From Dudresnaya verticillata (taxonomy: Eukaryota), in contig OZ374563.1 in assembly GCA_977862235.1 (NCBI GenBank), positions 1-64,000 of the forward strand: a stretch of DNA of 64,000 nt. Direction: 5' to 3'. The notes below the pieces were generated by a model. The model saw only the letters and a list, made by a program, of their open reading frames with translations. It had not been told where the DNA came from and did no database searches. Every line of letters begins with the position of its first letter. Position 1 is the stretch's first letter. Both the position numbers and the translations under genes were made by a program. Positions 1-64,000 of the stretch are shown here, piece by piece.

Positions 1-1084
1 AACCACACCCCTAAACCCCTAAACCCCCACAAACCCCTAACCCTAAACCAACCCAAAACCCTAAACCCCTAAACCCAAACCCCTAAACCCCTCCCCTAAA
101 ACCCCTAAACCCCTAAACCCCTAAACCCCCTAAACCCCCTAAACCCCTAAACCCCTAAACCCCAAAACCAACCCTCAACCCAAAACCCCTAAACCCCTAA
201 ACCCCTAAACCCCTAAACCCCTAAACCCCTAAACCCCTAAACCCTAAAACCCCTAACCCTAAACCCCTAAACCCCTAAACCCCTAAACCCCTAACCCCTA
301 AACCCCTAACCCTAAACCCCTAAACCCCTAAACCCCTAAACCCCTAAACCCCTAAACCCCTAAACCCCAAAACCCCTAAACCCCTAAACCCCTAAACCCC
401 TAAACCCTAAAACCCTTAAACCCCTAAACCCCTAAAACCCCTAAACCCCTAAACCCCCTAAAACCCCTAAACCCTAAACCCCTAAACCCCTAAAACCCCT
501 AAAACCAAACCCTCTATAAACCCTAAAAACCCTAAACCCCTAAACCCCTAACCTAAACCCTAAACCCCTAAACCCTAAAACCCCTAAACCCCTAAAACCC
601 CTAAAAACCCTAAAGCCCTAAAACCCCTAAACCCCTAAAACCCCTAAACCCTAAACCCCTAAAACCCCTAAACCCCTAAAACCCCTAAAACCCCTAAACC
701 CTAAACCCCTAAAGCCCTAAACCCCTAAAAACCCCTAAACCCCTAAACCCCTAAAAACCCCTAAACCCTAAACCCCCTAAACCCCTAAACCCTACCCTAA
801 ACCCCTAAAACCCTAAACCCCTAAACCCCTAAAACCCCTAAAACCCTAAACCCCTAAACCCCTAAAACCCCTAAAACCCCTAAACCCCTAACCCCTAAAC
901 CCCTAAACCCCTAAACCCCTAAACCCCTAAAACCCCTAAAACCCCTAAACCCCTAAACCCCTAAACCCCTAAAACCCCTAAAACCCTAAAACCCCTAAAC
1001 CCCTAAACCCCTAAACCCCTAAAACCCTAAAACCCTAAAACCCCTAAACCCCTAAAACCCCTAAACCCCTAAACCCTAAACCCC
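1..1084. repeat. Telomeric repeat array, dominant unit CCCCTAAA (G-strand TTTAGGGG), with CCCTAAA and CCCCTAAAA variants
   Basis: Uninterrupted tandem C-rich units from position 1 to ~1084; the C-rich strand at the 5' start is the orientation of a left chromosome end. Confidence 0.97.
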
Positions 1085-1534
1085 AATCCCATTCGAGGTG
1101 ATAGCAGAAACCAGAGATCGGAAGCAGACCCGGTTCCGTACCCACGCTTGAATAATTTTTCCCGCTTCCTCCTTTGCATGAAGGAAAAACGGATTCCTAC
1201 CGAGCCTGGAAAGAATTGCAGATGCAGTACTACTTCCCGATACATGCTTTCTCTGGTACTTGGACGTTTTGTGTCCCTTGAAGCGCTGACGCTCCACACG
1301 ACCAACCCGATTCGCCTTCGGCTGGCGCTTAGCCTGCACACGACCAGCTTGACTCGCCTTCGCCTCCACCAGTGCGGCTTCTAGTTCACTTCTCCTATTC
1401 TCTGCAGCCTCCTCAACCCATTTTCGGCCGAATAGCAGCTCACACTGTTCAGGATGAACAATTGTTCCTTTCGCATACACATGAAGCACTGCCAGCAACC
1501 CAGGGTCCAGACCCTGGACATTCTCCAGCTCCAT
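1076..1534 (-). CDS. Small basic protein (~152 aa from ATG 1534) whose stop codon is supplied by the first telomere repeat; IQ-like motif near the end
   Basis: ATG in gccATGG context at 1534; TATTTAAA on the minus strand at ~1674-1681; last codons GGG ATT GGG GTT TAG run into the telomere; KIIQAWVRNR resembles an IQ motif. Confidence 0.5.
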   Translation of the reverse strand: MELENVQGLDPGLLAVLHVYAKGTIVHPEQCELLFGRKWVEEAAENRRSELEAALVEAKASQAGRVQAKRQPKANRVGRVERQRFKGHKTSKYQRKHVSGSSTASAILSRLGRNPFFLHAKEEAGKIIQAWVRNRVCFRSLVSAITSNGIGV

Positions 1535-2057
1535 GGCGAGAGTTTCTAATGTGAACAACGGGCTAGGAGAGGGGAGGCGGGAAACGGGGATGTGAGGGGG
1601 GGGCAGGGCAGGGTGATGGCGATTCTCCGTCTGTTCGTTTCCTCTTTCCCGGCGGTGTCTCTCTGACCGACCATTTAAATACGGCCCTTTCTCTCACACG
1701 GCAAAACAATTCGGGAAACTTCCAACTGCGTGTCAGTCACGTACTACGGTATAACAACGCAATTTGGCATAACTTTTAATTTTTGCGGGGTACACCGCAG
1801 CCGGTCCAGAATTTCATTATCCTCGGTTGCGATGCAGAATCCCGGCATCTCGCCCTGCCATGGCCCTCGCTCCCTTACCGTAACGGATTGGTATTAATGG
1901 CTGCGTACATCACGAATGAACCCTCAGCAGCAAAGCAAAAATCCCACATCACACTTCAGTCCCGGAAAGCACCATATTCCACCAATTCTGTAGTTACGAA
2001 TAATCCACCATTCATGTAGTTAAGCCCCAGGGCAAATTACTAACGTTTCCTCTCAAA

Positions 2058-2650
2058 TCGCCTTCCCGATTCCGGCTTTCGCACAATGACCCTCTTAGCA
2101 CATTCCTAAGCCCCATGCCTCACACTGAACGCCCGAGACTGTACAAAAAGTCGAACAACCCTTAGAAACCCTCCCAGGAGCCCCGAAACGATCCCGCAGT
2201 CCCCGCTTCGTTCACGCTTACTCCCCAATTCCGTTCCTTCACATCCAAATAGGCTAGTGCCCGCCTTCGCATTTCTAAGCCCCATGCCTCACGCTGAACG
2301 CCTAAAACCCGCCTTCGCAGTTCTGAAGCCCGTGCCCCACGCTGAGCGCCCGAGACTGCACAAGAAGTTGAACAACCCTTAGAAACCGCCCCAGGAGCCC
2401 CGAAACGACCCCGCAGCCCCGTTTCGTTCACGCGTACTCCCCAATTCCATTCCTTCACATTCAAATAGCCTAGTACCCGCCTTCCCAATTCCGGGTTTCG
2501 CACCATGACCCTCTTAGCGCATTTCTACGCCCTATCCCTCACGCTGCACACCCAACACTCTACAAGAAGCTTATCAACCCTGAGAAACCCTCCCAGGAGC
2601 CCGGAAACGATTCCGCACCACCCAGTTCGCTCGCAATGACTCCACAATTA
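2058..2650. repeat. Degenerate subtelomeric tandem repeat, three ~200-220 bp units
   Basis: Block ACCCT(T/G)AGAAACC.CCCAGGAGCCC.GAAACGA recurs at ~2158, ~2376 and ~2577; 2058-2160 is re-used at 2478-2580. Confidence 0.8.
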
Positions 2651-3196
2651 CGTAACGCGATCCATAAGCCTCTGAGAGCATTCCATACTGTACATACGGT
2701 TTCCATTACCCCGGTAAAGTCCCACGTCTCTTCATCTTACAACGTAAACCCCTCAAATAGCCAACGCGCAGTTCCTTGCCGCCATTCCACGTGATCCTCT
2801 CCTTGACGACACCACCGTTCCAACGAAGTCTCATTATCGCAAGTGGCGGACTCGCAACACTCACGCAAACGTTCCGCCTAGCGAAGGAAGTACCGAGCAC
2901 TACAACACGGTCAACCTAAACCACTTCCGAAAAAAAACCGTCCGCGTATCCAGAACCCCGCAAGCCTTTACAAACCTTGCAAGACTGTTTGCTAGGCTAG
3001 GCGTCTGTCAGACCCCATGAGGGTTCCCCTCAAGCGGCAACCAAGGCCCAGTCTAGCCCCATTTCAGCCAGCCAATCACATCGCAGAACATTTACAGTGG
3101 TTTGGGGGTGCTTACAGGCAACCCCGACTGATATGCGGCCAAGTAAAAAATCGTGCACAAAATCCCCCCCACCAAATCCCCCAAGGAGGGGTAATT

Positions 3197-3268
3197 AAAC
3201 CCCTAAACCCCTAAAACCCCTAAACCCCTAAACCTAAAACCCCTAAAACCCCCTAAACCCCTAAACCC
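3197..3268. repeat. Interstitial telomeric tract (~9 units), same orientation as the terminal array
   Basis: aaacccctaaacccctaaaacccctaaacccctaaacctaaaacccctaaaaccccctaaacccctaaaccc. Confidence 0.92.
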
Positions 3269-4210
3269 GTAATTACATACAGTCAATGTGAATGCCAACA
3301 CTGTTAATTCCTCCATGCGCTAAACCCATGGGTTGTTATATTTGGTCACATTTAATCCTTTCATACGGTAAACCCATTCGTAACTACATACGGTCACTGT
3401 TAAACCCTTCATGCGCTAAACCCAGTGGTAATTATATATGCTGACTGTTAAACCCATACTCCATTAAGTACAACTCTTGCTAGATTTCATCTCAGCTACT
3501 CCCATAACCCGTTAAACCAAGTACCTACGCATCTATCTACCTTACTCCCCAGCTTCCACTTAAACCGTAGCTCCCTTACGTACAAACAATCCTTGCTCCC
3601 AAACTACCTAATCCGTTACTATATAATATAGAAGTATAACCCCGATTTGGAGGAGGAGTTCGAATCTGACTTCCACTTGGAGGCTATTCATTGCTTGCTG
3701 GGGACACGTGTCGATTTGTCGTGAGGACACGTGTCGTGTCCGTATCAGCAAACAAGTGACCTGCTGCCTTCCACTTGGCACCATTATGTCGGGCACTGGG
3801 GACAGGCTGTTTTTCGCAACCCTAGATTCGTAACCCTACGCAAACTCTCGCCGCCGCCGTCGTCGGGCGGTACCCTGCAATGGGGACAGGCTGTTGTTCC
3901 GTAACACTCTCACCGCCGCCGTCGTAGCTCAACCTAAACGCGCTCGGACTATCATCGTGTCCCTACTTACTACTCGCGTGCACCCTCCCTGTCCGCTCCC
4001 AGCCCCCTCCCACGCTACTGCAATCCTTCTCGTACTCCCTCTTACCTTACCAAGTACCCCCTTACCCTCCTCACCATCATCGTCCCCATCCCTTTGCCTC
4101 CTTCTCCCCTCTCGTGAATTTCAAACACACCGCGTGGACACGTTACACACGTGTCCACGCCCTGCGCGGTGTGTGACAAGGAGCTCAATCGGTTCAGATA
4201 CCTGCCACCC

Positions 4211-5785
4211 TGTGTGAAGTTTCTGACAATTGTCAACTCTTTCACACATCTCAGCTCCACGTTCAATTTGTGTGAAGTTTCTGCAAGTTTACACATCTTT
4301 CACACATCTCCGCAACTCTTGACCTGCCTGAAGTTTCTGAAAGTCTTCAAGTCTCTTCTAACGTGGACGTGTCTCTCGACATAATGTGAAGTTGTTGACA
4401 ATTTGAAGAAGTTTCAGATTGCGCACACCACTAGGATGCTTGTTGCAATACTACAACTGTGAAAGAGTTGTCAACTCTTTCACAGTTGTGAAGATCTTTA
4501 GCTCTGTTACAGTTTTCAACGCGCTGCTCATCGTGAGGTTTGCGTCTGTCTCTCGACTTTCGTTCGCGGGCCTTCTTCGCCGCCCTGCTGCCTCCGCCCT
4601 ACCATCAGTACGCTTTGTTGTCCGTGTGGCTGCCGCCCGCCTATCTTTGCTGCTCCACTTGGGAAGCCTACACCGCCATCGGATCGGCGACAACCACCGC
4701 CCCACCCGTCGTCACGCGTAGAAGACAAGCCACCGCCGGGCTGTATGTATGGATAGCCGTCGTCGGGGTCGTCCCGCCGCCGCGCGCACGACACGTTCTG
4801 CTCCTACACTACCGTCCGCGGACCGTGGAACTCGCAGATTCTCTACCTCTGAAGCCGTCGCTCACACGACACCGGTCCCGTCCAGCCGTACGGGAAGAAA
4901 GCGTTTCTGCTGGCCATACCGCTCGGCTTTAGCCATACCGCTGGGTGGGACTGGTGTTGTGTGCTGCCCAGGTACCGGGGCACGGGGGTCGGGTACTTCG
5001 ATCCGCCGTTGCGCGCATTCTTAGGAGATCACCGAGATCACCGAGATCACCGCGCACTTGGCACGCACTTCTTGGCTATTTCTATTTTGGAATATCTGTA
5101 TTTGTAATCCCCGCCTTTTAACTTTATTCGGAACGGTCTCGTGCGCTATCTGGCAGTATATCGACACTCCGCTACCACGTTACCGTCGTCTCCCATCGTG
5201 GCGTCGGGCACACCCACCGCCACGTCGCCGCATCAACCTTCGCGTGCCCTCGTCGGTACCACTCCTGCCAGTACCCTCGGCTGCCTGGCGACGTCGCCTT
5301 CCGCGCAAGCTACGCAGGACAACGCCTCCAACTCAGCGCTGTTGTCGAGAAGCCATCCCCGCCGCTCCTTTTGGCACGCGCTCCCGGCAGCCGACTCGAT
5401 TCGGGCGCTTCGTCGCTGTGGGCCGACAGCCGCGCGCTTCAGGGCACCGGACTGCACATGCTGCGCACATTACCCCCACCACCGAACCGCTGTATACATC
5501 ATCCTCTTTGCGCCCGGTGCACCACTGTGCCGTCGCGTTCTTCCCGCTCTTCGCACTATTGCCGTCTTTTCGCAGTACTTCCGATCCCGAGTTGGGGTTT
5601 CTCTTCGAATTGTATTTTGCTTGTTATTGCACTCCCCTTCCGGATCCAGATGCTCTTCGTTTCGGTGTTGTGAAAGAAATGACAATTTGCAGAATCTTCA
5701 CAGGGCAAGGCATCGTTCTGGGACGTCTGCTTCAAACTGCTTTCGGAGCTGTGAAGTTCTTGACAATTTACAACTTCTTCACAAT
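4211..5785. repeat. Dispersed ~36-bp palindromic motif family TGTGAA(A)G..TGACAA....ACT.TTCACA
   Basis: Copies at ~4211, ~4269, ~4385, 4453-4489 (perfect 18-bp arms, 1-nt loop), ~5669 and ~5749. Confidence 0.7.
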
Positions 5786-6120
5786 TTCCAAGACTCTTCG
5801 CCGCCAGGTTACCGTCTTCTCTTGTCGTGTCGTCGAGTACACCAGCCGCGACGTCACCATATAATCTGCCCGCCATGCCCTCCTCGCTATCAACTCCTCC
5901 AAGAACCCTCGGCACGCTGGGGACGTTGCCTTCCGCAAGACCACGACAAAACCAGAACCCCCGCGCTGTTGCCGAGAAACCCTCTCCGCCGAGCCATCGT
6001 AGCAACTTGCGTAGGTCCTCCTTGTGGCGGACTCGATTCGGCCGCCTCTTCCCCGGCAAACTCGCGCTCCATGGCACCGCGGCGCAGCAGAGTTCACCCC
6101 ACCACCACCGCCGAGATGTA

Positions 6121-6433
6121 TGGAAAACCGCCTTATCCATCGGGATCCCATCTGGAAGACTGTTTATCCATCGGGACCCCGACCCGGAAGACTGTTTATG
6201 CATCGGGATCCCCATCTGGAAGACTGTTTATGCATCGGGATCGCCATCCGGAAGACTGTTTACTGATCGGGATCCCAATCTGGAAGACTGTTCAGAATGT
6301 GAAAGACTGGCAATGAATCCGGATTCCCAATCTGGAACACTGTTGATAATCCAAAAACAGTCTTCCACGGGAACCTTAATTTTAGTTAAAAAAGGGCACC
6401 TATAAACAGTCTTCCATGAAGGAATAGATATAG
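6121..6433. mobile_element. Putative DNA-transposon end: five 32-bp tandem units with GGAAGACTG motif plus a 79-bp terminal module
   Basis: Units start at 6121, 6153, 6185, 6217, 6249; the motif reappears inverted (AAACAGTCTTCCA) twice in 6355-6433, ending GAAGGAATAGATATAG. Confidence 0.55.
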
Positions 6434-6436
6434 AGG

Positions 6437-6664
6437 GCTGGAGGACTGTTCAGGCCTGGAGGACTGATCAGACAGCTTTCTGCAGGACTGTTCAGAATCT
6501 GGATCCCAATCGGGATTGGCTGGAGGACTTTTCAGGATTTGTGTACAATCCCGATTCCTCGTCTGGAGGACTTGTCTCAATCGCTAAACAGTCCTCCACG
6601 CCAACCTAAATTTCAATTAAAAAAGGGCAGGTCTGAACAGTCCTCCACGAAGGAATAGATATAG
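6437..6664. mobile_element. Second related transposon-like end with GGAGGACTG motif variant
   Basis: 6586-6664 is colinear with 6355-6433 and ends in the same GAAGGAATAGATATAG; several TGGAGGACT copies lie upstream. Confidence 0.55.
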
Positions 6665-6805
6665 CATTAAATTAATGTCCTGAACTTTATAGAATTTAAT
6701 ATAAACGTTACTATCAAGCTCACGGACGTTCTGACCGGACACGTGTCCTGAAACTTAGCACACGTGTCCACCCCACCATGGCGTACACGTGGACCAGCTT
6801 GGCAG

Positions 6806-7560
6806 CATTAATTTAATGCCCTCAACCTTATAGAATACAATTTAATCGTTCCTAACGTTGCAAACCAGCTCACGCCCTTACGACTCCTTGATCCAATCAA
6901 ACTAGCAAGGGATCCAATCCACAGAGTCCCGAGAACAACTAGATCTAATCGTACTGCACACTGACTCCCGCTGATCGAATCCATCCACCCGTACTCAATC
7001 CCAACCTGATGCAATCTACTGTACATTAACCCCCTCTCCTTCGACAACCCCAAGTCCCAGACAACCTAAACACTTCCACCCTCTGTAGTCCTAAACACTG
7101 AGCACTGAACCATAGAAAAGAAGCTAGAGCATTGTCCATAAACCCCTAAACCTGCAGCCCCCAGCCCGCCCTTCTGTACTTGTCAGAACCCTGTCAAGCA
7201 TCCCGCTGCACGTTTTGCCCCGTAACTTCGCGAAAATTTGCGTTGTTTGCATTCTGAGACCGCCCATCGACGCGTCTGACAAAGACGCTTCCATAGAGCT
7301 CCTGATCGTAGCTCTACCCCTATTGGTTCCAAAGTTATGCCCGCGACTCTCCAGGCCACCCTTACACAGCACGCAGCACCAGACTTTATCCCCTCAAGGC
7401 TTTCCCTGCTCCTCCATCCATCATTCCGTTACTAGATCTATTCCTGTACTATGTATCCCACGCCCTAAATCCAATTCGTCCACCACATTGATCCATTCCT
7501 TCTACCACCATGATGCATTGCATGCACTAACTCTACACCATTTACACCACTAATGTCATA
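6806..7560 (+). repeat. Subtelomeric direct repeat copy A (short third copy at ~6665-6740)
   Basis: Colinear blocks shared with 13328-14073: ATTAA.TTAATG..C..AACCTTATAGAAT, AACCTGATGCAATC, GTTCCAAAGTTATG, CCCTAAATCCAATTC.TCCACCACA.TGAT..ATTCC. Confidence 0.85.
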
Positions 7561-7961
7561 CCCCTCGCGTACGAAGCCATCCAAACTAACCCTGCACCTA
7601 ACCCTAAACCACTTACCAGCACTGTCAGCCTCTATCCCATCACACTCCCCAATCCTCACGTTTTTATTACCAGTAGAAGCGCAAGCCGATTCGCCTCGCG
7701 CACGCACGACCCTAAACCCTAAAACCCTAAAGATCCCTACGAAACTGGAGATGTGGTCTACGCTTTTTCACTGCTCCTTTCGTCAAGCTACGTCTTGGTA
7801 ACTTGACAAAAGGAAGCACAATCGGCCTCGTCAAGCTACGTCTTGGTTGCAACTATGTGTGGGGGAACATATGCGCAACCCAGCCCAACCCTATTTGCAC
7901 ACTTGCAATTGATGGCGCTTTTCGGTGCTGTTACTGCCGTCAATGTCTTTTTCGATGGTAG

Positions 7962-10592
7962 CTACGCCTTAGAAAACATCGACAATGACCCTGGCCTCGA
8001 TTGCAAGTTTGCAACCGAGGCCGGACAGTCATTCGTGGCCGCCAGGAACAACTTCATACTGCGGTCGTCGACCACGCCCTCGCTACCAATGGCCGAGACG
8101 CACTTTCCATAGTGCTGCTCAGCAATTTTCCTGCTGTGCCAACCTTGCAGCTCCAACGTGTGACCTACGTTGGACTCTTCCTCCTCATAACATTCTACAC
8201 CTCTCTTCAGTGCAAATACTACTTCCCGATTTGTCTGTGACTTGTCAATACTGTAACCGCCAAACCATTGCCGAAGCTTCTCCCCGTTATATCCTTGTGG
8301 AAGCCCATACCGATTCCACTGGCTTGCCATGACCTTTAGAGCGTCATTCCTCATCGGGACATTGAGAAGAAGGTAATCGTAACTGTCCTTCTTGACGCTC
8401 CTGCCGAGGTATTTCAGGAGTGCTACTCGCAACTCTACCCCAAGAATAATCACGGCCTTGTACAAGTTACTGGACACCGCATCGGGATGCTTGCTCGTGA
8501 ACTTCATCATACCTTCCTTCTGCGACCTGGTCTTGCTGTGACTCTGTATGCAAGTCAATCTGGCCCCACCGTGAAGTTGGAACCCCCTCGGGCCACTCCC
8601 ATTGTTCCTGGTTGCCATGAATCCCACCTCCGACCCGCGAGCAAAATTTCCCCCAGACAGATGGATGCATGCACAAACTAGCTCCACAGACTCCTGTACA
8701 AGGGATAGCATACTCACAGCTCTCTTGTGCGCCTCTCGAGCTGGAAGAGTTCCGAGTTGACCCATCGCGCGTCTCACACACGCACGGCAGTCCATCACAA
8801 TATCTCGATTTCCCTCGTCTTCGAAAAAACTGTACGGTGACTTGGTCTCCTTCGGATTCTCGATGACCACGGAGAGTCTCTCCTGAAAGTCTTCTGGAAG
8901 ATCAACCCCGTTCATGAAGCCCTCGTTCGTTGTTATGAGCTCCAGTATCCTCCGTTGCATACGTCTCACACACCTTCCAATGCGCTTCGCGCTCATATGG
9001 ATCCCAAGCACAAACCCACAGTGTTCCTCCTTGTGCCTCGGATCATCACACACCGTCCATGTACACCGTGAACTCTCCGAGCTTCTATGCTTGCGAGTTT
9101 TTGCCGCCAGTTCCTGCAACACATGGATACCGAGGTTGCCTCCAGACCTGTGATCTTTCCGAAATCTCTCAACCTCCTCGTCGGAATCCCCAGAAGATGG
9201 CCAGTGCACGATGGAGAGAATCGCGCAGCAGCCCGCAAGGTATGCCACTGCAGAAAGTGTGGGGGAAACTTCTACACCTCGCGACAGAGCGACTCCTCTC
9301 TCTGTCAGTCGCACTCCCAAGCAACCACAAATAACACTTGCTGCTGTTATACTCCCGGATTGTACGCTACTCTTCTCGGACAGAATGGCTTCTAGCAACC
9401 GATGTACAGCCCGCATGTGATCCCATTTGGTGCCCGGCCTCGATTGCAAACTTTCAATCGAGGCCGTGCGCGGTCGTTCAGTGCGCGATGCTTCAACCTT
9501 CTGGACAACTTCCTTTGCGGCGTCTAAAATCTCTTGGGAGGTGATTAGTGTCGTCTCCTGACACAAACGGAGAGTCATTACCAGTACCTCGGACATCTCC
9601 GTCCTGTACCTTTGTTCACTTTCATCACGGACCCATCGGAACTCCTTCTTCCTATCGAAATCCATGCCAGGGGGGGCCCGCACGGCGAGAAGTATCCTGG
9701 TCGATCCCATGTTTGGCCTTGTGCCTGCAGCACGAGCAGTTCTGCAAATCTTCATCAGGATGTCATTGAACCACTTGAGAACTTTCGTCTCGGGTATGCG
9801 GAAGACTGAGCGGCTCTTGTGTGCCTTGGCACTCATTTCCGCAGCCTTCTGAATGCTGATCCCAAGCTCTTTCAGTTTCAAATCCGCCCGTGTGTCAAAT
9901 GCAAAGTTTCCCATGGCACTCAACCGCGGCTCCTGCGAAAGAACGGAGACTTTTCTCTCCTCATCAACATCTTCAAGGCAGTGGATGATTCCTTGGGCAA
10001 TACTGTTGGCCACGTCGGATGTAGATCTACTCCCTTCATCACCGTCTTCTCGCACCAGGAAGTATTGTCCACCTTTTTTGAATAGTTTCTGAGCCTTTTC
10101 CGGTCGTACTTCTTTTCGAAGATCGGACAAGGTAACGTTCTCCATCGCTTGCACGTGCTTCCCGCGGTAATGCTGGTACAGACCCCGTATCGTAGGGCTG
10201 CTATGGTGGCATACGCGACACGGGTACACCTCAACCACAGGGAGAAATGACAGTGGCCGTACGCTTCCTCTGCATTCATCATTTTTCACGGTGGAAAAGT
10301 AATGCTCACGTTCCGTCTCGGTGCAGCTCGGTACAACGGAGGCCTTCACCTTCTGCAGGGAAGTGAACAGACCTCGAATTTTCTTCCCTTCGGCAGGCTT
10401 TTCGCATCTCTGAATATGATTGCGAAAGTTTTTTAATTGCTCTTTCCCAAGGTATCTCCCAGACCTGCACCTGCGCCAAAATGGATGTGAGATCTCAGGT
10501 ATGATAACAACCCCACTTTCCGACAGTCCTTCTTCCGCCTTTTTAAGTTCAGAAACGGACTCAGCTTCCGATGCAGTCATCTGGAAGGGCAA
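7962..10592 (-). CDS. DUF3505-like C2H2 zinc-finger / tyrosine-recombinase-like protein, related to the N-terminal region of fungal telomere-linked RecQ helicases, with no helicase domain in this ORF
   Basis: Open 876-aa frame. C2H2 finger CRVC-x12-H-x4-H followed by AQKLF..GGQYFLV. Recombinase-like motifs HLSGGNFARGSE (R652), HSKT (K687), KLRQW (R774), QGWH (H819)...HY (Y828). The first ATG (10580) follows ttctttgcccttccag, so an upstream exon is possible. Confidence 0.75.
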   Translation of the reverse strand: MPFQMTASEAESVSELKKAEEGLSESGVVIIPEISHPFWRRCRSGRYLGKEQLKNFRNHIQRCEKPAEGKKIRGLFTSLQKVKASVVPSCTETEREHYFSTVKNDECRGSVRPLSFLPVVEVYPCRVCHHSSPTIRGLYQHYRGKHVQAMENVTLSDLRKEVRPEKAQKLFKKGGQYFLVREDGDEGSRSTSDVANSIAQGIIHCLEDVDEERKVSVLSQEPRLSAMGNFAFDTRADLKLKELGISIQKAAEMSAKAHKSRSVFRIPETKVLKWFNDILMKICRTARAAGTRPNMGSTRILLAVRAPPGMDFDRKKEFRWVRDESEQRYRTEMSEVLVMTLRLCQETTLITSQEILDAAKEVVQKVEASRTERPRTASIESLQSRPGTKWDHMRAVHRLLEAILSEKSSVQSGSITAASVICGCLGVRLTERGVALSRGVEVSPTLSAVAYLAGCCAILSIVHWPSSGDSDEEVERFRKDHRSGGNLGIHVLQELAAKTRKHRSSESSRCTWTVCDDPRHKEEHCGFVLGIHMSAKRIGRCVRRMQRRILELITTNEGFMNGVDLPEDFQERLSVVIENPKETKSPYSFFEDEGNRDIVMDCRACVRRAMGQLGTLPAREAHKRAVSMLSLVQESVELVCACIHLSGGNFARGSEVGFMATRNNGSGPRGFQLHGGARLTCIQSHSKTRSQKEGMMKFTSKHPDAVSSNLYKAVIILGVELRVALLKYLGRSVKKDSYDYLLLNVPMRNDALKVMASQWNRYGLPQGYNGEKLRQWFGGYSIDKSQTNREVVFALKRGVECYEEEESNVGHTLELQGWHSRKIAEQHYGKCVSAIGSEGVVDDRSMKLFLAATNDCPASVANLQSRPGSLSMFSKA

Positions 10593-12065
10593 AGAATTGG
10601 GGATGCAATGTTCGTACTCGGTTTCCGTGTACTTCTGCCAGTCGGCCTCGATTGCAAGCTTGCAATCGAAGCCGGGTCCTCGGATTCGGAACTACTTTGC
10701 CGCTCAAGTCCAAAAGCCTCCTTTCTTGTGCCCGTCGGCCTCGGTTCCAAATTTGCAATCGAAGCCGGTTGCCTCACAAGTTCACAAAGAATATCCGCTT
10801 CTCCTTAGAGTTCAAAACGGGCTCTTTTGCAAGCTAACAACTGTGTTCGTCCCCAAGGAATGGCCAGGGCTCTGTTGTAAGCTTGCAATTGTGCCCGGTT
10901 TTCAAACTCTCGTGGAGATAAGGTCGATAATTTCCAGTACCGACGCAGACAATTACAATTACAAGTCGACTCGGGCAATTGGACGATGCAGTGGATCCGA
11001 CGGTGCGCTTGCCGGAATAGTTCTGCGTTGCTCGCGTCACGTCGGACGCGCAGAAAGGAAGGGAAGAAGGCTTGGTGCGGGGCAGAACGCCAAGGAAAGA
11101 GGTTAGTGGTCGCAAATCAAAATGTTAGGCACGTCGAGGGTCGAAAAAGAAGCGATAGTTGAGCGGCTTAGGGTCAGGGGGGTGATTGTCTGGATCGTGG
11201 GGAGGCCATGGGCCTCACAACTGTCTGTCACACTTATGCGCAACTGCCGTCGATATTTTGGCGGGAAACCGAAACACGGCCAGCTTGCTCTCCTGTATGT
11301 GAGATCCCTGTCTGGCGGGAACCTTGCGCAACCTCGCTCTCCTGACAAGTGTTTCAATTACGGTGCCGAATAGCAGTTTGCGACCAATGCCTGGTGATGC
11401 TTCACACCTATCATATCAATGCGTTTCGGTACGTTTGGAAACTGCCGCCAGACTCACGCCATCAGACTTAAACCCCACACTCCAGTCGGTGGTCGTCCCC
11501 TCCCCCTCCCCCTCTCTCCAGAGACACCGACCCTAGCCCACAGTTCAACACCTCCCCGCAGCTTCACCGACAGAGTCAACCGGAGCTGCCCTGCTTCACT
11601 GCCCCATCCGATTAACGTCGCCGTCGGGCGCAGCCGTGCGCACTATCCTAATCCACAGCGATTCAATTCGGATATGATCTACTTCTGTTTGGATCCCATT
11701 CGGATCCAATTAAAGAAGCAGATCATATCCGTCCTAGGTTGCGAACTTGCAATCGAGGCCGGACGGGAAAATCCGAGGCATGATGTACGTATTATCCCCC
11801 TCATTTCGCGATCTCTTCGTCGCGACTTACATTTCCCGCTCAATAGAGTTCGCAACGGACCTGTGCCGGCCCATTCACACCCTCCGGCCACGATTGCAAG
11901 CTTGCAACCTAGGCTGCAAAGCCCATTGGGCTGTGTGGAGCATGCTTTCCATCCGCCCTGTATTGTAAACTTTCAATCGAGGCCGAGAGGGCTGGAGTGC
12001 GTTCGAGTGCGCTGTGTGGAGCATTCTTTCTATCCGGCCTGCATTGAAAACTTTCAATTGAGGCC
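7993..12065. repeat. Nine copies of a 30-bp palindrome, consensus GGCCTCGATTGCAAGCTTGCAATCGAGGCC
   Basis: Copies at 7993, 9436, 10644, 10737, 10867 (degenerate), 11731, 11886, 11955 and 12036. Confidence 0.9.
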
Positions 12066-12115
12066 GGGAGGGTTGAAACGGGCTATACGGAGCATTCCTC
12101 CGCACGTCCACGTCC

Positions 12116-12181
12116 AGTGATCGGGAGAATACGTAGACATTAGTCCACGTATTCTCCCGCTCACTACGCGATCTTTGCTAG
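12116..12181 (+). other. 23-bp-stem hairpin followed 12 nt later by CTAG|T (Helitron 3'-end-like)
   Basis: 12116-12138 pairs with 12143-12165 (2 mismatches, loop ATTA); CTAG at 12178-12181, then T. Confidence 0.45.
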
Positions 12182-12201
12182 TAAAGGACTTCCTTCATCA
12201 G

Positions 12202-12660
12202 TGTTGTCGCTGGTGTTTCGATACCCGGACAATGGATGCCTTACTGACTCGTTGTATGCCCACTCCTGGTTTCCTGCAAACCTGCGGGTGGTATAGTTAG
12301 AATTCACCACACTTTTTTCCTTCCCTGGAGCTGTTGCACGTTGCATGTCTACAAGTATGGAACTGAATGTGCTGAATGCTTCGTATGGTTGTCGGTCCAG
12401 CAGTGCATGCGGGCCGGTGCCACGCGCCCCGTTGTCGCTGGTGTTTCGATACCCAGACAATGGGTGCCTTACTGACTCGTTGTATAGCCACCTGGCTGAC
12501 TGCACACCTACGGGTGGTAGAGTTAGCATTCACCACACTTGTTTCCTTCCTTGGACTTGTTGCGTATTACATGTCTACAAGTACGGAACTGAATGTGCTG
12601 AATGCTTCGTACGGTTGTTGGTCTAACGGTACATGCGGGACGGTGCCACGCGCCCCGTTG
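12202..12660. repeat. Tandem duplication, two ~229-bp units
   Basis: GTTGTCGCTGGTGTTTCGATACCC.GACAATGG.TGCCTTACTGACTCG at ~12202 and ~12431; the units are colinear to GGTGCCACGCGCCCCGTTG. Confidence 0.9.
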
Positions 12661-13327
12661 CTTTGTGTGCGCCCAACCCAATGACACACTCCCCACAGAG
12701 TTTGTTTCCGGTAGGCTTACAGGTTTACTTGCAAGCGCGCGCGCTTTTCCCGGTCTCGATTTTGTATTTCGTATTTTGAACCGCATGGATGCAGCATGCG
12801 CGCGCACACAAATCGATATCAGCACTGCGTGCTCGACACGCGCACTGCGCCTGCTGTGTTGGTTGGCCAAAAGCAGCACGGCACCGTGTGCGCTCCGTAC
12901 CTCACAGTTTGTATTCGCCGTTAAGCATGAAGTCGGCCCTCACGGGGTCAGGAAGGCCGTTGTCAAGCATGGAGTCGAAACGAATTGGCCAATGCTAGCC
13001 TATAGCGATATCCCCTCACAGTAGTTCGTATTGTGCGACTCGCTCCTTAACGGAATGTTGATTTGTCATTAATCTGGGCGTTTCGTCTCCATGCTTAACC
13101 CCGGATTACATATAGGAAGCCGCCATTTGGTCCAGGGATGTCGAATCAGGCTCCAAATCAATTTTAGAGGCCTCCTTCATCTAGAAATCGCGTATCTTTT
13201 GAATTCTTCGCAGGTACACCAACCAGGGCGGTCCTACACAAGTATCAGGCGCTGTAAGGTCGCTGCTATACCCCTGCCGCTGTAAATTTGCACAGCTCCT
13301 CATGAGAGCATGCTGAAGACGTGGGTC

Positions 13328-14073
13328 TATTAAATTAATGACCTGGAACCTTATAGAATTTAATATAAACACAGTATTTAATATGTAAACAGTGAACCAG
13401 CTCACGGACGTTCTCGCTCCTTCCTTCAATCAAACCAGTGCTGAATCTAATCCCCAGAGCCTCTAGATACAGTCTTATGTCGTATATTCTTCCCTTGATC
13501 TAGTCGACAAACCGGTATTGGATCCGAACCTGATGCAATCCATGACTTTTACTACTGTACTGTACTATACTTTATCATCCCTCCCTTTCCTTTTCCCCGT
13601 CCTTACTCCTTTCATTCCCACCCCCTACATCCCTAAACGCGTTAAAATGATACGTCCCTAACACCCCTAAACCCACCCATAAGCATACATGCCCCAAACC
13701 CCTATATAACCCGCTCAAAAGCTGCCGACGGCCCGTGGGGACGTTTTGCACCATAGAAACGCGCCAAAAATTTGATTTAGGAAGTTAAGGGCTTCCCGCA
13801 ACGCGTAGCAACGATACGCTTCGATTGAGCTACTGAACATCGACCTACCCCCAGCCGTTCCAAAGTTATGAGCACAACCGTCCAAGCCACCCTCACCCCA
13901 GCCTACAAACTTGATCCGATTGTGGTGATCCTTGATCTAATCTTCTGGGTACTCAATCTAATCCAATTCTATGTCCCTAAATCCAATTCATCCACCACAC
14001 TGATTCATTCCATGCACCACCATGGTTCATTCCATGCACCAACACTAGACCCTTTACCCCATCAATATCATAC
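13328..14073 (+). repeat. Subtelomeric direct repeat copy B, ending where a solo LTR begins
   Basis: Diverged colinear match to 6806-7560. Confidence 0.85.
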
Positions 14074-14079
14074 GGGGCG

Positions 14080-14888
14080 TGTAGTATAGCTGTGAGCACA
14101 CCATCAACAGCGGCTGTAAGCTATGCTGACAGCTCTGCACTGCAATGGTGCGCACAATGACGTCCACTGGGGAATCGTAATTGGGCAGTGAACCCGCTGG
14201 TTTTTTCGCTACTTTTTAGCGGCGGTCGACCGCCTTGCTGTCGGCAGCGGCCGCGCGCCGTGCCACACACGGCGCGCCTCAGTGACACTCGTCGCCATCG
14301 AGCCGTTGAGGGCGGCTTCCCGTTACGCCCTGCGCGCGCCCACAGGTAGCCGTTACCCGGACATGTCGACACGTGTATGGACGCGCGCTCACGAACCTCC
14401 CGCGTTCGTGCTGTTGGAGCGTACCCACCATAGAGTAGCCGTAGGCGCATACTAGTGTACAGTGTGTAAGGCCGTCTGCCATCGACGGCTCAGTAAACCG
14501 GTCAAGCAACAGCTCGCGCTGAAGCTTGCCCCCAGCCTTTCGGGTTCGATCCCTTTCCTCTACACCAGCGGGCGATTCTCATTTTCCCTCGCCTCGCTAG
14601 GCTTTCCTTCTTTCTTTTTCTTTTCCGTCGGCTTAGTGCCGCCCTTCGGCAGGGACGATGGGATCCGACAGCTGCCTACCCCGATATGGTACGTCGCGTG
14701 CACGCTCCGGCATCGACGCCGTTGATCCGCACCGCCGCGGCACACGCGGCCGACACCGCTCTACCACTAGCTACCCATCCACGGGTCTGCGTGACGGCTT
14801 CGGACCAGCGAGTATCAGACGTCGGGTCGGGCCGAGGTCTATAATACATCAGGGAATTTACTCGGACCGACCCGACGTCTATAATACA
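14080..14888 (+). mobile_element. Solo LTR of a Gypsy family related to the 44106-45046 LTR; 3' end duplicated
   Basis: TGTAGTATAG...CTATAATACA terminal inverted repeat; colinear with 22469-23237 and 44430-45046; CTATAATACATCAGGGAATTTACT occurs at 14839 and 14879; no clear TSD. Confidence 0.8.
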
Positions 14889-15329
14889 TCAGGGAATTTA
14901 CTTTCCTATTCCATCCGAGAATATAATTATGCTTTCTATCGTTCCTACCACATAGTTGGAACCAATGAAAACTACTTGCTCCTTGATTGCTTGTGCGTAG
15001 AAGTCCTGCGGATTTAGATACCGCCCCAGTTGGTCAAAGAACGGCTTCCAAATTGCTTTATAAAGAATCTTCAATCTTCAATCCTACGGTTTTTCCTGTC
15101 CAGGGCAGACAAGTCACAAGACACTCAGTTTATGTTTAAGGTCTCACGCCCAAAATGATCCGCGATATTGAGCATGTTACAAGGACAAGCTGAGCATATT
15201 CCAAGGACAATCAAGATCGAGGCGCGAGTGACGAAACAAGAACGAGGACTGCAGAAGAAGTTGAAAGGTTTGTATCCCCGGAAGGTGTCGACAGGAACAG
15301 GAGTGCTCGTGACGCGCTGTGGCAACAGC

Positions 15330-16140
15330 ACAATAGCTCACGCAGCCACGGGTACGGTGCGAGAGTGGAACAAAGTCATATCTGTGCACAGTACAGACGG
15401 CCCTGGGCGCGGTGCAAGAACAGGCAGGAAGCTATCTGGGCGCAGTAGTGAACTGCTCCTGGGGCGGCATGGAAACGGTCAGGAAAGTGCCTGGGCGCAG
15501 CAGGGGCGCCATAGGCGTGATACGCAATCATGGTCAAGGTTATTTCTGGTAGCAGCGCAGGCGGCTCTGGGGCAGGATTAAAGCGGCAGGAAAGTGCCTG
15601 GTACAGTACTGACGGGTCTGGACGCAGTGTGCGAACGGGAAGGAAATTGCCAGTGCGCAGCAGCGAACGGCCCATGGGTGCGGCATGGCAGCGGTCATGA
15701 TAGTGCCTAAGCGCAGTGGCTACTGCCATCGTTTTGGTACGCGAGCCTGGCCAGGGCAATGTGCGGGCATAGAGCGCACGCGGCCCTGGGCGCGGCGCCA
15801 GATTGGGGCAGGCGTGGGCCAAGGAAATTTCTGGGAAGGGTTTTGATGAAGGGCAGGCAGGGGCGGCCGAGGGTAGGGCCGGGGCCGTGGGAAATTTCGG
15901 ATAAAAGTTTGTTACAGAAATTCCGAAAGTTGGAACGTTTCGCGAACGTTTCAGCCGCCACACGAAAACCAGGGAAACTTCTATAACTTCCGAACGAAAT
16001 GTTCGTTTACAAAACGGTTTTCACCGCTAAACTCAGCTTACTCCGTCCTTTCCAACGCAGGAAAGAAAAATCTGTTCTGAGAAATGCTGTGACGGAAAAC
16101 ATTTTCTGACACATCGGAAATCAGGGTTCTTCTCAGTTCT
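15330..16140 (+). repeat. Unclassified interspersed repeat, copy 1
   Basis: Colinear with ~29250-29965, including the identical TTTGTTACAGAAATTCCGAAAGTTGGAACGTTTCGCGAA. Confidence 0.8.
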
Positions 16141-16224
16141 AGGTCAGAAACAGACATCACCATGCTCGTTTGACAACTATTCAATGAATAGGTCTGTGGA
16201 AAATATCAATAACAATATGAAGTT

Positions 16225-16324
16225 TACACCAGTCGCGCTACGATTTGATATTAACATCTTTGATTTGATTTGATATATTTGATTTAATTTGATATTAATA
16301 TCAAATCGTAGCGCGAATGATGTA
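16225..16324. mobile_element. ~100-bp fold-back element (MITE-like), TA-flanked
   Basis: Perfect 22-bp arms 16233-16254 and 16295-16316, extendable with 2 mismatches to TA dinucleotides; ATTTG microsatellite between the arms. Confidence 0.55.
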
Positions 16325-16937
16325 AGATCTCAATAAAACGCCAGAGTTTGGGACACTAACATTTTGCTCAGAAACAAATCTCATCTGAGTTTCAATCATT
16401 CTCGGACAAAAACACTTGGTAGTACATTTCCATGAATTTTAGAAGAAATTATTTCATAATTCTTGGAACTGTTTCACTATTAATATTTTCCGACTAACTT
16501 ACATAGCAAATAACTGAGAACAGGTTGTAGAATTACACATTGTTCGCATCCTTGAAGTCAAGCTTATGTATGATCTCGAATACTCGCTGGACATGAAATT
16601 TTCTGAATTAATTTCAGTACAAATCATTCCTCCTAAGAGCCACAAGGCCTAGAATATTTTCTTTTCTGTTGTTGGAATTCAGTATGTGTGTTTATATGAG
16701 CCCGTAAATTATTGCGCTCGATCGCAGCTAATTTACTATACTGATGATTCAAATTAGTTGCTAATGCTCGAATACTTCTACATCGCGAGCCGCCACTGTG
16801 TGTGACACAGAAGAGCTTTGAGATTGCAAAAGTTCTAATCCTTCTACATGTCGAAAAGCCAGGCAGAGGATACTGTATAGTAGTACCACAGGTTTGATAT
16901 TTTTCTAATCAGGTTTCATCTACTGGTAATATATTCA

Positions 16938-18446
16938 ATGTTACGACATGCAGCTGATGCCGGAACAAATTTCGCGCTTGTGAGAGGAGTTTTATCTTCC
17001 CGAAGGTCGTTGAAGATCACTATGGAGAAGCAAGTACGGAAACGGGCATCTTTGAAAGTGGCCTTTTGCACTGCAACCGTGCTCACAGTAATGACAGCCT
17101 ACGTTTGTTGGTCTCAAGTGCAAGCAAAACTGGCGAGGAGAAAGTCTTACACTTTCTCCATTGATTCCGAGCATCGAAATATTATCAGATTTCCAACGAG
17201 AGTTCCTCGAATCGCCATTGCCGAACTAGTTGAACATCTGGGCCTTCGAATTGGAGCAGAAGTAGGTGTTCAGAGAGGATACTTCGCTGCTGAAACATTA
17301 CAGATATGGAATTCTTGTCAGAAATATGTCCTTGTAGACTTATGGGCCCACCAAGAAAATTACTTGGACAAAGCCAACAAAAACCAAACCATTCAAGAGG
17401 AAATTATGAAGGACGCAATGAAAAACGTAGATCACTGGGAAGGAAAGATTGAGACATGCAGAAATTTCTCAGAGGTATGTGCTCATCAATACCCTGACAA
17501 CTACTTTGACTACGTTTACATTGATGCACGGCATGACTTCAAAGGAGTGTATGCTGATTTGCAGGCCTGGTACCCAAAAATTAAAAGCGATGGTATTATG
17601 GCTGGGCATGATTACATGAGTGCCGTCGAAGTCGCCAGACAAGATTGGACGGTTCAATTTGACGGCACATTTGACTATGGGAGACAGGCAGTAAGAGGGG
17701 CAGTCAATCTATTCGTCGCAGAGAACGAACAATATGTTACATTTCCAGACTGGCCAAAGAAATATCGGTCCTGGGTCATTCGAAAGACAGCCGGTCAACG
17801 AAAGTCGAATAATATCTTACACTTTATTAATCTCTCATGTTTTGAGTATGAAGAAAGAGAAGATTGTAGGCTAGTTCCGAAGGATTATGCTAAAATGGTC
17901 ATGCACTGGGAAAGGAAGAATTTGGATTCAATTTCTATTCTATGGACTCCTGCTCTGGTTCGGAGGTTCTTCCCACATTTATCAGTCCTGTTCTACACGG
18001 CTTACAACAGAAATGTTTATAATTTCGAAGAGGTGATCAAGCTAGAGGTGTTGTACAAATTTGGCGGGATATTTATAAGCGCCGAGAACATTCCTATAAT
18101 TGGGATCCGTCAATATATAGAATCACTGAGTACAGGGAAAGTGGTTGCGGCTTGCCGTCAGAAATCCTCTGGAAAGGAATTCAGGTCTACTGGAAATCGC
18201 TGTCAAAAGCTATCTCCTTTGCTCTTGGGGTCTGAAAAAGGAAATGAGGCCCTGAAAATACTATCACGAACACATAGAAGCATTTTCTCGCTGGGATTTC
18301 GAAGTTTGAACGCGTATTCTGGACTTCTGCCAGAGCTCATCAAAAATGTTAGCCATATTGTAGTAGACCCCGATGTAACTCTTCCATGTACAATAGAAGA
18401 GTACTCTGAAAATTGCGTAGCATTGGACGGATTCTCTTTAACGTGA
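16938..18446 (+). CDS. Type II membrane protein: class I SAM methyltransferase (Methyltransf_24-like) fused to a GT32/DXD-family glycosyltransferase-like domain; alternative start 17022
   Basis: Basic tail plus hydrophobic anchor VAFCTATVLTVMTAYVCW; methyltransferase motifs AEVGVQRG, LVDLW, FDYVYIDARH, GIMAGHDY; then NILHFI...ILWT...IKLEVLYKFGGIFIS. Intact and intronless. Confidence 0.85.
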   Translation: MLRHAADAGTNFALVRGVLSSRRSLKITMEKQVRKRASLKVAFCTATVLTVMTAYVCWSQVQAKLARRKSYTFSIDSEHRNIIRFPTRVPRIAIAELVEHLGLRIGAEVGVQRGYFAAETLQIWNSCQKYVLVDLWAHQENYLDKANKNQTIQEEIMKDAMKNVDHWEGKIETCRNFSEVCAHQYPDNYFDYVYIDARHDFKGVYADLQAWYPKIKSDGIMAGHDYMSAVEVARQDWTVQFDGTFDYGRQAVRGAVNLFVAENEQYVTFPDWPKKYRSWVIRKTAGQRKSNNILHFINLSCFEYEEREDCRLVPKDYAKMVMHWERKNLDSISILWTPALVRRFFPHLSVLFYTAYNRNVYNFEEVIKLEVLYKFGGIFISAENIPIIGIRQYIESLSTGKVVAACRQKSSGKEFRSTGNRCQKLSPLLLGSEKGNEALKILSRTHRSIFSLGFRSLNAYSGLLPELIKNVSHIVVDPDVTLPCTIEEYSENCVALDGFSLT

Positions 18447-18581
18447 CAATTTCTCCTACTTCAATGACGAACTCCTGTTCCTCTTCTCATTTCTGTAAGC
18501 CCAAGTCAAGATATTTAGGGACATGAATGTCAACCCATCAGATCTGATGCGTATCGCTATTGCACCACGACACAACATTGT

Positions 18582-18648
18582 ACTATGAAGGCTCAATAAT
18601 TTGTAACTATGAAGGCTCAATAATTTGTAACTATGAAGGCTCAATAAT
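18582..18648. repeat. 24-bp tandem repeat, ~2.8 copies
   Basis: ACTATGAAGGCTCAATAATTTGTA repeated. Confidence 0.9.
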
Positions 18649-19186
18649 CCGTACCAGATATATTGGCTAGAGCTGAAGGAACCATGTTATGAGTGTACTC
18701 CGGGAAATGATTTCTTTGTTTTCACGTACGCGACGAGGTCATCAATTGGATTTCTAGGCCGAAAAGTTTACTTTATGCACTTAACATGTATCAACTATTC
18801 CAAGATATCTGTTTGTCAACGGGAACTACTCCCAACAATAGGAACTGGGACTGAAAATCTTGCTATACTGTTCCGTCGTTAGAGATTTTATACCATTCTG
18901 TATAATAACTCTCCGTTACTCGCACCGATAATAAGGAGCACGTAATTCAAGTGCCGAGCCGTTCCATTACTGTGAAAATATGCAACAACGGAGGAGGTCC
19001 TCAATCGGGATGTACACGAATTTGACAACAACGGAATTCGTGATTACCCAAATGAAGGAGCTCCCATTTTAGTCTTAAACACTTGAAGATACTTACGTGA
19101 TAAGAACAGTATAAAATACCTCACGCATTGTAGTACTGCGAAAGGTATTCAAATAGAACTACAGAACCAACTCCTCAACATTCATC

Positions 19187-20400
19187 AGGTTGTAGGCAAC
19201 TAAACGTTACTAGGCTACATTGTTGCTTTTCTTCTTCTCTGCTACACTGTAACACCGGTCGTCAGTACCACGACGACAGAACCCCAGGACACTGTGGATA
19301 CCAGCCGTTACCACATTGAGCGTCTAAACTCTACAAATTGCTACTGCTGGTGTCACGAAATCGAATTGGTCCTTCGCGACAAGGGCATCTGAGATATTGA
19401 AAATGGTACTGAAAATGTACCAGAGAACCCTACCGAGCAAGCCAAGTATCTCCGCCGTAGTGACTCAGCCTTGAGTACCATCCTTCTCACCATTGATGAC
19501 TCCTGTAATGCTGGTTTCATTGATCTCCGTGACCCAACCGAAGTCTGGAACCAGCTGCAAAAGACATATCAAGTTATCTCTGAAGCGTCCGTTGATACCT
19601 ATCTCGAACAATACCAAGCATTGAAAATGAAGCCTACTGAGAAAGTAACCCAGTACATCAACTGCCTTCGGGAACTTGAAAGCAAGTTGTCCGGCGTTGG
19701 CCATATTGTTTCTAGCAAGAAGAAACGAGCACTCCTTCGCGGATTGACGGAAGATTTCAAGGTTCCGGTACAGGTCATACGCGCTATGAAACATGAACGT
19801 GAAGTTGCAATTGGAATGCTCTTCAACCATGAGATGTCGCTGCTTCCTCACCATGAGAGGAACTCTACCGCACTATCCGCACACTACCAGAAGAAATGTA
19901 CGCACTGCGGCCGCAAGGGACATTCCAAATCTGAATGCTACCACAATCCAAAAAGTTCTAAATATCGGCCAGAGATGCGGCATCGTGGAAACGGCAGCTA
20001 CCAGCTACCATAATAGGCGAAACCGTCGCAGTCATTCCTATCGCGCTTGTTACAAACACCAAGACATGGATGACCTACCTAACTCCACGGGGTCTACCTA
20101 TATCACGTTCATCTCGATGTGCCTCACATCATGCTCTGGCTCAAGTATAAAATCCTCAAGGAGAAGTGGTTTATAGATTCGGGTGCCACGTCAAACATTT
20201 GTAACAAAAAACGTTTTTCAAACATCTGAACACTGAAAAATGATACCTCCGTATCTGTGGGAGACGGAAATAAGGCTAGAGTACATGATGTCGGAACTGT
20301 ACATGGTTTTGTGCAGTTTGATGGATTAAACCAATCTGTCCGCATGCAGAACATCTTATTCATTCCAGATCTGATCAAGTTACTCACGTTGACCTCAGAA
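19187..20400 (+). mobile_element. Decayed Ty1/Copia gag-protease fragment
   Basis: gag-like VWNQLQKTY and YINCLRELESKL; zinc knuckle CTHCGRKGHSKSEC; protease WFIDSGATSNIC and VSVGDG...NILFIPDL; contains stops. Confidence 0.85.
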
Positions 20401-22468
20401 ATGATCATGTGGTCCAGCACGTCATCTCAAAAGCGCGATTGACAGACGCAGACGCCCAAATGTCAACACCAATGAACTGTGCAGTGCAGTTGAGCGAATT
20501 CGGATCCCTCCACGAGCTTGAAGAGGCCTTGCCCAGAGAGCATGCGCGATTTTGACGAAGAGAGATGATGTATTTGCACCGGGACGAACCCTCTTTTGAC
20601 ATAGATTCGCGGATTCTCTCCGTCTCAACAGCCTGCTCTTTGTCGTTATAACCAATGTAAGATCTCATATACACCTGATTAATGTCGCCACTGTGACAGG
20701 AGCGACGAAAGAAAGCCAACAGTATCTCCCTCCTGCCCGGCAGTTTGAAAGAGCAAAGTAACAATCGTTTCTATGTTTGCTTGTTCTATGTCTAAGAGAC
20801 TGCAATAGGCAGGGTCTACTGCTTCCGCAGCCCCCCAGTTTCTCACGATACGAAAGGAGCATAGTGTGGGCAAGGGTTGGCCCCTGATGCATAAACCACC
20901 TCAAATGGAGAATTCCGATTCTTTGACAAAAAGGTTTCCGCCATGCGATTGCGGGTGATGCAGGCAGTGGTCCTCGAACTACCTTCAAAGAGATGCATTG
21001 AATGGATCTCAGGAAGCTTGTCCGGTGGAGTAGAAACCATTTATATCATGGCAAGCACGACTTTCCGCTGACGCGTGGGTTACATGCCTCATTCCCTATG
21101 TCGCATCTGGCAGGAAGGAAATGTTCCTAGCGGCTGCGGATGTGACGGAGTAGTGCAGAACTGTACCGCGAAGCGAGGAATACCTCTACCGTTGCGGACA
21201 AGAAGAGAATGTATCTATCTGTTGTTCATGCGATATAAGGATTGGGCTGCAGCATCAATGCGGTCTTCCACGACAATGATTCAGTCTATGCTTCTAACTG
21301 CGATCTGGACGCCGACATCATGGAACGCCCTTGTTCCTTCATTCACCGCTCCTGCCAGGGAAGATTGTTACAATGCTCTTTCCGTTGACTAGGGCCTAGT
21401 AACTGAATTATACATTACCGGACAGGGTGTTTGCCTTCTCCAGTGACTTTTCAAGCGCGAGGTGAGGATGACAGATGCATAACGTGCTCCATATCGCAAG
21501 TAAGCGCCGGTTCGACTGCCAGCGATGGGGTCTTCCGCTGAGCAAGTTAAGGATACAGCGCAGTATGCATCCCGAAAAAGGGCAATGCTGCGGTGTGTGT
21601 GCAGTTACAATGCTGCTACTCCTCTTCAAGATTGTGAAGTGAGGTTGTCCGATGAGCCTTTCGGTTCAGCAAAGGCGCAACCGACATCGAGCAGCCGAAA
21701 TCGAATGCGCACGGGACTGCTCAGGGCGAGACGTACCACACGTGGAGCTGCGATACGCGGGGCGGTAACATGGGGCCGCGGCAGGTCGATTCGGCCGAGT
21801 TGGCGGGCGACATGGCGATCTGCAGGGGTTTTTCGGCTGGTGGGGCGGCCGCGGCGTGGTGGAGCTGCGAGAGTCGGTGCGCGGCCGACGAGACGCGCGC
21901 GGTGGCGGCGTGCGGGGAGTCTTGGAGGAGGGACGGGGGTGCGGTGTGCGATGGGAGAGGACAGGCAGAAGCGGGACCGGAGGGGGAGGAGGAGTGGGAG
22001 AATTGCGTGTGCCGCTTTGAAATATGCGCTATATCATACGATAGTATGATATCATGTATTTATATATCATATATTACTGTCTAATACTACAGTATGACAC
22101 AGACCGGGGTGCATTAGCACCCTGGATGCAGTACGGTAGTATTAATTTATTTGAGGCATCATGCGGTACAGTGAGCTGAAAATAATATGGACTTACAAAT
22201 GATGTGCCTCAGATGCCTGTAAGATATTTGTACCGACCAATCAAAGCAAAGGGAGGATCATCAGAGTATCCAATTGGTGTCCAATTTGTCCAGAATCACC
22301 CAACGGATATCCAACGAGCATTTATCACGCATCATACCCCCGAAACGGGCCAATCCCGTAACCCCAATGTTCATCCCCGAGTAGCCGACGGACATATAGC
22401 GGGTGTCCAAAAAATCCAACGGACATCCGCAGGATAGCTCCCGAACCTCCAAATTCTTCACTGGGCCG

Positions 22469-23237
22469 TGTACTGCAGCTGTCACCACACCATCAGCAGC
22501 GGCTGTAAGGTATGTTGACAGCTCCGCACTGTAATAGTGCGCACGATGAAGCCCGCTGGTGAGTCGTAACTGGGCAGCAAGCCCGCTAGTTTTTTGTTGA
22601 TTTTCGACGGCGGTCGACCGCCTTGCTCTCGGCGGCGGTCGCGCGCCGTTCTGCACACAGCGCGCCTCAATGACGCTATCCTGCATCGAGCCGTTGAGAG
22701 GGCCGCTGCCTGGTACCGTCTGCGCGCGCCCAAGGGTACCCGTTACCCGGGCGTGTCGAGAATTGTATGGCCGCGCGCACGCGCACCTCCCATCTTGGCG
22801 TCGCGGGGGCGCATTCGGAGTATGAGTAGACATAGCTGTAAATAGTGTAGTGTATTTAAGGCCGCCTTCCATCGACGGCTCAGTAAACCAGGGAAGCAAC
22901 AGCACACGCTGAAGCTTTCCAACGGCCTTTCGGGATCGATCCCTCTACTCTTCACCAGCGGGCGGTTCTCCTTTTTCCTTGCCTCGCTAGGCTTTCCTCC
23001 TCCCTTTTCTTTCCCGTCGGCTTCGTGCCGCCCTTCGAAAGTAACTCTGGGATCCGACAGCTGCCTACCCGCGTACATTACGCCCCGTAGGTGCTCCGAC
23101 ATCGACGCCGTTGATCCGCACCTGCGGGGCGCAAGCGACCTGCACCGCTCTACCACTAGCTACCCATCGACGGGTCTGTGTGACGGCTTCGGACCAGCGA
23201 GTATCAGACGTCGGATCGATCCGACGTCTCTACTACA
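22469..23237 (+). mobile_element. Solo LTR, same family as 14080-14888
   Basis: TG...CA ends; colinear over its full length with the 14080 copy. Confidence 0.8.
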
Positions 23238-24402
23238 GGTGTGCATAAAATGCTACGTGAGACGCTCAACATAAACTAAGTAGCTCAAGTAGATGAACCG
23301 GATAGCCAAGGATGCCTCGCTCGGCACTTTCAATGTAAAATGCACTGCAGTAGTATTATGGCACTTACTGCGAGAAGTTCTTTGATATCGGCTTGTGTGG
23401 AACGATTCTGACCTTGGCACACTGCAAGCGCGGCATTGACTGCTGTAGAAGCTACTCCATTAATGCACAAATGTTCGTGAAGTTCCCATTTGTCCCCTTC
23501 CTTTGCTCCCATATATCTGTTTCGGGTGACTGCGGCAATTAGAATGGAAATGGCAGTCACAAACGCAGCTTCCTACGCATGCCTGTCATGCGTGTGGTAC
23601 AATGCGCAGGCTTCATATTTTTGGTACCGATTTCTGTAGGAGCTCCAGGGATCGCTTCATGCCATACACAAAGTATATCTCAACGGTCCTTCTTACTAAG
23701 AGTGTGAAGCTCTGTTATTGAGGACCGTTTCTGAGCCTTCTGAGTAGCACGTAAGGGAACCCACTTTCTCATCCGTGTGATTGTACATGTCTAATTCAAC
23801 CGCAGTGGAACCCGGCGCCGTACCAGACAGATGCGGGAAGTGCTTTCGCCGTTCCCGTTACAGGCACTTACTGGAATTGGCGGACGTTTTTTCTCCTGTA
23901 CATGCAACTTCTGTTGCATCGTGAGCAACCTTCTCCTTTTCTTTGCGGCGCTGCTTCCACCCCTGTTGCTCTATTTTCACCCATATATTTTACTTTTGAG
24001 ATGCAGAGATGGTGTATTTATTCAAATGGTGATGGAGCAGTAGTCGGGAACTAAATATGCTAGAAGAAGGGGGAGGCGGTTCCTCATCTTCTTCGCACCG
24101 ACACAATCCGATTTATAACGTACAGCAACTTCACCCGAGCTACAAAAGCAGTCCTCCTCATTGCATCAACAAGCTCCCCTGCAATGCGACCCACCTGCGC
24201 TCAGAATCTCTGACAGCTCCAGTTCCAGACCTTGCTTCTCCACTGTCATTTACTCGTTGTCCACCCCAAACCTCGGCACGCGACTCCTGCCCTTCTTGCA
24301 CCTCGGAAGATCCCAAACGTCAACAGCTCAACTCGGTCCTTGATTACATCTTTGGATATCCAATGACGATCCTACGAGCACAATCTTCGAGTTGTCAAGA
24401 AC

Positions 24403-26705
24403 TGTAACGGGTAGTGTAAGTTATGTACTGTAAGATAGGCTAGCACCGTCGGTACGGACGACGCTGGATCCCTCGACGAGTGTGGGACCGAACCCTATAT
24501 CAAGGGACACAGTACCCGAGCCACTCCGCTATCATAATCATCATCATCTCTTACCAATAAACCTCTGTGTCACCCACATGGTAGCATCGACTGGGCAACG
24601 TTTCTCGTTCTAGCCGCTGTTGATTCCTTGGCTGAGACATCGCTCGCTTTATCAGCATCTCAGATCGCATAGATTTCTTCAACATTGTCCACTGGCAGAG
24701 TTCCCGTGCACCACGACGAGCACACTCGACGGAAGATTCCGAGCTTATGGCATTAGATGCCGCACTTCGCTGTATCAACAACTTGCGAAATATCGTCTTC
24801 CAGCTTGCCAAGAAGGAGGTACCCATTGTCGTGTACATCGACAACCAGACTCTCTGGGACAACCTCATGAATGAAACGGTTCCTTCTATCCCCAAGATTG
24901 GGTACCGATGCCGCGAGCCGATTCACGACGGAAAAATTGCTTCAGTATGCCTCATTCCGGGTAACAGCAACCCCGCAGATGCAATGACCAAGGCGAAACC
25001 AAACAAGATACTAGCCGCCTCTATCTCCGAGAACCGCTGCGAAACACATAGCAAAAGAGTGTTCATGCTTCAAGATTCCAAGTATCGAAACACCCCGTGG
25101 ATTCCAACAGCAACTGTTCCCATGCCCCGAGCAACAGCTGAGAAGAAGAATTAACTACGTCTACGCTTCCCCAATAATTGTACCTTCAACTGATACACTT
25201 CTCCCGCATGCAATTTCCTGGAAGCATTACCGGCGCACATTTTCAATGTAATCTTGGACAACTTCACGGGCCACGCTTCTTCCGAGTCCCAGATGGGAAT
25301 TCTTCCTGCATCGACTGCAACGCAATGATCCATCGACGGAGGATCACACAACCTCACAAGCCACACACCCTTCCCTGGTTAGTTATCCAACTAAACCCAT
25401 CCTCCCTCATTTCCTTCTTCACCTTCTTGGATAAGCCCACAATGGTGATCCCTTCACCCAACTGGTGAATCAATGGACCAAGCTGGCCCAAGTTGCGAAC
25501 ATGCTGTGGCATGTCCTTCAGTTTCTCCTGCACCTTGAGACCCATCTCAATCCCGCTGAGACACGTAACAGCATGCAAGACTGAAGCCAAGCACAGGACA
25601 TGAGATTGTTCCGCGCAAATACACGGTTGGCCTCTCGGTAATGATGCTGAGCCAACGATGCGTTCTCATTACGCGCACCGGGACCGCCAAGGAGAACTGC
25701 AACGCCGTTATTGCGTCTGCAGAAGCAAAGCCGACAGTCGACAAGATTTTCGTCCCACTCCTGTCCGACATTCCAGTCAAGGTCCTCTTCGGTTAGGACA
25801 CACTGTCTTGGATAATTAATTTGAGACCTTTCCAACGCCAGCGTTGGAAACTTGAAGCCAACTTCTCCGCGACACGACAGCAAAATCGACTCTGGATCGA
25901 TGGTATGGAAGTTTTCGTGACCACCTGTCATCTTCGCAGAAGCGTACACGCAACCGTCAAGCAAGCGTTTTCCATTTTCCCCACTACCCTTGGAACCGTC
26001 ACCCACAACTATTGCTTTGAACTACCACGGCACACCAGGCAGTGCCCTGCGCCATCGCGGTCGGTTACTGCAATGCAGATCGCGCGTCCTCCTCCCGGTT
26101 GGCTGTTCCCCCTTACAGAAGCCCAATATCGTCCGAAGTGCAAAAGGGATACTGACCAGGTTCACGAAGTAGCCTGAGGGCTCCGCCACGCAGCAAAACA
26201 ATGGCGCACGCTACCGGGAATTCGGTATAGTACTGTACGCAGTGTACACGCGCACCGCACAGTATCCCGTAGGAGCAACGGCGCTCCGGCGCACTGCAGT
26301 GCGCAGTTGGCACCGTACTCGAGACACGGCTGCGTACCAACGGGAACGAGGGACACTGACGCAGCAACACGGCTTCAGAGTGATAACCGGGCTGCGCTCG
26401 AGCGGTTTAGGCGGGCAGCTATGGTTTTATACTGTATGTGCAAGTGCTCACACACTCCTCGGCCACCGTAGGCGAATTTTCCGGTACTGCACGCATTGGC
26501 CGATTTTTTCAAAGTTTGGGAGGGGTGAATGTAACGGGTAGTGTAAGTTATGTACTGTAAGATATGCTAGCACCGTCGGTACGGACGACGCCGGATCCTT
26601 CGACTAGTGTGGGAACGAACCGCATATCAAGGGACACAGTAACCGCGCCACTCCGCTATCATAATCATCTTCTTCTTTTACCAATAAACCTCTGTGTCAC
26701 CTACA
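24403..26705 (+). mobile_element. Internally deleted 2.3-kb Copia-derived element with 176-bp LTRs
   Basis: LTRs 24403-24578 and 26530-26705 (about 13 differences by eye); PBS TGGTAGCA at 24579; PPT GGGAGGGGTGAA; TSD AGAAC/AGCAC; Copia RNase H tail VYIDNQ...NPADAMTK at 24747-25154. Confidence 0.9.
25151..26006 (-). pseudogene. Twice-frameshifted antisense ORF inside the Copia element; papain-like (C39-like) cysteine peptidase motifs
   Basis: Joining three overlapping ORFs gives NNLMSCA(L)ASVLHAV ... VWLVRL ... DHCVAVD ... IWDSEE, with Cys-His-Asp in the expected order. Confidence 0.5.
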
Positions 26706-26899
26706 AGCACAGTCGCTCGGGGCAGTATTCCTCACCGCCATCTTTCGTCCGATTTCTAAGTTGCGATTTCTGCGGTGCGTTCCACCGAGCAGCCTTTCAC
26801 ACTGACGCTGAGTTGTGCTACATTCTGATTCACAGAAGTTCTCGGCCAGCGAGACTGACCGGGATGCATCGCACTTAGTCCAGGGAGGCGGAGAATGCA

Positions 26900-29110
26900 T
26901 TGCGTATGTAACAAAAGATAACTGTGAACGAAGATTTGCTGAGAGACAGAGCGTTTGGAATGGCACACGCCCTTCCCGACTCCATAGCACAGTTCGGTTT
27001 TCTGCTGGCGCCAACTGGTGTCGCTCCGCAATGTCAAGGCGAAGGCATACCAGTTCATCTTACAGCAATAGAGCCTGCATGGCTGCCGCCATTGAATCGT
27101 AGAAAGGCCCTTCTACTCTTAATGGCCCTAGTAATCGACGCAAGTTTGTTTTCAGCCGAAAAGGCACCTTTTAATCTCTTTCTAGTACTCCGCGATTCAA
27201 TATACGACCGCGCATGTGCAGGTTGGAAACTGCTCCCGCAGACCTTGAAAATATTGTGTTCTGCGGATTCCCGCCACAATTGTAAGAGCATATGATACCA
27301 GTGCCGCCGAGCCTAGCGTCTCTGCCACCCGCTTCCTGAAGATGAAACGTAGAGTTGTGCTTAGTCTCTGGGCCTTCCCCTAGCCCAACAAACATGATTC
27401 GGGAACTTGAAATTGGCACAATGTGTGATAAGCTTAAACCCTAGCAGCCATTGGTGCCGCCCTGCCTTCTTGCTCCGCTATTTGTGCGGTAAAATCTTTG
27501 GAGTCTTTTTGCCAATGTAGAAGCACTTTAATGGTCCGAAATCTGTCTTTTTGGGAGCCTGTAGCTACGAACGTAGGAACGGTCGGACAAATTAGCCATT
27601 GGTGAGCCTCAGCGTTCTTCGTGAAGATGAACGCATTAAGAATCCTGTTATGCCTTCAGCTGGTTCTTCTTCTAGAGTTGGCCTGCATTTTCTGGGGTCT
27701 CTTGACTAAAGCCAAGTACTGCTTCTATTCGCTGCAACGTTTGTGTACCAGCAATTAACGATGCTGGGCGCCATTTACATCTTCTTTCACATCCTGGCTT
27801 TGGAATGCAACGGTAGCCTGAACGGCAGAAGCTGTCGGCAGCAGGGCAGAGATCATTAGTCGATACATTTTGAGAGCTTCTATAGTTCCGTTAATATCAG
27901 GTGGATCAATTGCGTTCTGCTCTTATATCAAAGCCCTTATCGTAAAGAATACAGTTTGAGGATACTATCGTGACAGCCGAACCATGAAATACCTTATGCC
28001 CACGGCTTTCCGTATACCCAATATCAATACCAACTGTAAAAGCCATGGTAGCCACATCCCACTGGGGATATCTGCTACCAGCTGTGTCATGAAATTTACT
28101 ACTCCTTCACATGCAATTGACTGTGTCATGGTTGACAGGTTTTCCGATGTCCTGTTCTTATTACCGGGCTGTAGTCCTGACTCATAGTCCTGTCTCAAGC
28201 CATTGCTTGAATCAGACGCCTTAGTAGCATTGCCTACTAAAACATCATCCCTCCTATTGCTCTCGGGATTCTTGTTTGCACATCCAGGGTTAACAAGCGC
28301 AGAACTCTTGGAAGGTAACTTCGAGACTTGCGAGGTATGAATTGTACCGCCTGACGTAGACAGTTAACAGCTGCCTCTCGGTATTCAAGTCCCGCTTCCA
28401 CAGAATCTTTACTCTCTCCGTCATCCAAGCTCGGAAAAACATGTTTCTCCACTACACCTCCTGGCGACATAAAATTGGCTTGGTACATGTTGCAGTGGAG
28501 GCCCCAGGCGAGCCAGACTGATCCAAAGTCGCTTGAAGTAGACAAATCTATTCAATAGGCGTCCATGATATCGTCATATATCCCTAAGGCAGCACAAAGC
28601 TTACCTACGCGTAAATAGCGGTGCCTTCCGTCCGGCTTTGAAGTGGACAATATGTATGTTCAGTTTGTGTAGACCGGGCTCTGTGCTGTTGTCTAGGCCC
28701 TGTGCATAAAACGTGTATGTGCGAGCGGTTTCGCTAGCCTTGACACCAAGTATGCCGTGGGTTCCATTTTGTCAAAGGCGCGCATAGATTTTGAAGCGCA
28801 TGTAACGCCATGTCTGGAAAACACTGCTTTCGAGAGGCATTCGAAAAGTCTGTACATTCCAGACTATTTAGTTGACACCCATTTCTGGTACTTGTTGCGG
28901 TAATGCTTGAACGATAGCAGCAGAGACTTGGACTTGCAGGATCAGGCGGTGACAGCATTTCCGTTATTGCGAGTACGACCAACAACAGTACTTTCATTCT
29001 GGGCAGCACCGACCTTCAGGCTTGCCACCTCTTTCAATGCTTCCAGCATAATAAAGCCGACTGCATGGACATGGCTTTTCCATGTCAAGATGTCGTTTCA
29101 CACAAACATT
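26900..29110 (-). pseudogene. TRRAP: Decayed fragment of TRRAP/Tra1 (PIKK family) FAT region
   Basis: Ordered fragments NASRKQCFPDMALHAL, VWLAWGLH...AVNCLRQAV...KSRSYLPRVLRLLTLD, DIPSGMWLPWLLQL and QTVFFTIRAL recall the Tra1 FAT motifs; many stops and frameshifts. Confidence 0.55.
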
Positions 29111-29249
29111 AGTGGCCCGTGCTGCGAGGGGAGCACTTCCTGTCATGTGTCAGATAGCCTAAAATTATTTATATTATGATCTACGTTGATGCTTCCATCA
29201 CAGTGTCTGTATCCGTGAAAGGCACCAACAGAAGCAGAAGTACGCGTGA

Positions 29250-29965
29250 CGCACTGTGGAGTTGTCACAGTAGCGCATGCCGTCCTGGGGGCGGCATGGG
29301 AGCGGCAGCACAGTGCCTGGGCGCAGTAGGGGGCGCCATGTGCATGGTGCGCAATCATGGCCAAAGTAAGTTCTCAGCGCAGCAGCGCACGCTGGCCCTG
29401 AGGACGGCGTTGAAGCGGCAGGAAAGTTCCCGAAGAAGTACTCATGGGCCTGGACGCGGTTCGCAAACGGGCAGGAAATTGCCAAGGCTCAGCAGTGAAT
29501 GGTCCATGGATGCCGAAAGGGGGCGTTCAGGACAGTGCCTGGGCGTAGACCGCCCTGGGCGTGGTAAGCGATCCTGAGCAGGGCAATGTGTGGACACAGA
29601 GCCGCATGCGGACCTGGGCGCGGCGGAAGAGTGGGGCGGGCGTGGGCCAAGGCAGTTTCTGGGAAGGATTTTGATGAAGGACAGGAGCCGCCGAAGGGGG
29701 GCCGGGCCATAAGAAATTTCGGATTAATGTTTGTTACAGAAATTCCGAAAGTTGGAACGTTTCGCGAAAGCTTCTGCCGCCACACAAAAATCAGCGAAAG
29801 TGCTATAGCTTCTGAACGAAACGTTCGTTTACAACACTGGTTTCACCCCTACTCGCATCTCACTTTTCCATTTCCAAAGTATGAAAGAAACATCTGTTCT
29901 GAAAACTTCTGTGAGGCACAAAAACGTTCTGAAATATCGCAAATCAGTGTTTTAGTTATTTCGCG
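29250..29965 (+). repeat. Unclassified interspersed repeat, copy 2
   Basis: Colinear with 15330-16140. Confidence 0.8.
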
Positions 29966-32399
29966 GTTTACCGCGAAGTGCTGCCGTCGTCATCGCAGAG
30001 CAAGCTGGCGACATGTCAATCGGTAATTGATTCCCGAAGCCTTATTTTCTGCAAACCAAAATCAACCAGGACCTCTCAGGCACGGACTTATGGGCGAGGA
30101 GCAAACCAAAACGGATTACCTCGAACTATTTTGACGCTGGACGTACGTCCAGAAAGTACTTTCCTACTTTTGAGTGACAATGGTCAGCTTAACGCGCGTT
30201 TCTAACGCTCTGAGCAGCAATGTCTGCGAAGGTTAACCTTCGTCAGCGAAGGTTTGAGATCTCAACGATGGATAGCAGGAGCACATGGCCATGTATCCAG
30301 AAAACAGCTGCCAAGGTTGATGGAATCTCTCTGGATCCTTACTTTGCTGAAGAGAACGGGGAGCTGGTATACATAATGACGAACGAGAAGCTACACATGA
30401 GGACGACATAACTGCTGTGCAGGCGTTCGCGGATACCATGGATGCTGCCAGCAAAACCTCCCAAACGCTTTTTCCCGAAGCGCCGATACGAAGCTCCTGC
30501 TTTAAAGAACTACCTGAGCAACTCGCGGTTCTTAGAATATTCCGTTCTTCGGAGTTTGATGCACTTTCAAATAATCTTGGGAGTGTGGAGGACTCGGTGC
30601 TTTCGGTTCTACTGAACAGCGCTTGAACACCAGTTTTCATGGGACGGATAAGCTGGCATCTCAGTTCGACCAACCTGCCAGAGAGACCATCTTGTACTGA
30701 TTTCTTCGCTGTTCTGAGTTCTCCATATCGATTTGTGGCTATTTTGATGCTTTGGCGGACGAAGGTACTATCGACGACGCCTGCGTTGTTATGCAGAGTT
30801 ATGCTGAGGACAGTTAGGAAACATCTGGAATGCGAGCACAGGAAAAGCCGCTGTTCAGGGGAATAGAAATGAACGCAGGTTGGCGATTGTGTTCGGAAAC
30901 ATTCAAGGCTCTTCTTGATGATATCGTGTGGAAAGTGAAGAAGAAACACAAACCTAGAGGTACTAATGCATCAAACTGTAGGCTTTCCGACTTGAAAGGA
31001 GAGATAGGCACGTGCTGCAGAATCGTTGTGCTGGAAGTCTGCATCTGGGTGTTGATGAAAGTCGGTCTGAATTCAGCAGAGAGATCGCTACTCAAACAAG
31101 GGCGTAACATTGCTTGCGCAAAGCTCGTGACTATCCCTGAATCTGCTGATGGGCATTCACAGAAAGGGGTTGAAGGGAGTTCTCAGAGCCATGGTGTTCA
31201 CTGGAACACCGTAAGCAGTGCTCTTCTGGATTGCATCCCCTATCGCAGTACAGAGGTTAAACCGGGCGTTATTCTAATCCTGGACCGTAACGTCGCTAAC
31301 AATATGTATACACGCCTGTTCAGACGGATGACGCAGAATATTTCATCTCCAAGCAAGCAAGTTGTTTGCAGAACAAGCAAGGAAGGTCATCAAGCAAATA
31401 TTTTGCAGCGTGACAGAGCTTCGGTTGGAACCGCTAGCTACACTCATCATGGATTGCAAGCTTCATATTCCGGTCGATAAGATGGGCCATCGGATTATCA
31501 TTTCCCACCTTATAACGGTGCGCCGCACTTCTATGGACGCGGTTCCGGAAGAAAAGGCGGTATTGGTTGCGGTTATGGGCGTCCGATTGGACAAGAATAT
31601 CATGGTAGATACCGTAATGATAAGATGTATCATCCTCGTGGATCATTCCACAAAGCATCTCTACGTCTTCATCATAGCGCAGACTGCAGAGGCTATAGCC
31701 TATACGATTGTGGCCGAGCATTTGGTCTTGGTGGAGGTGGTGGACATGTTGTGCCAAGCCAGTCCCCCGCGTATACACACCAAGTGCCTGACGAGGCTCC
31801 TCCGCCTCCAATGGTCAAGAATACGCATCCACCGCCATCTGAGCAGGGAGACAAGCAGTAAACGTCGCGGAGTTGGTCAACCTCTACAGAGTCTTCCCGC
31901 GAGCGCCTTGATGCATGAAGGGACGATGACAATTTATTAAGGCCCGGCTAAAGTTTCTGTCACGGTGGATATATCGGAACCAAGGCATCCAGGCTTCCAG
32001 GAAACCCTAAAGAACAAGAAGAAGCAAGAGGAGACAAAAAGGTGTCAGAGTGACGTTCTGCAATCGGCCGGGATGCATCGTGATGCCACTCAACAATTTT
32101 TGAGGTTAAGAGGCAGGGTGACATCTGTGCACTCCGCAACTTTCTTTCAGGCCTTACGCCACAAGACATAACCATTACACGAAGATTGTCCAGACTCTGA
32201 AAACGAGGACATGAAAAGTACGAGGAACTGTACGGTACATCGAGTACACTAACTATCCAGGCTCAGAAGAAGCAGAAGAAAACCTTAGCTTCCGCTAAGG
32301 CCTTCGGTAAGACGTTGCAGGTACTGTACTCTCAGATTACAACATGCGGAGTGCATGGATTCAACGAGGAAGATGTAAGGCCTTCTAATGTTGAGTTTG

Positions 32400-34620
32400 G
32401 CCTCGTGAGGGAGCAAGGTAACGACTAAATATAATGGGTATTGAGAACGAATAGAAGAATGTTCAGCAGGAATGCTATTTCAACCGGAGATCGTAGTACG
32501 TATGCACGACACTGGAAAACGTTCCAATATTTGGAGATACGAACAGCGCTTCGTTTGAAATTATTGCAGAAGTACAGGGGTTTTATGCGTTCACCAAAAA
32601 CGTTCCGGGAAGATGTGTATGCAGGGCGCCGAAACGATCCATTCGTATGACTTCATGTGCAGAGCGTTTTTTCGTTAAAGTACGTCCGTACTTTTCCAGC
32701 AACTGCCACGGATGATGAGCAGAGTACAAAGCTTGTTGAAAAAGTCCCGGGTATGTTCACATGCATGACATTCTTCCATGGAGGTGACCGCGAACCACCG
32801 GATGGTGTCAACTCTGGGCTCCAACGCATCGTATTGCGCTCTATAAACAAATGTTCGATGAAATGTGTACTGGGTCAGCACATGAGCGTTATCGCGAGGC
32901 TGACTGGCAACACGGTAATTTCCTATAGATGGAACGGCGGGCCGATGAAAAAGGACGATCTCTATGTCTGCCCCGTCATTTGCCTCACTCCACTTCACCG
33001 GGGGTTCAGGCCTATAAATGAGCTGAACGTGTTACCTATTTCTCTGCAAACACTTTTCTTCAAGCCCGTGATACAATCTGAAAATTTTGAGGAGATTCGA
33101 GACGGTACTCCTCTATCAGTAATGACACCCGGAGTTGACCCCGGATGTCTGTCCTACGTGGAGAGTCTACCTGCGTCACAAACAAATGAATCACAGAAGC
33201 GTGCGATGTTGGATTTCCTGAAGTATATCGGAGAGTTCATTACCGGTTCAACTTCGGTGTCCGAGATTGTTGTGCCGCCTCGGAAGAACACATTTATTGT
33301 CTCCAAGATAGGAGCTCTTTTGCTCCATTCCAAAGCAGGGCATTTTCAGTCTGGATCAGAGCCCAAAACTTCGTTGGAGAGAAAGGATGATGTATTGCGC
33401 TATCCTATTAATAATACGTTTGGCGTACGTGTTCTAATGTTTTGCAGCTCTAATCAGGCTGTTGTTAACGTTTCACGCAAGCTAGAAATGGGTGTTCCGG
33501 ATGGAAGGGGGACTTAAGCCCATTAAAAGTTTCAGAGCGATTTTTGGGCCGCTTGGAACTGGGAAGGCCACAGTTATTGTCTCCACGGTTGGTTATAAGT
33601 TGGGAAAAATAAGTATAAGTATGGGGTTTTGCAGAAATATTCTATGCGAGATCTGGCTTTGTCGTACGATCTAGAATTGTAATACGCTTATGAGGAAGAG
33701 GGATATCGAACGAACCCTTCTCGTCGTGCAATGCGGCAAACAGTGCAGGAAGCTGCAGTTGTGCTATGCACGTCATCAACATCAGGCAGCATGATGCTCA
33801 AGAACTTGAAGCCGATGAGCGGATCGTTTTGCAACGTCGTCATTATTGATGAACGTGCCAATCTTGGGGGCCGGAAAAATTAATACCGATAGCTTCCCCT
33901 GCAGCTGAGCAGAGCGTGTGCGGTACCTTGCATGTCCTTATTGTTGGTGCCCATCACCACCTGCCCCTGTGTCAATGATGGAAGACACCGTACAGAATGT
34001 CATGCGGAGACTGTTTGTCAGCTTCTCTTTTCTTGAGCAGAAGAGATCCCTATTTGAGCGGTTCATGTGGCAGCAACCTTACCCAGTCGCCCAGTTGACT
34101 CAGCTGTATCGATAGTTGGATGGATTCCCATCCACCTATATCTAGGATCCAGACGTTTCTGACCTACAAGATAAGGGTTCGTTCTCCTGTGGATACGATG
34201 CCTTCGAACAGGCCATATAATGACGTAGGTCTGGTTCAGCTGGCCTCGTTCACATTCATTGACACAGTTATGCTGTTCAATTGCTTTTAAATACAGCAAC
34301 GCCCCAAATCTGGAACGTATATCAACAAGGAGGCCGAGATCGTAAATGGTTTCCTGAAAGTAGTTTGATACATGGTACCAGATGAGCTTCACGGAAATAG
34401 CACTGTAATAGCGCCGTACAGATCTCAGGTCGACTTCCTGAGGAGTTATCTCAGGTCTACTGGTACCGCTCTCGACATTCTGGGTAGATATTTCCGGAAC
34501 GTACTCATAGATACTGTGGATGCGCTGCAGGGCTCGGAGAGGAAAGTGACTATCTTGGAATTCTCACGTACCTAGGTAACTGCGGTGGAGGAATGTGGGT
34601 TTGCAGAAAATTGAAACGGG
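32400..34620 (+). pseudogene. Decayed SF1B (Upf1/Sen1/DNA2-NAM7-like) helicase; N-terminal remnants may extend back to ~30200
   Basis: Ordered motifs NESQKRA, VLMFCSSNQAV, VVLCT, VVIIDE, LIVG..HLP, RSLFERF, LTQLYR, VIAPYRSQV, TVDALQGSERKVTI; broken by stops and frameshifts. Confidence 0.8.
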
Positions 34621-35361
34621 TCTGTACAGGATTTCTTCGTCTCTCTTAAAACTCTTTTCAAACTTCAACTGCAATGTATTGCTGCGTGTAGTGTGGCGGT
34701 GTTCATGTGCAGCAAGCTTCAGAAGCCTTCGTGCTGCCTCGTTCCGACAGCAAGCTTGATTCAGTGTGTTTCAAGTAGCTGTCACAGCATCCGGGCTAAA
34801 GTACTTCAAGTTTCATAGGTGAGCCCCAGTCGCAATTACGCAACCAGCAGACAGTTGATGGCAGTCGGTCTGTGTGTTGTGCAAAGTCAAGTTTAAGCTC
34901 TATAAAACTTTTACCCTACTGCTTTTAAAGTTGTGCGGAAGACCTCTTGATCTCGACTTCCAGATGCGATTCGTTTTGTTTGTAGCCTGCCGTCGCACCG
35001 TTCGCAAGCAACTGCACACTGCCGTTCTTATCTGACCCACAAAGCCATGAAGCTCCTCTTTTTCTTCACTCTCCTCGTCCTGTCACTGTAACACGCATTC
35101 ACTGATTTCCTCGCTCTATCGAATGTCCGTCAGACTGTGACCAAGAGATGCGGGTGGTGCAAGAAAAATGCCTGCAAAAGGCAGTTCAAGGATTACAGAC
35201 GCCAGTACCGAACGCTCAATACGGCGAAGCTCCGAAGTGCATCTCCCGCGCTAAGAGAAATCGTAGGCGTTGCCAAGTCACGCTCGAGCTTGTTTCGTTC
35301 GAGTGATCCTAAGTTTGCGCCACACAAAATCCTACGCCGTCTATGACCCCATCGCAGTCGG

Positions 35362-38300
35362 TGTGATGGTTTGGATAGTTTCTTGTTGAACGAGGTACGG
35401 TACCTCTTTTTGAGAGGGCTTCTCTAGTCGACTGGCTTGGTTAAACAGTAACTCAATGAGTAAAACAAATTCAGCAGAAGTAAATTCGCCCTAGAGGTAT
35501 GTAAGGACTAAGCGTAACGTACATGGGATCGTGGGATAATACTGTAACCCAAGTGGAACAACAGATGCGAACCTACCAGTAATTCTATCCTGGTACACTC
35601 CCCCTCCTCAAAGAGCACGGAGGCTTCGTGTTTTCTGAGCTATCCTATGCGGAGTATCGTTGCGATTCAGAAGTCGAACCATCATCCACGGTACATCTTC
35701 GTAGACTTGACCTAATGATTCGAGTGTTTCTTCCGAAGTTGGTATTCCTATTCCTTTCCAGCCGACTAACACCATGATACCATCAATGGTATCCACTAGC
35801 TTCAGCAATCTGGCAGCGGGCATACCTGTTTCGGATCATGCTTATCGTTTGGTTAAGGTATGAATCTCGATAGAACTTCAGAAGTATTGCGTGTACCTCG
35901 TGGAGTTGACGATTAAGGAGATCCGTAACTTGGTAAACATAATCCCTTCTCGCCTTGACAGTCCTACGTGTTACAAACCATCGTAGGGCTAATGTTTCAC
36001 CAGCGAAGAACTATTCGTGAGCAACTAGCACATAGTCACCTTCGGTAAAGTTTGGAAGCTGGCCTTTGGAGGTAACCGCGTGTTGGATTTCACACATGGA
36101 TCTTACGGTATCTTGAACGATCGGACGCATCTCGGCTATAGGTTCTTGTAACGAAGCAGCATTGACCCGGGTATCTTGCTGTAACTCATTTCGTGATACC
36201 GGTTCCGTTGTTTCGGTTCAGAGGAAAGTACTGATTGATGCCGTCGGTTCGTTCCCGAGAAAGGCAGTAAGAGGCGTTCATTTTCCTCATTGTGGGCTAG
36301 GTGCATTATTGAGCACACTCTTAACCATTACTAGGAGGTCAGGCTATTCGGTGAAACTCATTTGGAGTTCAGAAATAGCGGATCGGAAGACTCTTAGAAG
36401 TTCCTTGCCTAGACGCTCGACTGCGCCATTACTGCACGGGATATATGGAAGCGTGAAGTGATGAGGAACATGAAGGCCTTTGGTAACCAACCTAACCGTT
36501 TCATTCTTGAGGTGAGTCGGTCCGTCTGACCATAACCTTGAGGTATACCGAATGAAGCGGACGAGTCAATGATAGCGATAGCAGCATTTTCCGCAGAGGT
36601 GTCCGAGAAGGCGAAGAACCATTTGTAGTCTAAATGGTCGTCTATAATGAGTATAAAGAACGTTTCGCCTGTATTTCTGGGACCCAAATCAATGTAGTCA
36701 AACTGTGATAAGTCATTCTCTGCTCTACCATGGACTGCTAGACCGAATGGGCCGGGTATCTTCCCCCTCCTACTATCGAAAGACAGTGAAATCACGTACG
36801 GACGAAGGTGCGGATGTCCGCGGTGAGCGTCGACCAAACGTAATGGTGGCGGAGAACCAAAATAGTAGAATCTCGGCCGCGGTGACTACTCGGTCCGGTG
36901 TGTGCGAGGATTGACAACCGAATCTGAAGGTCACTCGCAAACGCAGGGATCGAGATAGCCCCTTGAGGGTTGCGCCAAACTTCGTTAACCAAACGTAGAT
37001 TGTGAGGGTGTTCTTCCTCGAGCTTGTTCTGCGCGTCAACCACTTAGGTAACATTAGGACATTCAAAGTCGGTATTAAAGGAATACGTGAGCTCAGGGAT
37101 ATAAGCCAGCCTGCGAATGGTAACCGGAACGGACCAACGACCAGGAAGGTCAGCCCAGACGTTGTCAGGACCCTTAATGTGGAAACAAATATAGTTGTAA
37201 AAGCTTAAGCGCGCAGCCCAATGTAGAAATTTACGAGTGATAGTCTGAGATAGGTCGGGCGCTACCGAGAGGAGATCCAATAAGAAGATCGGATTTTATG
37301 TGATCAGTGTAAAGGTCGAAACCGTGTGAGGAAGCTGTGAGCCAGTGTGTACGCGTCAGTGAAGCCACAACCGCGTAGGCTTCTTTTTCCAGAGTGGACT
37401 AACCCATTTGGGTCTTGTTAAAGCGACCTGACAGGAATGTCAGAGGTTCATGGTTGCGTTCCACGGATGGTAGAGGAAGATTCGAGAGGCGAATCTGAGT
37501 GAGTGAACCAGACCATACAGTATCTGAAGCATCTGTATAAACGCAAAGGCGTTTGCTGTAGTGGCGATGAGCGAGGGTAACCTGGTGGACGAGAGCTGTC
37601 TTGCATCCTTCAAAGGTATCCGTAAGGTGGTTATTCAAGCCGAAGGTTGCAATGTGCAACCGTGCGACCGAATCTTTTGTTCGTTTACCAGTATGGTTGT
37701 AGGTTAACTCCATGAATTCATAAAGTGGTTGTGCCAGTTCAGTAAAATTAGGAATACCGTCCCGGACACACCGTAGAGCACAAAGGAACTGTTAAAGGTG
37801 TGCCCCGGTGGTAGAAAGGGCCATATGAAGGAAACCATTAAGGTGAGATGGGCCTTCCAATATGAATACCTGTGGGTGAAATGAGCCTGCCGCAGCAGCG
37901 AATAGTTGTGGCGAATAAAGTACACTTCGCAGGGTGCTATTTCAGATTGTACTGTGCGAAGAGACTGAAAAGATCCCTAATGGACTCGAATAAACCTGAA
38001 ACGGTGTCATCGTGGACGAGTACATCGTCGAACCAGCGGTGTATCTTGCTCCGCAACCTTGTAGGTACTATTGTAGCCAAGGAAGACTGTAAATGAGTCA
38101 CCGCGCTGGTACTACCATGTAGCGCGCGTGTGGTCGAGAATATTTCATCGGGATTGATAAAAGACTGCAGGGCTCGAGACTCGGGAGCCAATTCGAGTGG
38201 CCAATAGGCGTGCGAGAAATCGAAAGTCGCGTCTACCTTGGACGTGGTCAACTTTGTAAGTTTGTGTTCCAAGTTCGGCATCGGGTACTGATCTTCGATG

Positions 38301-40725
38301 GTGAACTTGTTCACTGTACGTAAGTCAACCGTAAAAATGTATCTCGCAGGACCAGGTTTGGGAACCGGTAGTGGTTCACATGAATAGGGTGATGTGGGGT
38401 TCGGATAGTTCAGACCATGGCGGACCAGCTAAGCCAAAAACGTTGCAAGGAAAGCATGTTTCTCCTGGGAGTAATTACTGACACGAACCTTGACAGGTCG
38501 AGCGTCAGACGAAAGCTCGCCTATGAGTGGAGCAACCTTGGCAGGCGGACCAGAAGATAATCCAATGCGGAAGATATTTTTGTGTTCGCCCACAGCTTGG
38601 TACAGTTTCTCTGCCGAATCGCGGGGTAGGCTTGCCTGAACAGCATATTGTTTTATAGCATCGATGGCAACCTGAATGCTGGCGTTTTGTTCGATGCCCA
38701 CGGGAGCAAGCCATGAGAGGTCAGGAAAAGGATCCTCCTCGTTCTTGGCTTGGCAATATTTGACGTGCGGGCATTACACGTGCGCATCATCGTGAGAATG
38801 TGTGGTGGTCGAAGGACCAGATTCAGTACCCCGATTGAGTCTCCATATCATCATTCTGTTCACTGCACCACTTCGGTTGTTCCTTGTTATATTTCCAACG
38901 CTGGAGCAATCTGTGCCGAAAAATGATGAACGGTTGATCTCCAATAAGGTCCTTGTGTCGACCTGTAGGTGCTGCAGTACCGGGAGACCGATCATTTAGT
39001 CCTCACAGGTAAGCTCATCATCAGCAACTAAGTAAGTTACGTTCGCGAGAGCAAACTATCCGGAATGCAGATGGAGAACTGTCCTTGGAGGTGTCCACCA
39101 TCGGGAGAACGAAAACTGCTGAGAGTCTTCACCAGCTCTGAGAGCAACTCTCAACCTAACAGGTTTGAAAGCATTCATCTTACCAACTCCTTGGTGTACT
39201 GCTCTTTCAGTAACCTTTCGTGATACCAGGTCGTCATCGTTACCGTCATCGGTACGACCCGAAGCGAGTATCGAGACAGTACCGTCCGATAAGGTTACCT
39301 TTCAGGATCGATTTTCAGGAGATTCTTGAACTGCAGGGAGTGACTTTTTGCTCTTGACAAGTCCCGTTGTTGGGGGTTTAGAACCCATTTTGGATGACTC
39401 TGTAGTAGCATTTGGATTCATAGCACCCCTTTGGCTACGAGTAGACCGTGATGGACCATCGCGCGCTTTTGCTGGCTTTGAGCTCGTCATATATCTTGGA
39501 ATTTTCCTCTGCGGTAGATTCTGAGCAGTATTTGATGAGGTTTCTAAGACCCTTCGAATAACAGGGACCAAAAGGGCAACGCGGTAGGCTGCGTTGAGTC
39601 CTTACACCTTTCGAGGTTGATTCCGTAGACTCTACCTCTGAGGTAGACGTACCAGAATTTTTACCTGATCGGTTCGGCTTATGAAAGTTTTGTTCCTTGG
39701 TCTTGTTCCTAGGACCTTGTTCAATCAGATGAAAATCATCGGAAACCTTTAAGGCATGCTTCATGAAACCTTTGAACGTCTTCTTCAGGTCATGGTTTGT
39801 AAAATTCAGGTCAGATTGTAACCTGTTTCGGAGACTTATTGGACGGATAGCCGACAATATGTGTGAAACGGCAGCCTTTTGGTTACTCTTAATGAGCGAA
39901 GTAGGACCATTGCAGCTTAAAATGCTATGGTAGGCAATGACCAGTTCCTCCATGCGGGACCGAACATTTTGTCACTCATGTCCATGCGGAGTTCACTCTA
40001 CAGTGTTGAGTCGATAGCCTCAAGAGTGACAGATTCTGGAGATTCTTTAGCCTTCTCATCCAGATATTTGCGAAGTAATGTATCGGTTAATTCCTCATAG
40101 ATATCAACTTCTTTGATAAAACCAAGAGCAATTGCTGAGTCGAGATATTCCGGGTCGACACAGAACTTTAAGTTCCCCGGTCGGACCAATTATGTCAAGG
40201 CAAAAACTGCTGTGGTAAACGGTTTAGAACGCTCTGTAACCTCGTTAGTGTAATGATCATAAAGTTTGAGAAACACCGTAATGGATTCGGCACCCGTTTT
40301 TTGGAGCCTAAGGTGGTCGACAGATGTTGCAACGAACGCGCCTTGTGTCTTGATTGCTGGGTCGGAAATACCTCGGAAGTACTAACATGGTATTTTGTTT
40401 TCCTTTTTCGTAGCCAGTATGTTTTGAAACAGATGAAAGGGACCGAACTCTCTGAAGATACCGATCAGTGATCACTGTGATGGTTCGGATAGTTTCTTGT
40501 TTGTGCACATTGTTGAACGATGTCCTCTGCCTCCTTTTCAGAGTGCTTCTTTACTCGACCGGATTGGTTAAATGGTAACTCAAGGAGAAAAGAAACTTCA
40601 GCAGAAGTAAACTGACCTCATAGGTATGTAAGTGCTAAGCGTAACCTACATGCGATCGCGGGATAATACTGTAACCCAAGCGGAATCAACAGAGGCGAAC
40701 CTACCAGGAAGTCTATCCTGGTACT
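35362..40725 (-). mobile_element. Full-length but decayed Gypsy (chromovirus-like) LTR retrotransposon
   Basis: LTRs 35362-35597 and 40476-40725; PPT at 35598-35609; order gag, protease, RT (FDFSHAYW, WFDD), RNase H (VYTDASD), integrase (FDYIDLG), chromodomain-like (VLVGWKG). Confidence 0.9.
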
Positions 40726-41104
40726 TCGTAACAGTACACAAGGTTTGTGTACTTGGCAGCTAAGGCGGAGGGTTCGGCTCTTCGCGACGGCTCCAGGGAG
40801 CCACCACGTGGCGAAGTGGACAGTGAGCCATCTACGAGAACACCAAATAAGCCCCTGGAGCTGATAATTTACGGTTGTTCACTCAGCATTTTCTAACCCC
40901 CGAGACTAGAGACCTTCTTTAAGTTCCCGCTCCTACTGTAGTAGCTATTTCTAACCAGGACATTTCCCTCCGCGCTTATTAAACCTAGCAAGCGCGGTGT
41001 TCACGAGCTTTCTAGGCCTCGCTCCACACCACAATCGACACGTGTACAGTAATGTTCACATTTCTGTACCTGCCATGCAGTGTGGTTACGGTGCCTGCGT
41101 TGAC

Positions 41105-44100
41105 ACTCCCCCCGTTCTGAACTTGAAGAGGTGTGGTCACTGTTAGGGAGAGTGGCGGATTACCCACTGTTCAACCTCATGCTCCGCCACGCCGTTGACA
41201 ATGATCCCGTCCGAGACCGGATGGTCCTTGACTTTTGTGAGGGCGTCCGCGGGCTTCTTATCTGCCCGCACCCATCCAACATCACTGATTTCCATCCTTT
41301 GGTACGCCTCGCGAAGTGTCTGCTCGTTGATCATTAGCCTTTTTCTGTCGCAGTCGTGGTATTTGTAATTGAATCAAAGAGAAACTTGGTGTCGGTGAGC
41401 GTTGCCATAGATAGCTTTCGATCGAGCACGCGTTCCAAATCCAACCTCAATGTAAAGGCAATATCGAATCCGTCATCGAATGCATGTTTTCCCGCCCATG
41501 ACGGAACGCACGGTGCGATGGCCTTTTGCGATGCTGTAGTACAGCACGTTGCACCAGTTCTGTGCAACACAAAGAAGGACTAAGTGGCCAAGCTAGTTTG
41601 TTAGGTCCTCGTTGTTTGCGAAGGAGCCATCAGCGTAAACACGGAGATGAAGGGTGGCAAGATCAAGCTTTTCCTGGCGCAGGCCCGTGCGCGGGGTAGC
41701 TCGGACGCGTCTGACGATCTTGTTAAAATACTTGACGTGCTGCGCGGAAAACTACGCTTCCGTAACTTTAGCGCAGCGGTTTGTGGTGCAAGCGATATCG
41801 GGCCGTGTGTGTACTCACCGCTGTAGATTCATGCGCGCTAGGCGGAAGTTGGAAAACGTGCAATATAGCGGGATTAGTGGGATGGAGGTTTCATATATGA
41901 AACCTCCATCCCACTAATCCCAACGGCTTCCTCTTACATCAAGAGCGCTATAGCGCTCTTGATGTAAGAGGAAGCCATTGTCGAGAGTCCCGATCTCTAC
42001 GCCATCGAAGACAAAGTTGTCAAATTCCCGTGGTCGTGACTCTAACTTCGCTTGAGTCTTGTCGGTATCCTGTAGGAAATCAGCGTCACCACCATTCAAG
42101 CAATCGTCGGCGTAGAACTCTGTCATACCTTTGCGGTGACCAGCGACACATTTAAAGAAGAAACTGATGTCCAATACGGTGGGTGTCATCATAGGATCGT
42201 TGTTGAGGTGCTTGACCATCGTATTGTCCCAGTAGTCACCTGAATCTGGCAGACCATAAAGCGGCTTGAGTAAACGTAGAAGCTGCTCAGAAGAAAGCCG
42301 GAATTACTTCGCAGGGCGGACGTAAAACTCTCGCATTGGTTGGTCTGCTGATTGCAAATGTGCCCGCGTGACATCTTGGGACCATAGCCGAAAACCAAAA
42401 ATGGTAGCGAGGGCGGTCAGAGTCCGACCGGAATATTGCCTGAAGTTCGTGCTAGTGTGAACTAGCAGGTTCCGTTCTTGATCCGTATGGACCTGCTACG
42501 TAGCGTGCTTTGAATATTTTGTCTCCTGTGCCTTTTTCTTAATGGAAAGTGCGAACCGACCCCAGAGAATATTTGCGCCAGAAGGGACATCTTCTTTCAA
42601 AACGACGTCAAAGGTTCCCCTTTGCACCTTTGCACCAGGCCTTCATTTGCTATAGGTTTGGCAGCTTGGAAGGTGGGTGAATTGCTGCGTGGATATCGCA
42701 GCGGTAGGATCTCGGTCAAAAGATGGCAGGGTATTGGGGAGCGAAGCTAGGCAAAAGAGTTGTGGCTGTGGCTGAGTATACTGTAGCCGTCTGCTCACGG
42801 TCCAGTTTCCGATTAGGAATAAGATGGTCAATGCTGTACTGCGGCAGCCTCCCATTCCGGTCGCGGTCGATAAATGCTTGCTTGTCGGCGATCTTTTTCA
42901 CCAGAAAGGGTCCTTTCCATATTTTCTCTCCTTCTTTGTAAACAAATACAGAGTCCCCCGGATTAATGTGGTATCGTGTGGCGGGCGGCAGCTTTCCGCG
43001 CACGGTAGTCTGGAAGCGGACCTTGGAAACGATGCTTGCCGTTTACACGTGGACAAGCTCAAGAGGGATCATACGGTAGGTCTGGTTTGGGAATTCCGTC
43101 TTGAAGGGTGGGAATCGGGGAATGATGCCAAAAACAAGGAGGGAGGGTACGAGTCCGTCTGGTCCCATGGTGTCGTTCATTGACTTAACGGCCAACTTGA
43201 GGGCGAGGCCAGGAACGACTTTCGGGGTATCATGCCTGAGCTTAAGATAAATGCTCCGCAGAGCAGCATGATAACGCTCCCCTAGTCCGATTGCGTTGCG
43301 TGATTCGATGCCGGAGAGTTCCATCTTAATACCACTGGTTGCAGACAGTAATTTCCATTCATTGCTCTTGAAGATGCTTTATTGATCGACGCGGAAGGAG
43401 TCAGGGTAGTTGGGGTATATCGATGCCCAGAAATTGATGAATGCGTTCCAGAAATCGCCAGTTCTGCGACCATGAAGGAACATGGCTGAACTAAAACCTG
43501 TAGCGGTCTCGACGACATGCAGGGCTGGGTTACCCTCGAGCCACTGAAGGTCTAGTGCCAGCTGGTGAATAAACACGATGGTTTCCTTAGGAAGGGAGAC
43601 TCTGAAGCGATGAGGGCCCGGTGAATAGACCGTGTTGTGCAAGTGGCGCAGGCTTTCGATACATCTTCCAGCACCGAGAGGGTGTCCCCATTCACTGAGC
43701 AAGGATAATCGCGCTTCAGGAGGCTGTACAGCTTGTGCACGGAGGGGTGGTAGAAGTGAAGGTGTATTTTCTTTAGCTCGGAACGGGTGTACAGGAGGTG
43801 GTGGTAGCGCCACACTAAATACATGAGTCTATTCTTCCCATGGCCGGTGCCTCGACGCACGACCGGCATCTTCCGACCGAAGCGGTGGCTGTGGAGGAAG
43901 TTCTCGACATTGTCAGCAAAGAGTTGCTCCCGGTCTAGTACGTCCATTCCTACTAATAGCGGGGCATCTTCGGATACGATGTCAACGTCAATAGCGATGA
44001 AGGCTCCGTAGGGGGTTGGGGTGCGCATCTTGATGGAGCCTAGACTGGCGTGAAGACCGTCGCCGAACATGAAGGAGTTGGCGGAAGGCCGCAGGGAGTA

Positions 44101-44105
44101 CTTCA
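41105..44105 (-). mobile_element. Decayed Ty1/Copia pol, interrupted at 44105 by a Gypsy insertion; 3' LTR begins at 41105 and runs leftward
   Basis: Protease tail FMFGDG...PLLVGMD, integrase (HLHFYHPS, RVDQ, GLGERYH), RT (YADD), RNase H (PADALTK); Copia domain order; PPT CTCCCCCC at 41106. Confidence 0.88.
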
Positions 44106-45046
44106 TGTGGCATAGCTGTAAGACCAGCTGTGCCACGCACGCGCAGCTGTAAGAACAGCTGCGCCACGTGTGCACTGCTGTGCGCACGCTGTCAGCCGGT
44201 GGCGCCGAAGCCCTGCTGAACTGTAAGGAAGTGCGTAGTGGCGTGCGCAGCTGTAAGGCCAGCTGCGCCACGTGTGCACTGCTGTGCGCGCGCTGTCAGC
44301 CGGTGGCGCCGAAGCCCCGCTTAACTGTAAGGAAGTGCGCAGTGGCGCCCGCGTGCGCCCGCGTACACGTGGGACACTGAAACTCCCATGTAATTTCTAC
44401 GTTTATTGTTTTGTAGTGTACAGCACCGTCTAAGTGTAAGCGGCGGTCGAACGCCCTGCTGTCCTGCGCGCTGCACGCACGCACTCCGGCGCCGAGCCGT
44501 TGAGTGCGGGACACGTGCGCGCGCACTCCGGCGTCGAGCCTTTGAGTACATGTGGAGCGTTTCGCCCACGCGCGCCCCCGGGTTACCGTTACCCGTACCT
44601 GTCGACGCGTGTTGGGGCGCGCCGGCGCACCTCCCGGGTTGGTGCCGCCGCAGGCCCTGTAGTATATCTAGTAGTCGCCCCTCTGGGCTTCAGTAAACCA
44701 GGCAAGCCAGCCTACGCCAGGCTTGCCCTTTCTGCTTTGGGTTTCTTTCCCAGTCCTTCGCCCTACGGCTTCCCTCTTTCCCTGGCTGTCTAGGCTTTCC
44801 TTTTCCTTTCCCTACCGTCGGCTTCGTGCCGCCCCACGACGGGGACGCAGGGATCCGGCCGCTGCCGCCCGCGTACGGTACGCCCCGTGCGCGCTCAGGC
44901 TTCGACGCCGTTGATCCGCGACTGTCGACGGCGCGCGCGGCCGACACCACCGCTCTACCACCACAGCTACCACCCTTCGACGGGTCTGGGTGCGACTGAT
45001 CGACCAGCGCAGCTAGACGTCCGTTCGACCTGACGTCTATGCCACA
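44106..45046 (+). mobile_element. 5' LTR (941 bp) of the GC-rich Gypsy element, with an internal ~100-bp tandem duplication
   Basis: Perfect 10-bp terminal inverted repeat TGTGGCATAG...CTATGCCACA, followed by a PBS. Confidence 0.88.
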
Positions 45047-45047
45047 C

Positions 45048-45060
45048 TGGTCTCCCGACC
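45048..45060 (+). promoter_or_regulatory. Primer-binding site, probably tRNA-Tyr
   Basis: TGGTCTCCCGACC is complementary to ...GGTCGGGAGACCA; G72/A73 fits eukaryotic tRNA-Tyr. Confidence 0.55.
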
Positions 45061-45114
45061 TAGAAGTCGCAGAAGACCCTATCACCTCTCGCGTCGACGC
45101 GATCGAGGCCAAGA

Positions 45115-48100
45115 ATGCCGCCGCTACCTACTTCGACCGCTGCCGGTTCGGCAGACGCCGCGGCAGGTGAAGTTGGCGGTCGACGCACTTCCTTGCTGAG
45201 TAACGTCGGCGTCTCAGGAGCTCCCCTAGAGGAACCGCGCATCGAGCGCAGGGCGGCTATAGCCAAGGCCCTAGGAGGGACAACGGTCTCTGCGACCGAC
45301 CTCCAGTTACTCTACGAGGAGACGATGGACTCACTTTCGGAAGTGTACGACACCTTCATGGCCTCAGTCGCAGACGCGCGGGCACAAGGTCAACGTGACC
45401 TGGAGTCGCTTCGACGCGGAACTCTCGCCTCCGTCGAGGAAGGATTAACCCGAACTCAAGGGCTCCTCGACGAGCTACGCCAACGCGTTGAGTTGATTGA
45501 GCACGCACCGGCGTGGTATGACCGACGGGCGCCTAGCCCGTCGCCGGTGCGGAGCCGTCCTCCGCGATCGCCGTCTCAAGCGGATCCGGTTCGCGAACTG
45601 GCCAAAGCCCTCCTCGCTGAGCGTCGTGCTCAGCGAAACCCATTTTCTCCACCGGCCTCTCCGCCTAGGAGTGGGCAAGGGTCCCCTCGCCCTACAAGAG
45701 ATGACGACCCCTTCTACGGGGTCGACCCCAAGCTACTGCAACGCGCCCTCGACGAGCGCGGAGTTGGAGGGGCGTCTAGCCCCTCACCACACGAAGGTCC
45801 CGTGTCGGTCTACTGGCACTGGGGGCCATTGATGCCGGGCATCGAGCCACTGAGCACCTTGGTCCCCTAATTCCCAAAGGCGATCGACTACCGCTCCTAT
45901 CGTCTAGACTACATAAGACAGCGGGACAATCAGCAGCAAGTCTGCAATGGCAACACCGCCAAGATTGTCAGCCAAATGAAGGCTCTCATGCCGCGGCTAG
46001 ATCGCTACGACGGCATGGAGCCCATCCGCTTGCTTGGCGTGCTTAGAAAGCTACGCCAAGCCTTGAACGGCGTCGGCCTGTCGGAAGGCGCAGCGGCGCG
46101 AGTGGTGCCCTGGTTCCTAGACGGAACGGCATCCCAGGTGTATTCGAGTCACCTTTTCTAGGGGGTCCGGACGACTAGTCGCAGCACCCCCCGTGCTGGG
46201 CCTCCGTGGTCAATACCCTCGTCGAGAGGTTCGTCACCGACGACGTGATCGCCCACGTGCACGACTGACTGACCACCGCCCGGCAGCGGGACGCCGAGTC
46301 AGAACTCGAGTTCGCCTCTCGTCTAGAGGGCTACGCAGATGACTGTGCCGGCGTCTACTCCGACGAGAACCTGACGCACCAGTTCCTGCGTGGTCTGCTT
46401 CCGACCACCCGACCGGCAGTAGCGGAGAAGGTAAGGCAGATGCCGATGGTCGAGCAGACCAACTTCAGTACCGTTCGTCGGATCGCCCACAGTGAGGACA
46501 CAACCTACCGCACCCGCATGGCCAAGGCGTCGACGCCGGCCATCGTTTCGGGGCGCGGTAGGGGAAGCAGTTCGCCAAGCGGACGCACACTGCTTATCGA
46601 GGCGCCACACACACCCGATAGGGAAGCAGCCTTCGACGGCACGATGTTGGTGGCTCCCGATGACGATGGTTTCGAACCGGTCATGGTCGTGCCCGCTCTG
46701 TCGACAGCCGGGGCGGCGCAAGCCGAGGCGACCCTCGACATCTCAGGACGCATCAACGCCGTCCTGCAGAGGAGTATCCCGCCTCTCACACCGGCGCAAG
46801 AGGCAATGGCCCGCGGTGTCACCCCTGATCGACAGGGGTGGTACATCTGCTGGTTCTGTCGAGAACTTGGGCACATCATGTACTCGTGTCCATTCTTGAC
46901 TAAGGAACAGCAGTTGTACTGCGCGTACGCGAACTGCAACCATAGACTGGAGACGCAGCCGGACGCGCACAACAATTGCAGCATCTTATCGACGAGCGCA
47001 TGCCGGCCGGCGCCAAGGAAAGTTGCCCCGCCCGACGCTTCGACTCGCAGCGGGGTGGGGCCCAACGCTTCGACGCGAGGGATCCCCCGCAGCGCTTCGA
47101 CGCGCAAAGGTATCGCGGGGAGCCGCGACAGTACCGCGGGGATCGTCGAGATCCGCGCCGCGACTACCGAAGGGCAGACGTCCCGCGGTTCCTCACTCGC
47201 GACAAGCGGGTCGGGTTTGACGACCAAGCCGGTCGCCAACCTCGGGCGTCGACGCCCTCGAGGCCCAACCCGCAGCGCGAACTGCTTCGGGCAGTGATGA
47301 CCGTGCAGGAGCACACCGGGCTAGCAGCCGACGAGTGGCTCCCGCGAGCGCTCGACGCGCAGAGCAAGGGCGAGTCCGCCCGGGGGCAGGTTGAGCAGCC
47401 CCCGCTCCTTTTTGACACGCCGCCGCGATCGACGCGAGGAGCCGGCCCGGCCCCTAGCCAGCCAATGGGATCCGAGGAAGATAGCTCGGATTCCGAAAAT
47501 AATTTTGACCGGGTCGAACCGGAAAAAGAGTAAAGGCGGCGCCGTTCGTGCGGTCGCGCGCACCGTCTCTCTCTACCCCAGACCCACCATCCTCCGCCAA
47601 GCCGTCGACGACAGGCAGGACGTCGAGTCCGAACCAACGAAGGACCCCCTCAACAAGCAGCGCTGAGGGGCCCCTTTGCGACGAGCCGTCGAAAGCCACG
47701 CGCTCCAGGGCACCTTGGCCCCCGCGGCGTCGACGCAAGCGACAGGCTCGACGCCGATCGCATAGGGGTCCGTCGACAGATCCCGAGGCACCCTCCACTC
47801 GACGCGAAGGTTCCATGGCTCACTGCGTCGACGCGGAGCCGGCCACTACCCCAGACGGGTATGTGTGCCTCTTGTCCTCGGAGATATACCACGTTTCTGG
47901 GTCGCTAGGCGCTGACCCAGGGGTAATGATACCCCACACCATTGCGGTGGACACCGGCTCCGGGTACAACCTCATCGCGAAGCGGGCGCTGCCGCCCGGA
48001 TGGGATCAGCACGCGGCGGCGATGGAGTCGACTCCTCGCCTCGCCGGGGCTGATAAGACCCCACTGAGCCTATCAGGGGTAGCGCACCTCTCGATGAGGT

Positions 48101-51100
48101 TGGGGAACACGACGTTCCGCGTGCCATTCATAGTGGCAGACACCTTGGCCGTCGACGTCCTGGTGGGAACGCAGTTCCTCAATGCGCACGTGCGAGGCAT
48201 CGACGTCGAATCGAAACGCCTATCGCTCCGACGCGGGGGCTCGGTGCCCCTCCTCAAGCTCAGTAGACCTGCCGAGGACCGCAAGCCGGCATCGAAGCCG
48301 AAGAACCCGTCGACGGGTTTGTCGAGGAAGCACCAGAGGGAGCTCCTCGACTGGGATCACGACACCCACACCATCCGCCTCTCTAGACAGATGGTGCTCC
48401 CAGCCTATTCCCAAAGGCTCGTCTCCGTGACTTCAGGAGCAAGTGGGCTGATCCACACCGAACCCAAACCCTCGTTGCAGTTCCGCCACGGCGTAAGACT
48501 TACCAACGGGGTGCACGACGTCGAGTCGATGCGACCCTTCGGGGTCATCGTCGGGAACTTCACCGACAAGCCTCGGACCCTGCCTAAGCGTACCGTTGTC
48601 GGCTACGCGGTTAGGAACCCGGTGGCGCTGATAAATCCCGACCGCAAAGTCGCGAAGGAGTTTGGGCGGGTGATGAACATCACCACCCTACCATCACGGG
48701 GGCAGAGGTCCCCGGTCAATCAGCATTCCGTGGAACCATCCACCTCACCGTCGACGGCGAAGGTTACCGACGCCCAGCCGCTGCAGGGCGCAGCTACCGC
48801 CGCAGAGAAGGCCAACCCGTCCGTCGAGGACTGGGAGGCGCAGGTCGATCTCTCGTGTATCGAAGACGAGGTGACCCGCCGGAGGTCCTCTCCATGCTCA
48901 GGAAGCATCAGTCCATGTGGGGCGGGAGGCTGGGCAATATTGACGCCACCCGACACCACATCGACGTGGAACGGGGCACTCGCCCCATCCGCTCCATGCC
49001 CTATCTACAGGGCCCTGCCATGCGCAAGCTGGTGCAGGACGAGGTGTATAACATGCTTCGTGCAGGGGTTATCGAACCCGCCACCTCGCAATGGGCATCG
49101 CCAGTAGTCCTGGAGCCCAAGAAGGACGGCAGACTTAGGTTTTGCGTGGACTATCGACGTCTCAACACAAAAACGCTAAGTGATGCGTACCCTCTACCGA
49201 GGATGGACGACTGCATCGACAGTCTAGGCGACGCAGCCGTCTTCTCGACGTTGGACTGCAACACGGGGTACTGGCAAATCCCTGTCGCAGAGGCTGACAG
49301 GGATAAGACCACGTTCACTTCGTTCTTAGGGACGTTTCGCTACTTGCGAATGCCTTTCGGGCTGAAGGACGCCCCCGCGACCTTCCAGCGCGCCCTGGAC
49401 AGCATCCTCAGCGGAGTCCGATGGCAGTGTTGCCTGATCTATCTAGACGATGTGATCATTTTCTCGCGGTCGATCGCGGAGCACGTTGGTCATCTAGACC
49501 AAGTGCTAACTCTGTTGCACAAGAGAGGAGTATCCCTGGAACTGAAGAAGTGCCACTTCTTTCAGTCGCGCGTTGGCTATCTAGGCCACTTCATCGAACC
49601 GGGGAAGCTACGCATGGTGCAGACAAGCAGCGAGGCTTTCCGCCATGCGCAGTTCCCGACCTCCCTGACGAAGGTGAGGTCGTTCCTCGGCGCTCGCAAT
49701 GTCTATCGCCGCTTTGTGCGCAACTTTGCGAAGATCGCGCGTCCTCTGACGAACATGACCCGCAAAGACGCAGATGTGGGTTTCGACAATCCAAGCGCCG
49801 ACGCGCTCGCGGCATATGAGACGCTCAGAGCGAAGCTCATATCGGCCCCTATCCTACGGCTGCCCAAGACGGGTAGGCCCTACGTCCTCGATACGGACGC
49901 ATCGGCTTATCAGCTCGGATGAGCCCTACTGCAGGAGCAGGAGGACGGCCAGCTACACCCAGTCGGGTACTGGTCCTACTCGCTCAACTCGGAGGAGCGC
50001 AATTACTCCGCCACTGAGCGCGAGTGCTTCGCAGTGGTGTGGTCGATCACAACCCTGTGGCCCTACATCGAAGGCACGCGATTTACGGTTCGAACCGATC
50101 ACGATGCGCTTCGATGGCTGATGTCGCTGACCGACTCTTCGGTTCGACTGACCCAGTGGCGCCTGCGGCTCGAGGAATTCGATTTCCAGATCGACTACCA
50201 CCCGGGGCGGGTAAACCAAGTCCCGGATGCCCTGTTCCGCTTGGTTCGGCCCCAGCGGAAACAGGAGGCGGTTGAAGACGACGTCCCTACCTTTGACCCC
50301 CCGGTGATCGACCGCCCGCAAGGGGCGTCCTCGGCTGAGACGCCGGTGGCGCGTTCGGGTACAGAACCCGCGGCTCCCGTCTTGGTAACCACACGCTCGC
50401 GGGCCAACGCATCTACGCGTTCGGCCCCAGCACAGCCCGTCCCGAAGCCAGTACGGGGAAGCAGCACCGGAACCGCGCCCAAGACGTTCGCGGCAGACGA
50501 ACCCCCGGACTTGGCCGACGAAGCGGCGTGGGACGACACCGACGACGTCGATCTCTTCGATCTCCTCCGCGTCGACGCGGGAGACGAGCCATCGGACTTG
50601 ACGTCCGTGGAGCCAGTGAGGCTCCCTTCACCTATTTCCGCCGAGGAATTTGTGGACGCGCAGCGGCACGACTCCTTCTGCCAGACTATACTGGCCAGGC
50701 AGTCCCGTCGACGGGATAGCCATTTTTACGAGGACGGGGATGGGCTTCTATGCCGCCATCATCCGGTCATAGCTTCGCTAGACCAGATGGTGGTGCCCGA
50801 GTCGTTACAACCTCGGCTGCTCACGCTCGCGCACCACTCCCTCCTCGCGGGCCACCCAGGGCAGAACAAGATGTTCTATTCCCTGCGTGAGACCTACTAC
50901 TGGCCGCATATGGCGGCCAGCATCGCCATGACAGTAAGAAACTGCAGGCACTGTGCCCGTAACCGCATTCGACTGCGAAGACACCTTCATAGACTGAAGC
51001 TGTTCCCGGCCACCAGGCCGCTGGAATCCGTCGCTATCGGCATACTGGCCCCTTGCCCAAGACCAAGTCTGGTCGCAAATTCCTCGTCGTCATGACGGAC

Positions 51101-52149
51101 CGCTTTACTAAGCTGACGCAAGTCGCGCCTCTGCTCACTATTACGGCTTACAACGTCGCAGTTGTCTGCTCTGAACAGTGGGTCTTCCACTACGGGCCCC
51201 TAGGTCCCTGCTTTCCGATAACGGAAAGCAATTCACATCGAAGTTCTTCCAAGCCGTCTGCCGGTATTTGGGTTTGAACAACGTGTTCACCTCCGCGTAT
51301 CACCCCGAGTAGAATGGGCAGGCTGAACGCTACAACCGGACCGTCATGGCCATGTTGAGGAACTATGTCAACGATCACCAAAACGATTGGGATCGATACG
51401 CCTCTGCGTTGACGTATTCCTACAACTGTCATGTGCACCGCTCGACGCGGACGACTCCCTTCAGCTTAGTGCTGTCACGGCCTCCGCCTGAATTTACTAA
51501 GTTTCACTCGGCGGTCGACCGCCCGAAGCCTAGTAAGGATGTCCGAACGGACTTCCTCAAGCGGTTAGACACCGCTATGGGCCTGGCTTCTGCCGCCCTG
51601 GCCAAAACGCAGCGGCGTTACAAAAAGGACTTTGACCGACGGGTCCGGAAGGTCAAATCTAGCATCAAGGCCGGGGATTATGGCTTTATCGACGCAACCG
51701 ACGGGGTGACGAAACCACCGAAGTGGCAGAGCCCGACCATCGGGCCTTATCGCGTGCTGCTCAACGACGAGCGCATGTTGTTTATCGACAGAGACGGCCT
51801 GGTCGAACGCATCGCAGCGGACCGAGTCGTCTTCTGTCCCCCGCCTCTGCGGGAAGACACCGCGCGTCGAAGCGCGTACTTGCCCACCGCCGCCGATCTC
51901 GCGTCCAAGGCCGTCGACGGCCCGCGGTTCGTGGTGGACAAGGTACTTGATCATGGCACGGCCGAAGACGGCACGCTGCTCTTCCAGGTCAAGTGGACCG
52001 GCTACTCTAAGCCGACTTGGGAACCTCGATCCCATTTGCCGGAGGAGATGGTGAGCCAATACTTCCGCACGCAGAAGCGTCGGCAGGGCTCTGGGCTCGA
52101 CGCCCCATCCCCTTCACTCACCCCCTCGGCGGGGGCGCCTCGTGCTTAA
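45115..52149 (+). mobile_element. Gypsy chromovirus gag-pol with several stops and frameshifts; no 3' LTR seen
   Basis: gag with CWFCRELGHIMYSC; protease VDTGSG; RT RFCVDYRRLN and YLDD; RNase H DTDAS; integrase GHPG...C..C; chromodomain FVVDKVLDH...VKWTGY...TWEP. Confidence 0.95.
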
Positions 52150-53359
52150 GGAGGGGGCCCCAGGCATTCTTTGCCTGTTATTGCCCTCATCCAGGCATTC
52201 CTTTGCCTTTTTCCAGCCACGGAAACACGTGGAGCCTCAGCCCCACGGCAAGGGCATGCATTGCGGCTGCCTAAGCCGACGGCCCAAGCCGAAAGCACCC
52301 CGCGCCAATGGCAGAGGCCAAGGAGCAGGGGTGTTCTGCGAACTGCGCATCGCAGGGACGCTGGGCACGACGCCTTTCGCCACTACCGGCTCGACGCCCG
52401 GCCGTAGCGACGTCCCGCTACGCGGAAGACAACCCGCACCGTCGGGGGTTGTCTGACCAACGCCGACGCGAAGCCGCGCACAGGTGGCGAAGGGCAGGCG
52501 TCGACGCCCCCTTCTCCACCGCCACGCGGCAGAAGCCGAGGCAAAAAAGAGGGCACGCGCAGGCCGAGTCGACTCGTACGGAGGTCATTCGCCATATGCG
52601 CACGCGAAACGAGCATCGAAGCTCGACGCGACCCGGCTGGAGAAGCCACTGAGCCATCCAAACCGAACGCCACCGACGTCGACGTCAAGTGGCAGCTGCA
52701 CGCAGATGGCGGAGGGCAGGCGTCGACGCCCCCTTCACCAACGCCTCGCCGCAGCCGCGCATAATCTTCGGCCAACACCCACCGCCCTGGCGCCTAGCCG
52801 GGCGGGGTGCCAACGCGCGCAGCCCCCACGTCGATGGGGCGCCAGAGCCAAGAAAGCCGGCGTACGGCGAGTTGCACCGCTGCGCTTCGACGCCTGAGCG
52901 GCACAACCACCTCGACGATGGGAAGGCCGAGGGCACCGCGGCAGACGACCGGCCCCCGCCAAATACAGGAACGCGCTTACCCATATTTGGGACGCGTGCG
53001 CCCCACAAGCGCAGAGGCGCAGATTCTTGTTCAGGCTACAGTGTCTACTGTAGCCAAAACACAAATAGTTGGGAACGCCCAATGGGGTTCGACACCCCCG
53101 GGCCTCTGCCCACTCATCAAGGGGCATCGACGTTCCTGGCCGGGGCTTGGCTGCGCAAGCCGCCGCCACGCTCTTGGCTACTCCCCGGATCGGACCGCGT
53201 CGACGCGGTCCCCTCCGGCGCGCGAAGCCGCAACGCCACTAGGGGCACCCGCTCCGCGCTGGCGCTCCGCATCGACGCGGCGTTGCGCACGCTGTCAGTC
53301 CCCTGTGTGGCGTCGACGCCAGCACTGCGGACCGCCACCCGCTTCGACGCGGGTCAGGC

Positions 53360-53439
53360 ACAATGGCACCCATGGTGAGGTGGGGCTTCGACGCCCCACC
53401 TCACCATGGGTGCCATTGTTGGGGCGTCGAAGCCCCACC
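53360..53439. other. Perfect 27-bp-stem hairpin with a third overlapping inverted arm
   Basis: 53360-53386 pairs with 53393-53419 (loop TTCGAC); 53420-53439 is the reverse complement of 53379-53398. Confidence 0.9.
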
Positions 53440-54862
53440 ACCTGCTACAGCGAGCATAGCTCGCACGCAGCCGCGCGGTCGAAGGCGCAGCTGTTGAAAA
53501 CGCGTCGACGCGGCCCGAAGTCTTCGCCCACCCCTTGCCCTTTTATGAACCAGACACGCAGAGGCGGTCTTAAAACTAGCGAGGCGATCGACCGCCTCGA
53601 ACTAGGATGCACCAGGGGGACAAATCAGGGCCACAAACTACATTTGGCGGGGGTCAAATCAGAGATGCCCTGTTCCGCGCGCCTCAAAATTAGAAACAGC
53701 CGCAGTAAAGGTGGTTTGCGATATAATTATATAATTTATCAAATCAATTCACGGCTTGTGCGCAGCTCTAATTGTAGAGTCAGAACAACTGCATGTAGCA
53801 TACCGCGCCGCACCCCGCAAGTTTGTAGTTTGTGCATCTCCAAATGTAGAAGTTCCCGTCCTTTCGCCATAACATTGCAGCACTCTGGGATTGGACCCAG
53901 CCAGACTCGCCTATTACAATCCTCTTCCCCACGCTGTTACACATATCAAACTTCCACGCTCCGAGCTATTCCATTTGCCTCCCCCTACAAATACCGTCCT
54001 TGCTCCGCTAGGTTCTTAGCTTTCCGGTTTCCTAGTTGCACGTGCGCTTTCAATTTTAGTAAACCCAGCTACTTTTACTTAACTTCTCCTCCTCCATCAC
54101 TTCTGTTCGCATATGTAGTTTCGAAGAACTAGCTCCGCTATATTCCAGAATCAATAGTATCCCTGCACGAGTAGATGTCGCGACTTCATGGATACGGTGT
54201 TGCAAACACGGCCAAACGGACAGGCCAGACCCTCCTTTTCCTGGTTGCATGCATCATACCCATGGACCTTTCCCACCTTTATCATTTCAGTTCGACTCTT
54301 TGCAATGCGCACATATTATCACTCCATGATTACTGAACTGATGAATCTGAAAGAGAAAAGACCCGGCAGGTCCTGACGGAGCATGGAGCATGTGTGCGCA
54401 TTCCCTACTTTCCGTATTCCCAGGACTCTATGGCCATGTGTGGTTTGGAAATGCGTACGGTTTACAAGCCGTGTGATAGTACCACTAGACTACTTGCTCC
54501 GGTGCTTCTGAAACTAGATAGTTTCAAGAGCACTCGGGCAAGCAGGCACCACCCTTTTGCCATCTCTTTACTTAGCATTAACTCATTCCACCTGTACCAC
54601 GGCCCCTGACGAACGTACGTATTCTGTCTATTGGGAGACGTTTTCGCAGTTTTCTATCTAACTAATAGTTCTTCTCTTGCAAAGCTACGAAACGCCCCTA
54701 AGTCACATATGAAGTGTAGTTCAATGACCCACCTAGTGGCTGTGGACAGCCAGCCTCATCCACATATTTCCGTAACAAAGCGGCCGTCACTAGAATCATC
54801 CTTTCCCTCGGCAGAACCTTTCCTCTGGTGGTTGGGTCTGCACCTCCATCACGAGCCAGAGA

Positions 54863-55882
54863 CTACGTATAGAGACGTAGTGGTAATACCTGGAGAGAAA
54901 AGTTGCACGCGGAAAAAGGTTGACCATGAAGAAAGGTTGACCATGAAGAAAGGTTGACCATGAAGAAAGGTTGATCAGGAAGAAATTTTGAGCACAAAGA
55001 AAGGATTAGGGCGTTGGCAATGTTAAGAAAATGTAAGGACAGTTCAATGGGTTTCGAAACGTCAGCAGTAGTGCGAGAAAGGCGAGTTTGAATGTGTTTG
55101 AACGGGTACTGTACATTGAGATGAGTTCGGGATGTCAAAGCTCTTGAAATAAAAATTATCTGGACACTACCATATGGTATATAGCCCGTCTTCTCTTAGG
55201 AATGCTTGGAGACTTGGCCGTAGACCGAAGGTGACGGCGTCCTTGCGAAGTAGATACGGGTTGAAGGAGAATTTTCATGCGCGTGATATCACATAGAACA
55301 TGAAAAGCGGACCTCGGCGCCTAGCTAGATAGCGTTCCAATTCCGTCCTTGCAGACTTTATAGCGCGCTGGTTGTGGTCAGCCCCGTTTCGATTCCCTGA
55401 AAGACCGTGTCGTAATTTCGAGGGATCCCTCGAACTCCCACAACCGCTCTTCAGCGAGCTGAAGAGCGCGGGAAGGACGAGGTTGTGAAATCGCCATAAA
55501 CAGTCACGGATATCCTTGTGCCCCAAACCACTGGTTTAATCCAATGGAAGCACGTTCTGGTCACATTGGACACATTAACCATCCAACCAGGACCCACAAA
55601 CACGATCCGGGTCCCTTTGAAACGACACTTCTCTGCATAAGAATGTTCGCAGCAGGTAGGAAAGGACACTCAATCCCTAGGAAATGTCAGAATGTGGTGT
55701 GATTCAATAAGACAAACGCTCTCTATGGGCGTTTTCAGAACGTGAACGTGGCGTTTTATTTGTTCGATGACTTTCAAACGACGAGGTTTCCCACTTTCAC
55801 TGGGGCAGGTCGCGCGCGTGGGAAGATTGCTACAACGATGAATTGCATCCTTTCTCCACGGAAAGGGCCAATAAAAGGACAA
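54863..55882 (-). pseudogene. Decayed ORF of unknown function, divergent from the 56147 gene
   Basis: Abutting or overlapping minus-strand ORFs 55670-55882 and 55451-55669 (same frame across one TGA), 55275-55526 and 54863-55138. Confidence 0.35.
54915..54974. repeat. 17-bp tandem repeat, 3.5 copies
   Basis: AAAGGTTGACCATGAAG repeated. Confidence 0.9.
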
Positions 55883-56146
55883 GAGATTGGGAATGCCGTG
55901 TAATTTACAAATCGAGGTCTATTTCTGAATTTGTCAATTATTTCCATTGCGTCTCACCTGCCGGATGGACACAGGCATTCACCCTTGTGGGGTGAATCCC
56001 TGTGTCCATCCGGTACGCTCTGACCGCCATGACATCACACGGTATCTGCTCCCATTATGGCGGGAAACACGATCTCAGAAAGGAAAGAATGTGAGTCCTA
56101 CGGATGAAGGTGCCCGTCTTTCTGACCCAAAACATGAAAGGATAGC

Positions 56147-58427
56147 TTGGCTTCTACAACCACGAAAGGTTATCGGCATAGACATTTCCAATTGAGCTTA
56201 AGCTCACGTTCTGCAAAACTTTCAGTATCATCTTCACTCATACTGGCAAGTCGCGCCAACCTTGGAAGTCTATATCTCACAACCGATATGTTGGCAGAAA
56301 CTTCAAGGTCCGCCATGGTTGCATCAGCTGCTCAAGAGCAGAATGGGATCAGGGTAGGTTCTGGTACGATGAGCACACAGGTACCAATCCAGAGCGGGGA
56401 GTCTGGCTTCGGAGCGAATTGCGCAGAAGACTTACGTGGTGGAGTTATGCGGACACTGGTTCCAGACGTTAATGCCAATCTACAGGTTGCTTCTGTTGTC
56501 CGACGTGAGTTACGTGAAATCAAGGACTTTATCAAGACCTCTCTCGGTTCGCTGAAGAAAGAAGTAAAAGAGGAAGTGCAGAAGATATCAACAATTTCTG
56601 ATTGTCTGAAGGATGTCATGAGCAATGTTAACGTTTTGAATACGCAGCGAAGACATTCACGCAAGGATGGGTGCACGGGTAAGCGCAAGAAGTAGGAGCA
56701 GGAAGAAGTTAAAATAGAGAAGATGGAACAAGTACCTGGTCTACCTCTCATTGCAGATCGTGTTCGACTGACGTGGACCATTTTACAAACACTGAATGCC
56801 AACCTTTCTTCAGATCTGAGTTCCGCTGTGGACCTGCCGTTTAACGCTTCCGATATCTCCGCGGCTAATGAATCTGGAAGAGAATGTGCATCAAACGTTA
56901 TTCCGACCTTTCCAGCGTACCTATTCTCGAGGCAGCGCATTGACACGAAGAAGAAGCACAAGTCATCAATTGCCAGCAGGGCAAGGGAACTTTACTCCGA
57001 AATGATTCTTCGTTTGGTTTGGTCTTCGAGGGCTGGTAAATCTTTGTTCTTCGTCCCATATCCCGGTCGAGATAGCCCACCGCATACGTCAGTTGCTATG
57101 CCGGAATGGCTGTACGTCTTCTTTCTTCGGTCTGCAAGGAGGGCGACTGGAAATTCTAGACTTGGCTGTGACTCGATTGATCTTGTCGGTAAAAGCACAG
57201 ACACAGTTCCCCTGGACATGATGGGTCGGCTGACGAGCGGCCTATCAAGGACGGAGTTGCAGCATGCTCGCATATTTGAGAAGAGAGCAATGAAAGGACA
57301 GGTTGATCAAGTGTTAAGGAGAGCTCATGAAAGTAGGGAGGATGGGCATAAGCGCGCTCGAGGAGATCCGCTACAGAATACTGTTTCTAAGAGTGCAGAG
57401 GCTATGAAGTATTGGAATTTGGAGAAAACATTCAAGGGTGGTATTGATGTTCTACGAAAACACACTGCAAGGGTCATCAACACTGGAAGAATGGCTGCCC
57501 GAAACGTCATTTTTAAGTCCTTCGGTTTCATCCTTGCATACCTTGAAGAGGTATGCATTTGAAGAGAACGAGGCAATCGTTTCAGATGAGTACGGAATTC
57601 AACTCTCCCCTCTTTCCTCGGAGGAAGAAGAGTTCTATACTTCCAAGATCAGTTTGGAAACTGTTATTGGTACAGCTTCTACACTAGAGGTAGGGGATGG
57701 GGAGAGGGAAATTGAAAGTGTGGACAAGACTAACGAAATCCAGTTCATGAACCTTCAAAATTCCTTCCCCTCATTAACTATTAGTCTGTGGTATCAAGCT
57801 GTGTACCGAGAGAAAGGACGAGCAGGCCGGTTGTCGGGAACCGCTCCGGTGACAGAACAAAAATGGACGCAATGCGAGCAGGTATCTCTTCATGCAGTTG
57901 CACTTCGTGTCTTAATGGAGGCTTCGCGAGCAGAGGGTATGGCGAACGTTTTGCGGTCCACAAAGCTATCTCTGAGAGCAGTGCATGCTCTAGAGGTGAC
58001 CTTTCGTGCCATCATTGCATCAGAACTTGGAAAGAATGTGAACAGAATCGAAAAGTTTCTCTTAGGATCAATAACCTTGCACACTGTTGCACGTAAGGAT
58101 GAGAGTGGGGTAACAAAGTCTCAAGATGGTACCGGCGATGGAAATCGTAGTGGTCGTTTGCGAGCACAGGACCAAGAGGACGAAGCTGTTTTCCTCGGTC
58201 TGATGATCTTGGACAAGGACAAGATTGGATCCAGGTTGGCGAATAGGTTTTCACGTTCAAAGGCAGAATACCATGGTCATCTGGCAAAGGATAGAGTTGA
58301 AAAAGAGAGCCAAGACCGAGAAGAGACCTTCCATAACAGTTGCGCAAGGGACAGTCTTATCGCAAACTATGAGGAAGAGGGGATCCATATTCTGGAAGAA
58401 GACGAGGACCTGGACCCATTCTTTTGA
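56147..58427 (+). pseudogene. Interrupted ~700-aa gene of unknown function (coiled-coil-like N-region, acidic C-tail)
   Basis: 56147-56695 and 56723-57562 share a frame across one TAG; a shift near 57550 leads into 57438-58427. Confidence 0.55.
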
Positions 58428-58678
58428 TATTGTCACTCTCTCCGTCGGGAAAGTAGCAGCGCATTTTGTTTGAGTACATTATTATTTGCGTGGATACCTT
58501 GCGAAGCTTCTTAAAGTAATGATGTATGGGAAACAGAATTGCTTTGGGAAACAAAGTTGCTTTTCAATTTGTTGCATGCTCTGCACGGGAAATATGTCCA
58601 TTGGAACTGCAGCTGCTGCAGTGGTGACAGTTTATTGCTTCAAAGCAACCACGACATATATAAAGGAGATATCGTAGA

Positions 58679-58740
58679 TGCGTATCGACATGAAAACGAT
58701 ATGTATGTTGCGTATCGACATGAAAACGATATGTATGTTG
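58679..58740. repeat. 30-bp tandem duplication
   Basis: TGCGTATCGACATGAAAACGATATGTATGT twice. Confidence 0.9.
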
Positions 58741-58889
58741 ATAAAAACAATTCTTCGGACTGGAATCATTGACCTTGCAGAGCTAGATGTAGCTGTCGAC
58801 ATTGTTCGGCAATTACATTTCCTACATTACCGCACTGAGTCACTCCTAAGACGATTTTCTATCCTACGTTAGCGAAGGAATGCATGCCA

Positions 58890-59975
58890 TGACGATATCC
58901 TTACTTCAAGTTTTCGAAAGGACGAACTCCTATGACGACGCCCTTTCTTACGTTGGAGAAAGGTCGACTTTATTTGACACCGTCCTTTCCTATATCTCGA
59001 AAACGATGTGGTACCCTATGACGATACGGGTCGTTACATATTATACCATGTACACTGTAAAGTATTCTTCATCCTGTATAGAAAGGAACATGGTTTCTGG
59101 TGACGCGACAACGCGTTGTAGTCTCCTAGGTTTCGGAAAGGACGACGATCTACAATGATGACAACGTCCTTTCCTACGTTTCAAAAAGGTCGACCATAAT
59201 TATATTTAGTAGTCCTTTCCTATATCTAAAAAGGATAAAGTGCTCTGTAACTATTCCTTTTCATAGGAAACGGAATCGCAATGGTGGTATAGAAAGGGGC
59301 ATGAATTTTGGTGACGAGGTCCTTTCCTTGCTCTCGAAAAGGATGACTATCTACGACGATGTCCTTTCCTAGCTGCAGAAAGAAAGATGTATATATAAAC
59401 GTCGTATGGACGTCCATTAACGCATTTATTCTTACATTTCGGGAAGGATCAATGCCTGTGACTATGGCTTTCCAGAAAGATATGGTCATGGACACGGTAT
59501 GTGTACAGGAAGGGATATCGAAACATCATCTCAAGATCAAGGATAATCTAGGTAATACTTCAGCTGAATTCTGTCGAAAGGACGCGGCGTCCTGGTGATC
59601 GATCACAAACTGCAGTTTGGAGGAACAGGCATGCCCTTTCCTACAATAGTGTAGTATATATTGCTATAACGATAAATCTGTGCCGAAAGGATGAGTCACT
59701 ACCGGAACGTATTTTCTGTCAGAACAAACTAAAAGATCTTATATATAAGAAGTATACTTTCGGAAGGACATTGCCTATGCTCGACGTACATCTAGCGTGA
59801 GCCTAGGCTTTGTGCAACGCCAATTAACATTACACAACATGTTAACATTTCTAACATTCCCGAGAGGTTTACGTTCTGTGAAAATATCCTTTCTTGCGAT
59901 GCCGAGAAGACCGTTTATGCCTAGGCGTAATGTCAAGCTCGACAATATCCATTTCCTAGAAAAGGAAAGGACCCG
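58890..59975. repeat. Array of degenerate short hairpins GTCCTTTCC-N8-10-GAAAGGAC, often ~45 bp apart
   Basis: Full or half copies near 58896, 58938, 58982, 59120, 59166, 59212, 59319, 59361, 59575, 59633, 59684, 59760 and 59947. Confidence 0.7.
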
Positions 59976-60126
59976 GAATGGCTGCTGCCGGGAAACAGCT
60001 GGTTTTCGCTAGCGGAAGGAAGGTACTTACTCGACTCGTAAAAGAAGTTAGTCAACTCACGTCTCTCAATGACTCCTATAAAAACGTACTTTACGGATTT
60101 TTTTACTTCTCATAGTGATACTATGC

Positions 60127-63100
60127 TTAGTATGAGTCAGTGTCGGAGTCCTGATCATTGTCATCGTCACTTACTATCGTTGCTGTACCCTGATGCTTAC
60201 GTTGAATATCAGCAGGTGCAGCAGGTTTCGTCCTTTCTCGAGGAACGTATCTGTTCAACGGGAAAACGGGTGGAAGGTTCTCGTCATTGATCCGCCATGG
60301 AAATTCGGGATCCTTGACTGACCACAGCGAGTCATGTAGTGTCGAACCGCTGCGTACACAATACGCATGTCCTCGAATGTTCACCGGGACGCCACGAACT
60401 TGGCACATATACAGATATCAACGATAGTTGGAATAGACGTCTTGACTGCTTGTGAGAGGATACGGCGAATAACCGCCACATCCGAAAGCCAGCTTGTTCT
60501 CCTCTCCAATAGTACCTGCATGGCCGGTGTCCCCTCGAATGAGGAGGAGGCTGTACGGCGGAACAGTAACGAGCCTCGATGGCATGTACCGAATCATCTG
60601 CCTCCTAGCCTCATCACTCAGCGTGTTCAAAACCTTGTGCGAGCCCGGCCACATCCGTATCGCGAAAGGTTGGGCACCGGAGAACATAATCGTCAAATGG
60701 AGCATCTCCGGTGCGATTCCATACTTCTTCTCAGGCTTGTTCTCTCCAATCGCACAGGGCATCCACCCTGGAGCTGGTATCATAAAGTCTGTGTGGCATC
60801 GTTGGGGAACAACGGCATCCGATGTGCAGATCAATTGGCAGCCTCGCAACGGAATTCGCAACGGCTCATCCCTATCCTGGAGTCCTGCATACTCCAGGTA
60901 TAGCGCCAGGAAGAGCTCCAGCGTGCACTTGTTCTTGAATAATCCTTGGACCACGACCTTTCCTGAACTGTTATCCTCGGAAGAATCTGCCATTAGGGAA
61001 TCGCAGAACATGTGCGCAGTAGATTGGAAGCGAAAGTTCTTCGCGACCTCGTCCTTGTCCTTTCTCAGGACTTCTGCGATCTCCGTCGAAACCCTTGCCG
61101 TATCCTGCTCCGAGTTCGAAGTTATGATATGCCACCAGTTGTCGATATCATTCGGATCACGGGTGTTAGACTCCGAGAGCTTTTCTTCCAGCTTCGCAAG
61201 CATGTGTTTCATAACCGAGTCGACACCTGCGGGTATTATCCCACTACCAGTTCGGGCCATAAAATGACTGTCGACGTAAAATCCATCTCTGTGAAGACAC
61301 TCACGGAGGATGTTGAAGTGCGACTGCTGCCAGCGCTCGAAACGACTCGAATCCGACATGCTTGACTGCGTTTTATAACCGCACTGATAAGCCGATGAAC
61401 TTGCTGTCCTGATGGAACGCCTATCCTCCTTCACATCTTCCTCCCCCAGCACGATATTATGGGGCGCCTCCGCTGAAATTGCAGAAATGTCTTTGAGACG
61501 AAGTTCTTCTAGCATGTGAGCTCGCGGGAGGGCTGAGAGTTGTTCTTCAGTCATGGCATGGGGGTCTTGCCTGCAAGCCGAAATGATATCCTTACGCGAG
61601 CAAAGAGAACTGTACTCATTCCAGACTGCTCGCAAGTGGTCCTTTGCGGCTTCCCTCCTTTCCCTCCGTGAAGCCTCCCTGTAACGAGAGAAGGGGAACT
61701 TGCGGTGGCTTGCTCGGATGCTGTAAACCATCCTTACCTCCTCATCCTGCTTCTGGAATTCTGCAGGACCTGAACCGTTGTTCTCAATCGTTCCAATCTT
61801 CGGAAACCGCGAATCTTCTCGACGCTGATCTGGTGCCCGGTTGCGTCCCGCTTTCGAAACCTGCAGGTAGACATTCTTTGGGGCCACGGGCTCCACCACG
61901 TCTTCTGAGGTCTCCACATCGCTCGGCATATTCACAGAAGGTTCTGGATGGGAGGGGTTCTCTGCTCTCTCAACCGGTACTCCAGACTTGGCAGGGGTAC
62001 TACCAGACCCAGCGCTCGAGCGCATGCGCTTCGGGTTGTCTGCAGGAGATGACGAAAGAGAGCTGCGGCGGCCGGTAAGTCTCCTGATAGGGCTGTCCTT
62101 TCTCGAACCTGATTGATTGGAAGAATTCTGGATTTCGGACAGCTCACTGTCGTCCTTTCCGCGAGTAAGGACAATGTCCGTATCTTTCCCCACACGGCGC
62201 CTGGCACCACGAGCGTCGCGGCTTGCGCGGCGCGTGGCGTGCTCAGGAGTATCCTGTTCATTTACGGCACGCTCAGGAGGGGTGCTTGATGGTGTACCCC
62301 GGGGTGAAGACGGCCGTCATTTCGCGGCACGCTCAGGAGGGGTGCTTGATGGCGTACCCCGTCCTTTCGCGGCACGCTCAGGAGGGGTGCCTGACGGCGT
62401 ACTCCGTCCTTTCGCCGCGCGCTCAGGAGTGGTGCTCGAGTGCGTGCCCTTTCTTTTCGCGGCCGCGCCGGAAGGGCATCCTGACTCTGTATCCCGTCCT
62501 TTCGCGGCACGCTCAGGAGGGGCGCTTGAGTTGGTATTCTTGTCATTCGCGGTAGGATATGAAGGGCTACGTAAGGCTTCTGAAAACCCTGTGTTAGGAT
62601 GAAACTTTTCCTTGCGCAACTTCCCCAGAACGGAAGTTATGCATGCCATCTGTTCATTGAAGACTTCAAACTCGTCGTAAAGTGATGTGTGATCCAAGGG
62701 CCATGACATTGCAATGGAAGATGCTCAGAAACGTTGCTCATCGACTTCAAAATGTTGAACAGCAAGACGAGATGAAAGAGCATACTCCAGACCGATGAAA
62801 GGATCTGATAGCAGATCGCTGATGCCGTTCTGGTCAGGACGTGATCGGGGACTCTCGATTCTTACGTCGGACCATAAGCTGTTGAAAGACGTAGCATCAG
62901 GCCTAATGGAAACTGTGAGCCAGGCAAGGCGTTCGTGCATGGGCATGTCCTTGAACATGTATTCATTTCCATTTCCGTCGATGCCCAAGTAGACTTCTTC
63001 TGCCGCGAACTCTTCCAAGATACCGACCTTGTCATCTTCATGAAGAAAGGACAAGGTTGCTGTGGTCGTATCGCTAGTCCTGTTGCTGATGTCTTCCAAT

Positions 63101-63789
63101 AGCTGCAGCACTTTCATGGACAAAGTCCCGTACGGCTTGTGATCCTCGTGCAGAAAGCGTTCCAACCCCCCCAGGATTTGAACTACGGTCCTAGCCCTTC
63201 TTTTCTCTGGAAGTCTCGCCAGTGAAGATTGAAGAAGTTCTTCGTCGGTGGGGATACCAGCATCGTCGGCATACAAATGATCTTCGTGCGTAGCTGACAC
63301 GGGAGGATCGATAAACGTCACACGTCGACCTTGTCCCGTCCAAGGAGATCCTGCCGCACGTGCGTTTCCGGAAGCAGCGGGTCGCGACACACGGTCACAG
63401 TCCTGTGCATCCGCCACTGCAGTTTCAAGGTTGACGGACGATGACGCTCCATCGTTTGCAGGGAAAACCGGGGGGCGGTCCGCACTGATGAGCTGATGGT
63501 CTTCTACAGCGACGGCTTGAAGGCCTTCTTCAACCACTTCGCCATGCGGCGAGCTAGTCACCAGCGTCTTTCTGCTGGTCTGCGGCTCTTCATCTCCTAT
63601 CTCCTTGAGATTAATCGGCTTTCGAGCGAGTCTTCTCTTGACGCGAGGCCTTTTGGAGCTCTTCTTGATCGCTAGAAGCCTGTCTTCATCGCGCTTCATC
63701 CTCTCCTCGTATTCCAGATCCTCCTTGGCCGGGTCATCCGACGGCTCTTCGTTGACTTGACTGATGCCCAGCCTTCTCTTCTTCGCCAT
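60127..63789 (-). pseudogene. ~1220-codon reading frame with a C-terminal 2OG-Fe(II) dioxygenase (PhyH-like) domain, broken by three in-frame TGA codons
   Basis: ORFs 62725-63789, 62317-62709, 60418-62193 and 60127-60408 are all in one frame; motifs QRCHTDF (HxD), MWPGSHK, GDTGHAG (distal H) and NIRGHAY (2OG-binding R). Confidence 0.75.
62238..62530 (-). repeat. In-frame 45-bp coding repeat (STPPERAAKGRGTPS-like), ~6 copies
   Basis: CGGCACGCTCAGGAGGGGTGC.TGA.GG.GTAC..CGTCCTTTCG units. Confidence 0.85.
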
Positions 63790-64000
63790 CCTTCCAAAAC
63801 TTCTCGCGACGCGATGTGCCCTCCGGCAGATGTGCGCACTCGAGGGCTGTGGCGCGCCGGCCGTGCAGAAAGCCTTGTCCGCGGAACGCTAGAGCGTGCG
63901 TCGGTTGAGGGTATTAAAATACCGCGATACGCGGACCCGCGGGTCCCCGGCGTCAACACGTACAGCAGGCCTGTCGAGCACCAGCGCAGGGAGGTCGTTG

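What the first reader, a model, noticed from the sequence alone, without database searches (positions are those of the whole stretch)
7962..10592. Subtelomeric tyrosine-recombinase-like gene: the non-helicase half of telomere-linked helicase/DUF3505 proteins, standing alone
Seen: an open 876-aa frame 7 kb from the telomere with a canonical C2H2 finger and R652, K687, R774, H819, Y828 in order. H819 and Y828 are 9 residues apart. Established: that order and spacing is the tyrosine recombinase catalytic set (Cre W315/Y324, lambda Int H333/Y342), also used by Cryptons, Starship captains and protelomerases. From recollection, fungal telomere-linked RecQ helicase/DUF3505 proteins carry very similar blocks (GGxPARGxE, YxK, QAGH...YG) ahead of the helicase. 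Inference: this is a recombinase-encoding subtelomeric mobile element or telomere-remodelling gene in a probably non-fungal host, here lacking the helicase.
Basis: partly seen in the sequence, partly recalled or inferred. Interest (0 to 1): 0.9.

Follow-up and report, generated by a model that had tools for sequence, protein, structure and literature searches.

The report
Helicase-less telomere recombinase with palindromic sites
An intact gene near a chromosome end, probably of a red seaweed, encodes the front half of the "telomere-linked helicase" proteins known from fungi; it is predicted to fold as a DNA cut-and-rejoin enzyme (tyrosine recombinase) and sits among nine 34-base palindromes that are its likely target sites, which makes the unknown job of these genes testable.

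Summary
Observation confirmed. The minus-strand frame is open (872 aa from the ATG at 10580) and ends 6.9 kb from a TTTAGGGG telomere. R652, K687, R774, H819 and Y828 are kept in 57/57, 57/57, 51/54, 52/52 and 51/52 homologues. The AlphaFold model (pLDDT 83) matches only tyrosine recombinases and type IB topoisomerases in its top 16 rows (XerA Z 10.7, XerH 9.6). Homologues read OrsD/DUF3505 zinc fingers, this core, then a RecQ-type helicase (41 of 52). No helicase lies anywhere in the window, and helicase-less rows are scattered on the tree, so the loss looks secondary. New here: nine 34-bp lox-sized palindromes, all within 7991-12067 and two inside the ORF; one splits a conserved Trp codon as a 36-nt GT..AG segment. 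Signs of decay: a degenerate first zinc finger and 7 of 33 conserved columns changed. Mobility, activity, expression and copy number are untested, and the red-seaweed host is inferred. Earlier AI notes of this scan reported the same recombinase reading in fungi and a moss; I found it in no paper. The open non-fungal copy with candidate sites is the addition.

The parts
7..1084 (+). Terminal telomere tract, (CCCCTAAA)n = TTTAGGGG on the other strand
7962..10580 (-). Open reading frame, 872 aa from the first ATG, read towards the telomere: OrsD-type zinc fingers plus tyrosine-recombinase fold, no helicase
10155..10478 (-). OrsD/DUF3505-homologous zinc-finger region (residues 39-146). Second C2H2 finger intact; first degenerate (Trp at a Cys column, Glu at a His column)
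9141..9788 (-). Predicted helical core-binding (DNA-binding) domain of the recombinase, about residues 269-484; borders approximate
   Evidence: XerH, Cre, integron and lambda integrase rows start at model residues 265-291
8031..9068 (-). Predicted catalytic domain, about residues 509-854: R652 (8637-8639), K687 (8532-8534), R774 (8271-8273), H819 (8136-8138), Y828 (8109-8111); invariant C515-x4-H520-x4-C525 motif at its start
7991..8026 (-). 36-nt GT..AG-bounded segment holding palindrome copy 1; it interrupts the codon of a family-conserved Trp (mini-intron or in-frame insertion)
9434..9467 (.). 34-bp palindrome copy 2, inside the ORF in a loop whose length varies widely among homologues (42-157 aa over the stretch that is 61 aa here)
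10642..10898 (.). Palindrome copies 3-5 (10642-10675, 10735-10768, 10865-10898), 62-318 bp upstream of the ATG; all three have a symmetric 6-bp core
11729..12067 (.). Palindrome copies 6-9 (11729-11762, 11884-11917, 11953-11986, 12034-12067)
6807..7561 (+). Left copy of a ~750-bp direct repeat (62% identity, E 2e-48) that brackets the gene and its palindromes
13329..14073 (+). Right copy of the direct repeat; holds degenerate telomere-like motifs and ends where an unrelated dispersed repeat begins (14074)
7706..7735 (+). Short interstitial telomere-like tract about 230 bp past the stop codon
3196..3272 (+). Interstitial telomere tract, about 9 units

Best explanation
This gene is a helicase-less derivative of the telomere-linked helicase (TLH) genes, and its protein is predicted to be a tyrosine recombinase that likely binds the neighbouring 34-bp palindromes as a dimer and would cut and rejoin DNA there to spread or reshuffle its own subtelomeric unit. 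Shown: the open frame, homology to OrsD-core-helicase proteins, the conserved R-K-R-H-Y set, the absence of a helicase in the window, and the clustering of the palindromes on the gene. Predicted: a core-binding plus catalytic domain of Xer/Cre type with Tyr828 as the nucleophile. Inferred: one monomer binds each 14-bp arm, cuts about 6 bp apart through a 3'-phosphotyrosine, and exchanges strands with a site on another chromosome end or on an excised circle. A helicase, if needed, would come from full-length copies elsewhere in the genome. Isolated sites such as the 36-nt one inside the Trp codon would be scars of such events. This copy may be partly decayed.
For: Fold: model pLDDT 83.2, pTM 0.69 from 82 rows. 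All 16 top rows of 48,161 chains are tyrosine recombinases or type IB topoisomerases: XerA Z 10.7 (176 aligned, rmsd 4.8), XerH Z 9.6 (302 aligned, rmsd 5.4, model 265-850), Cre Z 8.8 (282 aligned, rmsd 5.7); the first unrelated row is Z 6.7. Residues: R 57/57, K 57/57, R 51/54, H 52/52, Y 51/52 in homologues of about 20-30% identity. Family: 82 hits at E<=0.001; 41 of 52 with the Tyr column run on into a helicase, median 136 aa after the Tyr; Atlas top clusters are OrsD proteins of 912 and 933 aa, scores 0.97 and 0.95. Sites: 13 matches to the half-site against 0.53 expected, 12 of them in 7993-12065. Nine full copies score 23-29 of 30, and none of 20 simulated sequences reached 21. All lie in 4.1 of 63 kb (p about 3e-9) and have the 34-bp size of loxP (loxP size). 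Setting: 16 of 17 interstitial CCCTAAA motifs lie in the first 14 kb, like the telomere-bounded TLH regions of Fusarium (10.1101/2024.02.27.582403).
Against: No binding, cleavage, expression, copy-number or empty-site evidence exists here. Foldseek found no PDB match at E<=0.001 (Cre rows E 0.25-0.36, probability up to 0.60). Z 8-11 on an 872-residue, mostly helical model is moderate, and type IB topoisomerases tie with Cre. The His of the usual H-x-x-R motif is missing here (E771) and is not among the six commonest residues of that column. Active sites inside the gene would let it delete itself, and the cores differ between copies. A second 34-bp palindrome family lies at 4213-5783 with no gene beside it, so such clusters need not belong to an adjacent gene. 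Decay: the first zinc finger has lost two family ligands; the protein departs from 7 of 33 conserved columns, fifth worst of 58, median 9%; one palindrome breaks a conserved Trp unless it is spliced out. No element ends were defined.
Confidence: 0.5

Rival explanations
1. Decaying relic: a once full-length TLH gene was broken just after the recombinase domain and healed with telomere repeats. The palindromes are an unrelated tiny mobile unit that hopped locally, twice into the gene. The fold is real but this copy does nothing.
For: The closest clade includes four helicase-bearing rows, and helicase-less rows form no clade (12 changes, shuffled mean 11). Degenerate first finger; 7 of 33 conserved columns changed; Trp codon interrupted; telomere-like tract 230 bp past the stop. 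Truncated TLH copies are common in Fusarium.
Against: 872 codons are open and all five catalytic residues are kept. The stop falls right at the end of the domain, as in the best hit P0002 (52 residues after the Tyr against 48 here). Two Atlas clusters of 71 and 621 mostly ascomycete OrsD proteins of about 900 aa list no helicase family, so this length occurs in nature. The palindrome is absent from the other 59 kb of the window.
Confidence: 0.25
2. Domesticated telomere helper: the domain works like a type IB topoisomerase or nicking-closing enzyme that serves RecQ-driven recombination at chromosome ends. It is not the engine of a selfish element, and the palindromes are only binding or autoregulatory sites.
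For: Type IB topoisomerases score Z 8.9 and 8.8, tied with Cre. The H-x-x-R His is absent, as in topoisomerases (notes Lys there). Fission-yeast tlh genes are reported to help recovery from telomerase loss. Arrays of inverted repeats beside DNA-binding genes are described in red-algal transposons as self-binding sites.
Against: The model also aligns over the core-binding domain of Xer, Cre and integrases (250-300 residues), whereas the topoisomerase rows cover only the catalytic part. Homologues are very divergent, and this copy lacks the helicase.
Confidence: 0.15
3. Telomere-resolvase-like enzyme: the dimer cuts the palindrome 6 bp apart and seals each half as a hairpin, breaking or fusing chromosome ends as protelomerases do.
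For: Protelomerases act as dimers on palindromes with a self-complementary 6-bp core (PMC3558466); 4 of 9 copies have a symmetric 6-bp core. TelA also lacks the H-x-x-R His. The gene is subtelomeric.
Against: The chromosome ends in ordinary tandem repeats, not a hairpin junction. TelK and TelA rank low (Z 5.7 and 5.5) against XerA 10.7. 5 of 9 cores are asymmetric.
Confidence: 0.1

Closest known systems
[quoted passage not shown]
   Same: Telomere-adjacent position, interstitial telomere repeats, N-terminal C2H2/OrsD region and a conserved block ahead of where the helicase sits. Direct homologues have the full OrsD-core-DEAD-Helicase_C layout.
   Different: No helicase; first finger degenerate; host probably a red seaweed; a cluster of 34-bp palindromes that the text I read of these papers does not mention. 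The papers give the TLH domain no function.
Simple tyrosine recombinases XerA, XerH, XerD, Cre, integron and phage integrases
   Same: Predicted core-binding plus catalytic fold, R-K-R-H-Y in order with 9 residues between H and Y, and neighbouring palindromes of loxP size.
   Different: 6-13% sequence identity, large helical insertions, an invariant C-x4-H-x4-C motif, N-terminal zinc fingers, no H-x-x-R His; activity untested.
Eukaryotic tyrosine-recombinase transposons: Cryptons (DUF3504 and others) and Starship captains (DUF3435)
   Same: Eukaryotic gene with a recombinase fold in repeat-rich DNA; DUF3435 clusters are weak Atlas neighbours (0.85 and 0.82).
   Different: No Pfam hit to either family; relatives are fused to a RecQ-type helicase; no 4-6 bp terminal repeats or cargo could be defined.
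Protelomerases TelK and TelA
   Same: Same superfamily, act on palindromes at DNA ends, and lack the H-x-x-R His.
   Different: Weak structural rank (Z 5.5-5.7); the end here is a repeat-type telomere.

Membership tests
Tyrosine recombinase superfamily | Catalytic-domain fold, with a core-binding domain in front | tested here: met
   top 16 rows all recombinases or type IB topoisomerases; XerH aligned over 302 residues. Foldseek alone was inconclusive.
Tyrosine recombinase superfamily | Conserved R, K, R, H/W and Y in order | tested here: met
   57/57, 57/57, 51/54, 52/52, 51/52 homologues
Tyrosine recombinase superfamily | His of the H-x-x-R motif (usual in recombinases; replaced in topoisomerases IB, TelA and some Starship captains) | tested here: not met
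   E771 here; the column is mostly Ser, Arg, Gly, Asn, Thr
Tyrosine recombinase superfamily | Cleavage through a 3'-phosphotyrosine and strand exchange at defined sites | not testable with these tools
   needs biochemistry
Telomere-linked helicase (TLH) genes | Next to terminal telomere repeats, with interstitial repeats | tested here: met
Telomere-linked helicase (TLH) genes | Second N-terminal C2H2 motif and OrsD/DUF3505 homology | tested here: met
Telomere-linked helicase (TLH) genes | First N-terminal C2H2 motif | tested here: not met
   Trp39 at a column that is Cys in 39 of 40 rows; Glu64 at a column that is His in 43 of 48
Telomere-linked helicase (TLH) genes | [quoted passage not shown] | tested here: inconclusive
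   The conserved block lies in the same place in helicase-bearing homologues, but no named TLH sequence was available to align and the paper's alignment figure is not held.
Telomere-linked helicase (TLH) genes | RecQ helicase domain | tested here: not met
   A profile from 12 homologue helicases and tblastn with 82 homologues found nothing significant in six frames of the 64 kb.
Telomere-linked helicase (TLH) genes | Near-identical copies at most chromosome ends | not testable with these tools
   no assembly held
Starship captain | DUF3435 domain as first gene of a cargo element | tested here: not met
   no Pfam hit at E up to 10; Atlas 0.85 is a lead only
Crypton | Short (4-6 bp) direct repeats at defined element ends | not testable with these tools
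   needs a second copy or an empty site; feature taken from PMC13465315
Protelomerase | Hairpin-capped DNA end | tested here: not met
   tandem TTTAGGGG repeats at the end
Protelomerase | Palindromic target with self-complementary 6-bp core | tested here: inconclusive
   4 of 9 copies symmetric; not shown to be targets

The most novel reading that the evidence does not exclude
TLH-type genes are an unrecognised, eukaryote-wide class of tyrosine-recombinase elements that live at chromosome ends. This red-seaweed copy shows their recognition sequence for the first time: a lox-like 34-bp palindrome that the enzyme recombines and leaves behind as splicable 36-nt scars.
Probability: 0.3. Interest if true: 0.9.

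Novelty: new variant of a known kind. Interest (0 to 1): 0.76.

Why it matters
TLH genes cap most chromosome ends in many fungi, and a 2024 preprint still calls their function undetermined. Reading their conserved core as a tyrosine recombinase turns them from passive helicase genes into candidate site-specific DNA cutters. That would explain their telomere-bounded arrays and could bear on subtelomeric rearrangement. This copy adds what a test needs: an open, intron-poor frame without the helicase, named catalytic residues to mutate, and a candidate 34-bp substrate beside it. It would also extend the family to a probable red seaweed, and a new eukaryotic lox-like system could be of use as a tool.

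Tried and rejected
Genome-wide copy search: no assembly held. Sequencing runs: none was listed, which says nothing on expression. Word-indexed protein searches gave nothing useful: none for residues 400-876, none among proteins of 2289-5000 aa, and only one of the alignment's own members. A single-sequence fold failed (pLDDT 34.5). Sequence searches of the PDB found nothing significant. Foldseek on viral models gave one hit, an uncharacterised Feldmannia virus protein B5LWN9 (E 1.3e-4); I could not establish whether it is that virus's recombinase. DNA around homologues could not be obtained: metagenome scans with P0005 and P0059 and a viral scan with the query found no relative, and the palindrome has no exact match in viral contigs. 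So it is unknown whether P0002 and P0003 are truly helicase-less or whether homologues carry palindromes. Cluster look-ups of 30 of the 82 hits gave no usable name or organism. No Rfam match in 1000-17000. No dimer prediction was obtained. Upstream exon: rejected as unnecessary. A dedicated helicase-less clade: not supported (quick tree, SH-aLRT only). Copy 2 of the palindrome as an intron: no GT..AG ends flank it. Chlamydomonas RECQ3 and the ToxB paper were false leads.
Full report
1. Observation. The window starts with a telomere tract (7-1084, period 8, commonest unit CCCCTAAA). The finding is a minus-strand frame, read towards the telomere: 876 residues from 10592, 872 from the first ATG at 10580. 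R652, K687, R774, H819 and Y828 are as stated, and the zinc finger is C125/C128/H141/H146. Pfam finds only weak zinc-finger matches and neither DUF3505/OrsD nor DUF3435 at E up to 10.

2. Family. phmmer against 1.84 billion representatives gave 82 hits at E<=0.001, the best at 28-30% identity. I scanned 57 of the 82 with Pfam; the long ones typically read OrsD, an unannotated core, DEAD, Helicase_C and sometimes RecQ_Zn_bind. That layout is reported for fungal subtelomeric genes (passages of 10.1101/721753, and PMC5576322). A profile from the OrsD regions of 15 homologues matches residues 52-146 of this protein (27 bits; best of 200 shuffles 4.8). The ESM Atlas independently ranks OrsD clusters of 912 and 933 aa first (0.97 and 0.95; recognition score 2165, below the tool's 2300 mark; only 4 of the ten best hits share a family). 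Homologues align to the start of the frame, so no upstream exon is needed.

3. Catalytic set. I kept the 57 homologues whose core match spans 330-750 residues and dropped 25 shorter fragments. Without the query, the columns read R652 57/57, K687 57/57, R774 51/54, H819 52/52 and Y828 51/52, counting rows with a residue. E655 and R669 are also invariant, as is C515-x4-H520-x4-C525, a possible zinc site (inference). The His expected three residues before R774 is not conserved. TelA, type IB topoisomerases and some Starship captains also vary there (passages of PMC3558466, and PMC10104507).

4. Fold. With 82 rows AlphaFold2 gave pLDDT 83.2 and pTM 0.69; without an alignment it failed. Foldseek on the PDB gave no match at E<=0.001; Cre rows had the highest probability, 0.60, at E 0.25. 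The exhaustive aligner over 48,161 chains put only tyrosine recombinases and type IB topoisomerases in ranks 1-16: XerA Z 10.7 (176 aligned, rmsd 4.8), XerH 9.6 (302, 5.4), topoisomerases IB 8.9 and 8.8, Cre 8.8 (282, 5.7), integron integrase 8.6; unrelated helical bundles start at 6.7; TelK 5.7 and TelA 5.5. The Z values are moderate; the weight lies in the uniform list and the two-domain coverage. If the last aligned residues are gap-free, the range ends put Y828 (model 824) on the nucleophile of lambda integrase, variola topoisomerase, TelK and integron integrase, and one residue off that of Tn1549 integrase. This is inference: four of these residue numbers are recalled, and only Tn1549 Y379 is in the call. 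I could not measure active-site geometry.

5. Is it stand-alone? A helicase profile from 12 homologues and tblastn with all 82 found no helicase in any frame of the 64 kb. Of 52 homologues with the Tyr column, 41 continue into a helicase (five of them only its start), beginning a median 136 residues after the Tyr; 11 do not. Nine of those 11 end within 116 residues and may be fragments, which I could not check. On a quick tree the helicase-less rows are scattered (12 changes, shuffled mean 11), and the query's clade (support 99) holds four helicase-bearing rows. The loss is therefore probably secondary and recurrent. Even so, the best hit P0002 stops at nearly the same place, and the two top Atlas clusters (71 and 621 members, mostly ascomycete where known) list no helicase family, so the short form may be viable.

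6. A 14-bp half-site has 13 matches against 0.53 expected. Nine full copies of a 30-bp core score 23-29 of 30, and none of 20 simulated sequences reached 21. Viewed as 34-mers they have 14-bp arms and a 6-bp centre, with 11-15 of 17 positions paired and 4 of 9 centres symmetric, and all fall in 7991-12067 (p about 3e-9). Two are inside the frame. Copy 2 lies in a loop of very variable length. Copy 1 lies in a 36-nt stretch (8026-7991) that begins GT and ends AG on the coding strand; without it a Trp stands 28 residues after the Tyr, exactly as in P0002, P0003, P0005 and P0010. A Trp lies 20-36 residues after the Tyr in 47 of 49 homologues (three of these only at +21), and the unspliced query has none. 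So the palindrome was inserted there as a unit; whether it is spliced is unknown. A second 34-bp family with a similar centre lies at 4213-5783, away from any recognised gene.

7. Surroundings and host. A 750-bp direct repeat of 62% identity (6807-7561 and 13329-14073) brackets the gene and its palindromes, and 16 of 17 interstitial CCCTAAA motifs lie in the first 14 kb. This resembles the telomere-bounded TLH regions of Fusarium (10.1101/2024.02.27.582403, parts 1-3 of 4 read). A red seaweed is inferred from two things: the related telomere TTTTTAGGGG of Bostrychia, and an ORF at 60418-62316 with a weak PhyH-type oxygenase signal (0.89, a lead only) next to a 45-bp tandem array, which recalls the PAG3 genes described for red-seaweed transposons (passages). 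I put this at about 0.8.

8. Decay. The first zinc finger has Trp and Glu at columns that are Cys in 39/40 and His in 43/48 rows. The query departs from 7 of 33 conserved core columns, fifth worst of 58 (median 9%), though its closest relatives are also divergent (P0006 8 of 35, P0003 5 of 35). Against this stand 872 open codons and the intact catalytic set.

9. Mechanism. Most likely (0.5) the protein is a site-specific recombinase that binds the palindromes as a dimer and moves or reshuffles its subtelomeric unit, with helicase activity, if needed, supplied in trans. Rivals: a decaying relic with an unrelated mini-element (0.25), a topoisomerase-like domesticated helper (0.15), a hairpin-forming resolvase (0.1). 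That the fold is of the tyrosine-recombinase superfamily I put at about 0.9.

10. Known or new. It fails strict TLH membership (no helicase, first finger degenerate) and is filed as a helicase-less TLH derivative; it is not a Starship captain or a protelomerase, and Crypton ends could not be tested. The TLH family is reported from fungi and a choanoflagellate, with function undetermined. I found no paper that calls the TLH core a recombinase: 'OrsD' with 'tyrosine recombinase' 0 papers; 'telomere-linked helicase' with 'recombinase' 3, listing only, all on yeast chromatin or chromosome fusion; 'DUF3505' 6 (passages of three read); a five-term search 1, irrelevant; 'recombinase' occurs 0 times in PMC12857005; 'helicase' and 'telomer' occur 0 times in a 2026 paper on fungal recombinase elements (PMC13465315). 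The library lacks most subscription papers, the original TLH-domain paper (Rehmeyer 2009) was not read, and preprint supplements and figures were not visible, so prior description is not excluded. Eight earlier AI notes of this scan report the same recombinase reading in fungal genomes and a moss. None was found for this sequence, this genome, or with red algae or palindromes. These notes are not independent support.

11. Verdict. It is a new variant of a known kind, and it makes a long-open question directly testable. Interest 0.76.

Noticed in passing
window 4213-5783: A second family of about seven 34-bp imperfect palindromes (TGTGAA...TTCACA ends) whose centre resembles that of the family around the gene; no gene recognised beside it. 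Could be the sites of a lost paralogue.
   Followed up: partly
window 60418-62529: 632-aa ORF (minus strand) with a weak PhyH/2OG-oxygenase signal, next to a 45-bp tandem array; resembles the PAG3 accessory gene of red-seaweed Plavaka transposons. A 387-aa ORF without a Pfam hit lies upstream at 62725-63888.
   Followed up: partly
window 44000-54000: GC-rich chromodomain Ty3/gypsy retrotransposon in pieces: RVT_1, RNase H, integrase zinc finger and chromo domain.
   Followed up: partly
window 16884-18446: AT-rich 520-codon ORF with a Methyltransf_24 domain followed by an unannotated C-terminal part; the first host-like gene after the subtelomere.
   Followed up: no
window 19393-20013: Copia-type gag fragment.
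   Followed up: no
window 14074-14848: Dispersed repeat, 80% identical to 22463-23237 and related to 44430-45040; begins exactly where the right subtelomeric direct repeat ends.
   Followed up: no
window 2059-2653, 3299-3455, 6133-6664, 12203-12660: Several local tandem arrays in the subtelomere with periods of about 210, 48, 32 and 226 bp.
   Followed up: no
BFVD entry B5LWN9: An uncharacterised 620-aa Feldmannia species virus protein is the only significant Foldseek match among viral models (E 1.3e-4, TM 0.34 by target); possibly a phaeovirus recombinase, not established.
   Followed up: partly
protein P0059 cluster: One distant full-length homologue (OrsD-core-helicase, 1653 aa) has 22 members at 90% identity, several broken into pieces, as expected of a multicopy family.
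   Followed up: partly

Follow-up and report, generated by a model that had tools for sequence, protein, structure and literature searches.

The chromosome end covered by our window (the whole 64-kb stretch of DNA that was analysed) is an ordinary repeat telomere, and about 8 kb from it lies an intact gene, P0001, whose 3'-end faces the telomere. Two copies of a subtelomeric block enclose about 6.7 kb, and this unit contains the gene together with all nine members of a family of palindromes, which the initial annotation took as candidate cognate sites of a recombinase encoded by the gene. Rfam gave no match over the nine sites, and its only matches were sub-threshold miRNA ones at 16.2-16.3 kb. 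The features of the unit and its surroundings are the following:

7-1084, no strand: telomeric repeat array with an 8-bp unit (C4TA3), 133.6 copies
6663-7573, plus strand: subtelomeric block lying between the gene and the telomere, direct repeat of 13280-14085 (about 70% identical)
7962-10580, minus strand: intact 872-aa open reading frame (P0001) with a zinc finger and a tyrosine-recombinase-fold domain, like a telomere-linked helicase (TLH) gene without the helicase
8106-9785, minus strand: predicted tyrosine-recombinase module (aa ~266-825) with core-binding-like and catalytic domains and residues R648, K683, R770, H815 and Y824
10155-10232, minus strand: C2H2 zinc finger (aa 117-142; E=1.7e-4, under the Pfam curated cut-off)
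13280-14085, plus strand: second copy of the subtelomeric block

The gene and its predicted product

Regarding the product of the gene, the single-sequence fold was unusable (pLDDT 36), and we worked with a 644-residue structure model with a pLDDT of 85. Among the best ten of 48,161 chains in VIA-align, eight were tyrosine recombinases (Z 7.6-10.2) and two were topoisomerase IB relatives. XerA, XerH, IntI4, XerD and Cre are among the top matches, and that to XerH has Z 8.9 and an rmsd of 5.5 with 276 residues aligned over model residues 52-608. No protelomerase appeared among the 50 fold matches listed for the whole 644-residue model, and families beyond these 50 may match as well. Foldseek found no solved structure at E<=0.001, which counts against the palindromes being targets of this protein; against viral models it returned a single protein of a Feldmannia virus, uncharacterised (E=5e-4), besides weak matches to phage integrases.

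Five catalytic-type residues, assigned by motif and spacing rather than by residue superposition, are conserved in the homologs that have a residue at the position: R648 (55/56), K683 (56/56), R770 (50/55), H815 (52/52) and Y824 (51/52). The recombinase gene of the initial annotation is supported, the model matching Xer/Cre folds and these five residues being intact, but the tyrosine was misplaced: residue 828 is an unconserved valine and the conserved tyrosine is Y824. The histidine of the H-x-x-R motif is missing, with E767 in its place and Ser as the commonest residue of the homologs (28/55), and this also counts against a cognate enzyme. Moreover, the recombinase region carries a helical insertion of around 100 residues. 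For the modelled product the evidence supports the fold of a tyrosine recombinase, including the five catalytic-type residues conserved in the homologs.

P0001 belongs to a family of zinc-finger/OrsD, recombinase and RecQ-helicase proteins with an architecture like that of TLH. Among the 30 homologs scanned, 10 have OrsD (PF12013) and 19 have DEAD/Helicase_C; the zinc-finger region of P0001 aligns with the OrsD regions of homologs, and RecQ proteins are the closest solved helicases to the helicase part of the relatives. P0001 itself ends 48 residues past Y824, and neither in it nor elsewhere in the 64-kb window did we find a helicase or, in six frames, a remnant of one. The likeness to TLH is one of architecture and location, in a comparison that covered unnamed homologs. 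The ESM Atlas feature matches (0.96-0.97) are to unnamed eukaryotic clusters, most commonly of Ascomycota or Basidiomycota.

Other searches gave little. A word-based protein search with aa 380-872 had no match, and the 19 proteins from a profile search were helicases or had no annotation, each aligned to at most 7% of the recombinase query. No relatives of the locus were found in viral contigs, metagenome contigs (query P0005), genome contigs or plasmids. DUF3435, DUF3504 and GCR1_C were listed neither for P0001 (E<=0.1) nor for the 30 homologs (E<=0.001), and no HUH family was present among the scanned open reading frames of the window.

The nine palindromes and their conservation

All nine palindromes of the initial annotation are present at the coordinates given there, and from first to last they differ from the 30-mer consensus at 2, 2, 1, 5, 7, 5, 4, 6 and 6 positions. 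They are given below at their 34-bp extent, none with a strand, together with two possible decayed copies:

7991-8024: site 1 (start 7993), in frame at aa 853-863, beginning one codon past the last position homologous to relatives
9434-9467: site 2 (start 9436), in frame at aa 372-382, within a loop of variable length that separates the core-binding-like part from the catalytic one
10642-10675: site 3 (start 10644), ~64 bp upstream of the ATG
10735-10768: site 4 (start 10737), with a derived right arm common to sites 3 and 4
10865-10898: site 5 (start 10867), the most diverged (7 mismatches)
11729-11762: site 6 (start 11731), with a two-change arm common to site 7 in inverted orientation
11884-11917: site 7 (start 11886)
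11953-11986: site 8 (start 11955), within the 81-bp direct unit that it shares with site 9
12034-12067: site 9 (start 12036), in an 81-bp direct unit with site 8
10817-10850: possible decayed tenth copy, whose 13.7 bits exceed the 95th percentile of shuffled maxima yet stay within their range
7885-7918: possible decayed eleventh copy just after the stop codon, whose 9.8 bits are not significant by themselves

The nine copies are confined to about 4 kb, and the earlier impression that there is no full copy elsewhere holds, since nothing else in the 64 kb comes closer to the consensus than 10 mismatches. Three copies have at most three mismatches, against none in 100 shuffles. With a position weight matrix the nine sites score 35.5-51.6 bits (25.9-48.8 when each is left out), and the maximum of 200 shuffled windows was 18.4. 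The two next-best places, 10819 and 7887, are weak singly, and both lie in or beside the cluster. Among viral, metagenome and prokaryote-genome contigs, no exact match to the palindrome patterns was found. The last three copies had been placed in tandem units of about 70-80 bp; this is correct for 11955 and 12036, which share a direct 81-bp unit (87%), whereas 11886, 69 bp away, does not have the left flank of that unit.

The length of 30 bp, which had been divided into 11+8+11 or 12+6+12, was too short, because symmetry extends to about 34 bp, or 13+8+13 with a presumed border between arm and spacer; nevertheless, the proposed recombinase-site geometry stands. The two added flanking positions are C in 16/18 and 13/18 half-sites. 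Tyrosine-recombinase sites have arms of 11-13 bp and a spacer of 6-8 bp, according to the part of the source available (PMC3212892). A site of 34 bp with 13-bp arms around 8 lies within this published range, and this counts for the palindromes as targets of the enzyme.

Conservation is concentrated at particular positions. Per cell in the nine sites, changes number 1/54 in TTG and 1/36 in AA, 30/180 further out, 6/18 at position -4 and 7/18 at position -1; heterogeneity across positions has p=0.003 with nine sites, and this weakens to p=0.11 when each tandem group is represented by a single site. Only 3 of the 39 altered positions carry mirrored changes, which indicates that the sequence is kept and not the base pairing, and compensatory cells were not above shuffles (109/500); on these two counts selection for hairpin pairing is not supported. 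The best-kept copies do form stable hairpins (z -4.9 to -6.8), and copy 11955 folds no better than shuffles (z -0.7). The central hexamer is asymmetric in five of the nine sites and symmetric in four, and all eight central bases are common only to 10644 and 11886. Geometry and position-specific conservation, as read from the letters, partly support the palindromes as candidate cognate sites.

Two further ideas were discarded or left weak. Whichever boundary was set outside the palindrome, no consistent target-site duplication emerged (1/9 sites per setting at most), and a fold-back origin of the site flanks was not accepted (inverted-flank permutation p=0.11, or 0.04 when three bases are skipped).

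What the palindromes may be for

Two copies had been noticed in frame within the coding sequence, and we confirmed both. The consensus has no stop codon in any of its three frames, therefore a site tolerated within coding sequence is less surprising. Both of these sites (7993 and 9436) have their two arms, unrelated flanks and no target duplication. Site 9436 lies in a loop that is gapped in 52-53 of 59 homologs. At the other, C852 stands in the alignment column of a Trp that 34/40 scorable homologs keep, and the site begins with the next codon, 853, which counts for a cognate site; homology of P0001 to its relatives ends within one codon of it. On the other side, exchange at a site centre does not by itself insert a whole site into coding sequence.

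Nearer to the telomere there is a second family:

4213-5783, no strand: five 34-bp dyads (starts 4213, 4271, 4385, 5669 and 5750) with the same inner TG-NN-AR core as the nine sites and different outer arms

This family keeps T-6, G-5, A-2 and a purine at -1 at equal distance from the centre (random hexamer p=0.003), again in favour of cognate sites. Its middle has a fixed length yet is unpaired (4/25 symmetric). A test of this family's core, chosen after the data were seen, gave 1/54 against 44/252; with position -1 included there was no clear difference (8/72 against 37/234). No recombinase gene or remnant was found beside this family, and a third one with an 11-bp middle (at 6333 and 6564) points to a dyad-rich subtelomere; both observations count against the same reading.

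Having examined the sites and the enzyme together at one locus, we consider it about equally probable to be right or wrong that the nine palindromes are double-stranded binding and cutting sites of the predicted recombinase encoded among them, which would be the helicase-less remnant of a TLH-like subtelomeric element. One subunit of the enzyme would occupy each 13-bp arm and cut near the centre, the cuts would leave an overlap of ~6 bp (AA-RY-TT), and recombination would take place between sites whose overlaps match. Three sites (9436, 11955 and 12036) have one orientation and 7993 has the opposite one, the three AAGCTT sites having no direction; inversion of a 1.4-kb catalytic segment and circles of 2.5-2.6 kb are therefore predicted. 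An exchange at the 7993 site could have swapped the helicase half for a 20-residue tail, and the site cluster 64-290 bp upstream of the start may serve as an operator for the gene as well.

The strongest competing explanation, which we find rather unlikely, is that the palindromes bind some other dimeric protein, such as a host or subtelomere chromatin factor or the product of another element, and that they are found near the gene just because the two are parts of one subtelomeric module, which tandem duplication and gene conversion have spread locally. Against this, a transcription-factor site would not usually be conserved over as much as 34 bp, the nine-site family is absent from the other 60 kb, and a protein of this kind gives no reason for a site so close to the point where the gene is truncated. 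The common core of the second family with no adjoining recombinase speaks for it, as do the several further dyad families within 14 kb of the telomere and the fact that several of the nine copies are local duplicates. In addition, the helicase-associated repeats of Magnaporthe are seen by their authors, in the part of the text available, as possible protein-binding or silencing elements (PMC1635262).

It is less probable still, and we would call it improbable, that a foreign enzyme, with its gene at another place, mobilises the complete 34-mer as a minimal REP- or MITE-like insert, which would persist in the gene only where its in-frame insertion did no harm. Whole sites with unrelated flanks, a copy in the mostly gapped loop, three stop-free frames and the stable hairpins of the best-kept copies would all fit such an insert, but it is opposed by the near absence of target-site duplications, by the missing pairing selection (with 11955 at shuffle level) and by the lack of dispersal within the window.

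A protelomerase-like resolvase that cuts the symmetric site and seals hairpin ends, for instance those of a linear extrachromosomal form of the element, is very improbable: the consensus is fully symmetric with four of nine central hexamers symmetric, the location is subtelomeric, and P0001 does not have the H-x-x-R histidine, which protelomerases and topoisomerase IB are likewise not known to have, but the telomere here is an ordinary repeat array and the centre is asymmetric in five of the nine sites. Long inverted flanks would be expected from replication of a hairpin end, and the flanks are not inverted copies (p=0.11, or 0.04 with three bases skipped). The hairpin-end resolution suggested in the initial annotation is thus not sustained, pairing not being conserved among the copies either.

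Going back to the recombinase and its own sites, a wider proposal is tentative and we rather doubt it: TLH-type elements might recombine themselves, a zinc-finger recombinase cutting lox-like 34-bp sites carried within and about its own gene and causing inversion, excision and truncation, with the lost helicase as a scar and with outer arms specific to each subfamily on a common TG-NN-AR core. If this were true, it would explain the spread and truncation of these units at chromosome ends, it would add a eukaryotic pair of the Cre/lox type, and TLH-type elements would be a natural source of orthogonal eukaryotic recombinase/site pairs. Should the middle domain of TLH be a recombinase, what is still lacking is the DNA that it acts on, and this locus offers a candidate 34-mer, the first testable one for a little-understood telomere-linked gene family. 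It also offers a proposed nucleophile (Y824), predicted junctions of inversions and circles, and another family of sites against which specificity could be compared.

Comparison with known systems

RAYT/REP clusters (REPtrons) have an enzyme gene amid short palindromes. The analogy with them drawn in the initial annotation is good for this layout, which, with the symmetric consensus, also recalls protelomerase/tel; it fails for the rest, because here the fold is that of a tyrosine recombinase instead of an HUH enzyme, pairing is neither conserved nor selected and there is no dispersal in the window. Unlike protelomerase/tel, the locus has no hairpin chromosome end.

Cryptons and Starships are, like the element proposed here, eukaryotic and built on a tyrosine recombinase. 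In the parts of the sources available, the only terminal repeats of Cryptons are direct ones of 4 or 6 bp, inverted repeats being absent (PMC3212892), and Starships are described with DUF3435 captains, a TIR and direct repeats that are short (PMC10104507). In contrast, our unit has long internal dyads, about 1.3 kb inside its apparent ends, and none of the domains DUF3435, DUF3504 and GCR1_C was listed.

TLH genes lie at chromosome ends in many fungi and their function is not established, according to the authors in the available parts of two papers (10.1101/2024.02.27.582403, PMC1635262). In what is available of the TLH papers the TLH domain is a conserved region and is not termed a recombinase. 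We found no tie of telomere-linked helicases to tyrosine recombinases in the literature, mostly open-access texts without the supplements where TLH domain figures may be, no work joining Starship tyrosine recombinases with telomere helicases, and no description of the P0001 family as a recombinase, including in the accessible portions of 10.1101/2025.11.13.688278 and PMC9940879. Our gene is like those of the available part of PMC1635262 in being subtelomeric with its 3'-end telomere-ward and in having palindrome-bearing repeats just upstream of the start, and P0001 has a candidate N-terminal zinc finger; it differs from TLH in having no C-terminal RecQ helicase. In Magnaporthe, the same partial text describes a conserved 23-bp imperfect palindrome in a repeat array ending 181 bp upstream of the TLH genes (PMC1635262), a precedent that counts for the cognate-site reading; here the palindrome is 34 bp long, even-centred and also found within coding sequence.

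Finally, the locus resembles Cre/loxP, Flp/FRT and Xer/dif in the fold, in the R-K-R-H-Y residues and in the 13+8+13 dyad. However, it has at least nine diverged sites in 4 kb and not two, with symmetric and asymmetric centres mixed, and its enzyme differs in the missing H-x-x-R histidine, in the helical insertion, in the zinc finger and in having relatives with a fused helicase.

Extent and setting of the palindrome cluster

The nine palindromes of the initial annotation were all confirmed at their positions, with 1-7 mismatches each against the 30-mer consensus, and its statement that the window holds no other full copy was also correct, the next best place having 10 mismatches. The symmetry runs 2 bases further on each side, giving 34 bp. 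With a symmetric PWM the nine sites scored 35.5-51.6 bits, and 25.9-48.8 bits in leave-one-out scoring; the highest score in 200 shuffled windows was 18.4 bits. Possible decayed copies are the next-best places, 10819 (13.7 bits) and 7887 (9.8 bits), each weak taken singly but situated within or next to the cluster. The last three sites had been assigned to tandem units; this applies to 11955 and 12036, which share a direct tandem unit, and not to 11886, which lies outside it. Nine points placed independently would all land in the cluster span with a probability of 2.6e-9. Because several copies are local duplicates, we recounted by hand with four independent places and obtained roughly 8e-4. 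The palindrome cluster is a real, unusual feature.

Main features around the cluster
7-1084: telomere in 8-bp units, with which the window opens
4213-5783: second palindrome family, five 34-bp dyads
6663-7573: block recurring as a direct repeat at 13280-14085, about 70% identical
7962-10580, minus strand: ORF of 872 aa, pointing at the telomere
7993 and 9436: two sites in frame within the ORF
10644, 10737 and 10867: three good copies; these and a decayed one occupy the stretch 64-290 bp upstream of the ATG
11731, 11886, 11955 and 12036: four further copies, 1.15-1.46 kb upstream of the ATG

The two block copies bracket a unit of ~6.7 kb that contains the gene and all nine sites. About 1.3 kb separates the sites from each end, so they are interior features of the unit and do not form its termini.

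Regarding the surroundings, a minus-strand ORF of 152 aa (1076-1534) has its stop codon provided by the telomeric repeat, as if a chromosome end had been healed within a gene; it had no Pfam match above cut-off and its Atlas matches were all sub-0.9. Interstitial telomere-like repeats occur between subtelomeric blocks (3196-3272, 7706-7731, 13631-13672). A 32-bp tandem array of five copies and two 35-bp dyads (6333, 6564) with 12-bp arms around 11 bp occupy 6133-6664, a stretch that ends exactly at the start of the 6663 block. The upstream site cluster has an imperfect, longer hairpin on either side (11669-11731, 12116-12165), 11764-11814 is similar to 12122-12174 (77%), and a 226-bp tandem duplication (12203-12660, 87%) separates the upstream sites from the repeated block. 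The second block is broken into by the first copy (14074-14848) of a 775-bp repeat with TG...CA ends, 80% identical to 22463-23237 and partially present at 44558-45046; these copies are probably LTRs. There is a Copia gag match at 19393-20010, and GC-rich Ty3/Gypsy-type pieces at about 45100-52150 match zinc knuckle, protease, reverse transcriptase, integrase zinc finger and chromodomain. A plus-strand ORF of 502 aa (16938-18446) with a Methyltransf_24 domain has AT-rich surroundings. Near-perfect palindromes of 52-60 bp (41870-41980, where two abut at 41921; 53360-53419; 55961-56013) are unrelated to the nine-site family.

The gene amid the sites

Residues 215-858 were modelled from 60 sequences (pLDDT 85). 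Foldseek of the model against solved structures gave nothing at E<=0.001; when 48,161 chains were compared with it by wide structural alignment, tyrosine recombinases ranked first, with topoisomerase IB among the top matches.

Structural alignment of the model with tyrosine recombinases
archaeal Xer: Z 10.2, rmsd 3.2, 169 aligned
XerH: Z 8.9, rmsd 5.5, 276 aligned
IntI4: Z 8.2, rmsd 5.1, 263 aligned
Cre: Z 7.6, rmsd 5.8, 267 aligned

Counting only homologs with a residue at the position, R648 is kept in 55/56, K683 in 56/56, R770 in 50/55, H815 in 52/52 and Y824 in 51/52. The tyrosine had been placed at Y828, where the residue is actually a valine; the conserved one is Y824. The H-x-x-R histidine is absent from the gene product, which has E767 there.

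Searched against 1.84 billion representatives, the C-terminal 492 residues have 83 relatives that pass E<=0.001, with identities of 21-45%. In a Pfam scan of 30 of them, 19 had DEAD and/or Helicase_C and 10 matched OrsD/PF12013, 4 of these above the curated cut-off. RecQ helicases were the best solved matches of the family profile. Telomere-linked helicases (TLH) have been described, in the passages available, as combining C2H2 fingers with a TLH domain and RecQ (10.1101/2024.02.27.582403). The domain architecture of the family agrees with this, all 30 relatives looked up being without names. The copy in the window lacks the helicase, with no remnant in six frames, and is for this reason a truncated TLH-like gene and not a full member. 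Our literature search found no paper linking telomere-linked helicase genes with a tyrosine recombinase.

Both in-frame copies noted initially were confirmed. The 9436 copy supplies aa 372-382, which fall in a loop; 52-53 of 59 homologs are gapped there, and in the nearest homologs the loop is longer and unrelated in sequence. The 7993 copy begins at codon 853. The helix after the catalytic H...Y motif could be scored in 40 of the 53 homologs bearing that motif, and 34 of these 40 have a Trp aligned with C852; therefore, homology stops within one codon of the site edge. Beyond this point a 20-residue tail replaces the rest of the protein.

What the copies conserve and how they may be read

From this one locus, the most likely reading, to which we give about even chances, is that the nine palindromes are cognate sites of the element's predicted recombinase. 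Counting outward from the centre over the 18 half-sites, TTG (-7 to -5) was changed in 1/54 cells and AA (-3, -2) in 1/36; positions further out were changed in 14/108 and 16/72, position -4 in 6/18, and position -1 in 7/18, purines only. Column heterogeneity gave p=0.003 with nine sites and p=0.11 with one site per tandem group.

The sites might belong to another protein inside the same subtelomeric module, which we consider rather unlikely, and the second family bears on this. Its five dyads scored 39.5-48.0 bits, where shuffled sequence reached at most 18.1; their outer arms differ from those of the nine sites, and the middle is variable and unpaired with a fixed length. Both families have T-6, G-5 and A-2, with a purine at -1, equidistant from the centre (random-hexamer p=0.003), and family-1 changes at this core were 1/54 vs 44/252 elsewhere, in a test picked after seeing the data that weakens when position -1 is added (8/72 vs 37/234). 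From sequence, this suggests that related proteins recognise both families as double-stranded DNA. Nevertheless, the shared core cuts both ways, because the second family has no recombinase gene or remnant alongside, nor was any gene identified beside it. It forms two clusters about 1.2 kb apart (4213-4493 and 5669-5783, with weak copies near 4325 and 4449-4493), a layout reminiscent of how the main family is grouped upstream, also in two clusters.

A minimal mobile insert is improbable. No target-site duplication was seen at the sites, whose flanks are mutually unrelated save for local duplicates, and flank symmetry within sites is weak (p=0.11 or 0.04). Finally, protelomerase-type resolution is very improbable: only 3/39 changed positions are mirrored in the opposite arm and compensatory pairs among the copies are not above shuffles; therefore sequence, not hairpin pairing, has been kept.

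For cognate recombinase sites, each 13-bp arm would be bound by one subunit and the cut would fall close to the centre with an overlap of ~6 bp, in which case -4 would be a tolerant base, like the outer spacer positions of loxP. Four sites have the central hexamer AAACTT in one direction or the other, one has GAACTT, three have AAGCTT and one has AAATTT; AAGCTT and AAATTT would be the products expected of central exchange between opposed AAACTT sites, and recurrent G/A change would fit too. The opposed 7993 and 9436 sites are predicted to invert the catalytic segment, 9436 with 11955/12036 may yield circles, and the helicase could have been lost by exchange at the 7993 site. A difficulty for this reading is that exchange at the centre would not bring a complete site into the ORF, and the ORF contains two complete ones.

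Comparison with known systems

The integrases of Mx8 and SSV1 have the attachment site inside their own gene, and the likeness, a recombination site within the enzyme's gene, would hold if the exchange at 7993 is read correctly. The element ends of Crypton and Starship, as far as the passages available describe them, differ in build from this unit. In Magnaporthe, according to the part of the source available, the array that stops 181 bp upstream of TLH genes contains a repeat carrying a conserved, imperfect palindrome of 23 bp (PMC1635262). This is a positional precedent for the upstream sites, although the palindrome length differs and it is not tied to recombination there; the passages available of the Botrytis TLH paper (10.1101/2022.03.07.483234) contain no palindromes. 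Tyrosine-recombinase sites are described, in the portion consulted, as arms of 11-13 around 6-8 (PMC3212892). With Cre/loxP and Xer/dif the predicted fold and the site geometry suggest a likeness, and the pairing of enzyme and site, resting on one locus, is plausible and directly testable.
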